64,000 nucleotides of DNA from assembly GCA_029855935.1 (NCBI GenBank), contig JAGSHN010000030.1, positions 39,528-103,527 on the forward strand. The letters run 5' to 3'. The first letter of the stretch is position 1, and each line of letters opens with the position of its first letter. The translations under genes were made by a program, and so were the position numbers. Source of the DNA: Candidatus Thorarchaeota archaeon (GTDB lineage: Archaea > Asgardarchaeota > Thorarchaeia > Thorarchaeales > Thorarchaeaceae). Below the pieces are notes generated by a model that made no database searches, was not told the origin of the DNA, and was given only the letters and a program-made list of their open reading frames with translations. Shown here piece by piece: positions 1-64,000 of the stretch.

Positions 1-263
1 GTAGAATGAAAAACTCGACGGGAATCATCCTTCTTCGAACGTATGGGTGCGTGGCAACTGACCGTGAAGCTACGCCAGCTTTGACACCGCAGCCTGCCTT
101 GGCGAGTGGTTTGGCCACGACCCTCCCAACGCTCTTGTGCTTCCGATCTGCGGAAACGGCCCCACTGGTGGAGTCGCCCAATCTGGTTTCTACGACAAAA
201 AGGAAACAGTAATGAGAGAATCCTCGCTGAAGAGAGGAAGATGCAAGACGACCAGTTGAAGAA

Positions 264-1130
264 GTGAGGGACTGGTGTTTGAAACAGAGAAGGCTAAGAG
301 CCATCTTGGCAACTGTACTAGAAGCCGCTAGGGGATGGGAGAGAGGGAAATGGGTGCAAGCTGGCGGATTCCTCTTGGTCCTAGTTGCGGGCTTCCTTCG
401 ATTCAGTTCATTCCTGCTCATTGTTTCCCCTAGCGAGTACATCAATAACCTTGCTACAGAGAAACTGGAGGTTATGCTCCTATCGGTCGGTGTCTTGTTG
501 TATCTAGTAGGCTACGTGGTTACGGAAACTCCAGTTGAAGAACCACAAGAGGAAGAGCCGGAATTACCATCCACAGAGCTGGAACCATATAGTGTGTCGG
601 TGGAGTTTCTTGTTAGCAGAATTGATGCATTGGAAGATGTGCAAAACAATCTCCGGACTGGAGCAAGCATTCTCGCGGGTGTGTTCAGCGGGATAGCCAT
701 CTGGATGATGAATCTGGGCCGTCCACTGGTTCCTTTTGAAGGCGGGGTGACTTTGGCGTGCATACTCGCAGCGCTACTTTGCCTATGGGCCATTATTTCC
801 TCCTTCAAACTTTGCAGAATTAGATTCCCGGCCGCCACGCTGAACGAGGACCTTCTTCCCGAGAATCAGTCTGAGGGCGTGTACAAGAAACAGCTTTGTG
901 AAATGGTGAAGGAAAAGTTCAGAGTGGTCGAAGGCATTAAGAAAACTGTGGCATCCGCCGTCTTTTGGGTTATCCTAGTCACAGGAGCCGTCTTCGATTG
1001 GAGCGGGATTCTAGCGCACCCGGCAACCTCGCTATGGGTTGACCATCTCGCGTACGTTGCAGCCTTTGCTATGGCTGCGGCAGTTCTGTTGTTCGCCCTT
1101 GTGGTCCTTGAGAGAATATACGTTGGCTAG
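264..1130 (+). CDS. Hypothetical multi-pass membrane protein
   Basis: 288-aa ORF with about 6 hydrophobic segments and an acidic Pro/Glu linker; start uncertain; no recognisable family motif. Confidence 0.55.
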   Translation: MRDWCLKQRRLRAILATVLEAARGWERGKWVQAGGFLLVLVAGFLRFSSFLLIVSPSEYINNLATEKLEVMLLSVGVLLYLVGYVVTETPVEEPQEEEPELPSTELEPYSVSVEFLVSRIDALEDVQNNLRTGASILAGVFSGIAIWMMNLGRPLVPFEGGVTLACILAALLCLWAIISSFKLCRIRFPAATLNEDLLPENQSEGVYKKQLCEMVKEKFRVVEGIKKTVASAVFWVILVTGAVFDWSGILAHPATSLWVDHLAYVAAFAMAAAVLLFALVVLERIYVG

Positions 1131-1202
1131 CCCTTAATAGAGAATACTTCGCAGTGCCTACAGGCGATCACGGTCTACGCCCCCCCCGCACAATGCGATA
1201 TC

Positions 1203-1229
1203 TTTTTAACGTATGAACATATGTTCATA
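1203..1229 (+). promoter_or_regulatory. TATA-like element and SmtB/CzrA-type operator palindrome
   Basis: TTTTTAAC (1203-1210) followed by the perfect 18-bp palindrome TATGAACAT|ATGTTCATA (1212-1229), 15 bp before an ArsR/SmtB gene; resembles the TGAACA..TGTTCA SmtB/CzrA box. Confidence 0.8.
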
Positions 1230-1244
1230 TATTGAAGACTGGAG

Positions 1245-1568
1245 ATGAAGATAAGACTATTCGCACGCCGGGGTGACGACGTGCCCGACGATAGGGTCGT
1301 GTCACGCGTTGTCCAGATGTTCCGAGCGCTCGCAGACGAAACCCGGCTGAAGATACTCAGCCTGCTGGAGGGCGGTGACGAGTACGGGGTGACCGAGATT
1401 GCAGTGACGCTCGGACTGACGCAGAGTAATGTGAGTCATCACCTGAGCCGGCTTATGGACATGGGCTTTGTGTCCTACCGGCGCGAGGGCCGGTTCGTAT
1501 ACTACAGGATCTCGGACGAGTGCATCAAGGACATAATGAGGAGAGCAAGAGACCATGTCACATCATGA
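1245..1568 (+). CDS. ArsR/SmtB family metalloregulator
   Basis: FRALADETRLKIL...VTEIA..LGLTQSNVSHHL..L...GFV..RREGR.VYY winged-HTH signature. Confidence 0.95.
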   Translation: MKIRLFARRGDDVPDDRVVSRVVQMFRALADETRLKILSLLEGGDEYGVTEIAVTLGLTQSNVSHHLSRLMDMGFVSYRREGRFVYYRISDECIKDIMRRARDHVTS

Positions 1569-3468
1569 AGAGGGCGTGTACTGTACCTATTGTGCTACGC
1601 TTGAGGACCAAGAGGAGGAGTTCAACCCCAGAAGAGAGTATACACTCACGGCCATCGCGTCGGCCCTGCTGGCCAGCGCGGTGGTGGCGGACTTCATCAT
1701 CAAGAATCTGCTAGTCGCCTACACGCTCTACATTGGCACGATGATAGTTGCAGGAAGAGCGATCATCCCGAAGGGGTTCAAGGGCCTGCTCAGGGTGCAT
1801 CTCGACATCAACTTCCTGATGACATTTGCCGCACTCGCATCACTGATCATAGGTGCCCCGGCTGAGGGTGCGACAGTGCTCCTGCTGTTCTCGGTCGCCG
1901 AGCTTCTTGAGGACATCGCAAATCAGAGGGTCAGGAGAGAGCTGGACGCGGTCATCAGTCTGAGGCCCCACGTCGCGACTGTCATCAGAGATGGTCGGCG
2001 CTACATCGTCCCGGTCGAGGAGGTGGCCGTTGGTGAGATAGTCGCTGTCCGGCCTGGAGAGAGGATCTCTGTTGATGGCGTTGTCGTCGAGGGTACGACC
2101 TACGTTGACGAGTCAGCAATCACTGGCGAGTCGGTCCCGGTTCCGAAGCAGCCGGGCGAGAGGGTCTATGCAGGGACTGTGAATCAGGCTGGCTATATCG
2201 AGATCAAGACGACAAAGAGCGCTGACGAGAGCGTGGTCGCAAGGATTGTCAGCCTCGTTGAGGAGGCGCAGAGGCACAAGTCTCGGACAGAGACCACCGT
2301 GGCACGTATCTCTCACAAGTACACGCCTCTGGTCGTGGCGGGGTCTATTCTTCTCGCACTGTTCAACTTCGCACTTGGAGCCACACCGGCACAGGCCGTC
2401 TACAGAGGGCTGACACTGCTGGTGGCTGGCTGTCCGTGCGCATTCGCCATTGCCATCCCTGTGAGCATGGTGTCCTCCATCACGGGATATGCCCGAGAGG
2501 GCGTGCTCGTCAAGGGGTCCCGCCACGTCGAGACAATGGCGAGGACCGAGGTCGTCGCGCTGGACAAGACCGGCACACTGACCGAGGGCGCACTGTCTGT
2601 GAGCAACATATGCATTCACTCGGATGCAACCCCAGAGGAGGTCCTTGCAACGGCAGCCTCTCTTGAGCAGAAGTCCGAACACCCGATTGCTCAGGCGATA
2701 CTGAGAAAAGCGGAGGAGAAAGGGGTGGCCATATCCGACGTCTCAGACTTTCAAGTCGTCCCGGGAATGGGAGTTGCGGGGACGATTCGTGGCGTTGAGT
2801 ATGGTGCAGGAAACCTCAGACTGATCAAGCAGGAGAGAGTGGCCCTTCAGATGCCCGAAGACCACGAATGCGGTGATGGCTCACTGGTCTACGTATACCG
2901 TGGTGACCACCACCTCGGGACGATTGTGCTGAGCGACACCGAGCGTTCTGACAGTCCTGATGTCATTGCAGAGTTGAAGGAGATGGGAATCCGTGTCGTG
3001 ATGCTCACGGGCGACAACAGAAAGACCGCGGAGATCGTCGCAGAGAGGCTCGGCATCGACGACGTCCACGCGGAGCTCCTCCCCGAGGACAAGGTCAACA
3101 TCGTGAAGAAGATATCCCAGGACCACGTCGTGATGATGGTGGGCGACGGGATCAATGACGCTCCCGCCCTTGCAATGGCGGATGTCTCTGTGGCTGTTGC
3201 GGCGGCGACCAATGACGCAGCCATCGAGGCCGCTGATGTAGCCCTGATGAGAGGAGACATATCGTTGCTGCCAAGGATGATCCAGAAGGCACGCAGAACA
3301 ATGGGCGTCATCCGTCACAATGTTGCCATTGCAATTGGGGCGAAGGCCTTCGTGGGACTCATGGCGGTCTTTGGCCTCGCGCCTCTCTGGTTCGCCGTTG
3401 CTGTGGGCGATATGGGTGTATCCTTTGTCGTCATAGCAAATGCCCTGAGACTGGCAAAGCGCACGTAG
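1555..3468 (+). CDS. cadA: Heavy-metal-translocating P1B-type ATPase (Zn/Cd/Pb, ZntA/CadA-like)
   Basis: TGES, CPC, DKTGTLT, SEHP, GDGINDAPAL motifs; Lys and DMG in the last helices fit subgroup P1B-2; short N-terminal HH..CxxC. Confidence 0.92.
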   Translation: MSHHEEGVYCTYCATLEDQEEEFNPRREYTLTAIASALLASAVVADFIIKNLLVAYTLYIGTMIVAGRAIIPKGFKGLLRVHLDINFLMTFAALASLIIGAPAEGATVLLLFSVAELLEDIANQRVRRELDAVISLRPHVATVIRDGRRYIVPVEEVAVGEIVAVRPGERISVDGVVVEGTTYVDESAITGESVPVPKQPGERVYAGTVNQAGYIEIKTTKSADESVVARIVSLVEEAQRHKSRTETTVARISHKYTPLVVAGSILLALFNFALGATPAQAVYRGLTLLVAGCPCAFAIAIPVSMVSSITGYAREGVLVKGSRHVETMARTEVVALDKTGTLTEGALSVSNICIHSDATPEEVLATAASLEQKSEHPIAQAILRKAEEKGVAISDVSDFQVVPGMGVAGTIRGVEYGAGNLRLIKQERVALQMPEDHECGDGSLVYVYRGDHHLGTIVLSDTERSDSPDVIAELKEMGIRVVMLTGDNRKTAEIVAERLGIDDVHAELLPEDKVNIVKKISQDHVVMMVGDGINDAPALAMADVSVAVAAATNDAAIEAADVALMRGDISLLPRMIQKARRTMGVIRHNVAIAIGAKAFVGLMAVFGLAPLWFAVAVGDMGVSFVVIANALRLAKRT

Positions 3469-3469
3469 A

Positions 3470-5047
3470 CTATCTGTAGTTCAGCAGTGCTCTCGAGGCT
3501 CTGGACAGAAAGAACCAGACCGCTGCGAGGACAAACAGCGGAATCGCCAGAATCAGCAGCAGGCCTGAGACCTGAAGGACGAAGTAACCCAAGAGGCCCC
3601 CGAGTGCGAGATTGATCACGGGAAAGGCAAACACCAGGGGAATTGGTGGGCTTGAGGGCTCGTTCGTGAACACGGGTATGTAGGCCCCGATCATTGTGCC
3701 CGTCGCGCAGAAGAGCGAGAGCAACGGAAGCGCCAGAACGACGAGCGACAGTACACCATCAAAAGTGACGAAGTACGCCAGCAGCAGAAGGGCTGGCACT
3801 GAGGCTATCAATGACTCGACAAGACTTCCAACAAACTTGGCGAGAACAACCGATGACCGCGGCAACGGGCTGACCCGAAGCAGATAGATGTTCTCCCGTT
3901 CGTCCGAAAATGACAGCAGTGAAGTCGTGCTTGCAACGTGAAGGAATGCCATCTCGACCAGGAAGAACGCGTATGGAATGAGGTTCCGTGTCGACACTGG
4001 AAGTGTTATTCTCGTAGCAGCATACGGGAAGACCACCCACAGTAGCACGGCGACGACAGAGGCACCAGCCGCAGAGACGTATTTCGCAAACTGTAGGGGA
4101 GAACGCATCCGCGTCCAGAAGTCCTTCAGGATGACCCACATCATTGGATCGCTGAACCGCGACTGCGAGAAGTCCACCTCGCCTCTGACCGCGCGCTCCA
4201 GTCTTGTTGGCCGGCTGACCGGGGTGGGACGTGCGATGTATCTCTCGTAGTCGCCTCTCTCGACGGACACCGTGACCACCAGGAACATTATGAGGAAGTC
4301 GATTCCGATCAGGCCCATCAGTGGCCACAGAAACTGAGTCTGAAGAATGCCAGCGGCCGACAGAGCGACAAGCGAGATCAGGCTGCTTGGCAAGAGAAGC
4401 CCCAGGACTGGGTTCGAGTTCGTAGCAGGATGGACAAGGGCAAGAGCAATGCAGCCCACGCAGACGTATACTGCCAGTCTCTTGAGACGACCCAGTCCAC
4501 TTGCTCTGTGGCGTAGAGTGTACCCCAGCAATGACAGAAGGAAGACAAACTCGAGCAGCCCCAGCGCCCCGAGAACGGCAAGCGATATCTCACCGAGCGA
4601 GAGAGCCGTTCTGATGGTCATAGGATATAGAACCAGTACGATGATGAGGGCGATGGTCAGCTTTCGGAGTATTCGTCTGGCATATCGCGCTACAAAGATC
4701 TGGTGTGGTCCAACTGGTGCTGGCATCAAGGCGAACTCGTCCGGGGGCCTGAGAACAGAGGTCGTCCCTGAGCCGAACATCCCACTGATCAGCGATGAGG
4801 CCATCACCAAGCCAAGGACAGTAGCCACAGACTCGACGGTCAGATAGTCCCGAAGCAGAACGGGGACTGAGGCCAGCATACTACCCGCTGATGCGACCTG
4901 GCCAAGCACCCAGCTGATGAAGATTCCACCACACACCATCACCGCATAGAAACCTAGTAACGATGCGCTCTTCGCGGTCCTCCGCACACCATTGAGTACC
5001 TCGCGCATCTCCACGAAGACGAGTGCGTGAGTCTTCACTTTCCTCAC
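3470..5047 (-). CDS. ABC exporter permease (multi-TM)
   Basis: About 12 TM segments; KDFW..MR and ERENIYLLRVSPL..VVLAKF patterns typical of ABC-2-like permeases; overlaps the ABC ATPase stop. Confidence 0.75.
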   Translation of the reverse strand: MRKVKTHALVFVEMREVLNGVRRTAKSASLLGFYAVMVCGGIFISWVLGQVASAGSMLASVPVLLRDYLTVESVATVLGLVMASSLISGMFGSGTTSVLRPPDEFALMPAPVGPHQIFVARYARRILRKLTIALIIVLVLYPMTIRTALSLGEISLAVLGALGLLEFVFLLSLLGYTLRHRASGLGRLKRLAVYVCVGCIALALVHPATNSNPVLGLLLPSSLISLVALSAAGILQTQFLWPLMGLIGIDFLIMFLVVTVSVERGDYERYIARPTPVSRPTRLERAVRGEVDFSQSRFSDPMMWVILKDFWTRMRSPLQFAKYVSAAGASVVAVLLWVVFPYAATRITLPVSTRNLIPYAFFLVEMAFLHVASTTSLLSFSDERENIYLLRVSPLPRSSVVLAKFVGSLVESLIASVPALLLLAYFVTFDGVLSLVVLALPLLSLFCATGTMIGAYIPVFTNEPSSPPIPLVFAFPVINLALGGLLGYFVLQVSGLLLILAIPLFVLAAVWFFLSRASRALLNYR

Positions 5048-5961
5048 TCCTCCGGAATGCCACCTGTGAGCTCCAGAAAGACGTGCTCAAGGGTGCGCGC
5101 CCTGGGAAATCTCTCTCTGAGTTCGGTCAGTGTACCCCGGCCCACCACGTCACCCTCGTGCATTATCACGAACCTGTCGCACAGGCCCTCGGCCACCTCA
5201 AGAATGTGGGTGGAGAGGAGGATTGCAGAGCCCGTGTCACGCAGGTGTCTGAGGTGCCGCTTTAGGCTCCAGGCTCCTCTGGGGTCGAGACCGTATATCG
5301 GCTCGTCAAGAAGAAGGACGTACGGCGGCGGTCTGACAAAGATCCCTGCAAGGAGAGTCCTCTGGAGATTGCCCTTTGAGAGAGAGCCAATGTACGAGTC
5401 CAGAAACTCATCGAGCTGCAGCATCCGAGAGAAACGACTTGTTCGGATGATGGCAATGTGTCTCGGCACACCATAGATCTTGGCGACAAACGTCAGGTAT
5501 TCGCGGACACGAAGATTCTCATAGCATGTGGGCCTCTCGGGTATGTAGCCCAGCACACGCTTGGTCTCCGTCGAGTCCTCTCTCATATCAACGCCGTTCA
5601 CCATCACGCTGCCACTTGTCGGGCGGATTATCCCGGCGATGGCCCGGAGTGTTGTCGTCTTGCCGGCACCGTTCGGTCCCACGAGGCCGACAATCTCCCC
5701 CGGCCGCACAGTAAGGTCAAGACTCTTGACCGCTGTTGTCGCCCCATACCTCTTCCTGAGTCCAATGACTGACACAGCCGGGTCTGAGAGGGGTCGACCT
5801 GTCTGGGCAGGCCGAGGCAGTGAGTCAAGAGCCTCCCTCACAAGACCGCGCAGCTCGGTCACAGTGACGTAGCGCGTAGAGAGAGGGACGTTCACTGTCT
5901 GTGCGAGCCGGCGAAGATCCTCAGCTCGCATCATCTCCAATGTCTCATCGACTGTCTCCAC
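5044..5961 (-). CDS. ABC transporter ATP-binding protein
   Basis: Walker A GPNGAGKTT, signature LSKG, Walker B LLLDEP, H-loop STH. Confidence 0.95.
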   Translation of the reverse strand: METVDETLEMMRAEDLRRLAQTVNVPLSTRYVTVTELRGLVREALDSLPRPAQTGRPLSDPAVSVIGLRKRYGATTAVKSLDLTVRPGEIVGLVGPNGAGKTTTLRAIAGIIRPTSGSVMVNGVDMREDSTETKRVLGYIPERPTCYENLRVREYLTFVAKIYGVPRHIAIIRTSRFSRMLQLDEFLDSYIGSLSKGNLQRTLLAGIFVRPPPYVLLLDEPIYGLDPRGAWSLKRHLRHLRDTGSAILLSTHILEVAEGLCDRFVIMHEGDVVGRGTLTELRERFPRARTLEHVFLELTGGIPEE

Positions 5962-7024
5962 GACGTTGAAGCCTCCGGCGTATCTTCCAGTATATCACGT
6001 ACCACAACGGTACCTCTACGAGTTCTTCGCCCTCGGTGTGTTCGCGTTCAACACGGTAGGTGTTGAACCGCCAAGCAGCCAAGACGACCACGATCTGAAA
6101 CAGGGGTACAGGCACAACTAGATATAGTATCTGACTGCTCGATATCAGAACCGCTGCTGCCCACGTGAAGTCTGGCAGCAGTGACAAGACCGTCACAAGC
6201 ACAAGGAGAAGCGGACGGGATTCGTCCGACAGGAACAACCTGAGCTCCCTGACCACCAGCAGCATCAACACCAGGGTGATGGGTCCAAGGGGAGAGATCG
6301 CGGCCGCGCCAGCGGTGTAGGACAACGTCACAATCTTGGCGGCGCCAATGCTGTTCTCATAGTACCCAAGCCCCGCCCATAGTGAGAAGAAGACCAGCAC
6401 ACCAGGCCCAAGATGGGGGGCCTCAAGGAACATGAGGGAGCCGCTGAGAAAGAGAAGAACTCCGAGTAGCCGACCAAGACTCACCACGGGAGCGGAAGAG
6501 GACATCTCGGTGTGTCTCAGGCGAAATCGTCCTCCAAGCCGAGATGGGATAACCCTCTGCGGAAAGGCCCTATGAAGAACGGGCACCACAACCAGTGACC
6601 AGATCGCATAGGTACTCGTTCCGACAATCAGACCGAGAGTCTGAAACCCGAGTCCGCCTGCGTGTATCGTCTGCCTGAGCAGCGTGTATGCCAGAGCGAA
6701 CAGACCAGTGAACATCAGCACTGCGACTACGCCGCCCATTCTCAGAGTCCTGTGTTCGCGGATACGACCGACAGCCAGTAGAGCCCAGAACACGAGAGCG
6801 GGAACCAAGAAGAGCAGCGTTAGCGCTAGGCCCCTCCAGTCCGGGACTCTCAGCGCAGGACGCTGAAGGTCCAGCACAAACTGGGTATCCAGTGTCACTA
6901 GCAGCCCATCAGGGCTTGACATCAAGTAGAGGCCGGTTGGAACAAGAAGAACAATCAGACCCCGGACACAGGCAGAGACAATCAGTCGGCTTCGGTCTGT
7001 GGCGCATGGCAGGCTCATCAGCAC
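5945..7024 (-). CDS. Hypothetical membrane protein
   Basis: 359-aa very hydrophobic ORF overlapping the ABC ATPase start. Confidence 0.6.
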   Translation of the reverse strand: MLMSLPCATDRSRLIVSACVRGLIVLLVPTGLYLMSSPDGLLVTLDTQFVLDLQRPALRVPDWRGLALTLLFLVPALVFWALLAVGRIREHRTLRMGGVVAVLMFTGLFALAYTLLRQTIHAGGLGFQTLGLIVGTSTYAIWSLVVVPVLHRAFPQRVIPSRLGGRFRLRHTEMSSSAPVVSLGRLLGVLLFLSGSLMFLEAPHLGPGVLVFFSLWAGLGYYENSIGAAKIVTLSYTAGAAAISPLGPITLVLMLLVVRELRLFLSDESRPLLLVLVTVLSLLPDFTWAAAVLISSSQILYLVVPVPLFQIVVVLAAWRFNTYRVEREHTEGEELVEVPLWYVIYWKIRRRLQRRGDSR

Positions 7025-7060
7025 ACCGTCTCCCGTTGCCTGTCAATCATCCTAACCCAC

Positions 7061-7807
7061 TTAAATTGTTGATGCTAGGAGGTCGCTGGGCGGACTCAGA
7101 TGTACGGGGATGTGGCCCAAGAGATGCAGACTCCACTCCCTCAGCTCAGTCCTCAGAGCAATGGCCTCAAGGCCCCTCCTGACCGAGTCTCGAAAGGAGT
7201 CGCCGAACGCGGGGTCGGTTGGATCATTAGGAGCAAAGGCGTGTGCGTCCGGTCTCTGTACGACAAACACGACTGCCACACGTTCTGCAACGCGCTGCTC
7301 AAGTGCCCTGGCAAGGTCGCGCAGGTGTCGTGCCCCGCGTGCCGTGACAGCATCTGGGAACAGGGCCCAGCCCGACACCACAAGAGTACAGGACTTCACC
7401 TCGACGAGGAATCGACCGCTCGGCCCTGATAGGAGAAAGTCTGCACGCCCCTCAAAGAGTCTTGGTTCAGGGATCACGGTTTCGTAGTCGCCAAACTCGG
7501 GGAGGAGTCGCTCTTCGAATACCTGCTTCATGAACCTGTTCGGAAGCAATGAGTCAATCGACACAAGGACACCGTCGTGTTCCACCGCGACAACCGTGAA
7601 TCCTGTCTTCCGTAGGACCGCGTTCTCCCGGCGCACCCAGACTCTCTTTCCGGGAGTCATGAGCTCGTGCATACGCCCGGGATTCGGAACGTATGCGTAG
7701 TGGCGTTCGCCGTCGACCAAGACCACCGCGAGGAATCTATTCGGCCGGGTGACAAACGTGGCCCGAAGATGCTCCGGGGTCTCATCTCTCTCCGTCAAGC
7801 AGAACAC
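7061..7807 (-). CDS. sfsA: SfsA family nuclease-fold protein
   Basis: RPNRF, PNPGRM.EL, RADFLL, VEVKSCTL, FPDAVT.RG.RHL motifs; start estimated at GTG 7807 (ORF track extends to 7870). Confidence 0.92.
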   Translation of the reverse strand: MFCLTERDETPEHLRATFVTRPNRFLAVVLVDGERHYAYVPNPGRMHELMTPGKRVWVRRENAVLRKTGFTVVAVEHDGVLVSIDSLLPNRFMKQVFEERLLPEFGDYETVIPEPRLFEGRADFLLSGPSGRFLVEVKSCTLVVSGWALFPDAVTARGARHLRDLARALEQRVAERVAVVFVVQRPDAHAFAPNDPTDPAFGDSFRDSVRRGLEAIALRTELREWSLHLLGHIPVHLSPPSDLLASTI

Positions 7808-8045
7808 CCAATGGACCAAGGAAGGCCCTGCAGTGATTATTAATCCTCCCTCCCCACAGGAGCGTGACATCGCGTTCTTTCAACCCAAGAAGAAACATAC
7901 TATCACCTCCCAAAAAGACCCAAATAGCAGTGGGCCGGATATTGGCACCGTAGGTGCCAACGTTTGCCAGTAGCTGCAGAGGGACCGCTACAGTCACCAC
8001 CGAAGCAGTTGGACTGAAGGCCAATCGAGACGGGGAAGGACGGAT

Positions 8046-9311
8046 ATGGAGCACGGCAAGAGAACAGAGTTTCGGGAATGGCTTGAGTCAGAAGAGGCCG
8101 CCCTTGTGCCCTCAAATGAGCAGGTTCTTTTCATTCTGAACCGTTTCTCGGGCCTAGCGCCCTACACTCACGAGTTTGTTCCTGTCCAGAGCGACTCTCA
8201 GATTCTCTCCGGATTCGTGTCGGCGCTGGGTAGTTTCATGGGCGAGATGACGGGAAAGAGGGCTGGCCAGTGGAGAACGGTCTATGGGGAAGAGACAACA
8301 ATGATTGTCGAGAATGGCGAGTGGGCCAGCGGGGTCCTCGCTGTCAGGAGAGACACAACTGAGGCAAGGAGCAAGTTGCGTGCGGTGGTGGAGGAGTTTG
8401 AGGTGACCTTTGAGACGTTGCGGGACTCTGACGATATTCAGGGGTCCCTCTTCTACGACTTCGACGGGTTTGTGAAGCGGATCTTCACCAGCGACAAGAT
8501 ATCTGCAAGAACCCTGATTGCGGGCATTGACAGGTCACGTCCGCTGTCTGAACAGTTGACGCCCAGTATGAGGTTCAAGGTCACAAGCTTCTTGGAGCAA
8601 GTCACAGAGTGGCAGTCTGTGTCTGAGGCTGCGGCCAACCAGGGGATTCCTGTAGACGAGGCGATTGACATAGTGGCAGCAGCCTATTGGGATCGACTGG
8701 TGACCATACTTGAGGTCCCAAGCGACGAGGATATCCTCGCCCCTTCACAGGATTCGCGGAGCATAGTGTTTGCAGCTGGCAATCCGTTTGCCCTCTCGCC
8801 TGACACGCTGCGATTCATAGGCGCCCTGGACGGTCGACACACTGTGCGGCAGATGTTTCAATCCCTTCAGGTAGAATCGGAAGAGGCAGTTCTTCTGGAA
8901 CTGGGCTATCTATTGAATCACGGAATCCTACAGAGGATCTCTGTCGAGGGGAAGCTCTCACTTGTGATCGAGTGTATGGCAAACCGTGCTATGCGAGTTA
9001 TCGTGGAGCGTACGGGATTTGAAGATGCAAAGAAGATACTGGATGAGATAGTGAGAGAGAACGTCGGACGAATCCCCTGGATATCCTATGTTCGCATATC
9101 TGAAGAGGAGGGGATATTCTATCCCCGAGAGTCGTCTCTCGACCCTCGCGACATCGACCAGATTGCCGATGCGCTTGAGTGTGTCGCAGCAGGGATAATC
9201 CCTGTCGCAGCCGCAGTCCTTCACGAGAACGATGAGCAGACCCTGAGGTCAAAGATGCAGAGTGAGTGCGAGAAGCGGCTCCAAGGAATCCTCTCAAACA
9301 TCGTGATGTAG
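8046..9311 (+). CDS. Longin-like domain protein (Asgard-type)
   Basis: N-terminal LFILNRFSGL.PY...DSQILSGFVSALGSFMGEM pattern resembles longin domains; remainder unknown. Confidence 0.6.
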   Translation: MEHGKRTEFREWLESEEAALVPSNEQVLFILNRFSGLAPYTHEFVPVQSDSQILSGFVSALGSFMGEMTGKRAGQWRTVYGEETTMIVENGEWASGVLAVRRDTTEARSKLRAVVEEFEVTFETLRDSDDIQGSLFYDFDGFVKRIFTSDKISARTLIAGIDRSRPLSEQLTPSMRFKVTSFLEQVTEWQSVSEAAANQGIPVDEAIDIVAAAYWDRLVTILEVPSDEDILAPSQDSRSIVFAAGNPFALSPDTLRFIGALDGRHTVRQMFQSLQVESEEAVLLELGYLLNHGILQRISVEGKLSLVIECMANRAMRVIVERTGFEDAKKILDEIVRENVGRIPWISYVRISEEEGIFYPRESSLDPRDIDQIADALECVAAGIIPVAAAVLHENDEQTLRSKMQSECEKRLQGILSNIVM

Positions 9312-9494
9312 TCCCAACCAATCCCTGTCGGGTCCGTGTGTCCGGACATCGAGAAGACGCAGGGCTTAAATGGCGCTCTGCACTCAAGTCTATTTCTGGT
9401 TGGGCCACCCTGAGAGGCTATGGGGAACTGTGGGCGTAGACTCTGAACAACACCGGGTGAAGACTGGAAGATCAAGTCTAGTGGCGGGACACCT

Positions 9495-11225
9495 ATGCTG
9501 GCTCCTGTGATCAAGGCTCTGCCGTTCGGCATTGCCGTATTCGACAGCGGCGGTAGGCTGCACTTGGCCAACAGCAGATGGTGCAGGCTCTTTGGAGTCA
9601 AGGAACGCGACGCAAGAAGCCTTGTTCTAAAAGACCTTCACGGCGACGGCCCCCTTGAGAGAGTACGTTCCCTATTTCTTCTTTTCGAGCAGCGTCCCAG
9701 CGAGGAACATGCTCCGATCAACTTGGAGAGCAGCGATGACCACACTGGGCCAATCACGGTATTTCCCTTGCAGAGCGAAGGCTCCTTCCACGGGCTACTC
9801 GTGATGGAGGATGTCCCACGCGGAATCGTCTCCAAGCTGGAGGCAACGTTTAGTGGAATCGTCGGTTCGGCAGTTGTGGTTCACAGGCCTGATGGTAAGA
9901 TCGTGTACGCCACTCCAGAGTTGGCGGCAATGGTTGGAATTGGCCAAGATGAGATACTCCAGAAGGACATAACAGACCTTGAATATGGCCTCACGAAGAG
10001 ACGGCTTGCAGACAGGCTCAAGAGACTCAGACAGAAGGGCGGACAGATGACGTTCCGGACAAGGATTGTGAGCCGTGCTGGCAACAACATTCCCTGCCGA
10101 GCGAAAGACCTGTGCCTTGGTGTGGACACAATGAGTCTCATCATCAGTATGTTCACACCAACCCGAGCGCAGGACCAGCTTCTACTCCGTCCGGTCTACT
10201 CTGAGCTCGCAGGACGTGCCTTCGAGGCCATTCCACTGCCAGCATTCGTGTGGGAACGCGTGAAAGGCCAGACTGTGCTGAGGATGTACAACAGGGCCGC
10301 CTACGAGTTCACCGACGGCAGGATTGCCAACTACACAGGGTTGCCAGTGGGCAGAATCTTTCCAAGAATGCCTGAGATTGACAGTGCAATCACGCATACT
10401 CTTGAGACCCATCATCCTATTGGTGGTGAGATACCGTGTGCGTGCAATGCCCTCGGGATGAACGGAATCTTCGTCTTCTCGTTTTCGTGGCTTGCTCCGA
10501 AGACCGTTCTCATGACTGTGATGGACATCACCCGCCACATCAGGACGCAACGTCGGCTTGAGCGTCAGACCAAGGAGCTGAGCGCATTTGCCCATGATGT
10601 CAACCACGATGTGAAGAACCTCTTGCAGCAGATACTGATAGAGGTGGACCTTCTCACCGAGGACCACGACCGTTCTCGGGCCGAGCGCGTAGTCGAGCTT
10701 GTGGGCAAGATCACAAGGGTCCTCCAAGAGTCTGTCGAACTGGCAGATGCAGGTCAGATCATTGGAAGACCGGTGGTCACACCGCTGGAGCGACTTGTCA
10801 GAGAGGCCTCAGAACTCCTCGGCCTCCCGCCTCGAGCCGTGAGTATGAACGCCTTGCCGACTGTGAGATGCGACCCCTCACGCATATTGAGGGTGTTCCT
10901 CAACCTGTTCTCAAACGCCATCCAGCACGGCAAGGCAAGAAGCATTCGAGTGAGATGGTATCCGTCCTCCAGGCGCCTCACTGTTTCAAATGACGGCGTG
11001 CTTGTGGACGAGGAGATTCGCAGGAAGATGTTCCGCGAGCGGGTGTCGAGTGACAGACAGGGCGGAAGAGGGCTTCTCATTGTCCGACGGATAATTGATG
11101 CTCACGGCTGGTCGATACGCCTGCTCGATACAAAGAGGACTACTTTTGAGATCAGGATTCCGGCACACGCAATCGTAGATGATAGGAAAAAGGCTGCTTC
11201 GGAAGGCGAGCCTGAAGAGAAGTGA
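9495..11225 (+). CDS. PAS-domain sensor histidine kinase
   Basis: Three PAS-like segments, H-box HDVKN, N-box NLFSNAIQHG, NDG and GRGL boxes. Confidence 0.88.
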   Translation: MLAPVIKALPFGIAVFDSGGRLHLANSRWCRLFGVKERDARSLVLKDLHGDGPLERVRSLFLLFEQRPSEEHAPINLESSDDHTGPITVFPLQSEGSFHGLLVMEDVPRGIVSKLEATFSGIVGSAVVVHRPDGKIVYATPELAAMVGIGQDEILQKDITDLEYGLTKRRLADRLKRLRQKGGQMTFRTRIVSRAGNNIPCRAKDLCLGVDTMSLIISMFTPTRAQDQLLLRPVYSELAGRAFEAIPLPAFVWERVKGQTVLRMYNRAAYEFTDGRIANYTGLPVGRIFPRMPEIDSAITHTLETHHPIGGEIPCACNALGMNGIFVFSFSWLAPKTVLMTVMDITRHIRTQRRLERQTKELSAFAHDVNHDVKNLLQQILIEVDLLTEDHDRSRAERVVELVGKITRVLQESVELADAGQIIGRPVVTPLERLVREASELLGLPPRAVSMNALPTVRCDPSRILRVFLNLFSNAIQHGKARSIRVRWYPSSRRLTVSNDGVLVDEEIRRKMFRERVSSDRQGGRGLLIVRRIIDAHGWSIRLLDTKRTTFEIRIPAHAIVDDRKKAASEGEPEEK

Positions 11226-11353
11226 TTGGACCGTATCCCTCAATGCCCTCAATGGTGGATATGGGTCAAGCGGGAATCAGGGCCCTCCGAGGACCCTGAT
11301 TCCGCGAGGAATCGTTTTGTCTTCCCCGTGGCATTGCCAGGGGCGTCCGCGGT

Positions 11354-11593
11354 CTACTTGGTCCTCTTGATGAACCAGATGAACTTGCCGTCCTCCTCGT
11401 TCATCCCGAGGATCTCGTGGCCGGTACGTTCCGCCCATGCCGGGAAGTCCTTCTTGGTCCCGATGTCAGTGGCTATGACTTTCAGGACCTGCCCGACCTC
11501 CACATTCTGAATCTCCTTCTTCAGCTTCAGTACGGGCATCGGACATCGAAGGCCTGATGCGTCAAATTCTCTCGCAAACTCGTAGTCGGTCAT
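11354..11593 (-). CDS. tusA: TusA/SirA family sulfur carrier
   Basis: DASGLRCPMPVL (CPxP), G.VL.V.ATD, W...GH; start at ATG 11593. Confidence 0.9.
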   Translation of the reverse strand: MTDYEFAREFDASGLRCPMPVLKLKKEIQNVEVGQVLKVIATDIGTKKDFPAWAERTGHEILGMNEEDGKFIWFIKRTK

Positions 11594-11780
11594 TGTGCAT
11601 CGTCGTCGCACGCCAGCTGAGCCCTATTATTCGTTTTCGTATGTGAAATGTCAATTTTTGAAATCGTCATCAGGTGATTGAGTTCGGTTGCAGGCTGTAA
11701 GAGTCGCGCCTCCAAAATGTGCTAGTTTCGTCAGACTTATCTGGATGATTGGCGGACTCCGAACACCTAGGTGAAGAGCT

Positions 11781-12176
11781 ATGGCAGTCTTCCAATTGCT
11801 ACTACTTGTTCTGGTAGGACTGGCCATCGGGACAATGTTCTCGGGTTTCATGCTTGCCCGTAGAATGGGAATGTTCCTGATGATGCAGGTGATGATGTTG
11901 ATGCTGTCGATGTTTGTGGCGTTCGGCGCCCTTGCTGTTGGGCTGCTCCTTCCGCCGCAGGTCCCTGCTCAATTCGACCTTCTGCATCTCATCCTGATTG
12001 TCGACCTGATCCTTGTGCTCCTCGCTCTGCTGATGGAGTTCGGTCAAGTCGTCCCAATCTTGATGAAGACTATGCAGGGCGCACCAATGCACAGCAGCCA
12101 CATCACAAACCTGCTCGTGCTGTTCTTTCTGCTACTCGGGCTTGTGATGTACTACCCGATCCTAGCAGTCCTATAG
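11781..12176 (+). CDS. Small Met-rich 4-TM membrane protein
   Basis: 131-aa hydrophobic ORF directly upstream of dsrE; function unknown. Confidence 0.6.
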   Translation: MAVFQLLLLVLVGLAIGTMFSGFMLARRMGMFLMMQVMMLMLSMFVAFGALAVGLLLPPQVPAQFDLLHLILIVDLILVLLALLMEFGQVVPILMKTMQGAPMHSSHITNLLVLFFLLLGLVMYYPILAVL

Positions 12177-12191
12177 GAGGATGAAGAGAGA

Positions 12192-12554
12192 ATGCCATCA
12201 CTGTATATCATTGGTCAGTGGGGCCCTGAGGCCGCCGAGCGCTGCTACGGACCATTCGTGACTGGGACTACCGCTCAGGCACAGGAGATTGATGTCACCA
12301 TCTTCCTGATGATGGACGCCGTCTGGCTCGTCAAGAAGGGTGTGCCTGAGAAGATCAAGGCTCCGGGATTCCCGCCCCTGCCGGAACTCATCGACGCGTT
12401 TCTTGAGGCTGGTGGGAAGATTCAGGTCTGTTCGAACTCTGCAGAGTTCAGAGGTCTGAGCGAGAAGGACCTCTATGATGAGCGGATCGAGATTGCCGGA
12501 GCGGCCACCATGGTGGACGGTATCTTCAAGCACGACCGGTACATTGCGTTCTAG
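12192..12554 (+). CDS. DsrE family sulfur-relay protein
   Basis: V.IFLMMDAV.L, GG.IQVCS...FRG, IAGAAT; preceded by GGAGG. Confidence 0.85.
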   Translation: MPSLYIIGQWGPEAAERCYGPFVTGTTAQAQEIDVTIFLMMDAVWLVKKGVPEKIKAPGFPPLPELIDAFLEAGGKIQVCSNSAEFRGLSEKDLYDERIEIAGAATMVDGIFKHDRYIAF

Positions 12555-12893
12555 GGGATGCTGGGCCAATCGGCCCCTCCTCTATCCTATTTTTCTCGGA
12601 ATTGCAGTCGACCCAGAGAAGAGTCTGATTGTGGCGCTCTCCTCAGACCGATGAGCATCTCTGACTCAGAGACGATACCCGTCGGGAGTGCACGCCGTTC
12701 AAACCATGTTCGTCAGAGGTCACGTGAGGCCTCTGGATTGGGCTGCCAATGATCGTCACTCAGGTCCGTGTTCTTGACGACGCGGCCACGAGGAGGGTGC
12801 TCGCACCGTGTGGAGCCAATAGAAATAGTTGGTGGGACGCTCTTCCGACCCGGGCATAGCCGCGTCAGAGGAGCGACCCGCTCGGCAGTGCGA

Positions 12894-13127
12894 CTACTTC
12901 ACGCACTCGAAGTACAGTGCCCACTCGCCGTCATCAATCTCCTCGACACCAAGGAACTTGTTCTTCGTCTTTGCGATCTCTCTCTGAACAGAGTCCACCG
13001 CGGGTGGATGGTCAATCAGGACCTTAAGTACGGTCCCCGGTGCCAGCTTCATCAGAGTCTGTTTCGTGCGCAAAGCCGGGTAGGGACACACTTGTCCCCG
13101 CACATCAAGCTCTTCATCATAGTCCAT
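12894..13127 (-). CDS. tusA: TusA/SirA family sulfur carrier
   Basis: LDVRGQVCPYP, G.VL.VLIDHP; last gene of Hdr operon 1. Confidence 0.88.
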   Translation of the reverse strand: MDYDEELDVRGQVCPYPALRTKQTLMKLAPGTVLKVLIDHPPAVDSVQREIAKTKNKFLGVEEIDDGEWALYFECVK

Positions 13128-13155
13128 CTTTCTGTCTACCTCCATTATGTCTTCT

Positions 13156-14196
13156 CTATTCCTTCAGCGACCACGCGAGGCGATAGGGATCGCTTGGATC
13201 CTCCAGTAGCTCCACAGCACCCTCCTGTTGGAGAACAAGAAGGTGGTAGTGGACCTTCTCGGGTGGCGCCTCCAGTCGTTGAGCTATCTCGACTGTGGTG
13301 GCCTCACCAACGGCCGAGAGTTCGCTCGCAATCCTCTCGCGCAGAGGCCTCTTGACCTCCGCTGGAGTGCGTTTGGCCTTACGTGCCTGAGATGCAGTGA
13401 CCCTTGAGTAGTCAGCCTCACCAATCTCGAAGAGTCCTGCCCCCAGTGCCTGATCAAGCACGGCCTTCCCGCGCTCCGTCAGTGCGATGACTGTCGTATA
13501 GCCCTTCTTGCTGCCCGCAAAGCCGCAAGAGATATCGGCATGCGTGGCCACAAAGTCCGTGCAGTACTCGCAGGGCGTCATCTTTGTGGTCTTGCCGTCA
13601 TCCGTCTTCCGCATGTTGTTGGAACAGAACAGGCCAATCTTGAGTACACTAATGCCAAGAGTCTCCTCCCAACGCGACACCCCACGTAGCTCGCACGGCA
13701 GCCCGACCACTGCGAGTCTACCACGCGTGTCGCGCTGATGCCGGATGAGATGCTCCATCACGCCGCTCGGAGAGTATCTGGTCCCGGCTAGGGAGGGTAT
13801 GTCGTCCGCCTTCTCGACGACCATAGGCTCAGGTGAGTACTTCTCTCCCGTCACCCCCACCACAGCATCGACATCGCCGTTCTCGAGAAGGAACTTGAAC
13901 AGTGTCGTCACAAAGCCGCCATTCGATGCACTCTCCAAGATCGCCTCGTCTTTGGAGCGGACCGAGACGACCGCAAGAGGCTCCTCGATCTCAGCGGGTA
14001 CCTGTTCGGGGTGTGCCTGTGGACAGATGTCAAAACATCGTCCGCAATGGTCGGCACCGCGTCGCAGGATGCATTTGCCCGTCAGAGTCGGTACGCCGTC
14101 CTTCATTGTGATGGACTTGCAGGTACCAACGCATAGGCCGCAGCCCTCGCACAGGCCGCGGTCAATCACCTGTTCCTTAAGCAGATCGAAGCTCAC
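13156..14196 (-). CDS. FrhB/FdhB-family (F420-interacting subunit) with N-terminal ferredoxin and C-terminal winged HTH
   Basis: CEGCGLCVGTC and CGRCFDICP; ASNGGFVT, GTRYS, VGLPCE, IGLFC, C.YC.DF...ADIS.G FrhB motifs; GTG start 14196 after GGAGTGG. Confidence 0.82.
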   Translation of the reverse strand: MSFDLLKEQVIDRGLCEGCGLCVGTCKSITMKDGVPTLTGKCILRRGADHCGRCFDICPQAHPEQVPAEIEEPLAVVSVRSKDEAILESASNGGFVTTLFKFLLENGDVDAVVGVTGEKYSPEPMVVEKADDIPSLAGTRYSPSGVMEHLIRHQRDTRGRLAVVGLPCELRGVSRWEETLGISVLKIGLFCSNNMRKTDDGKTTKMTPCEYCTDFVATHADISCGFAGSKKGYTTVIALTERGKAVLDQALGAGLFEIGEADYSRVTASQARKAKRTPAEVKRPLRERIASELSAVGEATTVEIAQRLEAPPEKVHYHLLVLQQEGAVELLEDPSDPYRLAWSLKE

Positions 14197-15439
14197 ATGA
14201 CCACTCCCTGATAACACCCTGTTCATCAGTTGAAAACGAAACGCGGCTACAGCCGTCCTCAGACCGCGCGTGAACGGCCTTGATCTCAAGAGGACCCACG
14301 CAGTACGTGTCAAAGCCGTTCTTGGCGGACTTCACAGGTCTCTTGAAGCCGCCGAAGTAGACGTTCGACAGGACCTCGTTGCCGCCAATAGTCCGAATCT
14401 TGTCAATGACGCCCTCAAGCGCCTCGATGTCGTGCTGGTCCAGTGCCGTCAGAAGCCCGTCCTGAGCAGCACGGAGCTCTGACCGCAGCTCGCGGGTCTC
14501 ATCACTCACCTGAATCCCTGCTGCAGCCTCGTAGGCCTCGATCAGATTCAGAGCAACAGAGATGCCATAGCGGCCGTAGATTGTGGCAGCTATCTGAGGT
14601 GCCTCCTCAATCGGACGAGCCACCATTATGTCGGCAAGCTCGTCGCCTGTTGATGGATTGCGTCCTGGAAACTTGAAATGGGAGGCGAGATGAAACCTGA
14701 AGAACGTCCCCACAACATCCACCAGCGAGCGCGTTATCTCATCAGGTCTGTCGCCAAGCCGGTCTGTCGCGCAGTCCGTGGCGACGGTATCCACCTGCAA
14801 GTTGACCGCCAGGGAGCCAAAGTACCCGATCATTCGACCGGGCGGGTCGTCAACCATCCCGACACAGCCCCTGCACGGAGTATCGAAGTCTATGCAGCGC
14901 TGGGCACATCTCGCAGAGAGGACACCACTACATGCCAGCCCGAGATTGTTGAAGCATTTCTCCCTGTTCGACCAGTCAGGCACGCGGATGATCTTGTCAA
15001 ACTCCTCGTCAGTGAAGTGGCGCTCGCACTCCGAGCAGAGAGGCTGACGTTGAGCAGATTGCCCCTCAATGACTGAGAGGAGTTCATCCGGACTTGGCGC
15101 ACAACCGAGGACTGAGGCCACTGGGGAAAGATATTCGGTCACCGGGACCACATCTGCTCCCTTCTGATTCATCAGTCCGAATATGCCACCAGTGTACGGA
15201 CAGGTGCCGTACAGAATCAACTTCTTTCCTCTACTCAGAAGCTCTCTGAGTCTTGCCTCGTCGGACTTTCGCGCGTATCCGGTGATAACGACAAAGTCGG
15301 CGTCATTGTCACTGCCGCTACCGCCGTCAATGAGAGGATGAGAGACAAACTCCACAGAGCTGTTCTTCGCCAGAGTCAGTAGATCCCACGCACAGCGCTC
15401 GCAGCCCCGCAACTGGACAACACTCAGTCTCACCATCAC
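14177..15439 (-). CDS. MvhG-like hydrogenase small subunit fused to a degenerate large-subunit remnant
   Basis: GCERC, GTC..TGG, GCAP, C.EC, C...G..C.G, C...C....PCRGC small-subunit pattern; C-terminal RPIEEAPQI region resembles the MvhA N-terminus. Confidence 0.78.
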   Translation of the reverse strand: MMVRLSVVQLRGCERCAWDLLTLAKNSSVEFVSHPLIDGGSGSDNDADFVVITGYARKSDEARLRELLSRGKKLILYGTCPYTGGIFGLMNQKGADVVPVTEYLSPVASVLGCAPSPDELLSVIEGQSAQRQPLCSECERHFTDEEFDKIIRVPDWSNREKCFNNLGLACSGVLSARCAQRCIDFDTPCRGCVGMVDDPPGRMIGYFGSLAVNLQVDTVATDCATDRLGDRPDEITRSLVDVVGTFFRFHLASHFKFPGRNPSTGDELADIMVARPIEEAPQIAATIYGRYGISVALNLIEAYEAAAGIQVSDETRELRSELRAAQDGLLTALDQHDIEALEGVIDKIRTIGGNEVLSNVYFGGFKRPVKSAKNGFDTYCVGPLEIKAVHARSEDGCSRVSFSTDEQGVIREWSCELRSA

Positions 15440-15840
15440 TTTGCACCTCCGGGACAGGGCGGGGTCTCTGGGTCGTACTTCCGCTCGAGGATGTCCTCAA
15501 AGTCGCCGACAATGGTGTCGCCCTCAGCAGCCCTCGATGTGTACATCGTCACGCAGTCGGTGCTGTATCCCATCTCGACAAGGAACTTCTTCACTATCTT
15601 GACCCGTCGGAGCGTGATCAGGTTGGCGTCACTGAAGTGGCAGGCTCCAAAGCAGCAGCCGATGACTGCCACCGCCTCCGCTCCGTTGTTGAAGGCATGA
15701 AGAATCTCCCGTGCGCCCGCACGGCCAGCACACGGCACTCTCACTATGTGTATCTCGTCGCTGTATCTCATTCGTTGGACACCAGCGGTGTTTGCAGCAC
15801 CCTGGGCACAATTCTGACAGAGAAAGGCCACAATCATCAC
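15436..15840 (-). CDS. mvhD: MvhD-like [2Fe-2S] subunit
   Basis: IVAFLCQNC, RVPCAGR, GA..V...GC..G.CHF. Confidence 0.88.
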   Translation of the reverse strand: MMIVAFLCQNCAQGAANTAGVQRMRYSDEIHIVRVPCAGRAGAREILHAFNNGAEAVAVIGCCFGACHFSDANLITLRRVKIVKKFLVEMGYSTDCVTMYTSRAAEGDTIVGDFEDILERKYDPETPPCPGGAK

Positions 15841-17873
15841 TCATCGCCTCCTTCAAGCTCTGCTGCCACGGACAATAGCGCACTGACCTCTGCGTTCAGC
15901 TGCGAGTCCCTGAAGTTCCGAATCTGGATTGCACCCACTGGACAGGCCGGAACGCACGCACCGCAGCTCTTGCACGCAACATCGTTCACCTTCGGCTTCT
16001 CCCCCTCGGCCACCGATATGGCACCAACGGGGCACGTCGTCACGCATCCGAGGCAGGATATGCACAGTTCCTCGTCAATCACAGCGGTGTCCATCCGTTT
16101 CTCCAAAAAACCCTGGACAAGGGGTTGTGCAGCAGCCGATGCAGCGCCGCCAGCATGTGCCACCGTCTGGGTGATGTCTTTCGGCCCCTGAATGGCCCCG
16201 GCCAAGTAGACTCCATCGCGACTGCTGCGGACAGGACCCATCTTGACGTGGTACTCCTTCGCGAAGCCCTCCTTTGCTCGGAGCAGCTCCAGCTTGGCAC
16301 TGAGTTTTCCAAAACCCCTCGGCGCGACCATTCCCGCGCTCAGAACAACAAGGTCCGCCTCGATGCACATCGGCATATGGGTCAGTGTGTCCTCGACCTC
16401 GACGCGGATCTTGTCGCCTGTAGGGTCAGGGGTGATGGTCGAGGGACGACCTCGGATGAATCTGATGCCCTTCTTCTGGGCGCGCTTGTAGTACTCCTCG
16501 TAGTACAGTCCTGGTGTCCGGATATCAATGTAGCAGAAGTACACCTCAGTGTCGGGTAGATGGTCCTTGATTATGCCGGCATTCTTGATGCCGAACATGC
16601 AACACACGCCGGTACAGTATTCATTACCCACCTGATCGTTGCGCGACCCGACACATTGGACGACCACCACGGTCTTGGGCACTTCCCCATTAGACGGCCG
16701 TACTATCTTGCCTTTTGTCAGCGTGGTGGGCGCGAGCATGCGTTCCATCTGTAGCTGCGTTATGATGTCCGGATGGCCGTAGTGATAGGCGGTTATCTCC
16801 GTCGGGTCGTACTCCTCATAACCGGTTGCAACTACGATTGTCCCGACTTCGAATGTGCGCTCCTCCTTCGTCATCGAGAAGTCCACAGCGTCAACGGGGC
16901 ACACAATGACGCACGAGCCGCAGTCGATGCAGTGCTTCGTGTCCAGAGTGAAGACTGACGGGAGGGCCTGTGGGAAGGGCTTGTAGATTGCCTTGCGCAT
17001 CCCGAACCCGTGGTCCCACTCGTTCTCCACCTCGACAGGACAGACGTCTGCACATCGTCCACAAGAGGTGCAGTTGTCATGTACGTAGCGCGGCTTTGTT
17101 GTCACCTCGACCACAAAGTGGCCCATCGTTCCCTCTACATTGGTCACCTCACTGAGTGTGAGCACCTCAATGTCGGGATGACTCATCACTCCGTTGAGCA
17201 GCGGGCTGACCGTGCACATCGGGCACTCATTAGTGGGGAATGTCTTGTTTAGCATCGTCATATGCCCGCCAATCGAGGTCTCTTTCTCGACGAGGACCAC
17301 TGGAATCCCGAGCTCAGCAAGGTCCATTGCCGCCCTGAGGCCAGCGACGCCGCCTCCAACGACCATTGTGCGTTTTGTGATCGGAATCTTCCTCGTGGCC
17401 ACGGGCTCTTTCTTCGAGGCCCGTGCGACACCAGCAGCGACCATCCGCTTTGCCTTCTCCGTTGCCGCCTTCTTGTCATCAGTGACCCAAGAACACCACT
17501 CGCGTATGTTCACCTGAGTGTGCATATGCGGGTTCAGTCCGAGATCACTAATGGCCTTGGCAAAGGTCGGCCAGTGCTGCTCGTACGAGCACGACGCAAC
17601 GACCGTTCTATTCAGTCCGTGCTCCTTCACGGCCTTCTGAATGAGCTCAATGCCCTGCTTTGAACACATAAACAGGTAGTCAGTCGAGTATTCCACGTTT
17701 GGCAGATGAGAGGCGAACTCGGCAACATCCTTGACATCAACGACACCCGCTATGTTCTCACCACAGTGACACACGAACACTCCGACGCGGGGCCGTTCCT
17801 GCTCCGCCGGTTCATCCTTGTTCTTCGCCTTCCTCGTCTTCCTCTGCTTGCCTTTCTTCTCGGACTTGCTCAT
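15837..17873 (-). CDS. hdrA: Heterodisulfide reductase subunit A (full length)
   Basis: GVFVCHCG.NI, GGGVAG, KTFPT..C..C, inserted and C-terminal ferredoxins, QCVGSR, C..VCC, GPKDI. Confidence 0.95.
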   Translation of the reverse strand: MSKSEKKGKQRKTRKAKNKDEPAEQERPRVGVFVCHCGENIAGVVDVKDVAEFASHLPNVEYSTDYLFMCSKQGIELIQKAVKEHGLNRTVVASCSYEQHWPTFAKAISDLGLNPHMHTQVNIREWCSWVTDDKKAATEKAKRMVAAGVARASKKEPVATRKIPITKRTMVVGGGVAGLRAAMDLAELGIPVVLVEKETSIGGHMTMLNKTFPTNECPMCTVSPLLNGVMSHPDIEVLTLSEVTNVEGTMGHFVVEVTTKPRYVHDNCTSCGRCADVCPVEVENEWDHGFGMRKAIYKPFPQALPSVFTLDTKHCIDCGSCVIVCPVDAVDFSMTKEERTFEVGTIVVATGYEEYDPTEITAYHYGHPDIITQLQMERMLAPTTLTKGKIVRPSNGEVPKTVVVVQCVGSRNDQVGNEYCTGVCCMFGIKNAGIIKDHLPDTEVYFCYIDIRTPGLYYEEYYKRAQKKGIRFIRGRPSTITPDPTGDKIRVEVEDTLTHMPMCIEADLVVLSAGMVAPRGFGKLSAKLELLRAKEGFAKEYHVKMGPVRSSRDGVYLAGAIQGPKDITQTVAHAGGAASAAAQPLVQGFLEKRMDTAVIDEELCISCLGCVTTCPVGAISVAEGEKPKVNDVACKSCGACVPACPVGAIQIRNFRDSQLNAEVSALLSVAAELEGGDE

Positions 17874-18751
17874 AGCTCTACCGCCTCCAGTTTGAAGTCC
17901 GGTGCGATCGTCTGGTACTCGAGTCCAATGTCATCCAGTCCCATTGCAAAGGCCGTGAGCTGCGAGATGTGAATGACCGGGACGTTGAAGTTAGTCCCGA
18001 ATTTCTCGTTCAGGCTCTTCTGACCAGTGTCGAACTGTAGATGGCAGAAGGGGCAGATGTCCAGGATTGCCTCGGCCCCAACCTCCGTTATGGCCGCCAT
18101 CTTCTCGCCCAACATCTCCAGCGAGACCTCGATGTGACCTGCTCTCACACCGCCGCCCGCTCCGCAGCACGCGTGTTTCCTGCGGTAGTCAATCAACTCG
18201 ACGCCGAGTGCCTCAAAGTAGTCTTCAAGAATCGTCGGGTCCTCGGGATCGTCAATCTGTTTGAGGTGGAATGGCCGAAGGAAGTGACAACCATAGTGGA
18301 TTGCACCACGCAGACGCACCTTGCGCTTGAGATAGTCCCGAATCCCATAGGGCCCAATGTCAAAACCGAGGACCTGAGCAATGTGTTTGACCTCCTGATT
18401 CGCCTCGACATGATAGCCGAGATCCGCCAGCCGGGCGTTCACATCCTTTTTCAGCTCCTCGTCGTTCTTCAGGGCGTGGTTTACCTCGAAGAGTGTGCCG
18501 AAGCATCCGTTGCACACAGTGAGGAGGTCTGCACCGTTCGCCTCCGCGATGGCGAGGTTTCTTGCTGCAGCCACCATCCAGTCCGGCTTGTTGAAGGAGC
18601 GGAAGACTCCGGGTGCAGGACAGCAGCCCGCGCGCTCCATCTCCTTGATCTCGATTCCCAGCTTGTCCAGAACAAATCGTGTCGTGGACTCAATGGCGGG
18701 ATATCGGTTGGGCATTATGCAGCCCAGAAACAACGAGTATGACTGTGCCAC
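17870..18751 (-). CDS. hdrB: Heterodisulfide reductase subunit B
   Basis: Two CCG domains: FLGC, CCPAPG, CNGC, HYGCH, CCGAGGG, CPFC. Confidence 0.95.
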   Translation of the reverse strand: MAQSYSLFLGCIMPNRYPAIESTTRFVLDKLGIEIKEMERAGCCPAPGVFRSFNKPDWMVAAARNLAIAEANGADLLTVCNGCFGTLFEVNHALKNDEELKKDVNARLADLGYHVEANQEVKHIAQVLGFDIGPYGIRDYLKRKVRLRGAIHYGCHFLRPFHLKQIDDPEDPTILEDYFEALGVELIDYRRKHACCGAGGGVRAGHIEVSLEMLGEKMAAITEVGAEAILDICPFCHLQFDTGQKSLNEKFGTNFNVPVIHISQLTAFAMGLDDIGLEYQTIAPDFKLEAVEL

Positions 18752-19293
18752 TAACGTTCTTCCTCCTCGTCATGGTCCTCTGGTCTCGGTGGCAACTGGA
18801 AGAGCGTTTTGCCGAGCTTCTCCAGTTCTTCGGGATAACAGTAAACAGTGGGAGGGAGCTCGGGCAGGCCGAGCTCCTTTCTTATCTTGCGAATCCTGTC
18901 GTTGATGGGGACAGCGTGGCCCGTCTTGTGTAGAAGGTCCACCGTCTTGCGATGCTTGTCGCTGATGAATCCCCTCGCTGATGCCAGGTTTCTGAGGGCA
19001 ATTATCGCATCTGTCACTTGCAGGTCGCGTGGACATCTGTCATAGCATTGGTAGCATGTCGTGCAGAGCCATATGTCGGGATCCGAGAGGACCACCTCGA
19101 TGCTGAATGCAGCCTTGCGCATCACCTCGCGGGTACGCATCGCTGTCCAGCGCCCAGAGGGGCAGCTGGCGGTACAGGTCCCGCACTGAATGCAGAGATT
19201 GGGATCGAACCCGGCTGCCTTCAATGTCTCCTCGATGGTCGGATCCCTCTTGCCGGAGTCCAGCACGCACGGTGGGTTCTTGAAGACGGACAA
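18751..19293 (-). CDS. hdrC: Heterodisulfide reductase subunit C
   Basis: CIQCGTCTASCP and W.CTTCYQC..RCP. Confidence 0.93.
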   Translation of the reverse strand: MSVFKNPPCVLDSGKRDPTIEETLKAAGFDPNLCIQCGTCTASCPSGRWTAMRTREVMRKAAFSIEVVLSDPDIWLCTTCYQCYDRCPRDLQVTDAIIALRNLASARGFISDKHRKTVDLLHKTGHAVPINDRIRKIRKELGLPELPPTVYCYPEELEKLGKTLFQLPPRPEDHDEEEER

Positions 19294-19315
19294 GACGGAC
19301 CACCTCGTCTGACAT

Positions 19316-19672
19316 CTACGCTCCGAAGAAGACCGTCTGGTCGGCCTCTTTCATTGTGTTGACGAGCCTGTGGATGTCGATCACCTCGACACCGTCAATC
19401 AGGCTGCTGGCATCGATGCCGCGCTCCTTGAGACACAGACCACAGGCGATCACTTTGCCGCCGGCGTCCATAAAGTCCTGAAGGACCTGAACAACTTGGA
19501 AGAACTGCTTCGCCTCCTGTCCCTTGACGGCACAGTAGACGCCATCCTCCATCAGGATGATGGTGGTCTCACAGTCCTCCATCACAGACGTAAGTCCAAT
19601 TCTGGCGGCCGTGAACGCTCCAATCTTGTCGTAGGGAGGTGTTGCGATTATTAGTGCGAACTTCTTGCTCAC
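19316..19672 (-). CDS. DsrE/DsrF family sulfur-relay protein
   Basis: TPPY, LMEDGVY, V.ACGLC..ERGI; GTG start 19672 after GAGGTGA; first gene of Hdr operon 1. Confidence 0.85.
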   Translation of the reverse strand: MSKKFALIIATPPYDKIGAFTAARIGLTSVMEDCETTIILMEDGVYCAVKGQEAKQFFQVVQVLQDFMDAGGKVIACGLCLKERGIDASSLIDGVEVIDIHRLVNTMKEADQTVFFGA

Positions 19673-19870
19673 GTCTCTCACCTCGTTTTGGGTGTTAACG
19701 GCTCGCGGCGATGCTCTAAATAAATGTATGGCTATGAGGCTTCTCTCCAAACAATCGTTTACTGATGAGGGAAAGAGATAAATAAACGAGTGGCGGGGAC
19801 CGAGGCAATACGCCCACGTGCACATATATATCGAGGGACGTCATATTCCGAAGGCCACGGAGACAGAGAC

Positions 19871-20389
19871 GTGAAAGCCAGACTGCCTGTTGACACTCTC
19901 CGAGAACCAGAAAGGGTTCTTGAGATGCTTGAGAGTGCGGCAGGCATTGACGAGCTGGACATCAGTATCATCCTCATTCTGCAGGAAAACGGACGCGCAT
20001 CATTCAATGAGATAGCCAAGCGACTGGGCGTGAGCGTGGCAACGGTCAGCAAGCGTGTCAGGGCACTTGAGGAGAGGGGGATCATAAAGGGGTACGCGGC
20101 CGTCATCTCCTGTGAGAACCTCGGGTTCACCGAGAACCTGTGGCTGATGGTTCACACAAAACCGGGGGCTGACGTAGACTCAATAGGCAAGCAGATCTCG
20201 GGGCTCATCGGCGTCAAGTGTGTGTACAGCATCTATGCCGACTTTGATCTCCTCGTACACATCTGCTGCGCGACACAGGAAGAGATTGCCGCAACACTGC
20301 AGGCCATCGGCAAGATTCGTGATGTCGTCCGCGTCACCAAGATGAGCGTCTGCTCGAAGATAAAAGAGGAGTTCAAGATAGTCCTCTAG
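19871..20389 (+). CDS. Lrp/AsnC family transcriptional regulator
   Basis: IDELD..I...LQENGR.SF.EIA..LGVS.ATV..RV..LE..GIIKGY plus RAM domain; start uncertain (19790/19871/19925). Confidence 0.92.
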   Translation: MKARLPVDTLREPERVLEMLESAAGIDELDISIILILQENGRASFNEIAKRLGVSVATVSKRVRALEERGIIKGYAAVISCENLGFTENLWLMVHTKPGADVDSIGKQISGLIGVKCVYSIYADFDLLVHICCATQEEIAATLQAIGKIRDVVRVTKMSVCSKIKEEFKIVL

Positions 20390-20486
20390 CGTCGACTGGA
20401 CGCTCCCGCGAGACTCCAGTGGAGTGCCATTGCCACGGAGAGTACCTCTAAAAGGACTACAGACGGGAGTTCGCCGGCGGAGACGC

Positions 20487-21962
20487 ATGGCGACAGAGAA
20501 CGATCAGCGGGTGCTTCTCTCAGTGGGCATAGATGTGGGGACAGCCACATCCCATCTGGTATTCAGCAGACTCACCCTTCAGCGGGATCCCCAGAGCAGG
20601 ACCAACAAGTTCGAGGTGATGAAGAGGGAGATACTCTTCGAGGGGCCAATTCATCTCACTCCACTCATTGGAGAGACAAGGATAGACTACGACCTGCTGA
20701 AGGATATGCTGCTAGAGGACTATAGAGAGGCGGGTGTGGATCCCGGCGATGTTGACACCGGCGCAGTGATTGTGACCGGTGAGAGCGCTAGGCGTCAGAA
20801 TGCCGACGAGATTGTCCGCGCGCTCGCAGGTGAGGGTGGCAGATTTGTAGCGGCAACTGCTGGACCCAATATGGAGAGCCTACTGGCCGCCTACGGCTCC
20901 GGTGCGGTGGAGCTCTCAAGAAGACAGGGCATCACTGTCATCAATGTCGACATAGGTGGAGGCTCCTCAAATGTCGCAGTATGCTCAAAGGGTCGTGTCG
21001 TTGATACCACTGCTATCAGCGTCGGCGGACGGCTTGTCGCATTGGATGAACACGGTAGAATTCGAAGGATAGAGGCGCCGGCCAAGACCATCGCCCGTCA
21101 TCTCGGTCACACGCTCAGGGTCGGCCAGAGTATTGAGCCCACGGTGATTGGCGAGATCGTGACGCAGCTTGCCGATGCCCTCGCTCAGGTCTTGAGGGGA
21201 CCACAGATTGACCAGCTGGCGCAGCAGCTGATGTTGACCTCCCCTCTGAAGGAGAACTACACACCCGACCTGATTACGTTCTCTGGAGGAGTCGCGGAGT
21301 ACATCTACGGCCTTGAGAAACGGTCCTTTGGAGATATTGGTCGGCAGCTCGCGGAGCAGGTTGCGATGCGCGTGGACTCACTCGGTATGTCGTTGGGGGA
21401 GGTCGAGCAGAGGATCAGAGCCACTGTCATCGGAGTGGGGCAGAACACCCTCCGTGTAAGCGGATCAACGACGTACCTCTCAGAAGGCGTCAGATTCCCG
21501 TTTCGGGATCTTCCCGTCGTCGAACCACTGCTGTCAGAGCGCTGGTGGAAGAAGGGGAGCGTCGTTGAAGAGATAGGGCACGCGCTGAAGAGGTTTGACC
21601 TCCGAGAGGCGAGCGACGCATTCCTCCTCTCCTTCAGGGGACACCTCCCTCCTTCCTATGAGATTCTGGCAGAGTTCTCGCGCGGGCTTGTGCGGGCGGT
21701 CAGGGACCACTGTCAGGACGGAAGGCCACTGTTTCTCTGCTTTCAAGAGGACATCGGCAACAGTGTGGGGAACATCATCCGCAGAGAGACGGACTTTCAA
21801 GGGCCGATCATCTCTGTCGACGAGCTCGATGTGCGCGAGGGAGAGTACGTGGACATTGGAGAGCCCGTCATCGGTGAGTCTGTCGTGCCTGTGATTGTCA
21901 AGACCCTGGTGTTCGCAGGTAGTGACAGCAGACAACACAAGAGGAGAGCCTCGAAGACGTAG
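20487..21962 (+). CDS. eutA: Ethanolamine ammonia-lyase reactivating factor EutA-like ATPase
   Basis: LLSVGIDVGT.TSHLVFS, GAVI.TGE, FVAATAGP..E, NVDIGGG, FSGGVA, IRATVIG, VP.IVKTLVF. Confidence 0.88.
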   Translation: MATENDQRVLLSVGIDVGTATSHLVFSRLTLQRDPQSRTNKFEVMKREILFEGPIHLTPLIGETRIDYDLLKDMLLEDYREAGVDPGDVDTGAVIVTGESARRQNADEIVRALAGEGGRFVAATAGPNMESLLAAYGSGAVELSRRQGITVINVDIGGGSSNVAVCSKGRVVDTTAISVGGRLVALDEHGRIRRIEAPAKTIARHLGHTLRVGQSIEPTVIGEIVTQLADALAQVLRGPQIDQLAQQLMLTSPLKENYTPDLITFSGGVAEYIYGLEKRSFGDIGRQLAEQVAMRVDSLGMSLGEVEQRIRATVIGVGQNTLRVSGSTTYLSEGVRFPFRDLPVVEPLLSERWWKKGSVVEEIGHALKRFDLREASDAFLLSFRGHLPPSYEILAEFSRGLVRAVRDHCQDGRPLFLCFQEDIGNSVGNIIRRETDFQGPIISVDELDVREGEYVDIGEPVIGESVVPVIVKTLVFAGSDSRQHKRRASKT

Positions 21963-22023
21963 AGAGTGGCCCTCGAAGATAGCAGGCCAGAGATCATCTC
22001 AAGTCTATCGGTGCGCCTCACAA

Positions 22024-22467
22024 TCAGTCAGCGTACCTCGGGGCAAGGTCTCTGAACCACGGTGCAACCACGGCATGATCCACCCTGTCAGAAGAGGGAA
22101 GGTAGGGCTTGATGTCGATGACCGGTGAGCCGTCAAAGGCGTCAATCTCGTCAATCCACACACGGCACTCGTCAAGATTCACCGACTCGACCCTCACAAC
22201 AGAGTGGCCGATTGGATTCGGCCTCGCCGGGCTCCTGCAGGCAAAGACACCGGAGAGTTCCGGGATCCGTCCTCCCTTCTTATGCGGATAGACTGTGGTG
22301 ACAGCTCTGTCATCAGGATTGTCCCTGCCCGATATCCACCACAGCACGATGATGTGAGAGAACTTGTCAACATTGATCAATGCGTCGCAGTATCGCCTGT
22401 CCACCTCGATGCATCTGCGGCCATCTCGCGTTGCTACGACTCCCACACTGACAATACGGAACTCCAT
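22024..22467 (-). CDS. trmO: TrmO/TsaA family tRNA (t6A37)-methyltransferase
   Basis: FSHIIVLWW, GVFA.RSP.RPNPIG, IDAFDGSPVIDIKPY; ATG 22467. Confidence 0.88.
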   Translation of the reverse strand: MEFRIVSVGVVATRDGRRCIEVDRRYCDALINVDKFSHIIVLWWISGRDNPDDRAVTTVYPHKKGGRIPELSGVFACRSPARPNPIGHSVVRVESVNLDECRVWIDEIDAFDGSPVIDIKPYLPSSDRVDHAVVAPWFRDLAPRYAD

Positions 22468-22697
22468 AGTTCGTCTGTGTTCGAGGGTGGAGAAAAAGCC
22501 AACGGCCAGCGGTCCGTCGTCCCACATACGATGTCCCGGCCAAGGCCGAAATCCGCTAGAAGTACGCTTTTAAGTGAAGCGCTCTACAGATGAGGAGACC
22601 CCACATCGGTCCCCTCGTCTGATACAACTGACCTCAACAACAGACGGTTCCCCGTCAGCGAAGCGGACGGGTGCCAGCCACCTGATCAAGTGAAACA

Positions 22698-23993
22698 ATG
22701 ATGTTGCAATTCAGCATTCAACTCTCAATGACGCTCGCAGTAGGAACGCTCGTAGTGTTCATACTGATAATGACAATTGCAATCCTCCGATTTGCCGGTT
22801 CGCCACAGTTCAGACTGTGGGCAGCTGGTTGGGCCACAATCACAGTCGGGCATATCTTCGGTCTATTCTCTGCTCCCCGGGCGTTCAGCCTGCCAGACGT
22901 TCTCTCAATATCGGGAATGGTCGTCGGAGGGACGCTCATTGTGATTGCCCGCCGGAGGAGGGTGAAGACACGTCGGGTAGGAACTGGCATTCTATTGTCG
23001 GTTCTCGGCTCCCTCATCTACGCATCAGTGTGCTACCTTCTCACGCCCCCAGCTGTGGTTGCCAATGTCCCCGCGCATCTCTATTCGTCGCTCGTGTTTT
23101 CTGTGCTTCTAGTTGGTCTCCTTCCAACTCGGGCGAGAGGAGTATTCTTTACGCTCTTCAAGTCAAGTGTGGCCATGTGGATTCCCACCAGTGTGCTCTT
23201 CAGTCTGACTCTGCTCAGCCCTGACTCACTGTATCCAGTCTTCTTGTGGGCTGAGATGGCGATCCTTGTTCTCATGGGCGGCGCCATCTTTGGCTTTCTT
23301 CTCATGCTCAATGACTTCAGAATTCGCCAAGAGATTGCCGCCTCGGCCATCCTGGGCGGGATCATCCAGCACGACGTTCGGAACTATCTGCAGACAATCG
23401 CCTCCAGCCTCGAACTCATGAGGACCGATGAAGAGCGATTCGAGGAGTGGCTACAACTAGCCGGGGAGACTACCGAACAGGCAATTGTGTTCGTCAATCA
23501 GATGCGCGAGTTCAGCGTGGCCACACTCAGGAGTGCAGCACCCACCCACGTGCTCGACATTGTAGACGTCGTCACATCAGTCGTCGAGACGATGAACAGG
23601 CTGCGGCGATCATCGCGACAACACATAGCCTTTGAGCCCTGCGCTGAGCTCAGGGTCATCGCAAGTACGGTGGTACGTCAGGTAGTGTGGAACATCATCG
23701 ACAATTCCTTCAAACATGGTAGCAAGGTCGTCACAGTCGGTTGCGGAAAGACCGACGACCACGCCTACGTCACGATCGAGGACCAGGCCGGTGGGCTTGA
23801 CGAGGAGACAATTGCCTATCTCACAGACCCCGACATCGCGTACGCCGACGCACCAGGTCTGGGTATGGGAATCATCCTCATCAAGGGACTGACCGGGATG
23901 TCGGGCGGTGAGCTTCACGTCGAGAATATCAGCGGAGGGGACGGCACTGCCATCGGCACACGGTTCACGGTCCTCCTCCCTCTTGCCAAGTGA
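22698..23993 (+). CDS. Membrane sensor histidine kinase
   Basis: About 7 N-terminal TM helices, HDVRN, NIIDNSFKHG, DQAGG, GLGMG. Confidence 0.88.
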   Translation: MMLQFSIQLSMTLAVGTLVVFILIMTIAILRFAGSPQFRLWAAGWATITVGHIFGLFSAPRAFSLPDVLSISGMVVGGTLIVIARRRRVKTRRVGTGILLSVLGSLIYASVCYLLTPPAVVANVPAHLYSSLVFSVLLVGLLPTRARGVFFTLFKSSVAMWIPTSVLFSLTLLSPDSLYPVFLWAEMAILVLMGGAIFGFLLMLNDFRIRQEIAASAILGGIIQHDVRNYLQTIASSLELMRTDEERFEEWLQLAGETTEQAIVFVNQMREFSVATLRSAAPTHVLDIVDVVTSVVETMNRLRRSSRQHIAFEPCAELRVIASTVVRQVVWNIIDNSFKHGSKVVTVGCGKTDDHAYVTIEDQAGGLDEETIAYLTDPDIAYADAPGLGMGIILIKGLTGMSGGELHVENISGGDGTAIGTRFTVLLPLAK

Positions 23994-24173
23994 GTGTTCG
24001 AGAGCCGGGTCGAACCATACCTCTCTCCGAGTTGGCTCCCCCGCGTGGCGACACCGATATCGTCTATGTGTATCTTGTCACACCACCGTGCACAACTAGA
24101 GGTTTCCAGGACGGGGTGCACACAGCGACCACCATAACGCTTATTTTGGCGAAAATGAGTGAAAATACCTGCG
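23994..24173 (+). promoter_or_regulatory. Putative CRISPR leader
   Basis: Non-coding stretch with A/T tracts (TTATTTTGGCGAAAATGAGTGAAAATA) before the first perfect repeat; degenerate repeats lie at the opposite end. Confidence 0.6.
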
Positions 24174-27100
24174 GTTTGAATCGGACTAGAAGTAGGGTTG
24201 AAACCTCCTCCTGCTTGGCAGTGGCACTGGGTGTCTCGTCCTCGGTTTGAATCGGACTAGAAGTAGGGTTGAAACATTCTTGATGGTAATATAAATATCA
24301 CGATTAGACTTTGGTTTGAATCGGACTAGAAGTAGGGTTGAAACCGCACATGTGCTCCTCGAACAACTTGCTGTCATAGATGGTTTGAATCGGACTAGAA
24401 GTAGGGTTGAAACATGGAGTGTTATTTAATGAAACGATTTATGCTTCATGTTTGAATCGGACTAGAAGTAGGGTTGAAACCACAGACAATGGGACTCAGA
24501 AAAATATTCAACATCTTGGGTTTGAATCGGACTAGAAGTAGGGTTGAAACCTGTGAAGGTGTGATTGGACACGGAGTAGTAGACAGGTTTGAATCGGACT
24601 AGAAGTAGGGTTGAAACTCACAGTGCGAGGACTGGCACCCTCTACGTGGATGAGTTTGAATCGGACTAGAAGTAGGGTTGAAACGTTCGAGGACGGTGGC
24701 GCCGTTGGTTTCGTTAGGAACGAGTTTGAATCGGACTAGAAGTAGGGTTGAAACTCTATGAGAAAGTCTCTGGGTCGTGGACTGCCGTCTCGTTTGAATC
24801 GGACTAGAAGTAGGGTTGAAACCAATTTTTCTAGTTCCTTATCCTTCTCCTCCTGCATCGTTTGAATCGGACTAGAAGTAGGGTTGAAACGATGCAGAGA
24901 ACCGACTCTGGCACGAGGTCTCTTCGAGGTTTGAATCGGACTAGAAGTAGGGTTGAAACATATCTCTACTCCTTAGAGGCGTTTCGAAATCGAAACAAGT
25001 TTGAATCGGACTAGAAGTAGGGTTGAAACTATCAACTCGCGGGCCGAAGAGCTCTAGGCGCATGCGTTTGAATCGGACTAGAAGTAGGGTTGAAACGGAG
25101 TTGAAGAAAGAAGATGGATGTACTACTGCTATGTTTGAATCGGACTAGAAGTAGGGTTGAAACCCCAGTACGCCGACACTCTCCTCATCGCGTCGCATGA
25201 CGTTTGAATCGGACTAGAAGTAGGGTTGAAACTGTAGTACAGCACTGCAAGCGCCACCAGCACCATCACGGTTTGAATCGGACTAGAAGTAGGGTTGAAA
25301 CTCACTTGCTTTTGATGCTTTAGTCTTTTGACAAGCATGTTTGAATCGGACTAGAAGTAGGGTTGAAACACAGCACTTCCAATACTTGTAATTCCGCTGT
25401 ATACCCAGTTTGAATCGGACTAGAAGTAGGGTTGAAACCGACAACGACATCCGCATCGTCGCGGGTGATGATCTGTTTGAATCGGACTAGAAGTAGGGTT
25501 GAAACTGTGATCCGATCGGAACAGGAACGAATGGATTTGTTGGTTTGAATCGGACTAGAAGTAGGGCTGAAACCGTCGTCCGCGAGCGTCACTGTCTGCA
25601 GCCTGCCCTGTTTGAATCGGACTAGAAGTAGGGTTGAAACATGAGGCTGAGGAGCTCGCGCTGGCGATGTACGTAGAGTTTGAATCGGACTAGAAGTAGG
25701 GTTGAAACTCACGTCTTCAGGGGGTTCCACAACCCCAGCCTTTATGTTTGAATCGGACTAGAAGTAGGGTTGAAACGAGAAGCTGACTGACCTACTTCGA
25801 GCCTTGACCATCTGGTTTGAATCGGACTAGAAGTAGGGTTGAAACCAATGACTGCAGGCTCTTTTCGAACAATTCATGCAGAGTTTGAATCGGACTAGAA
25901 GTAGGGTTGAAACCCTCGAAGGAGGCGAATACTTCATACGATGTCTCATGTTTGAATCGGACTAGAAGTAGGGTTGAAACCCGCTCTCGGGTCTCTGTTC
26001 CCAGAGGGAGCACCAGTGTTTGAATCGGACTAGAAGTAGGGTTGAAACAGGGACCCCACCTCGACTATCACCCGCTTCTCCCTCTGTTTGAATCGGACTA
26101 GAAGTAGGGTTGAAACCCATTTTTTCCCAGACCATTAGATGATCAGACAACTGGTTTGAATCGGACTAGAAGTAGGGTTGAAACCTGGTGCATACATCGA
26201 GTTCGGCGTCAAGTTCTACGTGTTTGAATCGGACTAGAAGTAGGGTTGAAACTAGCGAGTGTCGCCATGTCAAGGTTACGACGAATCACGTTTGAATCGG
26301 ACTAGAAGTAGGGTTGAAACGAACACGCTACAACTACAACTCGGCAAGACAGGAAACGTTTGAATCGGACTAGAAGTAGGGTTGAAACGTGCCATCTGAT
26401 CCTCCAAGACCATGTGACCATCGAGTTTGAATCGGACTAGAAGTAGGGTTGAAACGTGCCATCTGATCCTCCAAGACCATGTGACCATCGAGTTTGAATC
26501 GGACTAGAAGTAGGGTTGAAACTCGTGAGTATCAGAGGCTGTGTGATTCGCGACATCGGTTTGAATCGGACTAGAAGTAGGGTTGAAACTTGAACACACT
26601 ATATCGTGATGGAATATCCTGAATTTGTTTGAATCGGACTAGAAGTAGGGTTGAAACTCTGAGTACCCGTTCTGAGGTACCCAGATCGATTCGAGTTTGA
26701 ATCGGACTAGAAGTAGGGTTGAAACGATATTGTTCCTTATATGTCTCCGCATCCTTTCTCCATGTTTGAATCGGACTAGAAGTAGGGTTGAAACCTCTGA
26801 TATTCGACTGAAGCTGCTTCTTATTCTTTGAGTTTGAATCGGACTAGAAGTAGGGTTGAAACCAGCTGGCGCAGGAGCGCGTCCTCGAGGTCATCCTGGT
26901 TTGAATCGGACTAGAAGTAGGGTTGAAACCGACATGGACGGGTTTGGCTACTATGCACTGATTGAGGTTTGAATCGGACTAGAAGTAGGGTTGAAACCAA
27001 AGAAAAGAGGTGCAGAGAGGAGAGAGCGACAACAAGTTTGAATCGGACTAGAAGTAGGGTTGAAACCATAGCTGACGACATAGTCCGGGTCGCCCAACTG

Positions 27101-27475
27101 TTCGTTTGAATCGGACTAGAAGTAGGGTTGAAACCACACAGGGCAATGGAAGAACCAGTCAACGCCTCGAAGTTTGAATCGGACTAGAAGTAGGGTTGAA
27201 ACATATGTAGGTCGAGGTCAAGCGTGGTCCGTAGGACACCGTTTGAATCGGACTAGAAGTAGGGTTGAAACCGGTCATAGTGATATCATCTGCGATGAGT
27301 GTCCACGAGTTTGAATCGGACTAGAAGTAGGGTTGAAACCAAGGCTCCTGACTCTCTCGAAATGCGCCTTGTCCCGGTTTGAATCGGACTAGAGGTAGGG
27401 TTGAAACCTATGTAGTCACTGATGATCAGGCGGAGGAGCTGCGTGTTTGAATCGTACTATAAGTAGGGTTGAAGC
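24174..27475 (+). CRISPR. CRISPR array, 31-bp repeat GTTTGAATCGGACTAGAAGTAGGGTTGAAAC, 49 repeats / 48 spacers
   Basis: Repeats counted by hand from 24174 to 27445; spacers about 35-40 bp; variant repeats at 25543, 27377 and 27445; no cas genes in the window. Confidence 0.98.
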
Positions 27476-27513
27476 CGGTACATCATCAATTCACAGTCGA
27501 CTATCTCCCTCTT

Positions 27514-27681
27514 GCTCTGGTTAGACTACAAATGGGGTTGAACAACCGGGCCTCGTAGACTTCACCCTCATTCATAACGGTGCTTGAACCTGAGTACGAG
27601 CAGCGTTGAGACTCTAGATGGGCGTCGCAGCCATCCTCAAGGCCGCCGAGTTTGGATTGGCCTGTAGAACGACCTTGAAAC
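27514..27681 (+). CRISPR. Three decayed trailer repeats
   Basis: GCTCTGGTTAGACTACAAATGGGGTTGAACA (27514), GCTTGAACCTGAGTACGAGCAGCGTTGAGAC (27582) and GTTTGGATTGGCCTGTAGAACGACCTTGAAAC (27650) keep the 68-69 bp period. Confidence 0.75.
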
Positions 27682-27691
27682 ACGTATTCCC

Positions 27692-28441
27692 TCAGAACAG
27701 AAACTCGTAGGAGATGCCCGAGGCCTCCAAGAGTCGTGAGAGAGCGTCCTTCTGGTCTTCGAAGAACCTGTCGGTCATTGCCCACCCCAGGCCGTTGGCA
27801 CGATACACCCGGTCAGCATAATGATAGTTGTAGCGGTCAATCAGCACGTGATCTGCGACACCTTCAATCTGCGGAACGAGTTCTATCGCGCCAGGAAGAA
27901 GAGGAGCCATCATAACAGTCGTACGAACACCCGCCCGGTGGAGCCGTTCAATTGTTCTCAACCGTTCCTCTACGGAAGGGGCGTTCGGCTCGAAGAGCCG
28001 ACTGATGTCCGGGTCCGCAGTGGGTATTGTGACAATGACCTCCGCAAGGTCCGACTGTGTCAAGAGGTCTATGTCCCTTAGAACGAGAGGCGACTTTGTC
28101 TGGACCGTGACGGGCCAGCCGTACCGCACGAGGACGAAGAGGCAGCCCCTCGTCAACTGATAGGCCTCCTCCAGGGGCTGATAGGGGTCACACACACCAC
28201 TCACCCAGACCCGTCCGGGCCTCTTCCTCCTGACCTCCCGCCTCAGGAGATCGACGGCATTGATCTTGACGTCCACAAACGATCCCCACGGCTGCGAGTG
28301 TCCGGTGAACCGTCTCATAAAGCGAGCGTAGCAATATGTGCACGCGTGTTCGCAGCCAACGTATGCGTTCACGGTGTAGTCAAATACGCGAGACCTCGTC
28401 AGTATTGACTTTGCCTCAATCTCGCGCACTACCAGTGACAC
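27692..28441 (-). CDS. Radical SAM protein (SPL-like/Rv2578c-like)
   Basis: N.YVGCEHACTYCYA (CxxxCxxC), DPYQP.E, QTKS.LVLRD.DLL, FEP.APS. Confidence 0.9.
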   Translation of the reverse strand: MSLVVREIEAKSILTRSRVFDYTVNAYVGCEHACTYCYARFMRRFTGHSQPWGSFVDVKINAVDLLRREVRRKRPGRVWVSGVCDPYQPLEEAYQLTRGCLFVLVRYGWPVTVQTKSPLVLRDIDLLTQSDLAEVIVTIPTADPDISRLFEPNAPSVEERLRTIERLHRAGVRTTVMMAPLLPGAIELVPQIEGVADHVLIDRYNYHYADRVYRANGLGWAMTDRFFEDQKDALSRLLEASGISYEFLF

Positions 28442-28515
28442 TATGATTCACCCGGATGACGCGCCCGATATCACTGCTCAAGCTGACCGTATGCATTGAA
28501 TGACTTATAGAAAAA

Positions 28516-28601
28516 ACGGACGAGGGGGCGGTGATGTGGCCTCCCTCCCTGCCGGCTCGCAGCCGGTCTTCGTTGTGTGGACAGAGCAGGGGCTCGTCCG
28601 T
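28516..28601 (-). terminator. Stem-loop with T-tract downstream of ssb
   Basis: Inverted repeat ACGGACGAG...CTCGTCCGT followed on the minus strand by TTTTTT. Confidence 0.5.
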
Positions 28602-29060
28602 CTAGAAGCGTCTACGGCCGCCGTAGCCGCCACTCCGGCCACCGCGATAGCCACCACCGCGGTAGTCCCGGCGCGAGCGCCTCTGGTCCTCGTGCTCCTC
28701 GAGGGACATGTCAACATCCATATTGACCTCCTCGATCGGCTCGTCGGCGACCACCAGCTGGCCATAGCGACCGATGTTGAGTCGCAGGTTCCCACGGAAG
28801 AGTCCCGTGTAGCCGTTGGTCAGAGTATATGTCTCGCCGGGCTGGACCTCGTCAAGAACATCGTCCCAGAGTGGTACCTGAACGGTCCCTGTCGCGTCGC
28901 CCACCTTTGCGTCGGCCACACGATGAGTCGTGTAGTCGCGTCGGGAGGACACCTCTCGCTCGGCTCCAATCTCGATGATCTTGAAGGTTATTGTTATGTT
29001 CTTCATTCTCGGCTTCAATTCAGCCACGGTCGCCTCAATGGGCGGGTTGTCGTAAGTCAT
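28602..29060 (-). CDS. ssb: Single OB-fold ssDNA-binding protein with Gly/Arg-rich tail
   Basis: VA.LKP.M.NI.I..K, VAD..VGD.TG.V...LW, NGY...FRG.L.LNIG.YG; tail RGGGYRGGRSGGYGGRRRF; ATG 29060. Confidence 0.88.
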   Translation of the reverse strand: MTYDNPPIEATVAELKPRMKNITITFKIIEIGAEREVSSRRDYTTHRVADAKVGDATGTVQVPLWDDVLDEVQPGETYTLTNGYTGLFRGNLRLNIGRYGQLVVADEPIEEVNMDVDMSLEEHEDQRRSRRDYRGGGYRGGRSGGYGGRRRF

Positions 29061-29297
29061 GTCGAATTCTCTCGGTTGTACGAATAACGGACAGCCAAAA
29101 CCAGAAACAGTGTTCGAATCTTTCCTGTCCGCACGTCGACGGGCGTGCCTCCCCTTATAACGTTGTGCATCCGACGGCACAGGAACGTGTCCGAAACTGC
29201 GCTCAGAGACCGTCGCTACGCTCCGCTGACAGGTGACCGATGGCCGGCCCGCACCAGGGCGGGCCGGTGTTGGATACTGCTTCTTGGTCGCCTCGGA

Positions 29298-30287
29298 TCA
29301 ATCAAAGAGGTGGCACGCGACGAGGTGTCCTCCGCCGACATCACGGAGTTCCGGCTCCTCGACAGAACAGCGGTTGAAGGCCTTCGGGCAACGCGGGTGA
29401 AACCTACACCCGGCGGGCGGATTGATTGGACTCGGAATCTCGCCCCTTGGGATTGCCGCCAGCATCTTCGCTCGCGGGTCGGGAATTGGGATGGCACTCA
29501 TCAGGCCGACTGTATAGGGATGCATGGCCTCCTCGTAGATGGTCTTGCTGCTGGCCAGCTCCACTATCTTTCCGAGGTACATCACTGCAATCCTGTCGCA
29601 GACGTGCCGTGCCGTCGCAAGGTCGTGCGAGATGAACAGGTACGTCAGGTTATACTCTCTCTTCAGGTCCATCATCAGTTCGAGAATCTGGGCCTTGATC
29701 GAGACGTCGACCATGGCAACGGGCTCGTCTGTGATGACGAACTCCGGGTTCAGAATGATGGCGCGCCCGAAGACCACACGTTGCTTCTGTCCGCCGCTCA
29801 ACTGGTGCGGGAGCCTGTCGTAGAAGGTCTCAGCGGGCGAGAGTCCCACCCTCTCAAGTATCTCCATTGCTCGCTCCTTTCGCTCGGCGGGCGTACCAAT
29901 TCCCTGCAGCCGCAGGGCATCGGCAATCGCGTCGCCTATCGTCATCCGCGGGTTGAGCGAGGATGTCGGATCCTGAAATGTGAACTGTATCCGCCTGCGC
30001 ATCTGCCTGAGCTCATTGCCCTTCAGCTCGGCAAGGTCCACGCCATCGAATAGAATAGACCCGTCGGTCGGCTTGATCAGCACGGCACACAGGCGTCCCG
30101 TGGTCGTCTTTCCAGAGCCGCTCTCGCCAGCCAGGCCGAGGACCTCTCCTCGATGAATGTCAAACGAGATGTCGTCGACGGCCTTCACAAATGTCTTCTC
30201 TCCCGCAAAGAGGGACTCAAGGAATCCCTTCTGGACAGGAAAGTACTTCTTCAGATGCTCCACGCGTACAAGAGGTTCTTTAGCCAT
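29298..30287 (-). CDS. oppF: Oligopeptide/dipeptide ABC ATPase (OppF/DppF)
   Basis: GESGSGKTT, FQDP, LSGGQKQR, HPYT, GCRFHPRC, VACH. Confidence 0.93.
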   Translation of the reverse strand: MAKEPLVRVEHLKKYFPVQKGFLESLFAGEKTFVKAVDDISFDIHRGEVLGLAGESGSGKTTTGRLCAVLIKPTDGSILFDGVDLAELKGNELRQMRRRIQFTFQDPTSSLNPRMTIGDAIADALRLQGIGTPAERKERAMEILERVGLSPAETFYDRLPHQLSGGQKQRVVFGRAIILNPEFVITDEPVAMVDVSIKAQILELMMDLKREYNLTYLFISHDLATARHVCDRIAVMYLGKIVELASSKTIYEEAMHPYTVGLMSAIPIPDPRAKMLAAIPRGEIPSPINPPAGCRFHPRCPKAFNRCSVEEPELRDVGGGHLVACHLFD

Positions 30288-30300
30288 TCACTCGACCCTC

Positions 30301-31314
30301 CTATGAGTACAGGTGACACGCCACAATCCCGCCACTGGGACTCTTTGTCAGCATCGGCTGCTCGGTCCGGCAGCGCTCTGTGGCCTGCGGACAGCGCGGA
30401 TGATACATACAGCCGGGGAGCGGCTCCGTTAGATCTGGCGGAGCACCCGGTATCCACGCCAGCTTCTTGTCAGGCTTTCTCACGTCAGGCACGGCCTGCA
30501 GCAGGGCCTGAGAATACGGATGCTGAGGATTCTCGAACAGTGTCTCGGTGTCGGCAAGCTCCATCAGTCGACCGGCATAGATGATGGCGATATTGTCCGC
30601 GTGCTGTGCGAGAACGCCAAGGTTGTGAGTGATCAGTATCATTGTCAGATTGAACTTCTCCTTCAGCTTGGCAATCTCGTCTAGGATCTGGGCCTCGACT
30701 ATGACATCAAGTGACGTCGTTGGCTCATCAGCAATGAGCAACCGCGGCTTGAGAGCCAGGCCGAGCCCGATCATCACACGCTGGCGCATACCGCCACTGA
30801 ACTGGTGGGGATAGTCCGTCATCCGCTCGGGAAGGATACCCAGGCTGCCGAGGATCTCCGCAGCACGCTCGGTCGCCTCCTCCTCAGTCGTCTCTGGACT
30901 GTGCTCCCTGATGATCTCTACGAAGTGGTCCTTGATACTCATCATCGGGTTGAGCGAGGTCATTGGGTCCTGAAAGATGTAGGCTACCTGCTCGCCGCGG
31001 AGACGTCGCATTGCCTCCTCAGGGAGCTTGAGCAGGTCCGTCGGGCCCGGCTCAACCGCCTGACCATCATACTCGATCCTCTTTCCGACATCGAAGACTA
31101 TCTCGCCCTCAACTATCTTGCCCGGATAGGGGACAAGCCGGATGATGGACCGACCGAGGGTCGACTTGCCGCAGCCAGACTCGCCAGCCAGACCGAGTGT
31201 GGTGTTCTCTTCGACGTCCAGTGACACTCTGTCGACAGCACGTGCGACACCGCGGCGGGTCCGATACTCCACGATGAGATCTCTGATACTGAGTAGGTCT
31301 GACATCTCTCTCAC
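30301..31314 (-). CDS. oppD: Oligopeptide/dipeptide ABC ATPase (OppD/DppD)
   Basis: [34 protein letters not shown]. Confidence 0.93.
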
Positions 31315-31315
31315 C

Positions 31316-32629
31316 TCACTCCGTCAGTTTGGGCATCAGTATCTCGTTCAGCCCCTCTCCGGCAAGGGTGAATCCCAGCGCAAGCAGGACGATCATTATT
31401 CCCGGGAACGTGATGACCCACCACGCTCCGAACTGCAGCTGCATCCGGCCGAAGGTGAGGTCCCAGCCCCAATCCGGAACGTCAATTGGCAGGCCCAGAC
31501 CGATGAATGTCAGCCCCGCAGCCGTGAGAACAGCGTCCGCAAAGTTGATCGACATGACGACAACTGCAGACGGGAGCACGTTCGGCAGGACGTACCTCAG
31601 CAGGATGTCCCTGTCCCTTGCACCCATTACGATGGCAGCCTCAACATAGGGCAGCTCCTTCACAGAGAGGACCTGACTTCTGATGACTCTGAAGTACGAG
31701 GGTATGTACACGACGGCAATCGCCAGCGCCATGTTCACGACGCCCGGCCTCAGCATGGCAGCGATTGCGATCGCCAGCACGAGGCCAGGAAAGGCGAAGA
31801 TGCTATCCATAATGAGGGAGGCTACTCTGTCAGCGATGCCACCCCGGTAGGATGCAATGAGACCGATGGTGACGCCCGTGGAGAAGCACACCGCGACCGA
31901 CAGGACTGCCACCTGCAGCATCACTGCACCACCCGCGATCGTCCGGCTGAGCATGTCCTGTCCCAGCTGGGTAGTGCCCAGTGGAAAGTGCTCGGTCGGC
32001 GGGGAGAGCAGTGGGCCAACGTTCAGTGTGAACGGGTCGTACGGCACGATATAGAGCGAGATGCCGGTCATGTACGTGATGGCGAAGACTATCACCAGAC
32101 CCGCCGCCGTGATCAGTCCGGGCGTGCCACGGTCGGCCAGCTGAGGATAGAGGTCGAAGGCCAGAATGAACAATGCGGCCAGCATCACGTTACCAACGGT
32201 CAGAGAGACGGGCAGCGTTGCTCCCTCCTGCGGGACAAGCAGGTATGCCAGCGCTGCTGCGGCACCACAGAATGCCCCTGACAGGCCCACAAAGAACAGT
32301 CGTCCCCTTGTTCGTGACAGAAGCCCTGAGCTAACGAGATGCTTCTGCAGCACTCGCGCCGCGCTGATGGCGATGGCCACAAGAAATGTGGTGGCGACAA
32401 CAGGGACTCCGATCCCTCTGTGGGAGCGAAGTGCGAGGAGTATCAGGTCGGCGACCAGGTCTATGGCAAGGCCCGCTACAATGAGCAGTGCGATCTTGCC
32501 CTTCAGCGAGAGCTCCCCCATTGACTTGGTGGTGCGTCGCAGTCGGAGTACAATGCCGCTCACAATTGTCTCGTGGTGCCGGGCCTTCTCGGGCGCCGTT
32601 GATTCCTTGACAGTAGGTTCTTCACTCAT
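31316..32629 (-). CDS. oppC: Peptide ABC permease (OppC/DppC) with extra N-terminal TM domain
   Basis: HFPLGT..LGQD, YVEAA...GA, LPN, L.FIGLG, DWG, WW..TFPG. Confidence 0.9.
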   Translation of the reverse strand: MSEEPTVKESTAPEKARHHETIVSGIVLRLRRTTKSMGELSLKGKIALLIVAGLAIDLVADLILLALRSHRGIGVPVVATTFLVAIAISAARVLQKHLVSSGLLSRTRGRLFFVGLSGAFCGAAAALAYLLVPQEGATLPVSLTVGNVMLAALFILAFDLYPQLADRGTPGLITAAGLVIVFAITYMTGISLYIVPYDPFTLNVGPLLSPPTEHFPLGTTQLGQDMLSRTIAGGAVMLQVAVLSVAVCFSTGVTIGLIASYRGGIADRVASLIMDSIFAFPGLVLAIAIAAMLRPGVVNMALAIAVVYIPSYFRVIRSQVLSVKELPYVEAAIVMGARDRDILLRYVLPNVLPSAVVVMSINFADAVLTAAGLTFIGLGLPIDVPDWGWDLTFGRMQLQFGAWWVITFPGIMIVLLALGFTLAGEGLNEILMPKLTE

Positions 32630-32640
32630 CTGGTCACCTC

Positions 32641-33654
32641 CTACAGCCTGATTCTCGGGTCGAGGTACGCGTACAGAATGTCGACCAGCAGTGTGACGAG
32701 CATCACAAGCAGCCCGAAGAAGACGACAGTCCCCTGTATCGCGGTGTAGTCACGTCTGCTGATACGGTCCACAAGGTATGTTCCAAGACCGTCCCAGTTG
32801 AACGTCGTCTCTGTGAGGACGGCCCCCGCCAGCAACGCTGCGAATTGCAGTCCTATCATGGTGAGGATGGGGAGAAACGCGTTCTTCAGAGCGTACCTAT
32901 ATGTTATTGTCGAGTCCGCAAGACCACGCGCCTGCGCTGCGACAACAAAGTCCTGTCTCAGAGTCTCAAGCATATTGGTGCGGGTGAGTCTGATGAATAT
33001 TCCACACAGGACCGTCCCGAGCGTCACAGCCGGGAGTATCAGATGCAGCGCGGCATCGACGAACGCACGGATGTTGCCTGAGAGCAGTGCGTCGACTGTC
33101 ATCATTCCCGTGACGCGGTCTATCTCAACCTGATAGCGCGGGTCAATCTGACCCCCGGTGGGCAGCCATCGCAGGTATATTCCGAAGACTAGCTGGAGTA
33201 TCATCCCAAGGAAGAACACAGGGATCGCATACGTGACAATGCCAAATATCCTGATGACGTTGTCCTCGAAGGTGTTGTAGTTCTTCGCACTCCTTATGCC
33301 GAGGAACACCCCCAGAATGACGGCAAAGAGCATAGCCCAGATTGTGAGCTCAAGTGTCGCTGGGAATCGAGATAGAATCTGGGCCGTGACTGGCTGGAAG
33401 TCCTGCATTGACAGGCCAAAGTCACCGTGAAACACGCCGATGAGATAGTCGACGTACTGCTGCCAGAGCGGCTTGTCGAGTCCAAGTCTGGCCTTAAAAG
33501 CTGCCAGCACCTCTGGATTGACACCCTTCTCAAAGTGTAGCAGGGCTGGATCACCCGGCATGACTCTGAGAATCAGAAATACGAGTGTCAATAGGAACAT
33601 CAACATCGGTATCATAAGGATGATTCTGCTGACTATGTATGAACGTAGTGTCAT
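32641..33654 (-). CDS. oppB: Peptide ABC permease (OppB/DppB)
   Basis: PGDP, GLDKP..QY, GDFG.S, PATLEL, ARGL, RDY..IQG, DPRIR. Confidence 0.92.
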   Translation of the reverse strand: MTLRSYIVSRIILMIPMLMFLLTLVFLILRVMPGDPALLHFEKGVNPEVLAAFKARLGLDKPLWQQYVDYLIGVFHGDFGLSMQDFQPVTAQILSRFPATLELTIWAMLFAVILGVFLGIRSAKNYNTFEDNVIRIFGIVTYAIPVFFLGMILQLVFGIYLRWLPTGGQIDPRYQVEIDRVTGMMTVDALLSGNIRAFVDAALHLILPAVTLGTVLCGIFIRLTRTNMLETLRQDFVVAAQARGLADSTITYRYALKNAFLPILTMIGLQFAALLAGAVLTETTFNWDGLGTYLVDRISRRDYTAIQGTVVFFGLLVMLVTLLVDILYAYLDPRIRL

Positions 33655-33683
33655 CTGTCACAAAGGCCCCCTGTCAGAAAGAA

Positions 33684-33755
33684 TAAAGGGGTTGGGAGAA
33701 GCCCCGTGAAAATCCTCCTGATGAAGGTTCCGGCTTCTCCAATGAACCCCACTTT
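33684..33755 (-). terminator. Intercistronic hairpin between oppA and oppB
   Basis: AAAGGGGTTGGGAGAAGCC...GGCTTCTCCAATGAACCCCACTTT inverted repeat with a pyrimidine-rich tail on the minus strand. Confidence 0.55.
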
Positions 33756-33770
33756 GGACTCTTGCCTACT

Positions 33771-35435
33771 TCACGGCCCAGTTGTGGCTGGCTCACCCAT
33801 ATAGAGCAGCCAGTGCCTCCAGTTCACGGTGATGTCAAGGACAATGCCGTGGACTGTCAGCTTCGAGACTGCCACAGTGTTGCTCTGCCACAGGGGTATG
33901 ACAGAACACTCCTGTGCCTGAAGGTCCTGAAGCTGAGCGTACAGAGACTCGCGCTGGGTGGGATCCGCAGTGCTCCTGGCCTGCAGCCAGAGGCTGTGCT
34001 GCTGCACTCCACCAGCCGGGTACGTTTCGTTGTAGCCCATGTTGAGCCACGAGGCGAACGGCAGGAACGCGTAGTTGTCGGCATCAATGTAGTCTGGATA
34101 CCATCCGTAGATGTACAGCTGCAATGTGCCGGCGTTTCGCTGTGCCCTGTAGGTCGCCCAGTCGAGACCCTGCAGGTCGATGGAGATCACACCAGAGGCC
34201 TCAAGGTCGCTCTTGTACACAGCAGCCTGTTCGGCTGACTGCGGGTAGTGACCAGAGGACTCGTAGAACAGGGTGAGATGTAGTTTGTTGTTCTCGTCGT
34301 AGCCGTACTTGGCCAGCACTTGGCGGGTGTAGGTGTAGTTGGCATCGCCCCAGATGGTGAAGCTTGGCTTGTGGAAGGCCATGCCCTCTGGGATTATGCT
34401 GTACAGCGGTCGGGCAAAGCCGTGGAACACCGTCTCGCAGACGTGGCTGCGGTTCAGTGCTGCAGCGATTGCCTGACGGACATCAGTGTTATTGAGCGGA
34501 GCCATGCGCTGGTTGAAGCACAGGTACTGAATCTGGGCACCAATGCCCTCCCAGACACGCACGTTGGGGTCTTCCTTGAAGGCCTCAACCTGAGTGGCCG
34601 TCAGCTGCCTGTACGCGATGTCAATCTCGCCCGAGCTCATTGCCTGTGCCAGAGAAGTGGAGTCGGAGTACATCTTGATGATGATCCTCTCGGTCTTCGG
34701 CAGTCCAGCAGCCGCGTTCCAGTAGTACGGGTTGGCCCTCAGAACGATCTGAGTGTCCTTGCCGCCGACCCGCTCCCATGACTCGAGGGTGTACGGACCG
34801 AGGCCAAGCGGATGGCTGGCACGGGCGTCGCCCTCTGTGTATGTCACAAGCTCGTCCATGGGAGCGTACTGAGGATCGACCATGTAGGATGCAGCACACG
34901 CCATCAGCTGCAGGAACGGTGAGAACGGGATCTTCAGGTAGAACCGGACCTCGTATTCTCCGAGGACCGTGACGTTGTCGATTATTGTGTCGTAGCCGAT
35001 GTTCAGCTGCGGACCGTCCGGTTCGAACAGTCCGTTGCCTGTCAGGTTGCAGTTTCTGTCAAAGGTGTACTTGACAACGCTGGCATTGAACGGTCTCACT
35101 CCATCAAAGGTCACTCCTTGTCGGAGGTCGAAGTCCCATATGAGACCGTCGTCGCTCACAGTCCAGCTCTCAGCGAGAGCCGGCTGGATGTCGTTAGGAC
35201 CGGCACTTGATCCCGGTTTGATCTCTACCAGTCCTGAGCTAAGGGCCGTGATTATCTCCCAACCGAAGTAGTCGTAGGCCTGAGCATTATCGAGGCTCGA
35301 CTCCACCGAGTCAGTCGTCCCCATGACGATGACGTTGGGAGTCGCCGGTGGCGCACTCAACAGATACCATGCGCCAACACCACCAACGACAATGATGACC
35401 ACGACAACAATGGCCAGGACCTTGGTGCTTGGCAA
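33771..35435 (-). CDS. oppA: Peptide ABC substrate-binding protein (family 5)
   Basis: N-terminal TM anchor, PALAESW..S.DG..W.F.LR.GV.F, G.GPY, VRQAIA.A.NR, GW.PDY.D; TTG start 35435 after GGAGG. Confidence 0.9.
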   Translation of the reverse strand: MPSTKVLAIVVVVIIVVGGVGAWYLLSAPPATPNVIVMGTTDSVESSLDNAQAYDYFGWEIITALSSGLVEIKPGSSAGPNDIQPALAESWTVSDDGLIWDFDLRQGVTFDGVRPFNASVVKYTFDRNCNLTGNGLFEPDGPQLNIGYDTIIDNVTVLGEYEVRFYLKIPFSPFLQLMACAASYMVDPQYAPMDELVTYTEGDARASHPLGLGPYTLESWERVGGKDTQIVLRANPYYWNAAAGLPKTERIIIKMYSDSTSLAQAMSSGEIDIAYRQLTATQVEAFKEDPNVRVWEGIGAQIQYLCFNQRMAPLNNTDVRQAIAAALNRSHVCETVFHGFARPLYSIIPEGMAFHKPSFTIWGDANYTYTRQVLAKYGYDENNKLHLTLFYESSGHYPQSAEQAAVYKSDLEASGVISIDLQGLDWATYRAQRNAGTLQLYIYGWYPDYIDADNYAFLPFASWLNMGYNETYPAGGVQQHSLWLQARSTADPTQRESLYAQLQDLQAQECSVIPLWQSNTVAVSKLTVHGIVLDITVNWRHWLLYMGEPATTGP

Positions 35436-35721
35436 ATTCCTTTCCTCCACGCTTTTTCCGCATCGCAAACGTGCGGTGCTGCGTTTCCGTTCGTACGTTC
35501 GCGTATTTAAGTTCACCCAGAGCAGTAACTAGAAGCGCCATTCGCCATACATATGTTGACGCTCACCCCAGAGGCCTATGAAGGGCGATGCGCACGGGCC
35601 TCAACAGAGATTTCTCAGGCCGCAGGTCCGGGAGACACGTGGTCACACATTGCAATACCAGTCACAATCAGGGGGGGTGTTGTGGGGGCGTCCCAGGGTG
35701 GGCGCACGCCCCCACCTCTTC

Positions 35722-37950
35722 CTATCTGCTCCATCGGTCGGTGGTGGCGAGGACCGACAGGGCAGAACCGGACACAGTCGACAAGAAGCCTGACGTCCAG
35801 TCTGGCATTGAGGGCGCCTCACCGCTGTCGAGCATCTGCTGCCACTGTTCGTCGGTGAGTCTGTCGCTCATCGGCTGGGTGAACTCATAGTAGGAGAATG
35901 TGCCACCACGGGTCAGTACGATGGCACCGTCAATGTATACTGCGACGTAGATCATCATCGGATCACCCACCGCCTCTTCCAGAACCCGTCCGGAGTTGGG
36001 GTCTGTATGGACGTCAGCCACGAGTGCCATCCTCTTGTCAGCATAGTTCGTGAGCTCGTCATCAGCCGGTATCGACGAGATTGAATCGAGCGTGCCACCC
36101 ACATGTCTGAGGAGGTCCTTCTCCGTGGAATTGAGCGGCTCGCCCTGCAGCTCCTTGATGGAGATTGCTCTGAGGCCAAGAAGCAGATCCTCAAGCGTGC
36201 TGAGCTTGGACAGCAAGTCCTCCCTGACAAGACCACGTGACCCAATGCCCGAGAGCATCATCCCGCACAGGGAGGCGAGGCGCCCGTACAGCGCAGGAAC
36301 GGGCTCCACATAGCCCGGATAGGGGTTCGTGGGCGGCATTGATGTCCGGAAGGTGTACGACTGTTTGGCGTACAGTATGGTGTCGTGCCTGAGCTCGGTC
36401 CACGAGGCAAGCGCCGTCATCAGCTGCTTATCGACCCAGGCCTGGCTCTGCATGAACGTCGGATGTCGGTCGGTGGGCGGGTTGAGCAGCGGCAGCAGGC
36501 TGTAGAGCCACAGATAGTAGAGGTTGGATGTCCAGGTCTCCGGAGGAAGCGAGTTGATCTGCTCCCGGAGCCGGGCCATCTGATTCACATAGCCAGGATA
36601 GTCCTTCTCACTCTCAAGTAGGTCCCACGCGCGCTCGCTGCCCAGCGCCGCCATCACATCGAGACCCTTGGGCATGAACCGACCCTGAACGTGGACGTAG
36701 ACCAGCTGGCCGAGGATGTAGCTGTCCGGAACGTAGCGCTGCGACATGAATCTGAGGCCCTTCGTGTGCGAGATGTCCTCAGTGTCCATCAGAAGACTCG
36801 ACATTATCTGCGGGTCACGGAGGGTGTCCGCCTGCTGGATGAACTCAGTGAGCAGAGTGTCATTGTTGAGGTCGGCAAGTGAGGGATCGAGACCGTAGAT
36901 CCGTTCCACCAGTGTCAGATACTCCCGCGGCGTGAGATCGTCAGCATCGCCCACAAAGAACGCTGTTGGGATGTAGATTGCATCCCATGCGTCATAGCCC
37001 GTCACGCCAACACCAAGTCCGGGAACATTCCCCTCAAGGGCGAGGGTGATGAGAATGGCCTGTGCCGTCTCGTTCATCCCCTTGTCGTTGTTCCCGACGG
37101 GGCCATTGGGCATTAGTCTGAAGGCCACCCGGCCGTACCACATCATCGCAAGGAAGTAATGCGAGAGCGTCTCACTCCGTGTGTAGTGGCCTCGTGGAAT
37201 GAACTGGCTGAAGTCCTCAAGATAGCCCATGAACCAGTCATCGGTGGCGCCCGCGTGCTCGTTGATGAGAGCAAGCACCTTGTCAACCTCGGCCTGAACA
37301 GAGGGGGTGAGTGTCACATCCTGGCCGAGAAGACTGGCTGCAACAGCAAAGAACATCACGTTCCTCTCTGCGGCGTCGCGCCAGCGTCCTGCGGGCGCCT
37401 GCTGATACTGTGTCTCAGAGGCGTCCAACATCATCATAGTCAGGTTGCCGAGAATGTCCCAGAAGGAGTAGACCTCGGCCTCCCGGAGAGCGTAGTCGTA
37501 CAGGACGTGAAAGGCGTGCAGCACGGCGTCGGAGGTCACGAACGAGGGAAGCCCCTCCTCCTCGTTGGCCACAAGTATCTCGTAGATCTGGTCGTAGGCG
37601 TTCTGAGGGACAACCACGAAGCCGTTCTGCTCGATCCTCGACCGCTGCTCTGGGGTCAGCTGCGAGAATCTGTCGAGGTTTATGACGTTGGCAAGACCAG
37701 GCGACAGAATATACTGGGGCGCGTTGGCCGTGAAGTTCTCGTCGTAGGGCACAAAGTCGGCAAAGGCGTGGTGTACCGTCGAGTCGACGTATATGCCGAG
37801 GCTGAATGTGATCGGACTACCTCTTGGGCCCGAGAACAGCCACGACACGAGCCCTACGCCCGTGAGGAGTCCTGCGGCAAGAAGGACTCCCAGCGTGCCG
37901 GTCGCGACCATCTTCTTCTTCGTGGTCGCATCAAGAGCGTTGAGTCTCAT
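35722..37950 (-). CDS. DUF3160 family membrane-anchored protein
   Basis: NGFVV, FVTSD..LH..H, PRGHYT...L..YF.AMMWYGR, ASWTELRHDTILYAKQSY, GYVEP, ADVHT, LTDE.W. Confidence 0.8.
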   Translation of the reverse strand: MRLNALDATTKKKMVATGTLGVLLAAGLLTGVGLVSWLFSGPRGSPITFSLGIYVDSTVHHAFADFVPYDENFTANAPQYILSPGLANVINLDRFSQLTPEQRSRIEQNGFVVVPQNAYDQIYEILVANEEEGLPSFVTSDAVLHAFHVLYDYALREAEVYSFWDILGNLTMMMLDASETQYQQAPAGRWRDAAERNVMFFAVAASLLGQDVTLTPSVQAEVDKVLALINEHAGATDDWFMGYLEDFSQFIPRGHYTRSETLSHYFLAMMWYGRVAFRLMPNGPVGNNDKGMNETAQAILITLALEGNVPGLGVGVTGYDAWDAIYIPTAFFVGDADDLTPREYLTLVERIYGLDPSLADLNNDTLLTEFIQQADTLRDPQIMSSLLMDTEDISHTKGLRFMSQRYVPDSYILGQLVYVHVQGRFMPKGLDVMAALGSERAWDLLESEKDYPGYVNQMARLREQINSLPPETWTSNLYYLWLYSLLPLLNPPTDRHPTFMQSQAWVDKQLMTALASWTELRHDTILYAKQSYTFRTSMPPTNPYPGYVEPVPALYGRLASLCGMMLSGIGSRGLVREDLLSKLSTLEDLLLGLRAISIKELQGEPLNSTEKDLLRHVGGTLDSISSIPADDELTNYADKRMALVADVHTDPNSGRVLEEAVGDPMMIYVAVYIDGAIVLTRGGTFSYYEFTQPMSDRLTDEQWQQMLDSGEAPSMPDWTSGFLSTVSGSALSVLATTDRWSR

Positions 37951-38122
37951 ACCCGAACACGGATGCCCGAGTGAACTTAATACCACGGTCTAGAACAGCA
38001 CGTGTCTCGTGTGTCCAGAGTTTAGAACAGATAGAATGATGTCGAAGCGTATCTGTTGGCCCCTCAGTCCGTGCCGTTGCTGGCGAGGGGGCGTCCCAGA
38101 GCCGAAGGATTAATGGCCACTG

Positions 38123-38590
38123 ATGCCCCCTCTGGTTGCAAGAATGCCAGATGATCACATCGACTACGAGCCGAGCCTGAGGGGAACCACTCTCAGGGTC
38201 TACTGGTTCATGCTTCAGAAGGGCGGCCCAGCAGGGGTGAGAGAGGTACAACGTGCTCTCGGCCTGTCAAGTCCGTCGGTCGCGAGTCATCACCTGACAA
38301 AGCTCGAACGACTTGAGCTTGTGAGCAAGAACTCGAACAACGAATACGAGCTGACCAGGGTGGTGAAGGTAGGAGTTCTCCGGGAGTTCATCCGCTTTCG
38401 GGGAATCGTCCTGCCGAGATACTTCTTTCTCGCGGTGTTCTTCACAGTCTTTCTCGTCGTCTATCTGATAGTGACGTGGGGCAGCTATCCCACCTACTTC
38501 GACAGAGCCGCTGTTGTTGTCCTCGGTGTGGCGGGTGCCGTCCTCACGTGGTTTGAGACCTATAGACTGCTTCGTCTGAAGTTTGCGTGA
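38123..38590 (+). CDS. Winged-HTH protein with two C-terminal TM helices
   Basis: LRGTTLRVY.....GVREVQRALGLSSPSVA.HHL.KL followed by two hydrophobic helices. Confidence 0.75.
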   Translation: MPPLVARMPDDHIDYEPSLRGTTLRVYWFMLQKGGPAGVREVQRALGLSSPSVASHHLTKLERLELVSKNSNNEYELTRVVKVGVLREFIRFRGIVLPRYFFLAVFFTVFLVVYLIVTWGSYPTYFDRAAVVVLGVAGAVLTWFETYRLLRLKFA

Positions 38591-38694
38591 CCCAAAAGTA
38601 GTTGTGCCAGCCCCTGCCCGTCCTGTTGGTGAATGCGAGAACAAAGTGGGCATCCTGCCCACGCTATGACAGGCTAGATGGTCACCATCTCTGG

Positions 38695-38895
38695 TCACGC
38701 CTCCAGTGACTCGGCAAACGATCTTGGCGTGTACTCGAGAGCCTCTCTGCGCGCCTGAAGCTCCTCCCGCACTCTCTTCGTGACCCTGAACTCCTTCACA
38801 ATGTTCTGGACTATCTCACGCGCTGAGAGGTCGCCCCTCGTGAAGCCTATGGCCCCTGAGATGCAGAGGTTGGCGCACGTCTTGCAACCGATAAT
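38695..38895 (-). pseudogene. 5'-truncated ferredoxin remnant
   Basis: Frame reads IIGCKTCANLCISGAIGF...LEA*; the first cluster Cys is missing, and no ATG/GTG/TTG lies between the upstream in-frame TAG and the motif. Confidence 0.55.
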
Positions 38896-38982
38896 CAGAA
38901 CAAGGTGAGCGGGTGTATCAACAGAACAGTACTACGACTGCTCAGAGATTGGGAAACAAAGTCGTGAGGAAGGAGGGCAATT

Positions 38983-39053
38983 GGCAACCCTTGCGGGGTC
39001 GTCCGGCGTGGTCCCAACGGTTTGCGACCGGCCCTCATCCGCCGCCAGTCACC
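38983..39053 (-). promoter_or_regulatory. Candidate eukaryote-like SECIS element
   Basis: Minus strand: GGTGAC..GCGG-ATGA-GGGCCGGTCGC-AAA-CCGTTGGGACCACGCCG-GA-C..CCGC..GTTGCC, i.e. ATGA-N11-AA-N18-GA with pairable arms (folded by eye). Confidence 0.6.
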
Positions 39054-39187
39054 AGCTCCTTCCTTGCCAACTCGCGGCCCTCTTCGTCGACCACGACGAG
39101 ATGAGCGCCGCATGATAGTCAGCAGTCATAACAGCGGACTACCATCTCAATGAGATTCAGTAGTCCCTCTGGGATCTCTTCGCTCAT
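39035..39187 (-). CDS. vhuU: VhuU-like selenocysteine-containing hydrogenase C-terminal peptide (50 aa; UGA at 39119-39121)
   Basis: MSEEIPEGLLNLIEMVVRCYDC-U-LSCGAHLVVVDEEGRELARKELVTGGG*; supplies the L2 motif missing from the upstream MvhA; absent from the ORF track. Confidence 0.88.
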
Positions 39188-39209
39188 TTCTCAGTCCTCA
39201 CATCCTGTG

Positions 39210-40526
39210 CTATACCTTCACTATCGGGTCTGGGAGCTTGAGGTCCTTGTGACCCTGCTGTTCAAAGATGAATCTCGCAGCGTCCATCAGACTCTTCTCG
39301 ATCCCAGCAATGTTGTTGTTCGTGGCAACTATGAGGTTGGCCCGGACGATATATCCGTTCTCATCGCACTCATAGTTGTGGATCAGCGTACCGCGCGGGG
39401 CCTCTACTATGCCGACACCGTCGCCAGCACGCGGCTCCACGTCTGACAGCTTGACGTCGGTGCTCACAATCTCTGGGTCCTCAAGCAACGCCTGAATGTT
39501 CTCTGCGGCCTGGACCATCTCGACGACACGCGCGTAGTGGTAGGCGAACGTGTGATGCGATGGCCGGCCCACAAGTTCCCGCATCTCCTCAAGCGCAGCC
39601 TGCGCCATCGGTGTCGCCATCTTGTCGGCCACATTGCAGCGGGCGAGCGTGTTGGCGCGCCAGATGCCATCCGGGTATCCTGCTGGCCTGTAGTAGATGT
39701 GCGTCGCGTACGAGTGGTTCGGTACGTGCTCGCCCACATACTTCGGATAGTCCTGTGGATCAAAGTCCACCTCGACCTTGCCGTCGGGGTTCATCACGCG
39801 GACCTTGCCATCGTAGATGTCGTGGACACCGTTGTTGGTCAGGCCCACGTAGTAAGTCGGCGTGACAGCGACCTTTGTGATGACATCGATGTAGTCGTTG
39901 ACGACCTTCTTTGCCAGGTCGACCGTCTTCTGTAGATTCTCCATCATCTCAGGGATCTGCTTGAGCCACTCGTCACGGACATCCTCTGACAGCGGACTCA
40001 GCATTCCACCGGGAATGCCCAGCGTTGGATGAATCGCCTTCGCGCCGACGGCCCTGCAGAGTTCCTGACCGAACTGCATCAACTTGATTGCCTGTACTGC
40101 GACATCCGGCAGATGCTTGAGAACGCCCGCCACGTTCCTGACGCCCGGAGGCGCGAACGGACCGAACACAAAGTCTGGCGCCGCGAGGGCGTAGAAGTGA
40201 ATCGCGTGGGATGAGAGCTGCTTTGCCTCGATAAGCAGCCTTCGCAACTTTATCGCCGCGGGAGGCGGAGTCACTCCCCACGCGGCCTCGACGGCCTTCA
40301 CAGAGGCGAGGTGGTGCGGAATCGGACAGATACCGCAGATTCTCGGTACAATCCGCGGTGCCTCCTCCATCGGGCGGCCCTCGAGGAACTTCTCAAAGAA
40401 CCTGGTGCTCGTCACGTTGAACTGAACGTCCTTGACCTTGCCGTCCTTGCCGAGGGTAATGGTCAGAGCTCCGTGGCCCTCAAGACGCGTGACGGGGTCT
40501 ATCTTGATGACTCTCTCTTCGGTCAT
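39210..40526 (-). CDS. mvhA: F420-non-reducing (group 3c) hydrogenase large subunit lacking C-terminal L2 motif (VhuA type)
   Basis: DPVTRLEGH, RICGICP..H (L1), EAPRGTLIH, NLIVAT; ends without DPCxxC. Confidence 0.93.
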   Translation of the reverse strand: MTEERVIKIDPVTRLEGHGALTITLGKDGKVKDVQFNVTSTRFFEKFLEGRPMEEAPRIVPRICGICPIPHHLASVKAVEAAWGVTPPPAAIKLRRLLIEAKQLSSHAIHFYALAAPDFVFGPFAPPGVRNVAGVLKHLPDVAVQAIKLMQFGQELCRAVGAKAIHPTLGIPGGMLSPLSEDVRDEWLKQIPEMMENLQKTVDLAKKVVNDYIDVITKVAVTPTYYVGLTNNGVHDIYDGKVRVMNPDGKVEVDFDPQDYPKYVGEHVPNHSYATHIYYRPAGYPDGIWRANTLARCNVADKMATPMAQAALEEMRELVGRPSHHTFAYHYARVVEMVQAAENIQALLEDPEIVSTDVKLSDVEPRAGDGVGIVEAPRGTLIHNYECDENGYIVRANLIVATNNNIAGIEKSLMDAARFIFEQQGHKDLKLPDPIVKV

Positions 40527-41446
40527 TTGGTCTTTGCCTCCTCACGACGAATGCGTATCCTGCCCAGATGGCTGGACGGGTAGGAGAATCTCCAGAACAT
40601 ACCAAGTGGGTCCTTACACTTCTCAAGTATCTTGTCCGGCTCAATTGGAGCATAGGTCCCCAGCATGCCTACTCCGGCCGCGCCCTGGTCCTGAGAAATT
40701 GGCGGTACGGGGCCAAAACAGCCCCTGCACGTTGCACCGCGATTCACGCACTGTCCCTCGCAGAGGCCCCACGTGGCCGAACCGAGGCAGACGTATCCCT
40801 GTTCGAGCAGGCACCTGTCGGGGTCGGCGACGCCCTCGTACGGACGGAGGATCTCGGGGATGGGCGTCTCCTTCTTCTCCCGGTTGCAGTAGTGGCAGAC
40901 AGCATATGGCGGGAGCTCGATCTCCTTACCCTCGAGAAGGGCGCTGACAGCTGTGAAGATCAGGTCAGAGGTGGGCGGACAACCTGGAAGGTAGATGTCA
41001 AAGTCCACATAGTCGCTATTCGGCCGGATGACTGGCTCGAAGGGCGGCACGTTCTCGGTGGGCACCTGACCCCCACTGACTGTCTTGTTGTCCTTGAATT
41101 TCACCTTGAGCGCGTCCTCAATGTCATAGAAGTTGGCAAGTCCGGGTATGCCACCGAAGCACGAACACGAGCCGAACGCTATCAGCGTCTTGCACTTCTT
41201 CCTCATCGTCTTGAGAAGATGCAGGTCCTCCTCCGTTCTCGCAACGCCCTCGTAGAAGCCAACGGCTATCGACCCGTCGGGATAGGACTCTAGGTCTTTG
41301 TGCTTGAAGTCAGCGACACACGCCCAGAACTTGATGTCCAGCTTCGGCAGGACATCAGCCAGTCTCAGATGAATGTCCACCAGACTCTGATAACAGCCCC
41401 AGCAGGAGCTGCCCTGGCCCATGGCCACAGACACCGGTTCGGTCAA
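40523..41446 (-). CDS. mvhG: F420-non-reducing hydrogenase small subunit
   Basis: SCWGC, GSC.CFGGIPGLAN, PGCPP, C..C, CLL.QG.VCLG, CRGCFGP. Confidence 0.93.
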   Translation of the reverse strand: MTEPVSVAMGQGSSCWGCYQSLVDIHLRLADVLPKLDIKFWACVADFKHKDLESYPDGSIAVGFYEGVARTEEDLHLLKTMRKKCKTLIAFGSCSCFGGIPGLANFYDIEDALKVKFKDNKTVSGGQVPTENVPPFEPVIRPNSDYVDFDIYLPGCPPTSDLIFTAVSALLEGKEIELPPYAVCHYCNREKKETPIPEILRPYEGVADPDRCLLEQGYVCLGSATWGLCEGQCVNRGATCRGCFGPVPPISQDQGAAGVGMLGTYAPIEPDKILEKCKDPLGMFWRFSYPSSHLGRIRIRREEAKTK

Positions 41447-41688
41447 TTCCTAACCTCCTTCTTTTGGTAGATAAGCTCCTTTCCGTTCTGTCCGGCAATC
41501 TCCACCTCGCCCCACTTCACGAGACCCAAGAGATTCCAGACTATGAGTTCCTTAGGAAGGTCTGTCCGCTCGGCCAAGTCGCTGACCGTGGCCGGTCCAA
41601 GCGTCAGTGCCTCAGTGATCATTCGACGCTGCCTTCGTACGTCACCGCGATTCTCCTGGAAGAACTTCCTGAACACTGTCATCTCCAT
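41443..41688 (-). CDS. Small winged-HTH protein inside the mvh operon
   Basis: I.EAL..GP.TVSDLAERT.LP...I...L..L...G.V; overlaps both neighbours. Confidence 0.7.
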   Translation of the reverse strand: MEMTVFRKFFQENRGDVRRQRRMITEALTLGPATVSDLAERTDLPKELIVWNLLGLVKWGEVEIAGQNGKELIYQKKEVRN

Positions 41689-42125
41689 TGCCCCCTGAGA
41701 GGTCCTAGCTTGCGCACCTGCTCCGTCAGAAGCGTGACCCCGTCAGCAAAGATCTGTGCCTCCGAGGCACTTGCCCACTGTAGCCGAATTCGTCGGGGAT
41801 CAATGCCCGCCTGCTCGACTGCCCTCTTGATGAGGGCCCAGCGCGCACGCATCTTCAGGTTGCCACTTGTGTAGTGGCAGTCGCCCGGATGACAACCGGA
41901 CACGAGTACACCATCTGCACCCATATCCAGTGCAGCAAGTATGAACTCCGGGTCAATCCGTCCTGTGCAGTTGACTCTGATTATCCTCGCATTTGGCGGA
42001 TACTGTATCCTGCTCGTCCCAGCAAGGTCCGCTCCCGCGTAGGAGCACCAGTTGCAGCAGAACGCCACGATCTTGGGCTCCCAGTCCTCGCTGGTGGTCT
42101 TCGTCTCCTGTGCCGCTTCGGTCAT
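41679..42125 (-). CDS. mvhD: MvhD [2Fe-2S] subunit
   Basis: EPKIVAFCCNWCSYAGADLAG, RV.CTGR, GADGV...GCHPGDCHY, W.SASE. Confidence 0.95.
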   Translation of the reverse strand: MTEAAQETKTTSEDWEPKIVAFCCNWCSYAGADLAGTSRIQYPPNARIIRVNCTGRIDPEFILAALDMGADGVLVSGCHPGDCHYTSGNLKMRARWALIKRAVEQAGIDPRRIRLQWASASEAQIFADGVTLLTEQVRKLGPLRGQWR

Positions 42126-43870
42126 CTTGCCTCACCTCCGCTCATCTGCGCGGGCATCAGAAGTGCCTCTACCATCGACAGTATCTGGTCGTCAGTCGAG
42201 TGCAGCATCGTTATCGCACCACTGGGACAGCCCGCTGCACAAGTCCCACAACCGTGGCACTTGGCCTCGGTGACGTGAGCCACAGGGGGATCATGCGACT
42301 CGTCTATCGACATTGCTCCGTACGGACAGGCTGTGATGCACGTGTGACAGGACGAACACACATCGGGATTCACGCTTGCAACGGTCGACTCAATCTCGAC
42401 CTCGCCGCGGGCAAGCAGCGCAGCGGCCTTCGCCGCAGCCCCACTCGCATCCACGACCGTCTCCGAGGCGTTCTTTGCGGCCTGAGCAACACCTGCTATC
42501 ATAATGCCTGCAGTGTGAGTTGTGAGAGGAGCGAGCTTGATGTGCTCGGGGTTGAAGAATCCGTCACTGCTCCTCGTGAGGCTGAATATCTTGGCAATCT
42601 CCTCAACGTCCTCCGGTGGGACCATTGCCGACGCCAAGACGAGGATGTCTGGCTTGAACTCCAGCAGGTCGTCAGCGAGAACATCGCGCCATCGCATCGT
42701 TATCTTGCCTCTCTTCACCCAGACCTCCGGGCGCTCGTCAGGATTGTACTTGCTGAATATGACGCGTTTCTCTCTCGCAAGTCTGTGGATCTCCTCGTGA
42801 CCACGGCCGTAGGTGCGCACATCCTGATAGAGTACGACCACCTCATCGACTCGGTCCTTCAGGTCAGAGGCCGCCTTTGCAACGGCCGAACAGCAATAGC
42901 GGGAGCAGTGCTCGTGACCCTTGACGCCCGGCTCTCGCGACCCAACACAACCGATGAAGGCGAGCTTCTTCGCGGGCTTGCCATCACTGGGCCGCAAGAG
43001 CTCGTCGCTTGGTGGCATCTCCTGTAGCTCGGCCAGGGTCATTATGTCGGGCGAGTCCTCGTATGCATAGTATCCGATCGGCTTGAACGGCTCGAAGCCT
43101 GTGGCAACAATCACGGCTCCGACCTTGACCTTGTGTTCCTCGCCGGTCTTGTTACTCTTGATGGTGATGTCAAAGTTGCCAATGTAGCCATCCAGCGCGG
43201 TCACCTTGCTATCAGTATAGACCGTGATGAGGTCGTGGTCCATCACCTCGTCAATCATCGGCGAGACGACCTCCCGACCGGACCTGTCAGCCGGGAACAT
43301 ATGGGTCCAGTGGATGACGTGCCCGCCCAGCTGCGGGCGCTTCTCCACAAGGACGACCTCGAAGCCTCTGTCTGCAATGTCCAGTGCAGCGCGCAGACCA
43401 GCGATGCCACCACCGACAACAAGTGCGCGAGGAGTCACCTGCACCGTCTTGACAGGGATACTCTCCAGTCTTGCTGCTCGTGCCACAGACATCCTGACAA
43501 GGTCGATGGCCTTCTCGGTGGCCGCCTCAGGCTCGTGCATGTGACACCACGAGACGTGCTCGCGGAGGTTGACCTGCTCGTACAGGTACCTGTTCAGACC
43601 GCCCTCCTCGACAACGCGACGAAATGTCGGCTCGTGCATTCTCGGCGAGCAGCTTGCCACAACGACACGGTTCAGGCCGTGCTCTTTGATCTTGTCACGG
43701 ATGAGCTGCTGGCCCGAGTCAGAACACATGAACATCTCGTCAGTTGAGAAGACCACGTGTGGAAATGTCGCGGCCACCTTGGCCACTCGCTCCACATCCA
43801 CTGTGCCAGCTATGTTATGCCCACAGTGGCACACAAACACGCCAATCCTTGGCTCCTCGCTCTCAGTCAA
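42122..43870 (-). CDS. hdrA: HdrA-like subunit with N-terminal domain and C-terminal ferredoxin but no inserted ferredoxin
   Basis: GVFVCHCG.NI, CSPRMHE, GGGIAG, GCVGSR, CSRYCC, C-terminal 2[4Fe-4S]; TFPT..C..C motif replaced by MFPADRSG. Confidence 0.88.
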   Translation of the reverse strand: MTESEEPRIGVFVCHCGHNIAGTVDVERVAKVAATFPHVVFSTDEMFMCSDSGQQLIRDKIKEHGLNRVVVASCSPRMHEPTFRRVVEEGGLNRYLYEQVNLREHVSWCHMHEPEAATEKAIDLVRMSVARAARLESIPVKTVQVTPRALVVGGGIAGLRAALDIADRGFEVVLVEKRPQLGGHVIHWTHMFPADRSGREVVSPMIDEVMDHDLITVYTDSKVTALDGYIGNFDITIKSNKTGEEHKVKVGAVIVATGFEPFKPIGYYAYEDSPDIMTLAELQEMPPSDELLRPSDGKPAKKLAFIGCVGSREPGVKGHEHCSRYCCSAVAKAASDLKDRVDEVVVLYQDVRTYGRGHEEIHRLAREKRVIFSKYNPDERPEVWVKRGKITMRWRDVLADDLLEFKPDILVLASAMVPPEDVEEIAKIFSLTRSSDGFFNPEHIKLAPLTTHTAGIMIAGVAQAAKNASETVVDASGAAAKAAALLARGEVEIESTVASVNPDVCSSCHTCITACPYGAMSIDESHDPPVAHVTEAKCHGCGTCAAGCPSGAITMLHSTDDQILSMVEALLMPAQMSGGEAR

Positions 43871-45184
43871 TCACTTGGCACCTCCGGAAGACAACAGTAT
43901 GGTTGCGCGCATTGCAGCCGCGCTGCCTGCGGTGACAGAGTCCGGAATGTCCTTCGGGCCGTCAGCGCAGCCGCAGACGAGAACGCCTGGGTGATCGGTC
44001 TCCAGCGGAGCCGTGAGGGCATCTCTGATCTCGACGTAGCCGTCTTCTGAGGTGCGAAGACCCAGCATCTCTGCGAGCCTGTGAAGGTCGTCTGCAGGCT
44101 GCAGACCCGGGCAGAGAACGACGAGATCGTGCTCGACATTGAGTATCCTGCCCGAGAGCGTATCCTCGACCTCGAACCTAAGGTTCTGAGTCTCAGGGTC
44201 CTCGATGATCTCACCCACACGTCCCTTTACAAAGTTCACACCGAATCTTGACCGGGCCATCTCATAGAACTCCTCGAAGCCCTTTCCAAAGGCCCGGATG
44301 TCAGCATAATAGACGCTGACCTCGGCATCAGGGTCGTGCTCACGGGCCATCACGGCGTTCTTGACACCGTACATGCAACACACCCGTGAGCAGTTCGGAA
44401 CACCCTTCTTTACGTCCCTCGCCCCGACACACTGGATGAACGCAATACGTTTCGGAACAGCTCCGTCAGTCAGACGGATGAGATGGCCGTTCGTCGGACC
44501 GGCTGCATTGATGAGACGCTCGAACTCCATCGCGGTTATGACGTTGGGGTACCTCCCGTAGCCGTACCGTGGATACTTGCGGACATCGAAGAGCCGGTAG
44601 CCCGTCGACAGGATAATCACGCCCACGTGCAGCTCCACTGTCGAGTCTTGCATGTCAAGGTCGATGGCGCCTCTCTCACAGACGCGGACGCACCTCTTGC
44701 ATCTTATGCAGGCCGAACTATCGATTGTGTACACGTTCGGTGTCGACTGCGGAAACATGACATAGATGGCCTTTCTGAACCCGAGGCCCTCATCAAACTC
44801 ATTGGGAACCTCGACGGGGCACTCACGCGCGCAGTCACCGCATCCTGAACACTTTGTCTCGTCGACAAAGCGGGCCTTCCTCCTGACACGCACACGCATG
44901 TCGCCAAGAGTTCCCTGGACGTGCTCGACCTCCGAGTAGGTGAGCAGCTCGATGTTGGGATGCCTTGCCACCTCGCTCAGGCGCGGTGTCAGAATACACG
45001 CCGAGCAGTCAAGTGTAGGAAACGTCTTGTCCAGTGCGGCCATTCTCCCGCCTATTGACGGGTTCTTCTCCACAAGGTACACTCTGTATCCTTGGTTGGC
45101 GGCATCAAGTGCGGCCTGCATGCCGGCCACGCCACCGCCCACGACCAGTATTGACTTCAATGCATCGTTGTTGGTGTCTACCAT
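43871..45184 (-). CDS. hdrA: Short HdrA-like subunit (FAD core plus inserted ferredoxin)
   Basis: GGGVAG, KTFPTLDCSACIL, CSGCGDC..CP, QCVGAR, CSRVCC, GPKDIP; lacks the N-terminal domain and C-terminal ferredoxin. Confidence 0.88.
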   Translation of the reverse strand: MVDTNNDALKSILVVGGGVAGMQAALDAANQGYRVYLVEKNPSIGGRMAALDKTFPTLDCSACILTPRLSEVARHPNIELLTYSEVEHVQGTLGDMRVRVRRKARFVDETKCSGCGDCARECPVEVPNEFDEGLGFRKAIYVMFPQSTPNVYTIDSSACIRCKRCVRVCERGAIDLDMQDSTVELHVGVIILSTGYRLFDVRKYPRYGYGRYPNVITAMEFERLINAAGPTNGHLIRLTDGAVPKRIAFIQCVGARDVKKGVPNCSRVCCMYGVKNAVMAREHDPDAEVSVYYADIRAFGKGFEEFYEMARSRFGVNFVKGRVGEIIEDPETQNLRFEVEDTLSGRILNVEHDLVVLCPGLQPADDLHRLAEMLGLRTSEDGYVEIRDALTAPLETDHPGVLVCGCADGPKDIPDSVTAGSAAAMRATILLSSGGAK

Positions 45185-46062
45185 TATCGCCCCTCCTGCA
45201 GTGCCTCCAACACAGAATCCGGGCTTATGCGGTTCATCTCAAAGCCAAGACGCTCCTCATCGATGCCCATCGCGGCACCGAGAAACTGTGTTATCGGCAT
45301 CACAGGGATTCTCTTCGAAGGCTTGATAGCCTCGTCGAACTGACACTGCGTCAGCTGCAGATCGCAGAACTCGCAGGCAGTCAGTATCACGTTGGCCCCA
45401 ACAAGCCCCACGTTGAATATCTTCTCCTGCCCGATCTTCGTCGCCACAGTGGTGTCCATGGCAAGCATTGGTCCTCCGCAGCAGCGGGTCTTGCCCGGGT
45501 AGTCAACAGCCTCCGCTCCTGCAATCTCGGCCAGACGGTCTATTATCGTCGGATTCTCCGGGTCATCCACCTGGACTATCTCAAAGGGTCTGGTCACGTG
45601 GCAGCCGTAGTGGGCCGCGATCTTCAGCCCATTGTAGGGACGGACGATGTGTCGCTCAATCTCGTCATAGCCAATCTCCTGAGCAAGAATCTGCAGGAGA
45701 TGCAACACTCTGGTCTTCCCGGTGTACTTCAGCCCCTCCTCAGCAAGGGTGTCATTGACCTTGCGACGAAGACCAGGGTCGTTGTCCAGGTTGTGCTTCG
45801 TGATCTTCAGCGAGCCTGAGCAGGCACCACACAGAGTGAGGATGTCCATCTCCTCGTCCTCAGCGAGGGCGAGGATTCGTCCGCCGATGACAGCAAAGGC
45901 GTCGGGGCTGAGGGACTCCACGAACTGTGCGCCGCAGCATGTCACGTCCTTCATCGGAATGGCCTTTACGCCCAGTTCCTTGAGGACATTCATGGTCGCC
46001 AGCTCATAGGCTGGCAGACGCACGGGTGTGGTGCAGCCTCTGTACAGTAGAATCTCTCTCAT
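45184..46062 (-). CDS. hdrB: Heterodisulfide reductase subunit B
   Basis: YRGC, CCG, CGAC, HYGCH..RP, CCGG, CEFC; ATG 46062 overlaps the hdrC stop. Confidence 0.92.
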   Translation of the reverse strand: MREILLYRGCTTPVRLPAYELATMNVLKELGVKAIPMKDVTCCGAQFVESLSPDAFAVIGGRILALAEDEEMDILTLCGACSGSLKITKHNLDNDPGLRRKVNDTLAEEGLKYTGKTRVLHLLQILAQEIGYDEIERHIVRPYNGLKIAAHYGCHVTRPFEIVQVDDPENPTIIDRLAEIAGAEAVDYPGKTRCCGGPMLAMDTTVATKIGQEKIFNVGLVGANVILTACEFCDLQLTQCQFDEAIKPSKRIPVMPITQFLGAAMGIDEERLGFEMNRISPDSVLEALQEGR

Positions 46063-46559
46063 TTCTCTCCCTCCGCTATCGGCAAGAGGTCCTTGATGCG
46101 TTTCAGGAACTTGTCGTTCCAACCAAGGTCGGGGTCAAGCCCCATATCCTCACGTTCCTCCTCCTCGAAGTCTGTGTACGAGTCCGCAAGCAGCCACCCG
46201 TTGTTGAGAAGTGAGTCCATCACCCGCCTGAACTCGGGAGGCACGTATCCCTCTCGTGCTGCGAGAATCCGAACGGCGTGGAACACCTCGGCAGGACTGA
46301 CACCCTCCTGACAGCGCTCCTCACAGAGCCGACACGTCATACACAGCCAGGGAAGTCTACTCTTCAGCACTTCCTCCCTCTCGCCAAGGAGGATCTTCTG
46401 AATCAGCTGGCGAGGCCGGTACTCATCGGTGTATCTCGCAACGGCGCAGCTTGCAGTGCAGATGCCGCACTGGATACACTTGTTGACGACCTCCCCGCCG
46501 GGAATAGCCGCCAGCTCCTCAGCAAAGCTTGAGGTTGGAACGTGAACCTTCTCAGTCAT
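46059..46559 (-). CDS. hdrC: Heterodisulfide reductase subunit C
   Basis: CIQCGICTASC and W.CMTCRLC..RC. Confidence 0.92.
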   Translation of the reverse strand: MTEKVHVPTSSFAEELAAIPGGEVVNKCIQCGICTASCAVARYTDEYRPRQLIQKILLGEREEVLKSRLPWLCMTCRLCEERCQEGVSPAEVFHAVRILAAREGYVPPEFRRVMDSLLNNGWLLADSYTDFEEEEREDMGLDPDLGWNDKFLKRIKDLLPIAEGEK

Positions 46560-46821
46560 TGACCGTCATCTCCAACTATCGTATGTGGGGCCGTGGAGTC
46601 CGAGGGGACCACGGTTTCGGAATGAAACTCAAGTTCCTCGCGAATCCAACGTTTCAGTGCTATTATCCTTAACGAGTCGAATAGCGGACACCAGAGGGGT
46701 AGAACATGAGACCGAAACAGAAGCGAACCGTACCTAAAGTGCTCGTTCTCCATCATCGCGTGGGGAACAGCGCTCCGCACGATCTCGATCGTCTCTCACC
46801 ACCTCCCCTGAGCGTACCGCG

Positions 46822-49608
46822 TCACGCAGATGTCGTCTTCTGGTGACGGACCACTTCGACCGGCTGCCCGGACTCGCTGGCTATCTGACTGAGAACCAGC
46901 GTCGCGTGCATCGCAGCAGCACTGCCAGCAGTCACACTGTCCGGAATGTCCTTTGGCCCGCTCGCACAGCCGCAGACGAAGATGCCCGGCACTCCTGTGT
47001 CTACAGGAGCCGCAATCTCATCCTTCACGGCAACGAAACCGTCCTGACCTAGCTCGATGCCAAGCTCCTCAGCCAGACGTGCTGTGTCCGGAGAGGGTAC
47101 AACTCCCGGGCTGAGGACCACCAGGTCGTGACTCACCATCATCGGCTGATCGCGCTCGGTCTGCTCTACGAACAGGCTCAGGTCGTGAGAGTCGGGAGCC
47201 TCCCAGACCTCTCCAACGCGTCCGCGGACGAAGTTGATGCCAAAGCGCGTCTTCGCCATCTGGTAGAACTCCTCGAAGCCCTTCCCGAACGCACGGATGT
47301 CCGCATAGTAGACCGTCACCTGCGCCTCCGGGTTGTGCTCACGCGCCATCACCGCATTCTTGATGCCGTACATACAGCAGATCCGTCCACAGTCAGGAAC
47401 TCCCTTCTGAGTGTCACGTGCACCGACACACTGGATGAATGCGATGTTCCTTGGCTCCTTCCCGTCGCTCGGCCGGATGAGATGACCACGTGTCGGGCCA
47501 GACGCGTTGATCAGTCGCTCGAACTCCAGAGCATTGATCACGTTTGGATACTTGCCGTAGCCAAGCCGACCGTACTCCGACACGTCGAAGATCTTGTACC
47601 CCGTGGCCACCACGATGGCGCCCACGTCCAGCTCAATCTCCTCGTCCTTCATATCGTGATTGATTGCCTGCCGGTCGCACGCGTCGACACAGAGCTTGCA
47701 CTCACAACACACGGTGCACCCGAGACATCGGCCAGCCTCCTCGATTGCCTCCTCCTCTGAGAAGCCGAGCTCGACCTCCTCAAAGGACCTCTTGCGTTCC
47801 GCAATTCGTGCCTTGGGCATCACGTGCCGCTTCTGTGGTTCGAAGGTGGCCTCATCCACGTCGGGCTCTGCGGGCCTGTAGAGCTGGCCATTCCGACCCT
47901 CGGCAAGGTCCTCGCCGCGGAGGTATCGGTCAATGGAAATCGCTGCCTCCTTGCCGTGGCCCACCGCCTTGACTGCGGTTGAGGGTCCGAGAACGACATC
48001 TCCGCCAGCAAAGACGCCGGACACGCTCGTCTGCAGTGTCAACGGATCGACGACCACCGTTCCCCACTCTGTTCGCGCGACGTGCTCGAGCAGCTTCAGA
48101 CTGGGAACCTTCTGACCGATGGCAACGATGAGCGTGTCAAGCGCGACCGTGAACTCAGAATCAGGTATCGGCACCGGACGACGCCGGCCCGACAGGTCCT
48201 TCTTGCCCAGCTTCATCCGGATGCACTGTAGCCCCTTGAGCTCGCCCTTCTGCGTGATGAGCTTTGTGGGCGCAGTCATCATCATGAAGCGGACACCCTC
48301 CTGTCGGGCGTCCTCCACCTCGCTTGGAATCGCAGGAAGCTCTACCTGCGACCGACGGTAGATGAGGGTCACCTCCTCGGCACCGAGGCGCAGCGCCACA
48401 CGAGCTGAGTCGATCGCTGCGTCGCCGCCACCAATCACACCGACCCTCTTGCCAATCTTGACCTTCTCGCCGCGTGCCACGGCATCCAGAAAGTCTATTG
48501 CGTGATACACCCCCTTCGCATCCTCGCCGGGGATGCCCAGCTTCCTGCTCTCGGAGGCACCTGTCGAGATGAATATGGCCTTGAAGCCCTGCTCCTTCAG
48601 CCAGTCCAGCGACTCGACCTCCGTGTTGAAGACGAACTCCACACCCATCTTCTCGACGCGCTCGATCTCCTCCCGTAGGATGTCGCGTGGGAGCCTGTAC
48701 TCCGGGATTGCATAACGCATCAGACCGCCCGGCTCGGAGCGCTTCTCGAAGACCGTCACAGGATAGCCCATCCGCGCGAGATGGTACGCGCAGGCAATGC
48801 CCGCAGGGCCCGCTCCGACAATCGCGACCTTGTCCTTCTTTGTGATCTCCGCAGTGACCTCCTCGGTCTCGCCCTTCTCGCGCTCCCAGTCGGCGAGGAA
48901 CCTGTGCAGGTTGCGGATGCTCACGCTCTCATCGTAGTTGCCACGCCTGCAGTCGCCCTCACACCAGTGGACGCAGACACGACCGAGGGTGCCCGGGAAC
49001 GGCATCGCGTCGCGGACGATGTCGAGCGCGCGCTTGAAGTCGCCGACCTGGATCAGCCGAATGAAGGCCTGCGTGTTCACGCCTGTGGGACAGGCCAGTC
49101 TGCAGGCCGCATGGCCCCTCTTGTCAATTGTGTAGACGTGCGGAGTTGCCTGCGGGAAGGGCATGTAGGTGGCCTTCCTGAAGCCGAGTCCCTCATCAAA
49201 CTCGCTTGGCACCTCCACCGGACAGACCTTCTCGCACTCGCCACACCCGGAACATGCATCCTCGTCAATGTACCGGGCCCTTCTAACGATCTCCACGTGA
49301 AACTTGCCCACCTTGCCAGCGACACGCTTCACCTCGGAGTATGTCAGAAGGTCGATGTTGGGGTGGTGCGCCACCTCGCTGAGTCGCGGCGTCAGAATGC
49401 ACGCCGAACAGTCCAGCGTGGGAAATGTCTTGTCCAGCATAGCCATATGGCCGCCTATGGACGGGCTCTTCTCCACAAGATAAACATGATAACCCTGATT
49501 AGCAATGTCAAGGGCAGCCTGCATTCCAGCGACACCGCCCCCTATGACAAGCGCACTGGGAGTCTCAGGCTGTTCGAGTCCTCCTGTACTAGCCTCCTTA
49601 ACCGTCAT
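46822..49608 (-). CDS. HdrL-type protein: HdrA core with inserted GltD/SudA-like NAD(P)H module
   Basis: HdrA motifs flank C..ACP, GRVC...CE..C.R, GAGPAG, GG..RY.IP.YRLP, GGGD.A.D, YRRS, FAGGD. Confidence 0.9.
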   Translation of the reverse strand: MTVKEASTGGLEQPETPSALVIGGGVAGMQAALDIANQGYHVYLVEKSPSIGGHMAMLDKTFPTLDCSACILTPRLSEVAHHPNIDLLTYSEVKRVAGKVGKFHVEIVRRARYIDEDACSGCGECEKVCPVEVPSEFDEGLGFRKATYMPFPQATPHVYTIDKRGHAACRLACPTGVNTQAFIRLIQVGDFKRALDIVRDAMPFPGTLGRVCVHWCEGDCRRGNYDESVSIRNLHRFLADWEREKGETEEVTAEITKKDKVAIVGAGPAGIACAYHLARMGYPVTVFEKRSEPGGLMRYAIPEYRLPRDILREEIERVEKMGVEFVFNTEVESLDWLKEQGFKAIFISTGASESRKLGIPGEDAKGVYHAIDFLDAVARGEKVKIGKRVGVIGGGDAAIDSARVALRLGAEEVTLIYRRSQVELPAIPSEVEDARQEGVRFMMMTAPTKLITQKGELKGLQCIRMKLGKKDLSGRRRPVPIPDSEFTVALDTLIVAIGQKVPSLKLLEHVARTEWGTVVVDPLTLQTSVSGVFAGGDVVLGPSTAVKAVGHGKEAAISIDRYLRGEDLAEGRNGQLYRPAEPDVDEATFEPQKRHVMPKARIAERKRSFEEVELGFSEEEAIEEAGRCLGCTVCCECKLCVDACDRQAINHDMKDEEIELDVGAIVVATGYKIFDVSEYGRLGYGKYPNVINALEFERLINASGPTRGHLIRPSDGKEPRNIAFIQCVGARDTQKGVPDCGRICCMYGIKNAVMAREHNPEAQVTVYYADIRAFGKGFEEFYQMAKTRFGINFVRGRVGEVWEAPDSHDLSLFVEQTERDQPMMVSHDLVVLSPGVVPSPDTARLAEELGIELGQDGFVAVKDEIAAPVDTGVPGIFVCGCASGPKDIPDSVTAGSAAAMHATLVLSQIASESGQPVEVVRHQKTTSA

Positions 49609-50243
49609 CTAGTGACCTCCGAAACGCGTAGATATCAAACCGCAGACGCGGGCTCTGGTGTCCTGATTGTCCCTGAGCGAGAGTTCCAGCGTCGAATCGA
49701 AGATGTCCTTGCTGTGACCGCCGGGCCGAGACCACCAATCGGCTGTGGTGAACGGGATGTCGCCTCCGCTGCTGGACGGGTCCGTCGCCACTGATCGCCG
49801 GGTGATGGTACTGTCCTCCATTGAGAGCCGCCAGTCCCTATCTTGGTCCGCCGATGCCGTCTCTGTCCAGTTGGTTCTCCCTCTCCGTCGTTGAATTCTC
49901 TGAACCAATGTCTATCCTAGTTCATCATCAGACGTATCGTTTGGATTCTATATATCGTTGCCTAGTCGTGAAACGCAATGACCGTCTTCGTAGGTTGACC
50001 GGAATCATTCATCATTGCCCAGCGGGATGTTCGGCATCGTTCATCCTCATCCGGACATTATCCGACGGCGCCCTCGCGGTTGGCTTCAATCAAATAATTG
50101 GATAGATATTTATGAGATTACTGAATCTCTCGGACCGCACGACTGTCCGGGAGCATCCTATCTGTACGGCAACACTCAAATCAAGGAACGAGTCGTTCAG
50201 AAGACGTCGGGCCCAGGGAGACTGGGCGAGAAGGTGATCAGCG

Positions 50244-52427
50244 TTGGCGATAAAGGAGCTGAAGTACGAGGTCCCGAGGCTAGAGCGTGGCTATGCCAAC
50301 CAGACGCTCTACATCAATCTCTCGGACAACACCATCGAGATAAGACCCGTGGACGAGAAGATGAAGGAGACGTTCACGGGAGGCAAGGGTTTTGACCTGT
50401 GGCTCATGTGGAACGGACTGCCAAAGGACCGAATCGTCAAGTGGGACGATCCGGAGAACGAGATATGCATCGCCTGCGGGCCGCTTGGCGGCGTGCCCGG
50501 GTTCCCGGGTGGCGGCAAGTCAATAGTGACAACAATCTCACCGGAGACAGGCATCCCGATTGACAGCAATGTCGGTGGCTACTTTGGCCCACACCTGAAG
50601 TACGCAGGATTCGATGCGCTCGAGATACAGGGCAAGGCGGACAGGGACGTCTACATATTCATTGACGGGGACGAGGGCATCGTCCAGATACTCGATGCGT
50701 CCGACCTGCCTCCGTACGCCCACGAGATAACGAAGATACTGACCGAGCGACACACCGCCAACAAGGGTATGGACATCTCAGTCGTGGCGACCGGTCCGGG
50801 CGCAGAACACGCCTATATGGGCTGTCTGAACTTCTCGTGGTACGATGCGCGGCGTGGTGAGACACGCTACAAGCAGGCCGGACGCGGTGGCACGGGCCGA
50901 GTGTTCCGTGACAAGAGAATCAAGGCGATTGTGGCCAAACTCCAGAAGATGACCCTGGAGATGAACAATCCTGCTGATCCGGAGGAGCTGAGGGCCGTCG
51001 CAAGAGAGCACTCAAGAGAGATAGTGCAGCTAGACCCCAAGCAGAACAGGATGCGTGTCGTTGGCACGGGCCACCTGCCATCCATCATGAACGAGTACGA
51101 TCTGTTGCCTACGCGCAACTTCCGGACAGGCAGCGACCCGGAGGCAAAGAACCTGTTCGATGTTGTGTGGGAGAAGATCTTCACGAACACTGGGAAGGGC
51201 TGGGACGGCTGCTGGAGGGGCTGTGCTGTCAGCTGCTCTCACTGCATCGAGGGCTTTGTGCCGAAGACCGGCCCATTCAAGGGCAAGAAGGTTCTCGTTG
51301 ACGGTCCGGAGTACGAGACGATTGCAGGCTGCGGCTCGAACATTGGCGTGTTCGACCCGTACTACGTGGCAGAGCTAAACTTCTACTGCGACACCTACGG
51401 CATCGACACAATCTCATTCGGCACGACGATGGCCTTCGTGATGGAGCTCTTCTCCGAGGGCTACATCGATGAGAAGGCGACTGGCGGTCACAAGCTCGAG
51501 TGGGGCGCAGCCGAGGAGGCACTTGCAGTGCTCCACGAGATCGCCCGTGGCGAGGGCTTCGGTCTGCACTTTGGCAAGGGCATCGCCTACCTGAAGAAGT
51601 ACTTCGCCGAGAACTTCGGTGTCGACGAGAAGGTGATGCAGGACATCGGCATGGAGCACAAGGGCCTTGAGTACAGCGAGTACGTGACGAAGGAGAGTCT
51701 CGCCCAGCAGGGTGGCTACGGTCTGACGCTGAAGGGACCACAGCACGACGAGGCGTGGCTCATCTTCCTTGATATGGTCCACAACTACATGCCGACGTTC
51801 GAACAGAAGGCCGAGGCACTCCACTGGTTCCCGATGTGGAGAACGTGGTTCAGTCTGCAGGGCCTGTGCAAGCTGCCGTGGAACGACATCGTCCCCGAGG
51901 ACAACTCCCAGACCGACGAGCCCGCGAAGGTGCCCAAGCACCTCGAGTACTATGCGAGAGCCGTCTCCGCAATGACGGGCAAGAAGGTAACCCCTGATGA
52001 CCTCATCCTGCAGTCGGAGAGGGTCTACAACTTCCAGAGGATCTTCAACATCCGACAGGGCAAGGGCCTGAGAGAGCACGACTCCAACCCGCCGTACCGC
52101 AGTATGGGCCCCGTCACCGACTGGGAGTACGAGAGCCGACAGGAACGCTACGACCAGCAGCTGCAGGAGCTCGGCATCGACATCTCAGGGATGTCGACGA
52201 CTGAGAAGCGTGAGAGGCTGCGCAAGTACAGGGAGGAGCGCTACAGGCTTCTCACTGATGCTGTCTACAAGCGCAGAGGCTGGACGCGGAATGGCGTGCC
52301 GACCCTCGAGAAGATAAAGGAGCTCGGTATCGACTTCCCGTCCGTTGTGGAGGTCGTCAAGAAGTATGTGGACACCGAGCCGGATCCCTCGCTGCTCCCT
52401 GAGAGCGACGAGGCCTGGGTCGGATAG
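50244..52427 (+). CDS. aor: Tungsten-type aldehyde:ferredoxin oxidoreductase family protein
   Basis: SP.TG...DSN.GG, AGRGG.G, C..C...C, GPEYET, CD.YG.DTIS.G, ER.YN..R.FN, Y..RGW..NG.PT...L..LG. Confidence 0.92.
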   Translation: MAIKELKYEVPRLERGYANQTLYINLSDNTIEIRPVDEKMKETFTGGKGFDLWLMWNGLPKDRIVKWDDPENEICIACGPLGGVPGFPGGGKSIVTTISPETGIPIDSNVGGYFGPHLKYAGFDALEIQGKADRDVYIFIDGDEGIVQILDASDLPPYAHEITKILTERHTANKGMDISVVATGPGAEHAYMGCLNFSWYDARRGETRYKQAGRGGTGRVFRDKRIKAIVAKLQKMTLEMNNPADPEELRAVAREHSREIVQLDPKQNRMRVVGTGHLPSIMNEYDLLPTRNFRTGSDPEAKNLFDVVWEKIFTNTGKGWDGCWRGCAVSCSHCIEGFVPKTGPFKGKKVLVDGPEYETIAGCGSNIGVFDPYYVAELNFYCDTYGIDTISFGTTMAFVMELFSEGYIDEKATGGHKLEWGAAEEALAVLHEIARGEGFGLHFGKGIAYLKKYFAENFGVDEKVMQDIGMEHKGLEYSEYVTKESLAQQGGYGLTLKGPQHDEAWLIFLDMVHNYMPTFEQKAEALHWFPMWRTWFSLQGLCKLPWNDIVPEDNSQTDEPAKVPKHLEYYARAVSAMTGKKVTPDDLILQSERVYNFQRIFNIRQGKGLREHDSNPPYRSMGPVTDWEYESRQERYDQQLQELGIDISGMSTTEKRERLRKYREERYRLLTDAVYKRRGWTRNGVPTLEKIKELGIDFPSVVEVVKKYVDTEPDPSLLPESDEAWVG

Positions 52428-52725
52428 GACGCATTCTGAGGAGGGGTGATTCAACCCTTCCTCTGATCTGATTTTTCACCAGCCGGGGGGTCGATTGATC
52501 ACTAGGCGCAGTCACTTCAAGCGTGCTTCTCGAATTCTGACCCAGAGAGCGCAAATCTAGGATAGAAGGTTTCGGCGACTATGTCACCTAGCCCGCGTCG
52601 TGTGATATTCTAGATACCGCTGTGAGGCTTTCAGAGTGTCAGGGCAAGAAAAAGACAAAAGACGGGACCACATGACTCCCGGCAGTCTTTGATTGGCCGG
52701 ACTACAGACCCGAGCGTGGACGCTA

Positions 52726-55278
52726 GTGAAACTTGAGGATTTGACCAGTTTTCTGGGAGGGCTCGCGAGTAGACTGGACAATACAGAAGAGGCTGCTCTT
52801 GCAGTCCTCGGAATTGCCGCCATCTCCCTTCCAAGCACTCTGTCCGTCGTGGGTGTTGCACAGACGGCAATCGAGATGGACTCAACCATCAAAGACACGA
52901 GGAGAGCGCTGTTGTGGTGGTGGGAACGACGCAAGATCTCGAAACAGATTCCCGCCCGTGTTCACAGGTGGGACGGGATGTCCAAAGACAAGAGAAAGGC
53001 TCTGCTGGAGGCCGTCAAGGCCGTCTTCGCTCTAGACGATGAATTTGCCCGGGTGATGCTCAAAACAACAGACGTGGACAAGGCCCTCTTCGCGTGGTTC
53101 CGGTCTGCAGGCGCGAGCGAGGACATGGCCAAGGCCCTGCGGGACCTCGTGCAGAACGAGATGCACCAGCTCCTCCTAAACAACCCAGAACTGTTGGACC
53201 ATCTACAGTTTCAGGGAATAATGGCGCTCAGGCAGGCTATAATCTCACTGGGCGGTGATACGACTCGTGCTTTGCGTATGCTGGAACAGATCAAAGAGCT
53301 GCTCATAGTCCAGCTAGTTGACCAAATCAACCACAAAGAGAGCCTGCGCTTCATAGCCGGTCTGAAGACGTTTCGAGAGATTGTCAGGGATATCCCTGGC
53401 AAGGAGCCGGAGCCATTCCGTCATGGCCCGCCTATCGTGGCTGATTTTGCCGCGGGCTTTGTTGTAGCCCCCAAGAAGATGCTTGGGAAGGTTGCCAAAG
53501 GCCTCGGCCTCGGGGTTCCCACGCTCGACATCAAGGGCCCTGTCATTCCTGACGAGAGATTTGCGGCCGTCACACTCTTCGGTCATCCAGGATCAGGCAA
53601 GACCTATCTTGCTCTCACGCTGGCCTACGAGCTGGAGCAGTTCGGCTGGGACATATTCTCTCTCGACGTGGCCACATTTGAACGTCTTGTGGACAGATAC
53701 GTGTTCATCCGTAGAATTGTCGACGCTGTACGGGAAAGATACCTTGGTGCGGGAACTGACATCACGGACGACCCGCCGCGAGTACTTCTCATTGTCGAGA
53801 ACATTCATATGGCACCGGAATTCGCCAGTGACTTTCTGTCGACACTCAAACATGTTTGTGAGGATAGCCAATCTGGCGGACTCATTCGATTGCTCCTTGT
53901 TGGACGACCGCTTTGGGAAACCCGGAAACACGGTTCTCTCACAGGTCCCATTGACACAATAGTTGAGCGGTCAGTGCGCATCGATATGGAACCGTTCTCC
54001 GAGACTACGGTCGCCAACATGCTCGCGATAGTGAAGCGGAGGCGAAACGATGTCCAGGTCAGCACAGACACGTTGATAGAGTATGCCGGGGGCGACAACT
54101 TCCTCATTGTGACTGCACTCAAGATAATGTACGAACACGGTAGTCGTGATGTGTTGAGGGACACCACTGCATTGGCTCGCCACGTGTGGCACTTTTGCCT
54201 CGAACATATAGACGTGAGTCTCCGAAACCGGGCCGCGTCAGTCCTTTGTTTTGTCGCGGCATTCAGCAGCATCGGAACTCCGGTTCTAGCCCGCTTTGTG
54301 GCGGAAAGTCTGAGAGAGAGAGTCGCGCAGGTCGCTGACATCATCAGACAACTCGCAGACACTGGTTTCTTGAGGACATATCAGTTCGAAAAGGATTCTT
54401 CACAGGTCTTTGTCGAATTCTACCACTCTCGCTACGCGCAGATCATTCTGGGAACGTGCAAGGACACAAATCCTAGGACACTGCACATGCAATACCTTGA
54501 CTACAATCCGCCGGACTTTGTTCGTTTTGCTACAGCCCTCGCGCTATGGGGCGCACACTCAGGGGACAACCAACTTCTGTCTGAGCTGTTCAATCAAGTA
54601 ATTGAACGCGAGGACTGTGTTGCAGCACTCCGGATCATCGGTGTGAACTTGATGGACACGAATCTCCGACTGGCAACGAGGGCCTTCCGTAGAATCACCG
54701 AACTGAGTCCCGATGATGCTGGGGCGTGGAACAACCTCGGCAATCTGCTCGCCAAGCAGAGGGAACGATGGGACGAGGCTGAGGAGGCATATCGCAGGGC
54801 CATCGAACTGAGTCCCGATGATGCTGGGGCGTGGAACAACATCGGGATCCTGCTCGCCAAACAGGAACGATGGGACGAGGCTGAAGCGGCCTATCGCAAG
54901 GCCATCGAACTGAGGCCCGGCGATGCCGAAGTGTGGTACAACCTCGGTGTTCTGCTCGCCAGACGGAAACGATGGGACGAAGCTGAGGTAGCATTCCGCA
55001 CAGCCACCGAACTGAGGAAGGATTCCGCTATGGGGTGGTACGGCCTAGGTCTTGTCCGTCTTGAACAAGGGCAGACAGAGCGTACGGCCCAGGCCCTTTC
55101 CCATGCCATTCGACTTCGACCCGACCTTGCAAAGGAGTGTCTCAGGCTTGCGGCCTACTGGAGAGAAAGGGGATCAGACGAGAACGCAGAGGCAGTTCTT
55201 CAAGCAGTCCTTGACTCAATCTCAGACGAGCAAGTCAGGAAGCACGCTGACGAAACGCTCAAACAGAAAGACGGATGA
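52726..55278 (+). CDS. STAND-like P-loop NTPase with TPR repeats, copy 1 (about 4 TPR)
   Basis: Walker A GHPGSGKT, Walker B-like LLIVENIH, LLLVGR sensor, AWNNLG TPRs; GTG 52726 chosen by alignment with the paralogs. Confidence 0.85.
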   Translation: MKLEDLTSFLGGLASRLDNTEEAALAVLGIAAISLPSTLSVVGVAQTAIEMDSTIKDTRRALLWWWERRKISKQIPARVHRWDGMSKDKRKALLEAVKAVFALDDEFARVMLKTTDVDKALFAWFRSAGASEDMAKALRDLVQNEMHQLLLNNPELLDHLQFQGIMALRQAIISLGGDTTRALRMLEQIKELLIVQLVDQINHKESLRFIAGLKTFREIVRDIPGKEPEPFRHGPPIVADFAAGFVVAPKKMLGKVAKGLGLGVPTLDIKGPVIPDERFAAVTLFGHPGSGKTYLALTLAYELEQFGWDIFSLDVATFERLVDRYVFIRRIVDAVRERYLGAGTDITDDPPRVLLIVENIHMAPEFASDFLSTLKHVCEDSQSGGLIRLLLVGRPLWETRKHGSLTGPIDTIVERSVRIDMEPFSETTVANMLAIVKRRRNDVQVSTDTLIEYAGGDNFLIVTALKIMYEHGSRDVLRDTTALARHVWHFCLEHIDVSLRNRAASVLCFVAAFSSIGTPVLARFVAESLRERVAQVADIIRQLADTGFLRTYQFEKDSSQVFVEFYHSRYAQIILGTCKDTNPRTLHMQYLDYNPPDFVRFATALALWGAHSGDNQLLSELFNQVIEREDCVAALRIIGVNLMDTNLRLATRAFRRITELSPDDAGAWNNLGNLLAKQRERWDEAEEAYRRAIELSPDDAGAWNNIGILLAKQERWDEAEAAYRKAIELRPGDAEVWYNLGVLLARRKRWDEAEVAFRTATELRKDSAMGWYGLGLVRLEQGQTERTAQALSHAIRLRPDLAKECLRLAAYWRERGSDENAEAVLQAVLDSISDEQVRKHADETLKQKDG

Positions 55279-55386
55279 GATCCTCCAGTTGCCGAGTATC
55301 CGCAACAAGAAACAGACAAAAGCCAGAACCGCGTGACTCCCAGCAGTCTTTCGTTGGCCGGACTACAGACCTGAGCGTGGGCGCTA

Positions 55387-57624
55387 GTGAAACTCGAGGA
55401 CTTGACCAGTTTTCTGGGAGGGATCGTGAGTAAACTGGAAGGTGCAGGAGAGGCTGCTCTAGCGGCCCTCGGGATTGCGGCCGCGGCACTTCCGAGCACC
55501 TTCTCCTTGGTGGGCGTCGCACAGACAGCAATCGAGATGCACTCGACCATCAAGAACACGAGGAGAGCGCTGTCTTGGTGGTGGAAACGACGCAGAATCG
55601 TGAAACGGATTCCCCTCTATATTGACAACTGGGAGGAAATGAATGGCAGGGACAAGAAGGCTTTGAGAAAAGGCCTGAGAGCAGTCTTTGCTCTAGACGA
55701 AGAATTTGCGAGGACAGTACTCGACACAAAAGACGTGGACCAGGCTCTCTTCAAGTGGTTCCAGTCTGTAGGCGCGAACGAGGATATGGCCAAGGCTCTG
55801 CGGGACATAGTGCAGGACGAGATGCATCACCTTCTTCTGAACAATCCAGAACTGTTGGACCATCTACAGTATCAGGGAATACTGGCACTGAATCAGGCCG
55901 TGGCCTCGCTGGGCGGTGATGTGACTCTGGTTCTCAGTATGCTTGAGAGGATTCGAGGGCTACTCGTGGCCCAGCTCATCGACCAGATCATGCATAGGGA
56001 AAACCTGCGTCAAATAGTCGGCCTGAACACGTTCAGAGAGATAGTCAAGAATGATCCCAACAAAGAGGCAGAGCCGTTCCGTGACGGACCACCTACTATG
56101 GCTGACTTTGCCGCCGGCTTTGTGGTGGCCCCCAAGAAGATGCTCAAGAAGGTTGCCAAGGCCCTTGGCCTCGGAGTCCCCACGCTGAGAATCAAGGGAC
56201 CCGTCATTCCTGACGAGAGTTTTGCTGCCGCGTCACTGTTTGGCCATTCGGGTTCAGGCAAGACCTGTCTTGCTCTCACGCTGGCCTACGAGCTGGAGCA
56301 GTTCGGCTGGGACATATTCTGTCTGGATCTGGCGACATTCGAGCGTCCTGCGGACCAATACGTATTCGTTCAGAGGGTTGCAGATGTTGTGAGAGAGAGA
56401 TACCTTGACGTGAGGACAGACTCGATCGGCGACCCGCCGCGAGTACTTCTCATCATCGAGAACATTCATCTGGCACCGGAACTTGCCAGAGATTTTCTGT
56501 TTGCGCTCAAGCGTGTGTCTGAGAATAGCCAATCCGGAGGACTCGTTCGACTGCTACTCGTTGGGCGGCCACCTCTGGAAACCAAGATGCGCGGTTCTCT
56601 CATAGAGCCGCTCGATGCGGTGATTGAACAGTCGAATCGAATCGATATGGAACCGTTCTCGAAGGTCACTGTGGCCAATATGCTTGCAATAGTAAAACGC
56701 AGGCAACCAAGTATTCGGCTTGGCACCAAGAAGTTGATGGGATTCTCGTGTGGCGACAACTTCCTCATTGTGTCTGCACTCAAGGCAATTGACAAGGACG
56801 GGAGCCTTGATGTACTGAGAGATAACACCGCGCTAGCAAGCAAGGTATGGAATTTCTACCTCCAACATCTTGATCCGCTTGTTCGAGAAAACGCCTCGGC
56901 AGTCCTTTGTATCGTCGCCGCGTTCAGCAGCACCGAGGCTCCTGTGCTCACAAGCTTTGTGAACTATATCCTGCAGGATAGAGTTCCCAAAGTCGATAGT
57001 ATTCTTACCAAGTTCACAACAGAGGGCCTCTTGAGGATGTTTGAATCTCAAGATGACTGTTCACGAGTTTTCATTCAGTTCCACCACTCTCGCCGTGCGC
57101 AGATGATCCTAGACCTGTGCGAGGACACAAATGCCTGGACTCTGTTTGTGCAATACTTTGCCTACAATCCACAGGACTCCGTCCAATTCGCAATGGCCCT
57201 AGCACAGTGGGGAGCGCATCGCGGAGATGAAGACCTTCTCATCAATCTATTCAATCTAATAAAAGACCGTAGGGACTGTGTTTCGGTACTTTGGACCATT
57301 GGTGTGAAACTGTCAGAAACAAAGCCCGGGGTGGCAACGGAGGCCTTTGATAGGATCACCAAACTGAGAGAGGACTATGCCGAGGCATGGAACAACCTTG
57401 GCGTTCTCCTCGCAAAGCAGGAACGATGGGACAGGGCCGAAAGAGCACTCCGCAAGGCCACAGAACTGAGAGAGGACTTTGCCGAAGCGTGGAACAACCT
57501 CGGCATTGTCCTCACTGAGCGGAAGAAATGGAGGGAGGCCGAGTCAGCATTCCGCAAGGCCATCAGACTGAGGCCCGATTATGCCGGGAAGCGGTTCGAC
57601 TTGGATTTTGTTCTTCTTGAGTAG
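55387..57624 (+). CDS. STAND-like NTPase-TPR copy 2 (2 intact TPR, C-terminally truncated)
   Basis: GHSGSGKT, LLIIENIH; premature TAG at 57622 followed by decayed homology to the paralog C-termini. Confidence 0.82.
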   Translation: MKLEDLTSFLGGIVSKLEGAGEAALAALGIAAAALPSTFSLVGVAQTAIEMHSTIKNTRRALSWWWKRRRIVKRIPLYIDNWEEMNGRDKKALRKGLRAVFALDEEFARTVLDTKDVDQALFKWFQSVGANEDMAKALRDIVQDEMHHLLLNNPELLDHLQYQGILALNQAVASLGGDVTLVLSMLERIRGLLVAQLIDQIMHRENLRQIVGLNTFREIVKNDPNKEAEPFRDGPPTMADFAAGFVVAPKKMLKKVAKALGLGVPTLRIKGPVIPDESFAAASLFGHSGSGKTCLALTLAYELEQFGWDIFCLDLATFERPADQYVFVQRVADVVRERYLDVRTDSIGDPPRVLLIIENIHLAPELARDFLFALKRVSENSQSGGLVRLLLVGRPPLETKMRGSLIEPLDAVIEQSNRIDMEPFSKVTVANMLAIVKRRQPSIRLGTKKLMGFSCGDNFLIVSALKAIDKDGSLDVLRDNTALASKVWNFYLQHLDPLVRENASAVLCIVAAFSSTEAPVLTSFVNYILQDRVPKVDSILTKFTTEGLLRMFESQDDCSRVFIQFHHSRRAQMILDLCEDTNAWTLFVQYFAYNPQDSVQFAMALAQWGAHRGDEDLLINLFNLIKDRRDCVSVLWTIGVKLSETKPGVATEAFDRITKLREDYAEAWNNLGVLLAKQERWDRAERALRKATELREDFAEAWNNLGIVLTERKKWREAESAFRKAIRLRPDYAGKRFDLDFVLLE

Positions 57625-57961
57625 GAGTAAACAGAGGCTGTAGCTAGGAAGGTCTCCTCTGCCCCTCGGCCTCAGCCGGGGCTTCCGAAGCTGTGCATAG
57701 AGCTTGTGGCTTGCCGGAGAGAGAGGGTTTGGAGAGAGCGGTTCGGACGAGAGGGTGGAAACCATTATTCGTGCAGGCCTAGATTCGACCTCAGACGAGC
57801 GGTTCGGGTCACGTGCTGAAGAAATACTCAGGAGAATCAGGAAAGACGAACTAGATACTCGTATTGCCGGGTACCCCCCGACGAGAAACAGACAAAAGGC
57901 GGAATTGAATGAACTCCTCAAATCCGTGGTTGCCGAACCACAGACGTGAGCGTGGGGACTG

Positions 57962-60900
57962 GTGAGATTTGAGGACCTGACCAGTCTCTTGAAGAGACTG
58001 GCAAGCAAGTTGGGCAGTACGGCAGAGGTTGCTCTTGGGATTCTTGGAGTCGCGGCGGCGGCACTTCCCAGTGCCCTCTCATCACTGGATCTCGTACAGA
58101 CGGTAGTCGACATGCACTCGGTGGTCAGGGACACCAGAAAGGCGTTGTCATGGTGGTGGAAACAACGCAATATCCTGAAACAGATTCCTGCCTATATTGA
58201 CAACTGGGAGAAAATGGAGGAGGGCCGTAGGAAGGCTCTCCAGAAGGCCCTGAGGGCCATCTTTGCTCTAGACGATGAGTTTGCACGGGTGATACTTGAG
58301 ACCACAGACATAGACGACGCCATTGTCAGGTGGCTCCAGTCTGCAGGCGCGGACGAGATTGTTGCTGGGGCTCTCCGGGACCTCGTGCAGGCCGAAATGC
58401 ATCAGCTTCTCCTGAACAATCCTGAGCTGCTGGACCACTTGCAATATCAGGGCATTATGGCGCTAAGACAGGCTATGCTGATGCTTGGTGATGAGATGGT
58501 CCAAGCCCTCAATACGCTCGAACAAATCAGACGACTTCTTGAGGCTGAGCTCACTGACAAGATCAGCCAGAGGGAGAGCCTGCGACACGTAGTTGGTCTG
58601 AAGACGTTCAGAGAGATTGTCAGGGATGTACCGGGTAAGATGGCGGAGCCATTTCGTGATGGGCCACCCACGATGGCTGATTTCGCCGCAGGTTTTGTTG
58701 TGCCACCAAGAGAGATGCTAGGAGAGGTTGCCAGAGCTCTTGGTATCGGTGTTCCCACGCTCGGAATTGAAGGACCGGTTGTCCCAGACAGCAGGTTTGC
58801 TGCTGTCACACTGTTCGGTCACTCAGGGTCGGGGAAGACGTATCTTGCTCTCACGCTGGCCTATGAGATGGAGCAGTTTGGATGGGACATATTCTGTCTT
58901 GACCTCGCCACGTTCGAACGCCCGACGGACGGATACGTGATTCTCCAAAGGATTGCGGATGTTGTGAGAGAGAGATACTTGGTCTCAGGGACTGCCGCAA
59001 CGGACGACCCTCCGCGAGTACTTCTCATTGTTGAGAACATTCATCTGGCACCTGAACTTGCCAGTGACTCTCTGTCCACGTTCAAGCGCATATGCGGGGA
59101 GAACCAGTCGGGAGGACTTGTTCGACTGCTGCTCATAGGTCGGCCGCCCCTGGAAGCTCACGTGCGCGGTTCTCTCATAGACCCACTTGATATCGTAGTT
59201 GAGCAGTCTGTGCGAATCGATATGGAACCGTTCTCGGAGGTCACTGTGGCCAATATGATCTCAATAGTGGAACGCAGGCAGAGTGTTCGGCTCAGCACAC
59301 GAAGGTTGATCCATTACTCCGGAGGCGACAACTTCCTCATCGTGTCCGCGCTCAAGGCAATCGACAAGGACGGGAGCCTCGACGTCCTCAATGACGGCAC
59401 CGTACTGGCTCGCCATGTGTGGAACTTCTACCTCGAACATGTTGAACCAATCAATCGGACGGCCGCCAAGTCAGTCCTCTGTGTCATTGCAGCGTTCTCT
59501 AGCATCGAGGCTCCCGTGCTCGCAGGATTTGTCAGAGATACCTTGAAGGAGAAGATTACACAGGTCGCTGTCATCCTCAACGACCTCACGGACAAGGGCC
59601 TGCTTAGGATGTACCAGTCCCAAGAAGACAGCTCACAGATCTTCATCGGGTTCTATCACTCTCGCCGCGCGCAGATCATTCTCGCGACCTGCAAGAACAC
59701 AGAGGCAAGGAGCCTTCGTTCGCAATACCTCGAGTCCAATCCACCCGATTTTGTTCCATTCACGACCTCTCTGGCACTGTGGGGCGCACATACGAGGGAC
59801 GAGGAACTTCTAGTCAATCTTCTCAGCCGGATAGAAGAACGCGATGATTGTTTCATACCACTCTGGACGATTGGCGTCAGATTGTCTGAGACGAAACCAG
59901 GACTCGCAGCAATTGCCTTCAGAAGAGTCACCAGTTTGAAAAACGACATCCCTCAGGCTTGGTATAACCTTGGTGTTCTTTTGGCAAGACAAGAACAATG
60001 GGAAGAGGCCGAGGTAGCCTACCGCACGGCCATCAGACTCAGGGACGACCTTGTTGACGCGTGGAACAACCTTGGTGCCCTCCTTGCGAAGCAGAGAGAG
60101 CGATGGGACGAGGCTGAGATGGCATTCCACAGAGCCCTCGAATTGAGAGATGATGATGCTCAGCTGTGGAATAACCTCGGAGTTCTCCTCGCCAAGCAGA
60201 GAGAACGATGGGAGGAGGCTGAACAGGCATATCGCAGGGCCATCGAACTGAGTCCAGACGACGCAAGGGTGTGGAACAACCTCGGCGCTCTTCTCGTCAA
60301 GCAGAAACGATTGGATGAGGCAGAGAGATCACTCCGCAGAGCCATTGACCTTGAATCCGAATATGCAGACGCGTGGTACAACCTTGGTGTGCTCCTCGCA
60401 GAGCATGCTGAAAGATGGAATGAGGCGGAGATGGCGTTTCGCAGAGCCATCGAACTCAGGGAGGAGTTTGCACACGCGTGGTACGACCTCGGTGTCCTCC
60501 TCGCGGAGCATACTGACCGATGGGACGAGGCAGAGGATGCATTCCGCAGAGCTATCGAACTGAGAGAGGACTTTGCAGAGGCATGGTACAACCTTGGTGT
60601 CCTCCTTATGGATAAGGAGGACCGATGGGACGAGGCCGAGATGGCGTATCGCAAGGCCATTGGACTGAAAGACGACTATGCCAAGGCGTGGAACAGCCTC
60701 GGGAATCTCCTCGCCAAGCAGAAACAACGCTGGAGTGAGGCCGAGATGGCATATCGCACGGCCATCAGACTGAAACCTGACGACGCTGAGGTGTGGAACA
60801 ACCTTGGCATTCTCCTTGCGAAGCAGGACCGGTCGGACGAGGCCGAGGCGGCATATCACAGAGCCATCGAACTGAAACCAGACTATGCCAAAGCGTGGTA

Positions 60901-61423
60901 CAACCTCGGCCTCCTTCTCGAAGAGCAGAGAGAGCGATGGGACGAGGCTGAGAAGGCATATCGCAAGGCCATCAATCTGAAACTTGACAATCCTCTGGTA
61001 TGGATCAACCTCGGTGTTCTCCTTGCGGAACGAGAACAATGGGATGAGGCCGAAAGGGCATTTCGCAGAGCCATCGAACTTGGACCTGGGTATGCCGAGG
61101 CGTGGTATAACCTTGGCAACATCCTTGTCAGGCAGAAGCGATGGAGCGAGGCCGAAACGGCATTTCGCGAGGCTATCGCATTGAGGGGTGACTATGTCGA
61201 TGCGTGGAACAACCTTGGTCTTGTCCTTCTGGAACAAGGGGAGACACAACCTGCGGCCAAAGCGCTCTTCGCTGCCATTAGACTTCGACCCAGCCTTGCA
61301 GAGAGATACGTTCTGCTTTCGGCATACTGGAGACAGAGAGGCTCGGAGGAGAACGCAGAGGCCGTTCTTCGTGTTGTCTTCGGCTCGACCTCGGACGAGC
61401 AAATTGGGAATCGTGAGGAATAG
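57962..61423 (+). CDS. STAND-like NTPase-TPR copy 3 (13 TPR)
   Basis: GHSGSGKT, LLIVENIH; 13 tandem 34/35-aa TPR units. Confidence 0.87.
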   Translation: MRFEDLTSLLKRLASKLGSTAEVALGILGVAAAALPSALSSLDLVQTVVDMHSVVRDTRKALSWWWKQRNILKQIPAYIDNWEKMEEGRRKALQKALRAIFALDDEFARVILETTDIDDAIVRWLQSAGADEIVAGALRDLVQAEMHQLLLNNPELLDHLQYQGIMALRQAMLMLGDEMVQALNTLEQIRRLLEAELTDKISQRESLRHVVGLKTFREIVRDVPGKMAEPFRDGPPTMADFAAGFVVPPREMLGEVARALGIGVPTLGIEGPVVPDSRFAAVTLFGHSGSGKTYLALTLAYEMEQFGWDIFCLDLATFERPTDGYVILQRIADVVRERYLVSGTAATDDPPRVLLIVENIHLAPELASDSLSTFKRICGENQSGGLVRLLLIGRPPLEAHVRGSLIDPLDIVVEQSVRIDMEPFSEVTVANMISIVERRQSVRLSTRRLIHYSGGDNFLIVSALKAIDKDGSLDVLNDGTVLARHVWNFYLEHVEPINRTAAKSVLCVIAAFSSIEAPVLAGFVRDTLKEKITQVAVILNDLTDKGLLRMYQSQEDSSQIFIGFYHSRRAQIILATCKNTEARSLRSQYLESNPPDFVPFTTSLALWGAHTRDEELLVNLLSRIEERDDCFIPLWTIGVRLSETKPGLAAIAFRRVTSLKNDIPQAWYNLGVLLARQEQWEEAEVAYRTAIRLRDDLVDAWNNLGALLAKQRERWDEAEMAFHRALELRDDDAQLWNNLGVLLAKQRERWEEAEQAYRRAIELSPDDARVWNNLGALLVKQKRLDEAERSLRRAIDLESEYADAWYNLGVLLAEHAERWNEAEMAFRRAIELREEFAHAWYDLGVLLAEHTDRWDEAEDAFRRAIELREDFAEAWYNLGVLLMDKEDRWDEAEMAYRKAIGLKDDYAKAWNSLGNLLAKQKQRWSEAEMAYRTAIRLKPDDAEVWNNLGILLAKQDRSDEAEAAYHRAIELKPDYAKAWYNLGLLLEEQRERWDEAEKAYRKAINLKLDNPLVWINLGVLLAEREQWDEAERAFRRAIELGPGYAEAWYNLGNILVRQKRWSEAETAFREAIALRGDYVDAWNNLGLVLLEQGETQPAAKALFAAIRLRPSLAERYVLLSAYWRQRGSEENAEAVLRVVFGSTSDEQIGNREE

Positions 61424-61561
61424 GCGCCTCAGCCGGTCAGGAAACACAAATGAGATACTGGTCTTGCCGGGCGTCCGCAACGAGAAACAGACAAAAGCCA
61501 GAACCTCGGCACTACGAACGATCAAGCATTCGCCGTATTGCAGACTTGAGTGTGGGCACCA

Positions 61562-64000
61562 ATGAGTCTTGAGGATCTGACCGCAATTCTAGAGCGACTG
61601 GCGACCAACCTTAGGAATACAGGAAGGGCTGCTCTCGTGTTCCTTGGAGTTGCGGCGGTAGTAGCATCTCCATTTCTTGCCCCCATCGGTGCCCTGCAGA
61701 CCGCGATTGAAGGCTATTCCACTATCCGCGACGCTAAGAAGGCCTTGGCGTGGTGGTGGAAACGACGCAAGATCTTGCGACGGCTTCCCGACCGCATTGA
61801 CAACTGGAAGGAGATTTCGAAAGACCAGAAGAAGGCCTTGCAGAAGGCCCTCAAGGCTGTCTTCGCTCTCGACGATGAGTTTGCGCGAGTGATACTCGAG
61901 ACGACAGATGTTGAAGAGGCACTCCTCACGTGGTTCTCGTCAGCAGGCGCGGACAAGAATGTCGCCGAGGCTCTCCGGGACCTCGTGCGGGACGAGATGA
62001 ATCACCTTCTCCTCAACAACCCGGAGCTGCTGGACCATCTACAGTATCAGGAGACAATGGCACTGAAACAGGCCATATCCTCACTGGGCGGTGACCTGGC
62101 TCAGGTACGGGATACGCTCGAACAGGTCAGAAAGATATTCTTGGCCCAGCTCATCGATCAGATTAGGCACAGGGAAAACCTGCGTCAAATAGTCGGTCTG
62201 AAGACGTTCAGAGAGATAGTCAAAGACGACCCCAATAAGGAGCCGGAGCCGTTTCATGACGGGCCACCCACTATGGCAGACTTCGCTGCCAACTTCGTCG
62301 TGCCTCCCAAGAAGATTCTGCGGAAGGTTGCAGGGGCACTTGGCCTTGGGGTCCCGACATTGGGCATCAGGGGCCCTGTAATACCTGACGAGAGATTTGG
62401 GGCTGTCACACTGTTCGGCGAGTCCGGCTCAGGCAAGACCTATCTTGCTCTCACGCTGGCCTACGAGATGGAGCAGTTCGGCTGGCACATATTCTGCCTT
62501 GACCTTGCCACGTTCGAACGGCCGACGGACGGATACACAATCCTTCAGAGGACTGCAGATGTCGTGAAAAAGAGATACCTTGATGCGAGGACCAACTCGA
62601 TGGACGGCCCGCCACGAGTACTGCTCATCATCGAGAACATTCATCTGGCGCCAGAACTTGCCGGCGACTTTCTGTCCACACTCAGGCGCGTGTCCGATGA
62701 CAGCAGCTCTGGAGGACTCGTCCGACTACTGCTCGTTGGACGACCACCTCGGGAAACTCGAAAGCGTGGTGGTCTCACAGATCCCCTTGGCACGGTTATT
62801 GAGCAGTCCGCGCGCGTGGACATGAAGCCGTTCTCAAAGGTCACCGTCGCCAACCTGCTTGCGATAGTGAAGCGCAGACGAAGGGGTATCCGACTCAGCA
62901 CAAGAACATTGATGAAGTACTCCCATCGCGACAACTTTCTCATTGTGTCCGCACTCAGGGCAATTGACAAGAACGGCAGTCTTGACGTACTGACGGATGC
63001 CAGGGTACTGGGGAACAATATGCGAAACTTCTACATCGATCACATAGACGAGCGGTATCGAGACCAGGCCGTGACCGTCCTCTGTGTCGTTGCGGCGTTC
63101 TCCAGTGTCGAGGCTCCCGTGCTACTGGGCTTTGTCAGAGATACCCTAGAGGATACCAACAAGCACGTGGCTGATATCCTGAAGGAACTCACAGACAAGG
63201 GCCTTCTGAGGATGTTCCAGTCTGTGAAGGACAGCTCACGAGTATTCATCGAGTTCTACCACTCCCGCCGCGCGCAGTTGATTCTGAGTACTTGCGAGAG
63301 GACAGATGTCAAGACACTACATATGAAATACCTTGACTACAATCCGCCAGACTTTGCTCGTTTCGCCACAGCCCTCGCGCTATGGGGCGCACACACGGGA
63401 GACAAGCAACTTCTGTCTGAGCTGTTCAATCAAACAATTGAACGGGAGGACTGTGTTGCAGCACTCTGGATCATCGGTGTGAACTTGATGGACACGAATC
63501 TCGAACTGGCAACGAGGACCTTCCGTAGAATCACCGAATTGAGGCCTGAAGATGCGAAAGCGTGGAACAACCTCGGCAATCTGCTCGATGAGCAGAGGGA
63601 ACGATGGAAGGAGGCTGAGGAGGCATGTCGTAGGGCCGTCGAACTGAGACCCGATCTTGCTGGGGCGTGGTACAACCTCGGCCTTCTTCTTGTGAAGCAG
63701 AGGGAACGATGGGACGAGGCCGAGAGGGCATATCGCAGGGCCATCGAACTGAGTCCAGACGACGCTGAGGTGTGGAACAACCTCGGTGTCCTGCTCAAGC
63801 AGATGAAGCGATGGGACGAGGCTGAAGAGGCATATCGCAAGGCCATCGAACTGAGTCCAGACGACGCTGAGGTGTGGAACAACCTCGGCCTTCTGCTCAA
63901 GCAGATGAAGCGATGGGACGAGGCGGAGAAGGCATTCCGCAGGGCCATCAAACTGAGTCCAGACGACGCTGAGGTGTGGAACAACCTCGGTGTCCTGCTC
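61562..64000 (+). CDS. STAND-like NTPase-TPR copy 4 (partial, runs off the window)
   Basis: ATG 61562 MSLEDLT...; GESGSGKT, LLIIENIH; open to 64000 with at least 4 TPRs; absent from the ORF track because there is no stop. Confidence 0.85.
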   Translation, partial: MSLEDLTAILERLATNLRNTGRAALVFLGVAAVVASPFLAPIGALQTAIEGYSTIRDAKKALAWWWKRRKILRRLPDRIDNWKEISKDQKKALQKALKAVFALDDEFARVILETTDVEEALLTWFSSAGADKNVAEALRDLVRDEMNHLLLNNPELLDHLQYQETMALKQAISSLGGDLAQVRDTLEQVRKIFLAQLIDQIRHRENLRQIVGLKTFREIVKDDPNKEPEPFHDGPPTMADFAANFVVPPKKILRKVAGALGLGVPTLGIRGPVIPDERFGAVTLFGESGSGKTYLALTLAYEMEQFGWHIFCLDLATFERPTDGYTILQRTADVVKKRYLDARTNSMDGPPRVLLIIENIHLAPELAGDFLSTLRRVSDDSSSGGLVRLLLVGRPPRETRKRGGLTDPLGTVIEQSARVDMKPFSKVTVANLLAIVKRRRRGIRLSTRTLMKYSHRDNFLIVSALRAIDKNGSLDVLTDARVLGNNMRNFYIDHIDERYRDQAVTVLCVVAAFSSVEAPVLLGFVRDTLEDTNKHVADILKELTDKGLLRMFQSVKDSSRVFIEFYHSRRAQLILSTCERTDVKTLHMKYLDYNPPDFARFATALALWGAHTGDKQLLSELFNQTIEREDCVAALWIIGVNLMDTNLELATRTFRRITELRPEDAKAWNNLGNLLDEQRERWKEAEEACRRAVELRPDLAGAWYNLGLLLVKQRERWDEAERAYRRAIELSPDDAEVWNNLGVLLKQMKRWDEAEEAYRKAIELSPDDAEVWNNLGLLLKQMKRWDEAEKAFRRAIKLSPDDAEVWNNLGVLL
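63747..64000 (+). repeat. Near-identical 102-bp tandem TPR-coding repeats
   Basis: AACTGAGTCCAGACGACGCTGAGGTGTGGAACAACCTCGG recurs exactly at 63747, 63849 and 63951. Confidence 0.9.

Follow-up and report, generated by a model that had tools for sequence, protein, structure and literature searches.

The closest functional analog of the locus described here is ElpABC-HdrABC of Methanothermobacter marburgensis, in which the donor is nickel-free and F420H2-dependent (PMC12350162, PDB 8rvu). As in that complex, HdrABC would be fed via an MvhD homolog by a flavo-Fe-S subunit of the FrhB/FdhB family (here FrhB') placed on the dead, truncated relic of a catalytic subunit. The Elp-Hdr scaffold is a truncated FdhA (ElpA) without molybdopterin, whereas here MvhG carries a fused [NiFe] large-subunit stub (the fusion protein is called MvhG') which might play the same part; Pfam revealed no FdhA-like gene in the operon. 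The two systems also differ in that the acceptor which we propose is not CoM-S-S-CoB, that sulfur carriers are co-encoded, and that the use of F420 is putative. MvhAGD-HdrABC of the hydrogenotrophic methanogens (PDB 5ODC, 9SW2) is likewise related, HdrA, HdrB, HdrC, MvhD and MvhG being full length and closely related in both. Unlike that complex, our locus has no functional MvhA with its two CxxC Ni-Fe ligand pairs, it has the extra FrhB', and its host is not a methanogen.

The sHdr system of Hyphomicrobium denitrificans (PMC11094781, PMC6067878) shares with our locus an Hdr-type enzyme set lying among TusA and DsrE genes, and carrier-bound sulfur as the proposed substrate. Its HdrA is short, without the extra Fe-S domains, its HdrB1/B2 and HdrC1/C2 are duplicated, and genes for the lipoate-binding protein LbpA are linked to its hdr genes, while here a long HdrA is accompanied by single HdrB and HdrC subunits and by an MvhD/MvhG'/FrhB' arm, in strictly anaerobic Asgard hosts. 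A two-cluster ferredoxin anchor joined to an FrhB-type flavin domain (Z 25–31) is also found in the F420-dependent sulfite reductase Fsr (PDB 7NP8/7NPA), where the FrhB module feeds sulfur chemistry, and in the F420-reducing modules of Ca. Ethanoperedens CODH/Fwd (8RIU/8RJA, PMC11493965). FrhB' differs from these in its ~45-residue deletion, its C-terminal winged helix and its attachment to Hdr, and its F420 dependence is putative.

The window analyzed is a 64,000-nt stretch of Thorarchaeota DNA, to which all coordinates refer; genes were identified by Pfam (Table 1). Its minus strand carries at 12894–19672 an operon of eight genes, dsrE-hdrC-hdrB-hdrA-mvhD-mvhG::relic-frhB::wHTH-tusA, which is adjoined at 11354–12554 by a second cassette consisting of tusA, a gene for a DUF5400 membrane protein, and dsrE. 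Each gene named in an earlier, sequence-only reading of this DNA was recovered by Pfam in its place. The junctions between the operon genes measure +22, -1, -4, -4, -4 and +10 nt, and that between MvhG' and FrhB' is -20 nt with the start at GTG 14196 (-50 with the alternative ATG 14226). GTG 14196 is the true start of FrhB', being located at the conserved N-terminus (M/V)SF(D/E)LLK. Since its genes overlap or are spaced by 10–22 nt, the operon fits translational coupling. The operon DsrE begins at GTG 19672 with a GAGGTGA motif upstream; a longer ATG ORF reaching 19825 would overlap the divergent Lrp/AsnC-type regulator, a gene which most related loci also possess. We give about an even chance to this operon specifying a nickel-free, hydrogenase-derived, electron-bifurcating complex whose HdrB acts upon a carrier-presented S-S bond and not upon CoM-S-S-CoB.

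Table 1. Features of the Hdr/sulfur-carrier locus, numbered on the 64,000-nt window
Feature	Position	Strand	Remarks
Second TusA (CPMP)	11354..11611	-	Pfam TusA 2.3e-24
Met-rich membrane protein, DUF5400-like, 131 aa	11781..12176	+	Marginal Pfam DUF5400 8.3e-6, 26.5 bits vs cut-off 25
Second DsrE	12192..12554	+	Pfam DsrE 1.9e-16; Cys in QVCSNSAEFRG motif
TusA (CPYP), last operon gene	12894..13145	-	Pfam TusA 5.3e-21
FrhB'	13156..14196	-	Two-[4Fe-4S] N-terminal ferredoxin + FrhB-type flavin/Fe-S domain + C-terminal winged helix
MvhG-like fusion protein (MvhG'), 420 aa	14177..15439	-
[NiFe] large-subunit relic, residues 256–420	14177..14674	-	Without metal ligands
MvhG domain, residues 1–255	14675..15439	-	Complete hydrogenase small subunit, three Fe-S clusters
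MvhD/FlpD	15436..15840	-	[2Fe-2S] connector; Pfam FlpD 3.5e-32
HdrA	15837..17873	-	Full-length bifurcating type
HdrB	17870..18751	-	Two CCG domains; Pfam CCG x2, 1.6e-35
HdrC	18751..19293	-	Two [4Fe-4S] ferredoxin; Pfam Fer4_9, Fer4_17, Fer4_8
DsrE, first operon gene, 118 aa	19316..19672	-	Pfam DsrE 5e-18; Cys in ACGLC...RG
Lrp/AsnC-type regulator	19790..20389	+	Divergent from operon; Pfam HTH_24, HTH_AsnC-type, AsnC_trans_reg

HdrB, described before as having two intact methanogen-type CCG domains, does possess them by Pfam and by alignment with the solved Hdr complexes [5.5e-97, 8rvu_b and 5odc_B], in which each half keeps its CC and CxxC motifs. It is ~55% identical to enzymes that reduce CoM-S-S-CoB and retains every cluster ligand. 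HdrC is of the same length as its orthologs. HdrA is complete, including the N- and C-terminal Fe-S domains of the bifurcating type: its residues 27–674 align with residues 3–657 of methanogen HdrA [2e-203, 9sfi_A], and it also matches 5odc_A, whereas the similarity to short sHdrA [4.7e-42, 6tjr_A] is confined to residues 320–581. By these scores HdrA and HdrB are both of the methanogen and not of the sHdr type.

The complex might nevertheless operate in the opposite direction, as sHdr does, with carrier sulfane sulfur being oxidized at HdrB to sulfite or another oxidized species and F420 or NAD(P)+ receiving the electrons via MvhG'/FrhB', perhaps in confurcation with reduced ferredoxin. TusA and DsrE deliver sulfur to the Hdr-like complex in sHdr systems (PMC11094781), and searches of the genus gave no NIR_SIR-type sulfite reductase. 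A 2025 preprint on an Asgard culture, a figure legend of which proposes Hdr acting via TusA/DsrE-bound persulfides, predicts the release of sulfite. We consider oxidation improbable: HdrA is not of the short type, there is but one HdrB and one HdrC, Pfam scans of the locus gave no LbpA/GCV_H-type gene (the GcvH-family genes of this genome lie on four contigs), and the gene content of the hosts marks them as anaerobes in which no outlet for the six electrons of each sulfur is apparent.

Residues 2–255 of MvhG' align with the whole of MvhG [5odc_E, residues 1–293], with a fold match of Z 16.5 over 241 residues, and its 12 cluster cysteines are invariant in 30 homologs. As the whole MvhG length is spanned, the notion that this part is a fragment was rejected. 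The same homologs have no conserved cysteine beyond C192. What follows had been taken for a remnant fused to MvhG, and superposition upon [NiFe] large subunits bears this out: residues 264–419 fit FrhA [6qgt_A, Z 12.6, rmsd 2.5 Å, 154 residues] and also match 5aa5_C (Z 11.7), HyhL (Z 10.0) and NuoD (Z 9.9). The AF2 model is a confident one (pLDDT 84–97 for the relic part, pTM 0.86 for the model). The relic is a cysteine-free stretch of 155 residues, so that ~155 of roughly 450 MvhA residues remain. The operon is indeed devoid, as had been stated, of a catalytic NiFe or formate dehydrogenase subunit, holding only this fused relic without Ni-Fe ligands.

The window also encodes, at a distance of 25 kb, a group-3c-like large subunit, the MvhA of cluster 2 (39210–40526), and MvhG' could be imagined to pair with it in trans, the complex then being an ordinary H2-dependent Mvh-Hdr. 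That MvhA, however, overlaps its own 307-aa MvhG by 4 nt, and the large-subunit position of MvhG' is filled in cis by the conserved fused relic of the high-confidence model; this pairing, which the sequence-only reading had itself raised, is extremely unlikely.

FrhB' possesses the FrhB_N and FrhB_C motifs of Pfam, FrhB_C positions 45–91 being unmatched, which corresponds to an internal deletion of ~45 residues. The fold of residues 1–280 matches 8riu_B (Z 30.9), 8rja_E (27.7), FrhB (26.6), Fsr (25.7) and ElpB (23.5), as well as FdhB. Residues 280–346 form a winged helix which matches winged-helix regulators (Z about 10–11, rmsd 1.3–2 Å), in agreement with the earlier assignment of a wHTH. The subunit varies among lineages, being internally deleted, intact, GltD-inserted or reduced to ferredoxin: in Loki-type orthologs a GltD-type NAD(P)H module is inserted at the site of the missing FrhB_C residues, and in Harpocratesius the protein has shrunk to a 149-aa ferredoxin, the N-terminal ferredoxin domain alone being kept. 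The winged helix formed by its last 65 residues is MarR/ArsR-like, and one might suppose that FrhB' is no enzyme subunit but binds DNA and regulates the operon by sensing redox state or flavin. We find this very unlikely given the Harpocratesius and Loki-type variants, the conserved position of the gene, which overlaps mvhG' by 20 nt, and the separate Lrp/AsnC regulator already there.

If the complex works as Mvh-Hdr, Fdh-Hdr and Elp-Hdr do, the flavin of FrhB' would oxidize a hydride donor, which may be F420H2 in this thorarchaeon; NAD(P)H, entering via the inserted GltD module, is the probable donor for most Lokiarchaeia. The complex had been described as F420-linked. The FrhB' fold does resemble those of F420 oxidoreductases, and genes for Mtd, Mer (over cut-off) and three CofE are present in the genome; against this, FrhB_C bears its deletion, and FO synthase (CofH) and CofD were found neither in this genome nor in five further genomes that carry the cluster, of which three consist of a single contig. 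Because CofH and CofD were not found and FrhB' is variable among lineages, we regard the F420 part of the reading as weak.

The active-site cysteines are present in both TusA proteins (CPMP and CPYP), and both DsrE proteins have their cysteine motifs. Two of the three TusA genes and two of the six DsrE-family genes of the 2.97-Mb genome are located here, and none was detected near other HdrB loci of the genome (at least five loci), hence the clustering of carriers with hdr is far from chance. A co-oriented TusA follows FrhB' downstream in 36 of the 40 loci that were fetched. Among the carriers of the cluster it is the best conserved: many of its positions are ≥90% conserved, including VCPxPAL, and the CPxP cysteine is kept in 37 orthologs. 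A DsrE-family gene directly precedes hdrC in 33 related loci, with another subtype in Loki-type clusters. As this HdrC-proximal DsrE differs in subtype between Thor- and Loki-type loci, no single carrier is fixed except the distal TusA. In the second cassette, the DUF5400-like gene (single copy in the genome) is upstream of and co-oriented with dsrE, and it is found next to DsrE and TusA in three other loci; one of these has a 79-aa ortholog of the second TusA, whose true start is probably ATG 11593. The second DsrE cassette also occurs in sister Thorarchaeota.

The core, hdrCBA-mvhD-mvhG'-frhB', is shared by genomes of the Thor, Hermod and Loki types, those of the cultured MK-D1 and Lokiarchaeum ossiferum among them, and in a search of about 185,000 species genomes all 77 core loci were Asgard. 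TusA and/or DsrE genes adjoin the operon in 38 of the 40 fetched loci, the remaining two being cut by contig ends; a Hermod-type locus has TusA-YeeE upstream. The linkage to tusA and dsrE, upon which the earlier reading depended, is conserved across the Asgard phylum, and this synteny supports a functional tie between the Hdr operon and TusA/DsrE, as a sulfur relay would have it.

One might alternatively assume that HdrB reduces a low-molecular-weight (hetero)disulfide, TusA and DsrE serving sulfur supply (thiol-cofactor, Fe-S, tRNA thiolation) or detoxification and being merely co-regulated. The identity of HdrB to enzymes that reduce CoM-S-S-CoB, with all cluster ligands kept, speaks for this, and non-methanogens commonly have Hdr without a known substrate. 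This assignment is unlikely to hold, however, for carriers lie at both ends of the coupled operon throughout the phylum, while the genome's five other HdrB loci have none, and the 97.3% complete genome yielded no member of the McrA or ComA family. A conventional role with CoM-S-S-CoB is unlikely on the latter ground, the question of coenzyme M biosynthesis having been posed by the sequence-only reading.

All carrier genomes tested use selenium, and the carriers might therefore traffic this element. In that case selenophosphate synthetase would receive selenide which the complex makes by reducing a TusA/DsrE-bound selenotrisulfide or perselenide. Transcripts of TusAD in M. maripaludis rise upon selenium depletion, and the TusA-YeeE of the Hermod-type locus would agree. 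A selenium function has been predicted for the genes of TusA-like YedF and of YedE (PMC9312934). A Sec-containing SelD is present in every carrier genome tested (five of the genus, three of them with the cluster, and five others), but most Lokiarchaeia use Sec anyway, so this co-occurrence is not independent evidence. Moreover, the cluster proteins of this genome include no selenoprotein, selD is not in the locus, and a bifurcating apparatus of eight genes looks oversized for supplying a trace element. We hold a selenium function to be distinctly improbable.

Under the preferred reading, reduction of a carrier-presented S-S bond, the FrhB' clusters would pass electrons on through those of MvhG' and the [2Fe-2S] center of MvhD to HdrA, whose bifurcating FAD would send one branch to ferredoxin and the other via HdrC to the pair of non-cubane clusters in HdrB; the analogy is again to Mvh-Hdr, Fdh-Hdr and Elp-Hdr. 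The conserved gene context suggests that the substrate of HdrB is a persulfide, trisulfide or mixed disulfide on TusA/DsrE, and that sulfane sulfur would be freed as sulfide while ferredoxin is reduced. Persulfide reduction is, on this context, a candidate activity. In the sulfate reducers DsrK, the CCG subunit of the non-bifurcating membrane complex DsrMKJOP, reduces the protein-bound trisulfide on DsrC. Action of an HdrB-type site upon a carrier protein has its precedent there; in the present genome no DsrC-family member was found. An electron path between F420H2 and a TusA/DsrE persulfide had been drawn from the letters of the sequence; the carrier end of it gains from the conserved linkage, the F420 end is weak.

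The persulfide or sulfane/sulfide couple lies near -270 mV, that of CoM-S-S-CoB at about -140 mV, and the donor at -320 to -340 mV. The energetics of bifurcation are consequently tight, a carrier persulfide being a much poorer high-potential acceptor than CoM-S-S-CoB. That a bifurcating methanogen-type Hdr has a TusA/DsrE-bound persulfide or trisulfide as its physiological high-potential acceptor is a tentative proposal, to which we allow rather less than an even chance. Nor can the complex be called undescribed without a qualifier, as the figure legend of the 2025 preprint already proposes Hdr acting on such persulfides.

With the operon and its carriers recurring across Asgard, carrier-bound sulfur is a testable candidate for the substrate of this enzyme. 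If the proposal is true, an Hdr substrate would be named for non-methanogenic archaea, and bifurcation would run through a hydrogenase that has lost its nickel site. Sulfur-driven bifurcation would in that case serve energy conservation or redox balance in the Asgard archaea, the closest to the eukaryotes, among which are the cultured MK-D1 and L. ossiferum.

The operon lies in a Thorarchaeota genome of 2.97 Mb (97.3% complete, archaeal SSU rRNA present), in which the window corresponds to contig C24, 39528–103527. Thorarchaeota MAGs supply the closest homologs of the window's proteins, and the sole carrier of its DNA among public sequencing runs is a hydrothermal vent metagenome, its probable source; no RNA run containing it came up. 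The ORF listing and Pfam scans confirmed on the minus strand the hdr operon which the sequence-only reading had named. Its junctions, from DsrE through TusA, measure +22, −1, −4, −4, −4, −20 and +10 nt. The −20 value, between the genes for the MvhG-like protein (MvhG') and the FrhB-like donor subunit (FrhB'), assumes a GTG start at 14196, a choice fixed by the conserved N-terminus in 13 orthologs; an alternative ATG start gives −50.

Features of the hdr operon and adjoining genes (window coordinates)
Feature	Position	Strand	Basis or remark
Operon, in order: DsrE, HdrC, HdrB, HdrA, MvhD, 420-aa MvhG-like, 346-aa FrhB-like, TusA		minus	ORFs and Pfam
DsrE, first operon gene	19316–19672	minus	GTG start at 19672, GAGGTGA ahead of start
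TusA, last operon gene	12894–13145	minus	Pfam
Lrp/AsnC regulator	19790–20389	divergent from operon	Pfam
TusA, second cassette	11354–11611	minus	Pfam
Membrane protein, second cassette, 131 aa	between second TusA and second DsrE in listed order		DUF5400-like
DsrE, second cassette	12192–12554	plus	Pfam

Two of the three TusA ORFs of the genome, and two of its six DsrE-family ORFs, belong to the cluster formed by the operon and its carrier genes; the same genome-wide count revealed no TusA or DsrE gene at any other HdrB locus. A TusA-DsrE pair is located on contig C21 (316469–317088) and a DsrE-DsrE-DsrH-like triple near the start of contig C12 (2743–3790). Since such a triple directly follows tusA inside sister Thorarchaeota clusters, it has either been relocated in this genome or the assembly is broken there. 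The cluster is flanked by an EutA-like reactivase and a PAS histidine kinase (20424–21962 and 9495–11225); both also border it in a 61%-identical sister genome, so the conserved neighborhood extends past the operon within the genus.

HdrB aligned with HdrB of solved Hdr complexes [5.5e-97] across both CC and CxxC motif sets, in agreement with the earlier description of a methanogen-type protein with both CCG halves intact. HdrA matched methanogen HdrA over its whole length [2e-203], whereas only the flavin core was matched by the short sHdrA of sulfur oxidizers [4.7e-42, 6tjr]. By these alignments the Hdr core is of the methanogen type.

Residues 2–255 of MvhG' align with the entire MvhG. Among 30 homologs twelve cysteines are invariant, sufficient for three clusters, and no conserved cysteine occurs after C192. 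In the AlphaFold2 model (mean pLDDT 81.9, pTM 0.86; 84–97 in the C-terminal part) residues 3–260 superimpose on MvhG (Z 16.5), while the segment called a remnant from the sequence, residues 264–419, matches FrhA [6qgt_A, Z 12.6, rmsd 2.5 Å over 154 residues], the equivalent FrhA residues being scattered over chain positions 39–403. Further matches of this segment were likewise [NiFe] large-subunit-like: 5aa5_C (Z 11.7), HyhL (Z 10.0) and NuoD of complex I (Z 9.9). MvhG' thus joins a whole small subunit to the relic of a large one, the relic being a miniaturized metal-free core of the catalytic subunit. Selenocysteine in MvhG' was considered and rejected, because the single TGA flagged in four Thorarchaeal matches is the terminal stop codon of ORFs that are open throughout. 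A prediction of the MvhG'–FrhB' complex (score 0.00, no control runs) speaks neither for nor against binding.

By sequence the nearest solved relatives of FrhB' are two modules of Ca. Ethanoperedens that reduce F420, those of Fwd [8rja_E] and CODH [8riu_B] (PMC11493965), and the N-domain of Fsr. Its model (pLDDT 81, pTM 0.78) superimposes on 8riu_B with Z 30.9 over 275 residues, followed by FrhB (26.6), Fsr (25.7), FdhB (23.8), ElpB (23.5) and the ferredoxin-dependent HCAR (21.6). Residues 280–346 fold as a winged helix (Z 10–11), which bears out the wHTH fusion proposed for this gene, and positions 45–91 of Pfam FrhB_C are unmatched.

Pfam scans revealed several FrhB' architectures across loci. 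The 346-aa form with the deletion belongs to Thorarchaeota and to a single lineage labelled Hermod (L010, L011, L058), and a 383-aa form with FrhB_C intact to two loci of the Loki family f22, L090 and L092. In some 30 Loki-type loci the protein has about 826 aa, with a GltD/NfnB-like NAD(P)H module (Fer4_20 + Pyr_redox_2) between FrhB_N and FrhB_C. In the single-contig genome of Ca. Harpocratesius repetitus the position (locus L074, 8568–9014) is occupied by a 149-aa two-[4Fe-4S] ferredoxin alone, with tusA and dsrE directly after it, so at least one lineage can dispense with the flavin domain in the donor arm. The constant element among the variants is the N-terminal ferredoxin domain, which in the CODH zeta subunit serves as the anchor (PMC11493965). 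At a Sigynarchaeum-type locus (L079, 10151–12691) the FrhB'::GltD gene is broken by one in-frame stop, a TAA and not a TGA, which leaves three readings: a pseudogene, a split gene or an error in sequencing.

A second Hdr cluster occupies 39210–49608 of the window on the minus strand and includes a real hydrogenase. Its 438-aa NiFe large subunit, whose Pfam match is limited to the N-terminal 80 residues, overlaps a 307-aa MvhG; onward lie MvhD, two HdrA-like flavoproteins, HdrB and HdrC, and a GltD/NfnB-like protein of 928 aa that is akin to the GltD module inserted in FrhB' of the Loki type. A low-GC stretch (0.47–0.49) at 24174–27475 carries a CRISPR-like array (31-nt repeat ending in TTGAAAC, period ~67); no cas gene was seen among the large ORFs nearby.

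A word-filtered homology search with MvhG' returned 29 close relatives of Thor and Hermod type, and a phylum-wide search full-length MvhG' in five Asgard families. Contigs encoding MvhG' homologs share the hdrCBA-mvhD-mvhG'-frhB' core with sulfur genes around it. We mapped ~19 kb around 40 of the phylum-wide matches, using HMMs derived from the window and the first loci. With Lrp divergent, the usual Loki-type order is tusA-dsrE-dsrE-dsrH-dsrE-hdrC-hdrB-hdrA-mvhD-mvhG'-frhB'-tusA, and that of the Thor type dsrE-hdrCBA-mvhD-mvhG'-frhB'-tusA-(dsrE-dsrE-dsrH), followed by the dsrE/membrane protein/tusA cassette. The subtype of the hdrC-proximal DsrE differs between the two; the downstream TusA, present in 36 of 40 loci, is strongly conserved, its CPxP cysteine included. 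The tusA/dsrE linkage was conserved, at least one carrier occurring at 38 of the 40, and at the two exceptions (L058, L059) a contig end cuts off the upstream flank. Scanning for the pattern in 185,579 species, each represented by one genome, yielded 77 loci, all of them Asgard, the carriers including Promethearchaeum syntrophicum MK-D1, Ca. Lokiarchaeum ossiferum and Ca. Harpocratesius repetitus.

The nearest working analog is ElpABC-HdrABC, in which under nickel limitation ElpA, a truncated cofactor-free FdhA, ElpB, an FdhB-like F420H2 oxidase, and an MvhD homolog replace Mvh (PMC12350162). The design is the same, but Elp derives from formate dehydrogenase and the Asgard module from hydrogenase. 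Its different scaffold places the latter outside Elp-Hdr, as does the want of a Ni-Fe site for Mvh-Hdr, and a long HdrA, single HdrB and HdrC and no linked LbpA for sHdr; GcvH/LbpA-type genes reside on other contigs only. It is a new variation on the Hdr donor-module theme, showing a second, independent dead catalytic subunit that would serve as scaffold in parallel to Elp-Hdr. Published reconstructions label Asgard HdrABC genes simply MvhADG-HdrABC, and MK-D1 is credited with one hydrogenase of that name (Imachi et al. 2020); a prior description of Asgard Hdr does not mention the nickel-free module. An operon of Methanococcus maripaludis with HdrB/C homologs and a DsrE/DsrF-like gene has been mentioned. 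Our literature search found no paper joining HdrABC, FrhB and DsrE/TusA.

The proposed F420 link is weak. In its favor are the FrhB' fold and the presence of Mtd, of Mer (scoring above its curated threshold), of three CofE and of another FrhB/FpoF-like gene, of canonical form; against it, TIGRFAM and Pfam models found neither CofH (FO synthase) nor CofD in this genome, nor were they found in five further cluster carriers, two 98% complete Thorarchaeota (G313, G320) and three single-contig Lokiarchaeia (G135, G138, G143). CofE does not discriminate as a marker of F420 use, occurring in 385 of 400 Asgard genomes. Mtd is also absent from the three single-contig carriers. F420H2 may therefore be the donor in this Thorarchaeon but is unlikely for the Loki-type clusters, for which NAD(P)H suggests itself. 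As for Mtd, Mer and CofE in genomes where CofH and CofD were not found, F420 may be scavenged or made by another route, or these enzymes may use something else.

HdrABC genes occur widely outside methanogens, in archaea and bacteria without CoM and CoB, and to our knowledge their substrate there has been a long-standing gap. The McrA and ComA families were not found in this genome, nor were the NIR_SIR sulfite reductase family and DsrC/TusE, the latter sought as a possible terminal carrier. Taken with the synteny this favors a carrier-presented S-S species as candidate substrate of HdrB. Conserved synteny lends good support to the link between the operon and the sulfur relay put forward earlier; the chemistry itself is a proposal from gene context. 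A selenium role for the carriers is kept as a minority rival, since a Sec-type SelD occurs in all carrier genomes tested and the TusA-like YedF, with YedE, are predicted selenium genes (PMC9312934). SelD (contig C21, 243308–244171, and relatives) has one in-frame TGA in 10 of 10 genomes checked, as would fit selenocysteine in SelD and the use of Sec.

Returning to sulfur, the phylum-wide operon indicates one candidate class of Hdr substrate, carrier-bound sulfur, and its occurrence in MK-D1 and Lokiarchaeum ossiferum makes the idea testable in cultures. Counting MvhG' as hydrogenase evidence in gene calls would overestimate H2 metabolism, and the operon is relevant to models in which eukaryogenesis began from hydrogen-sulfur syntrophy.
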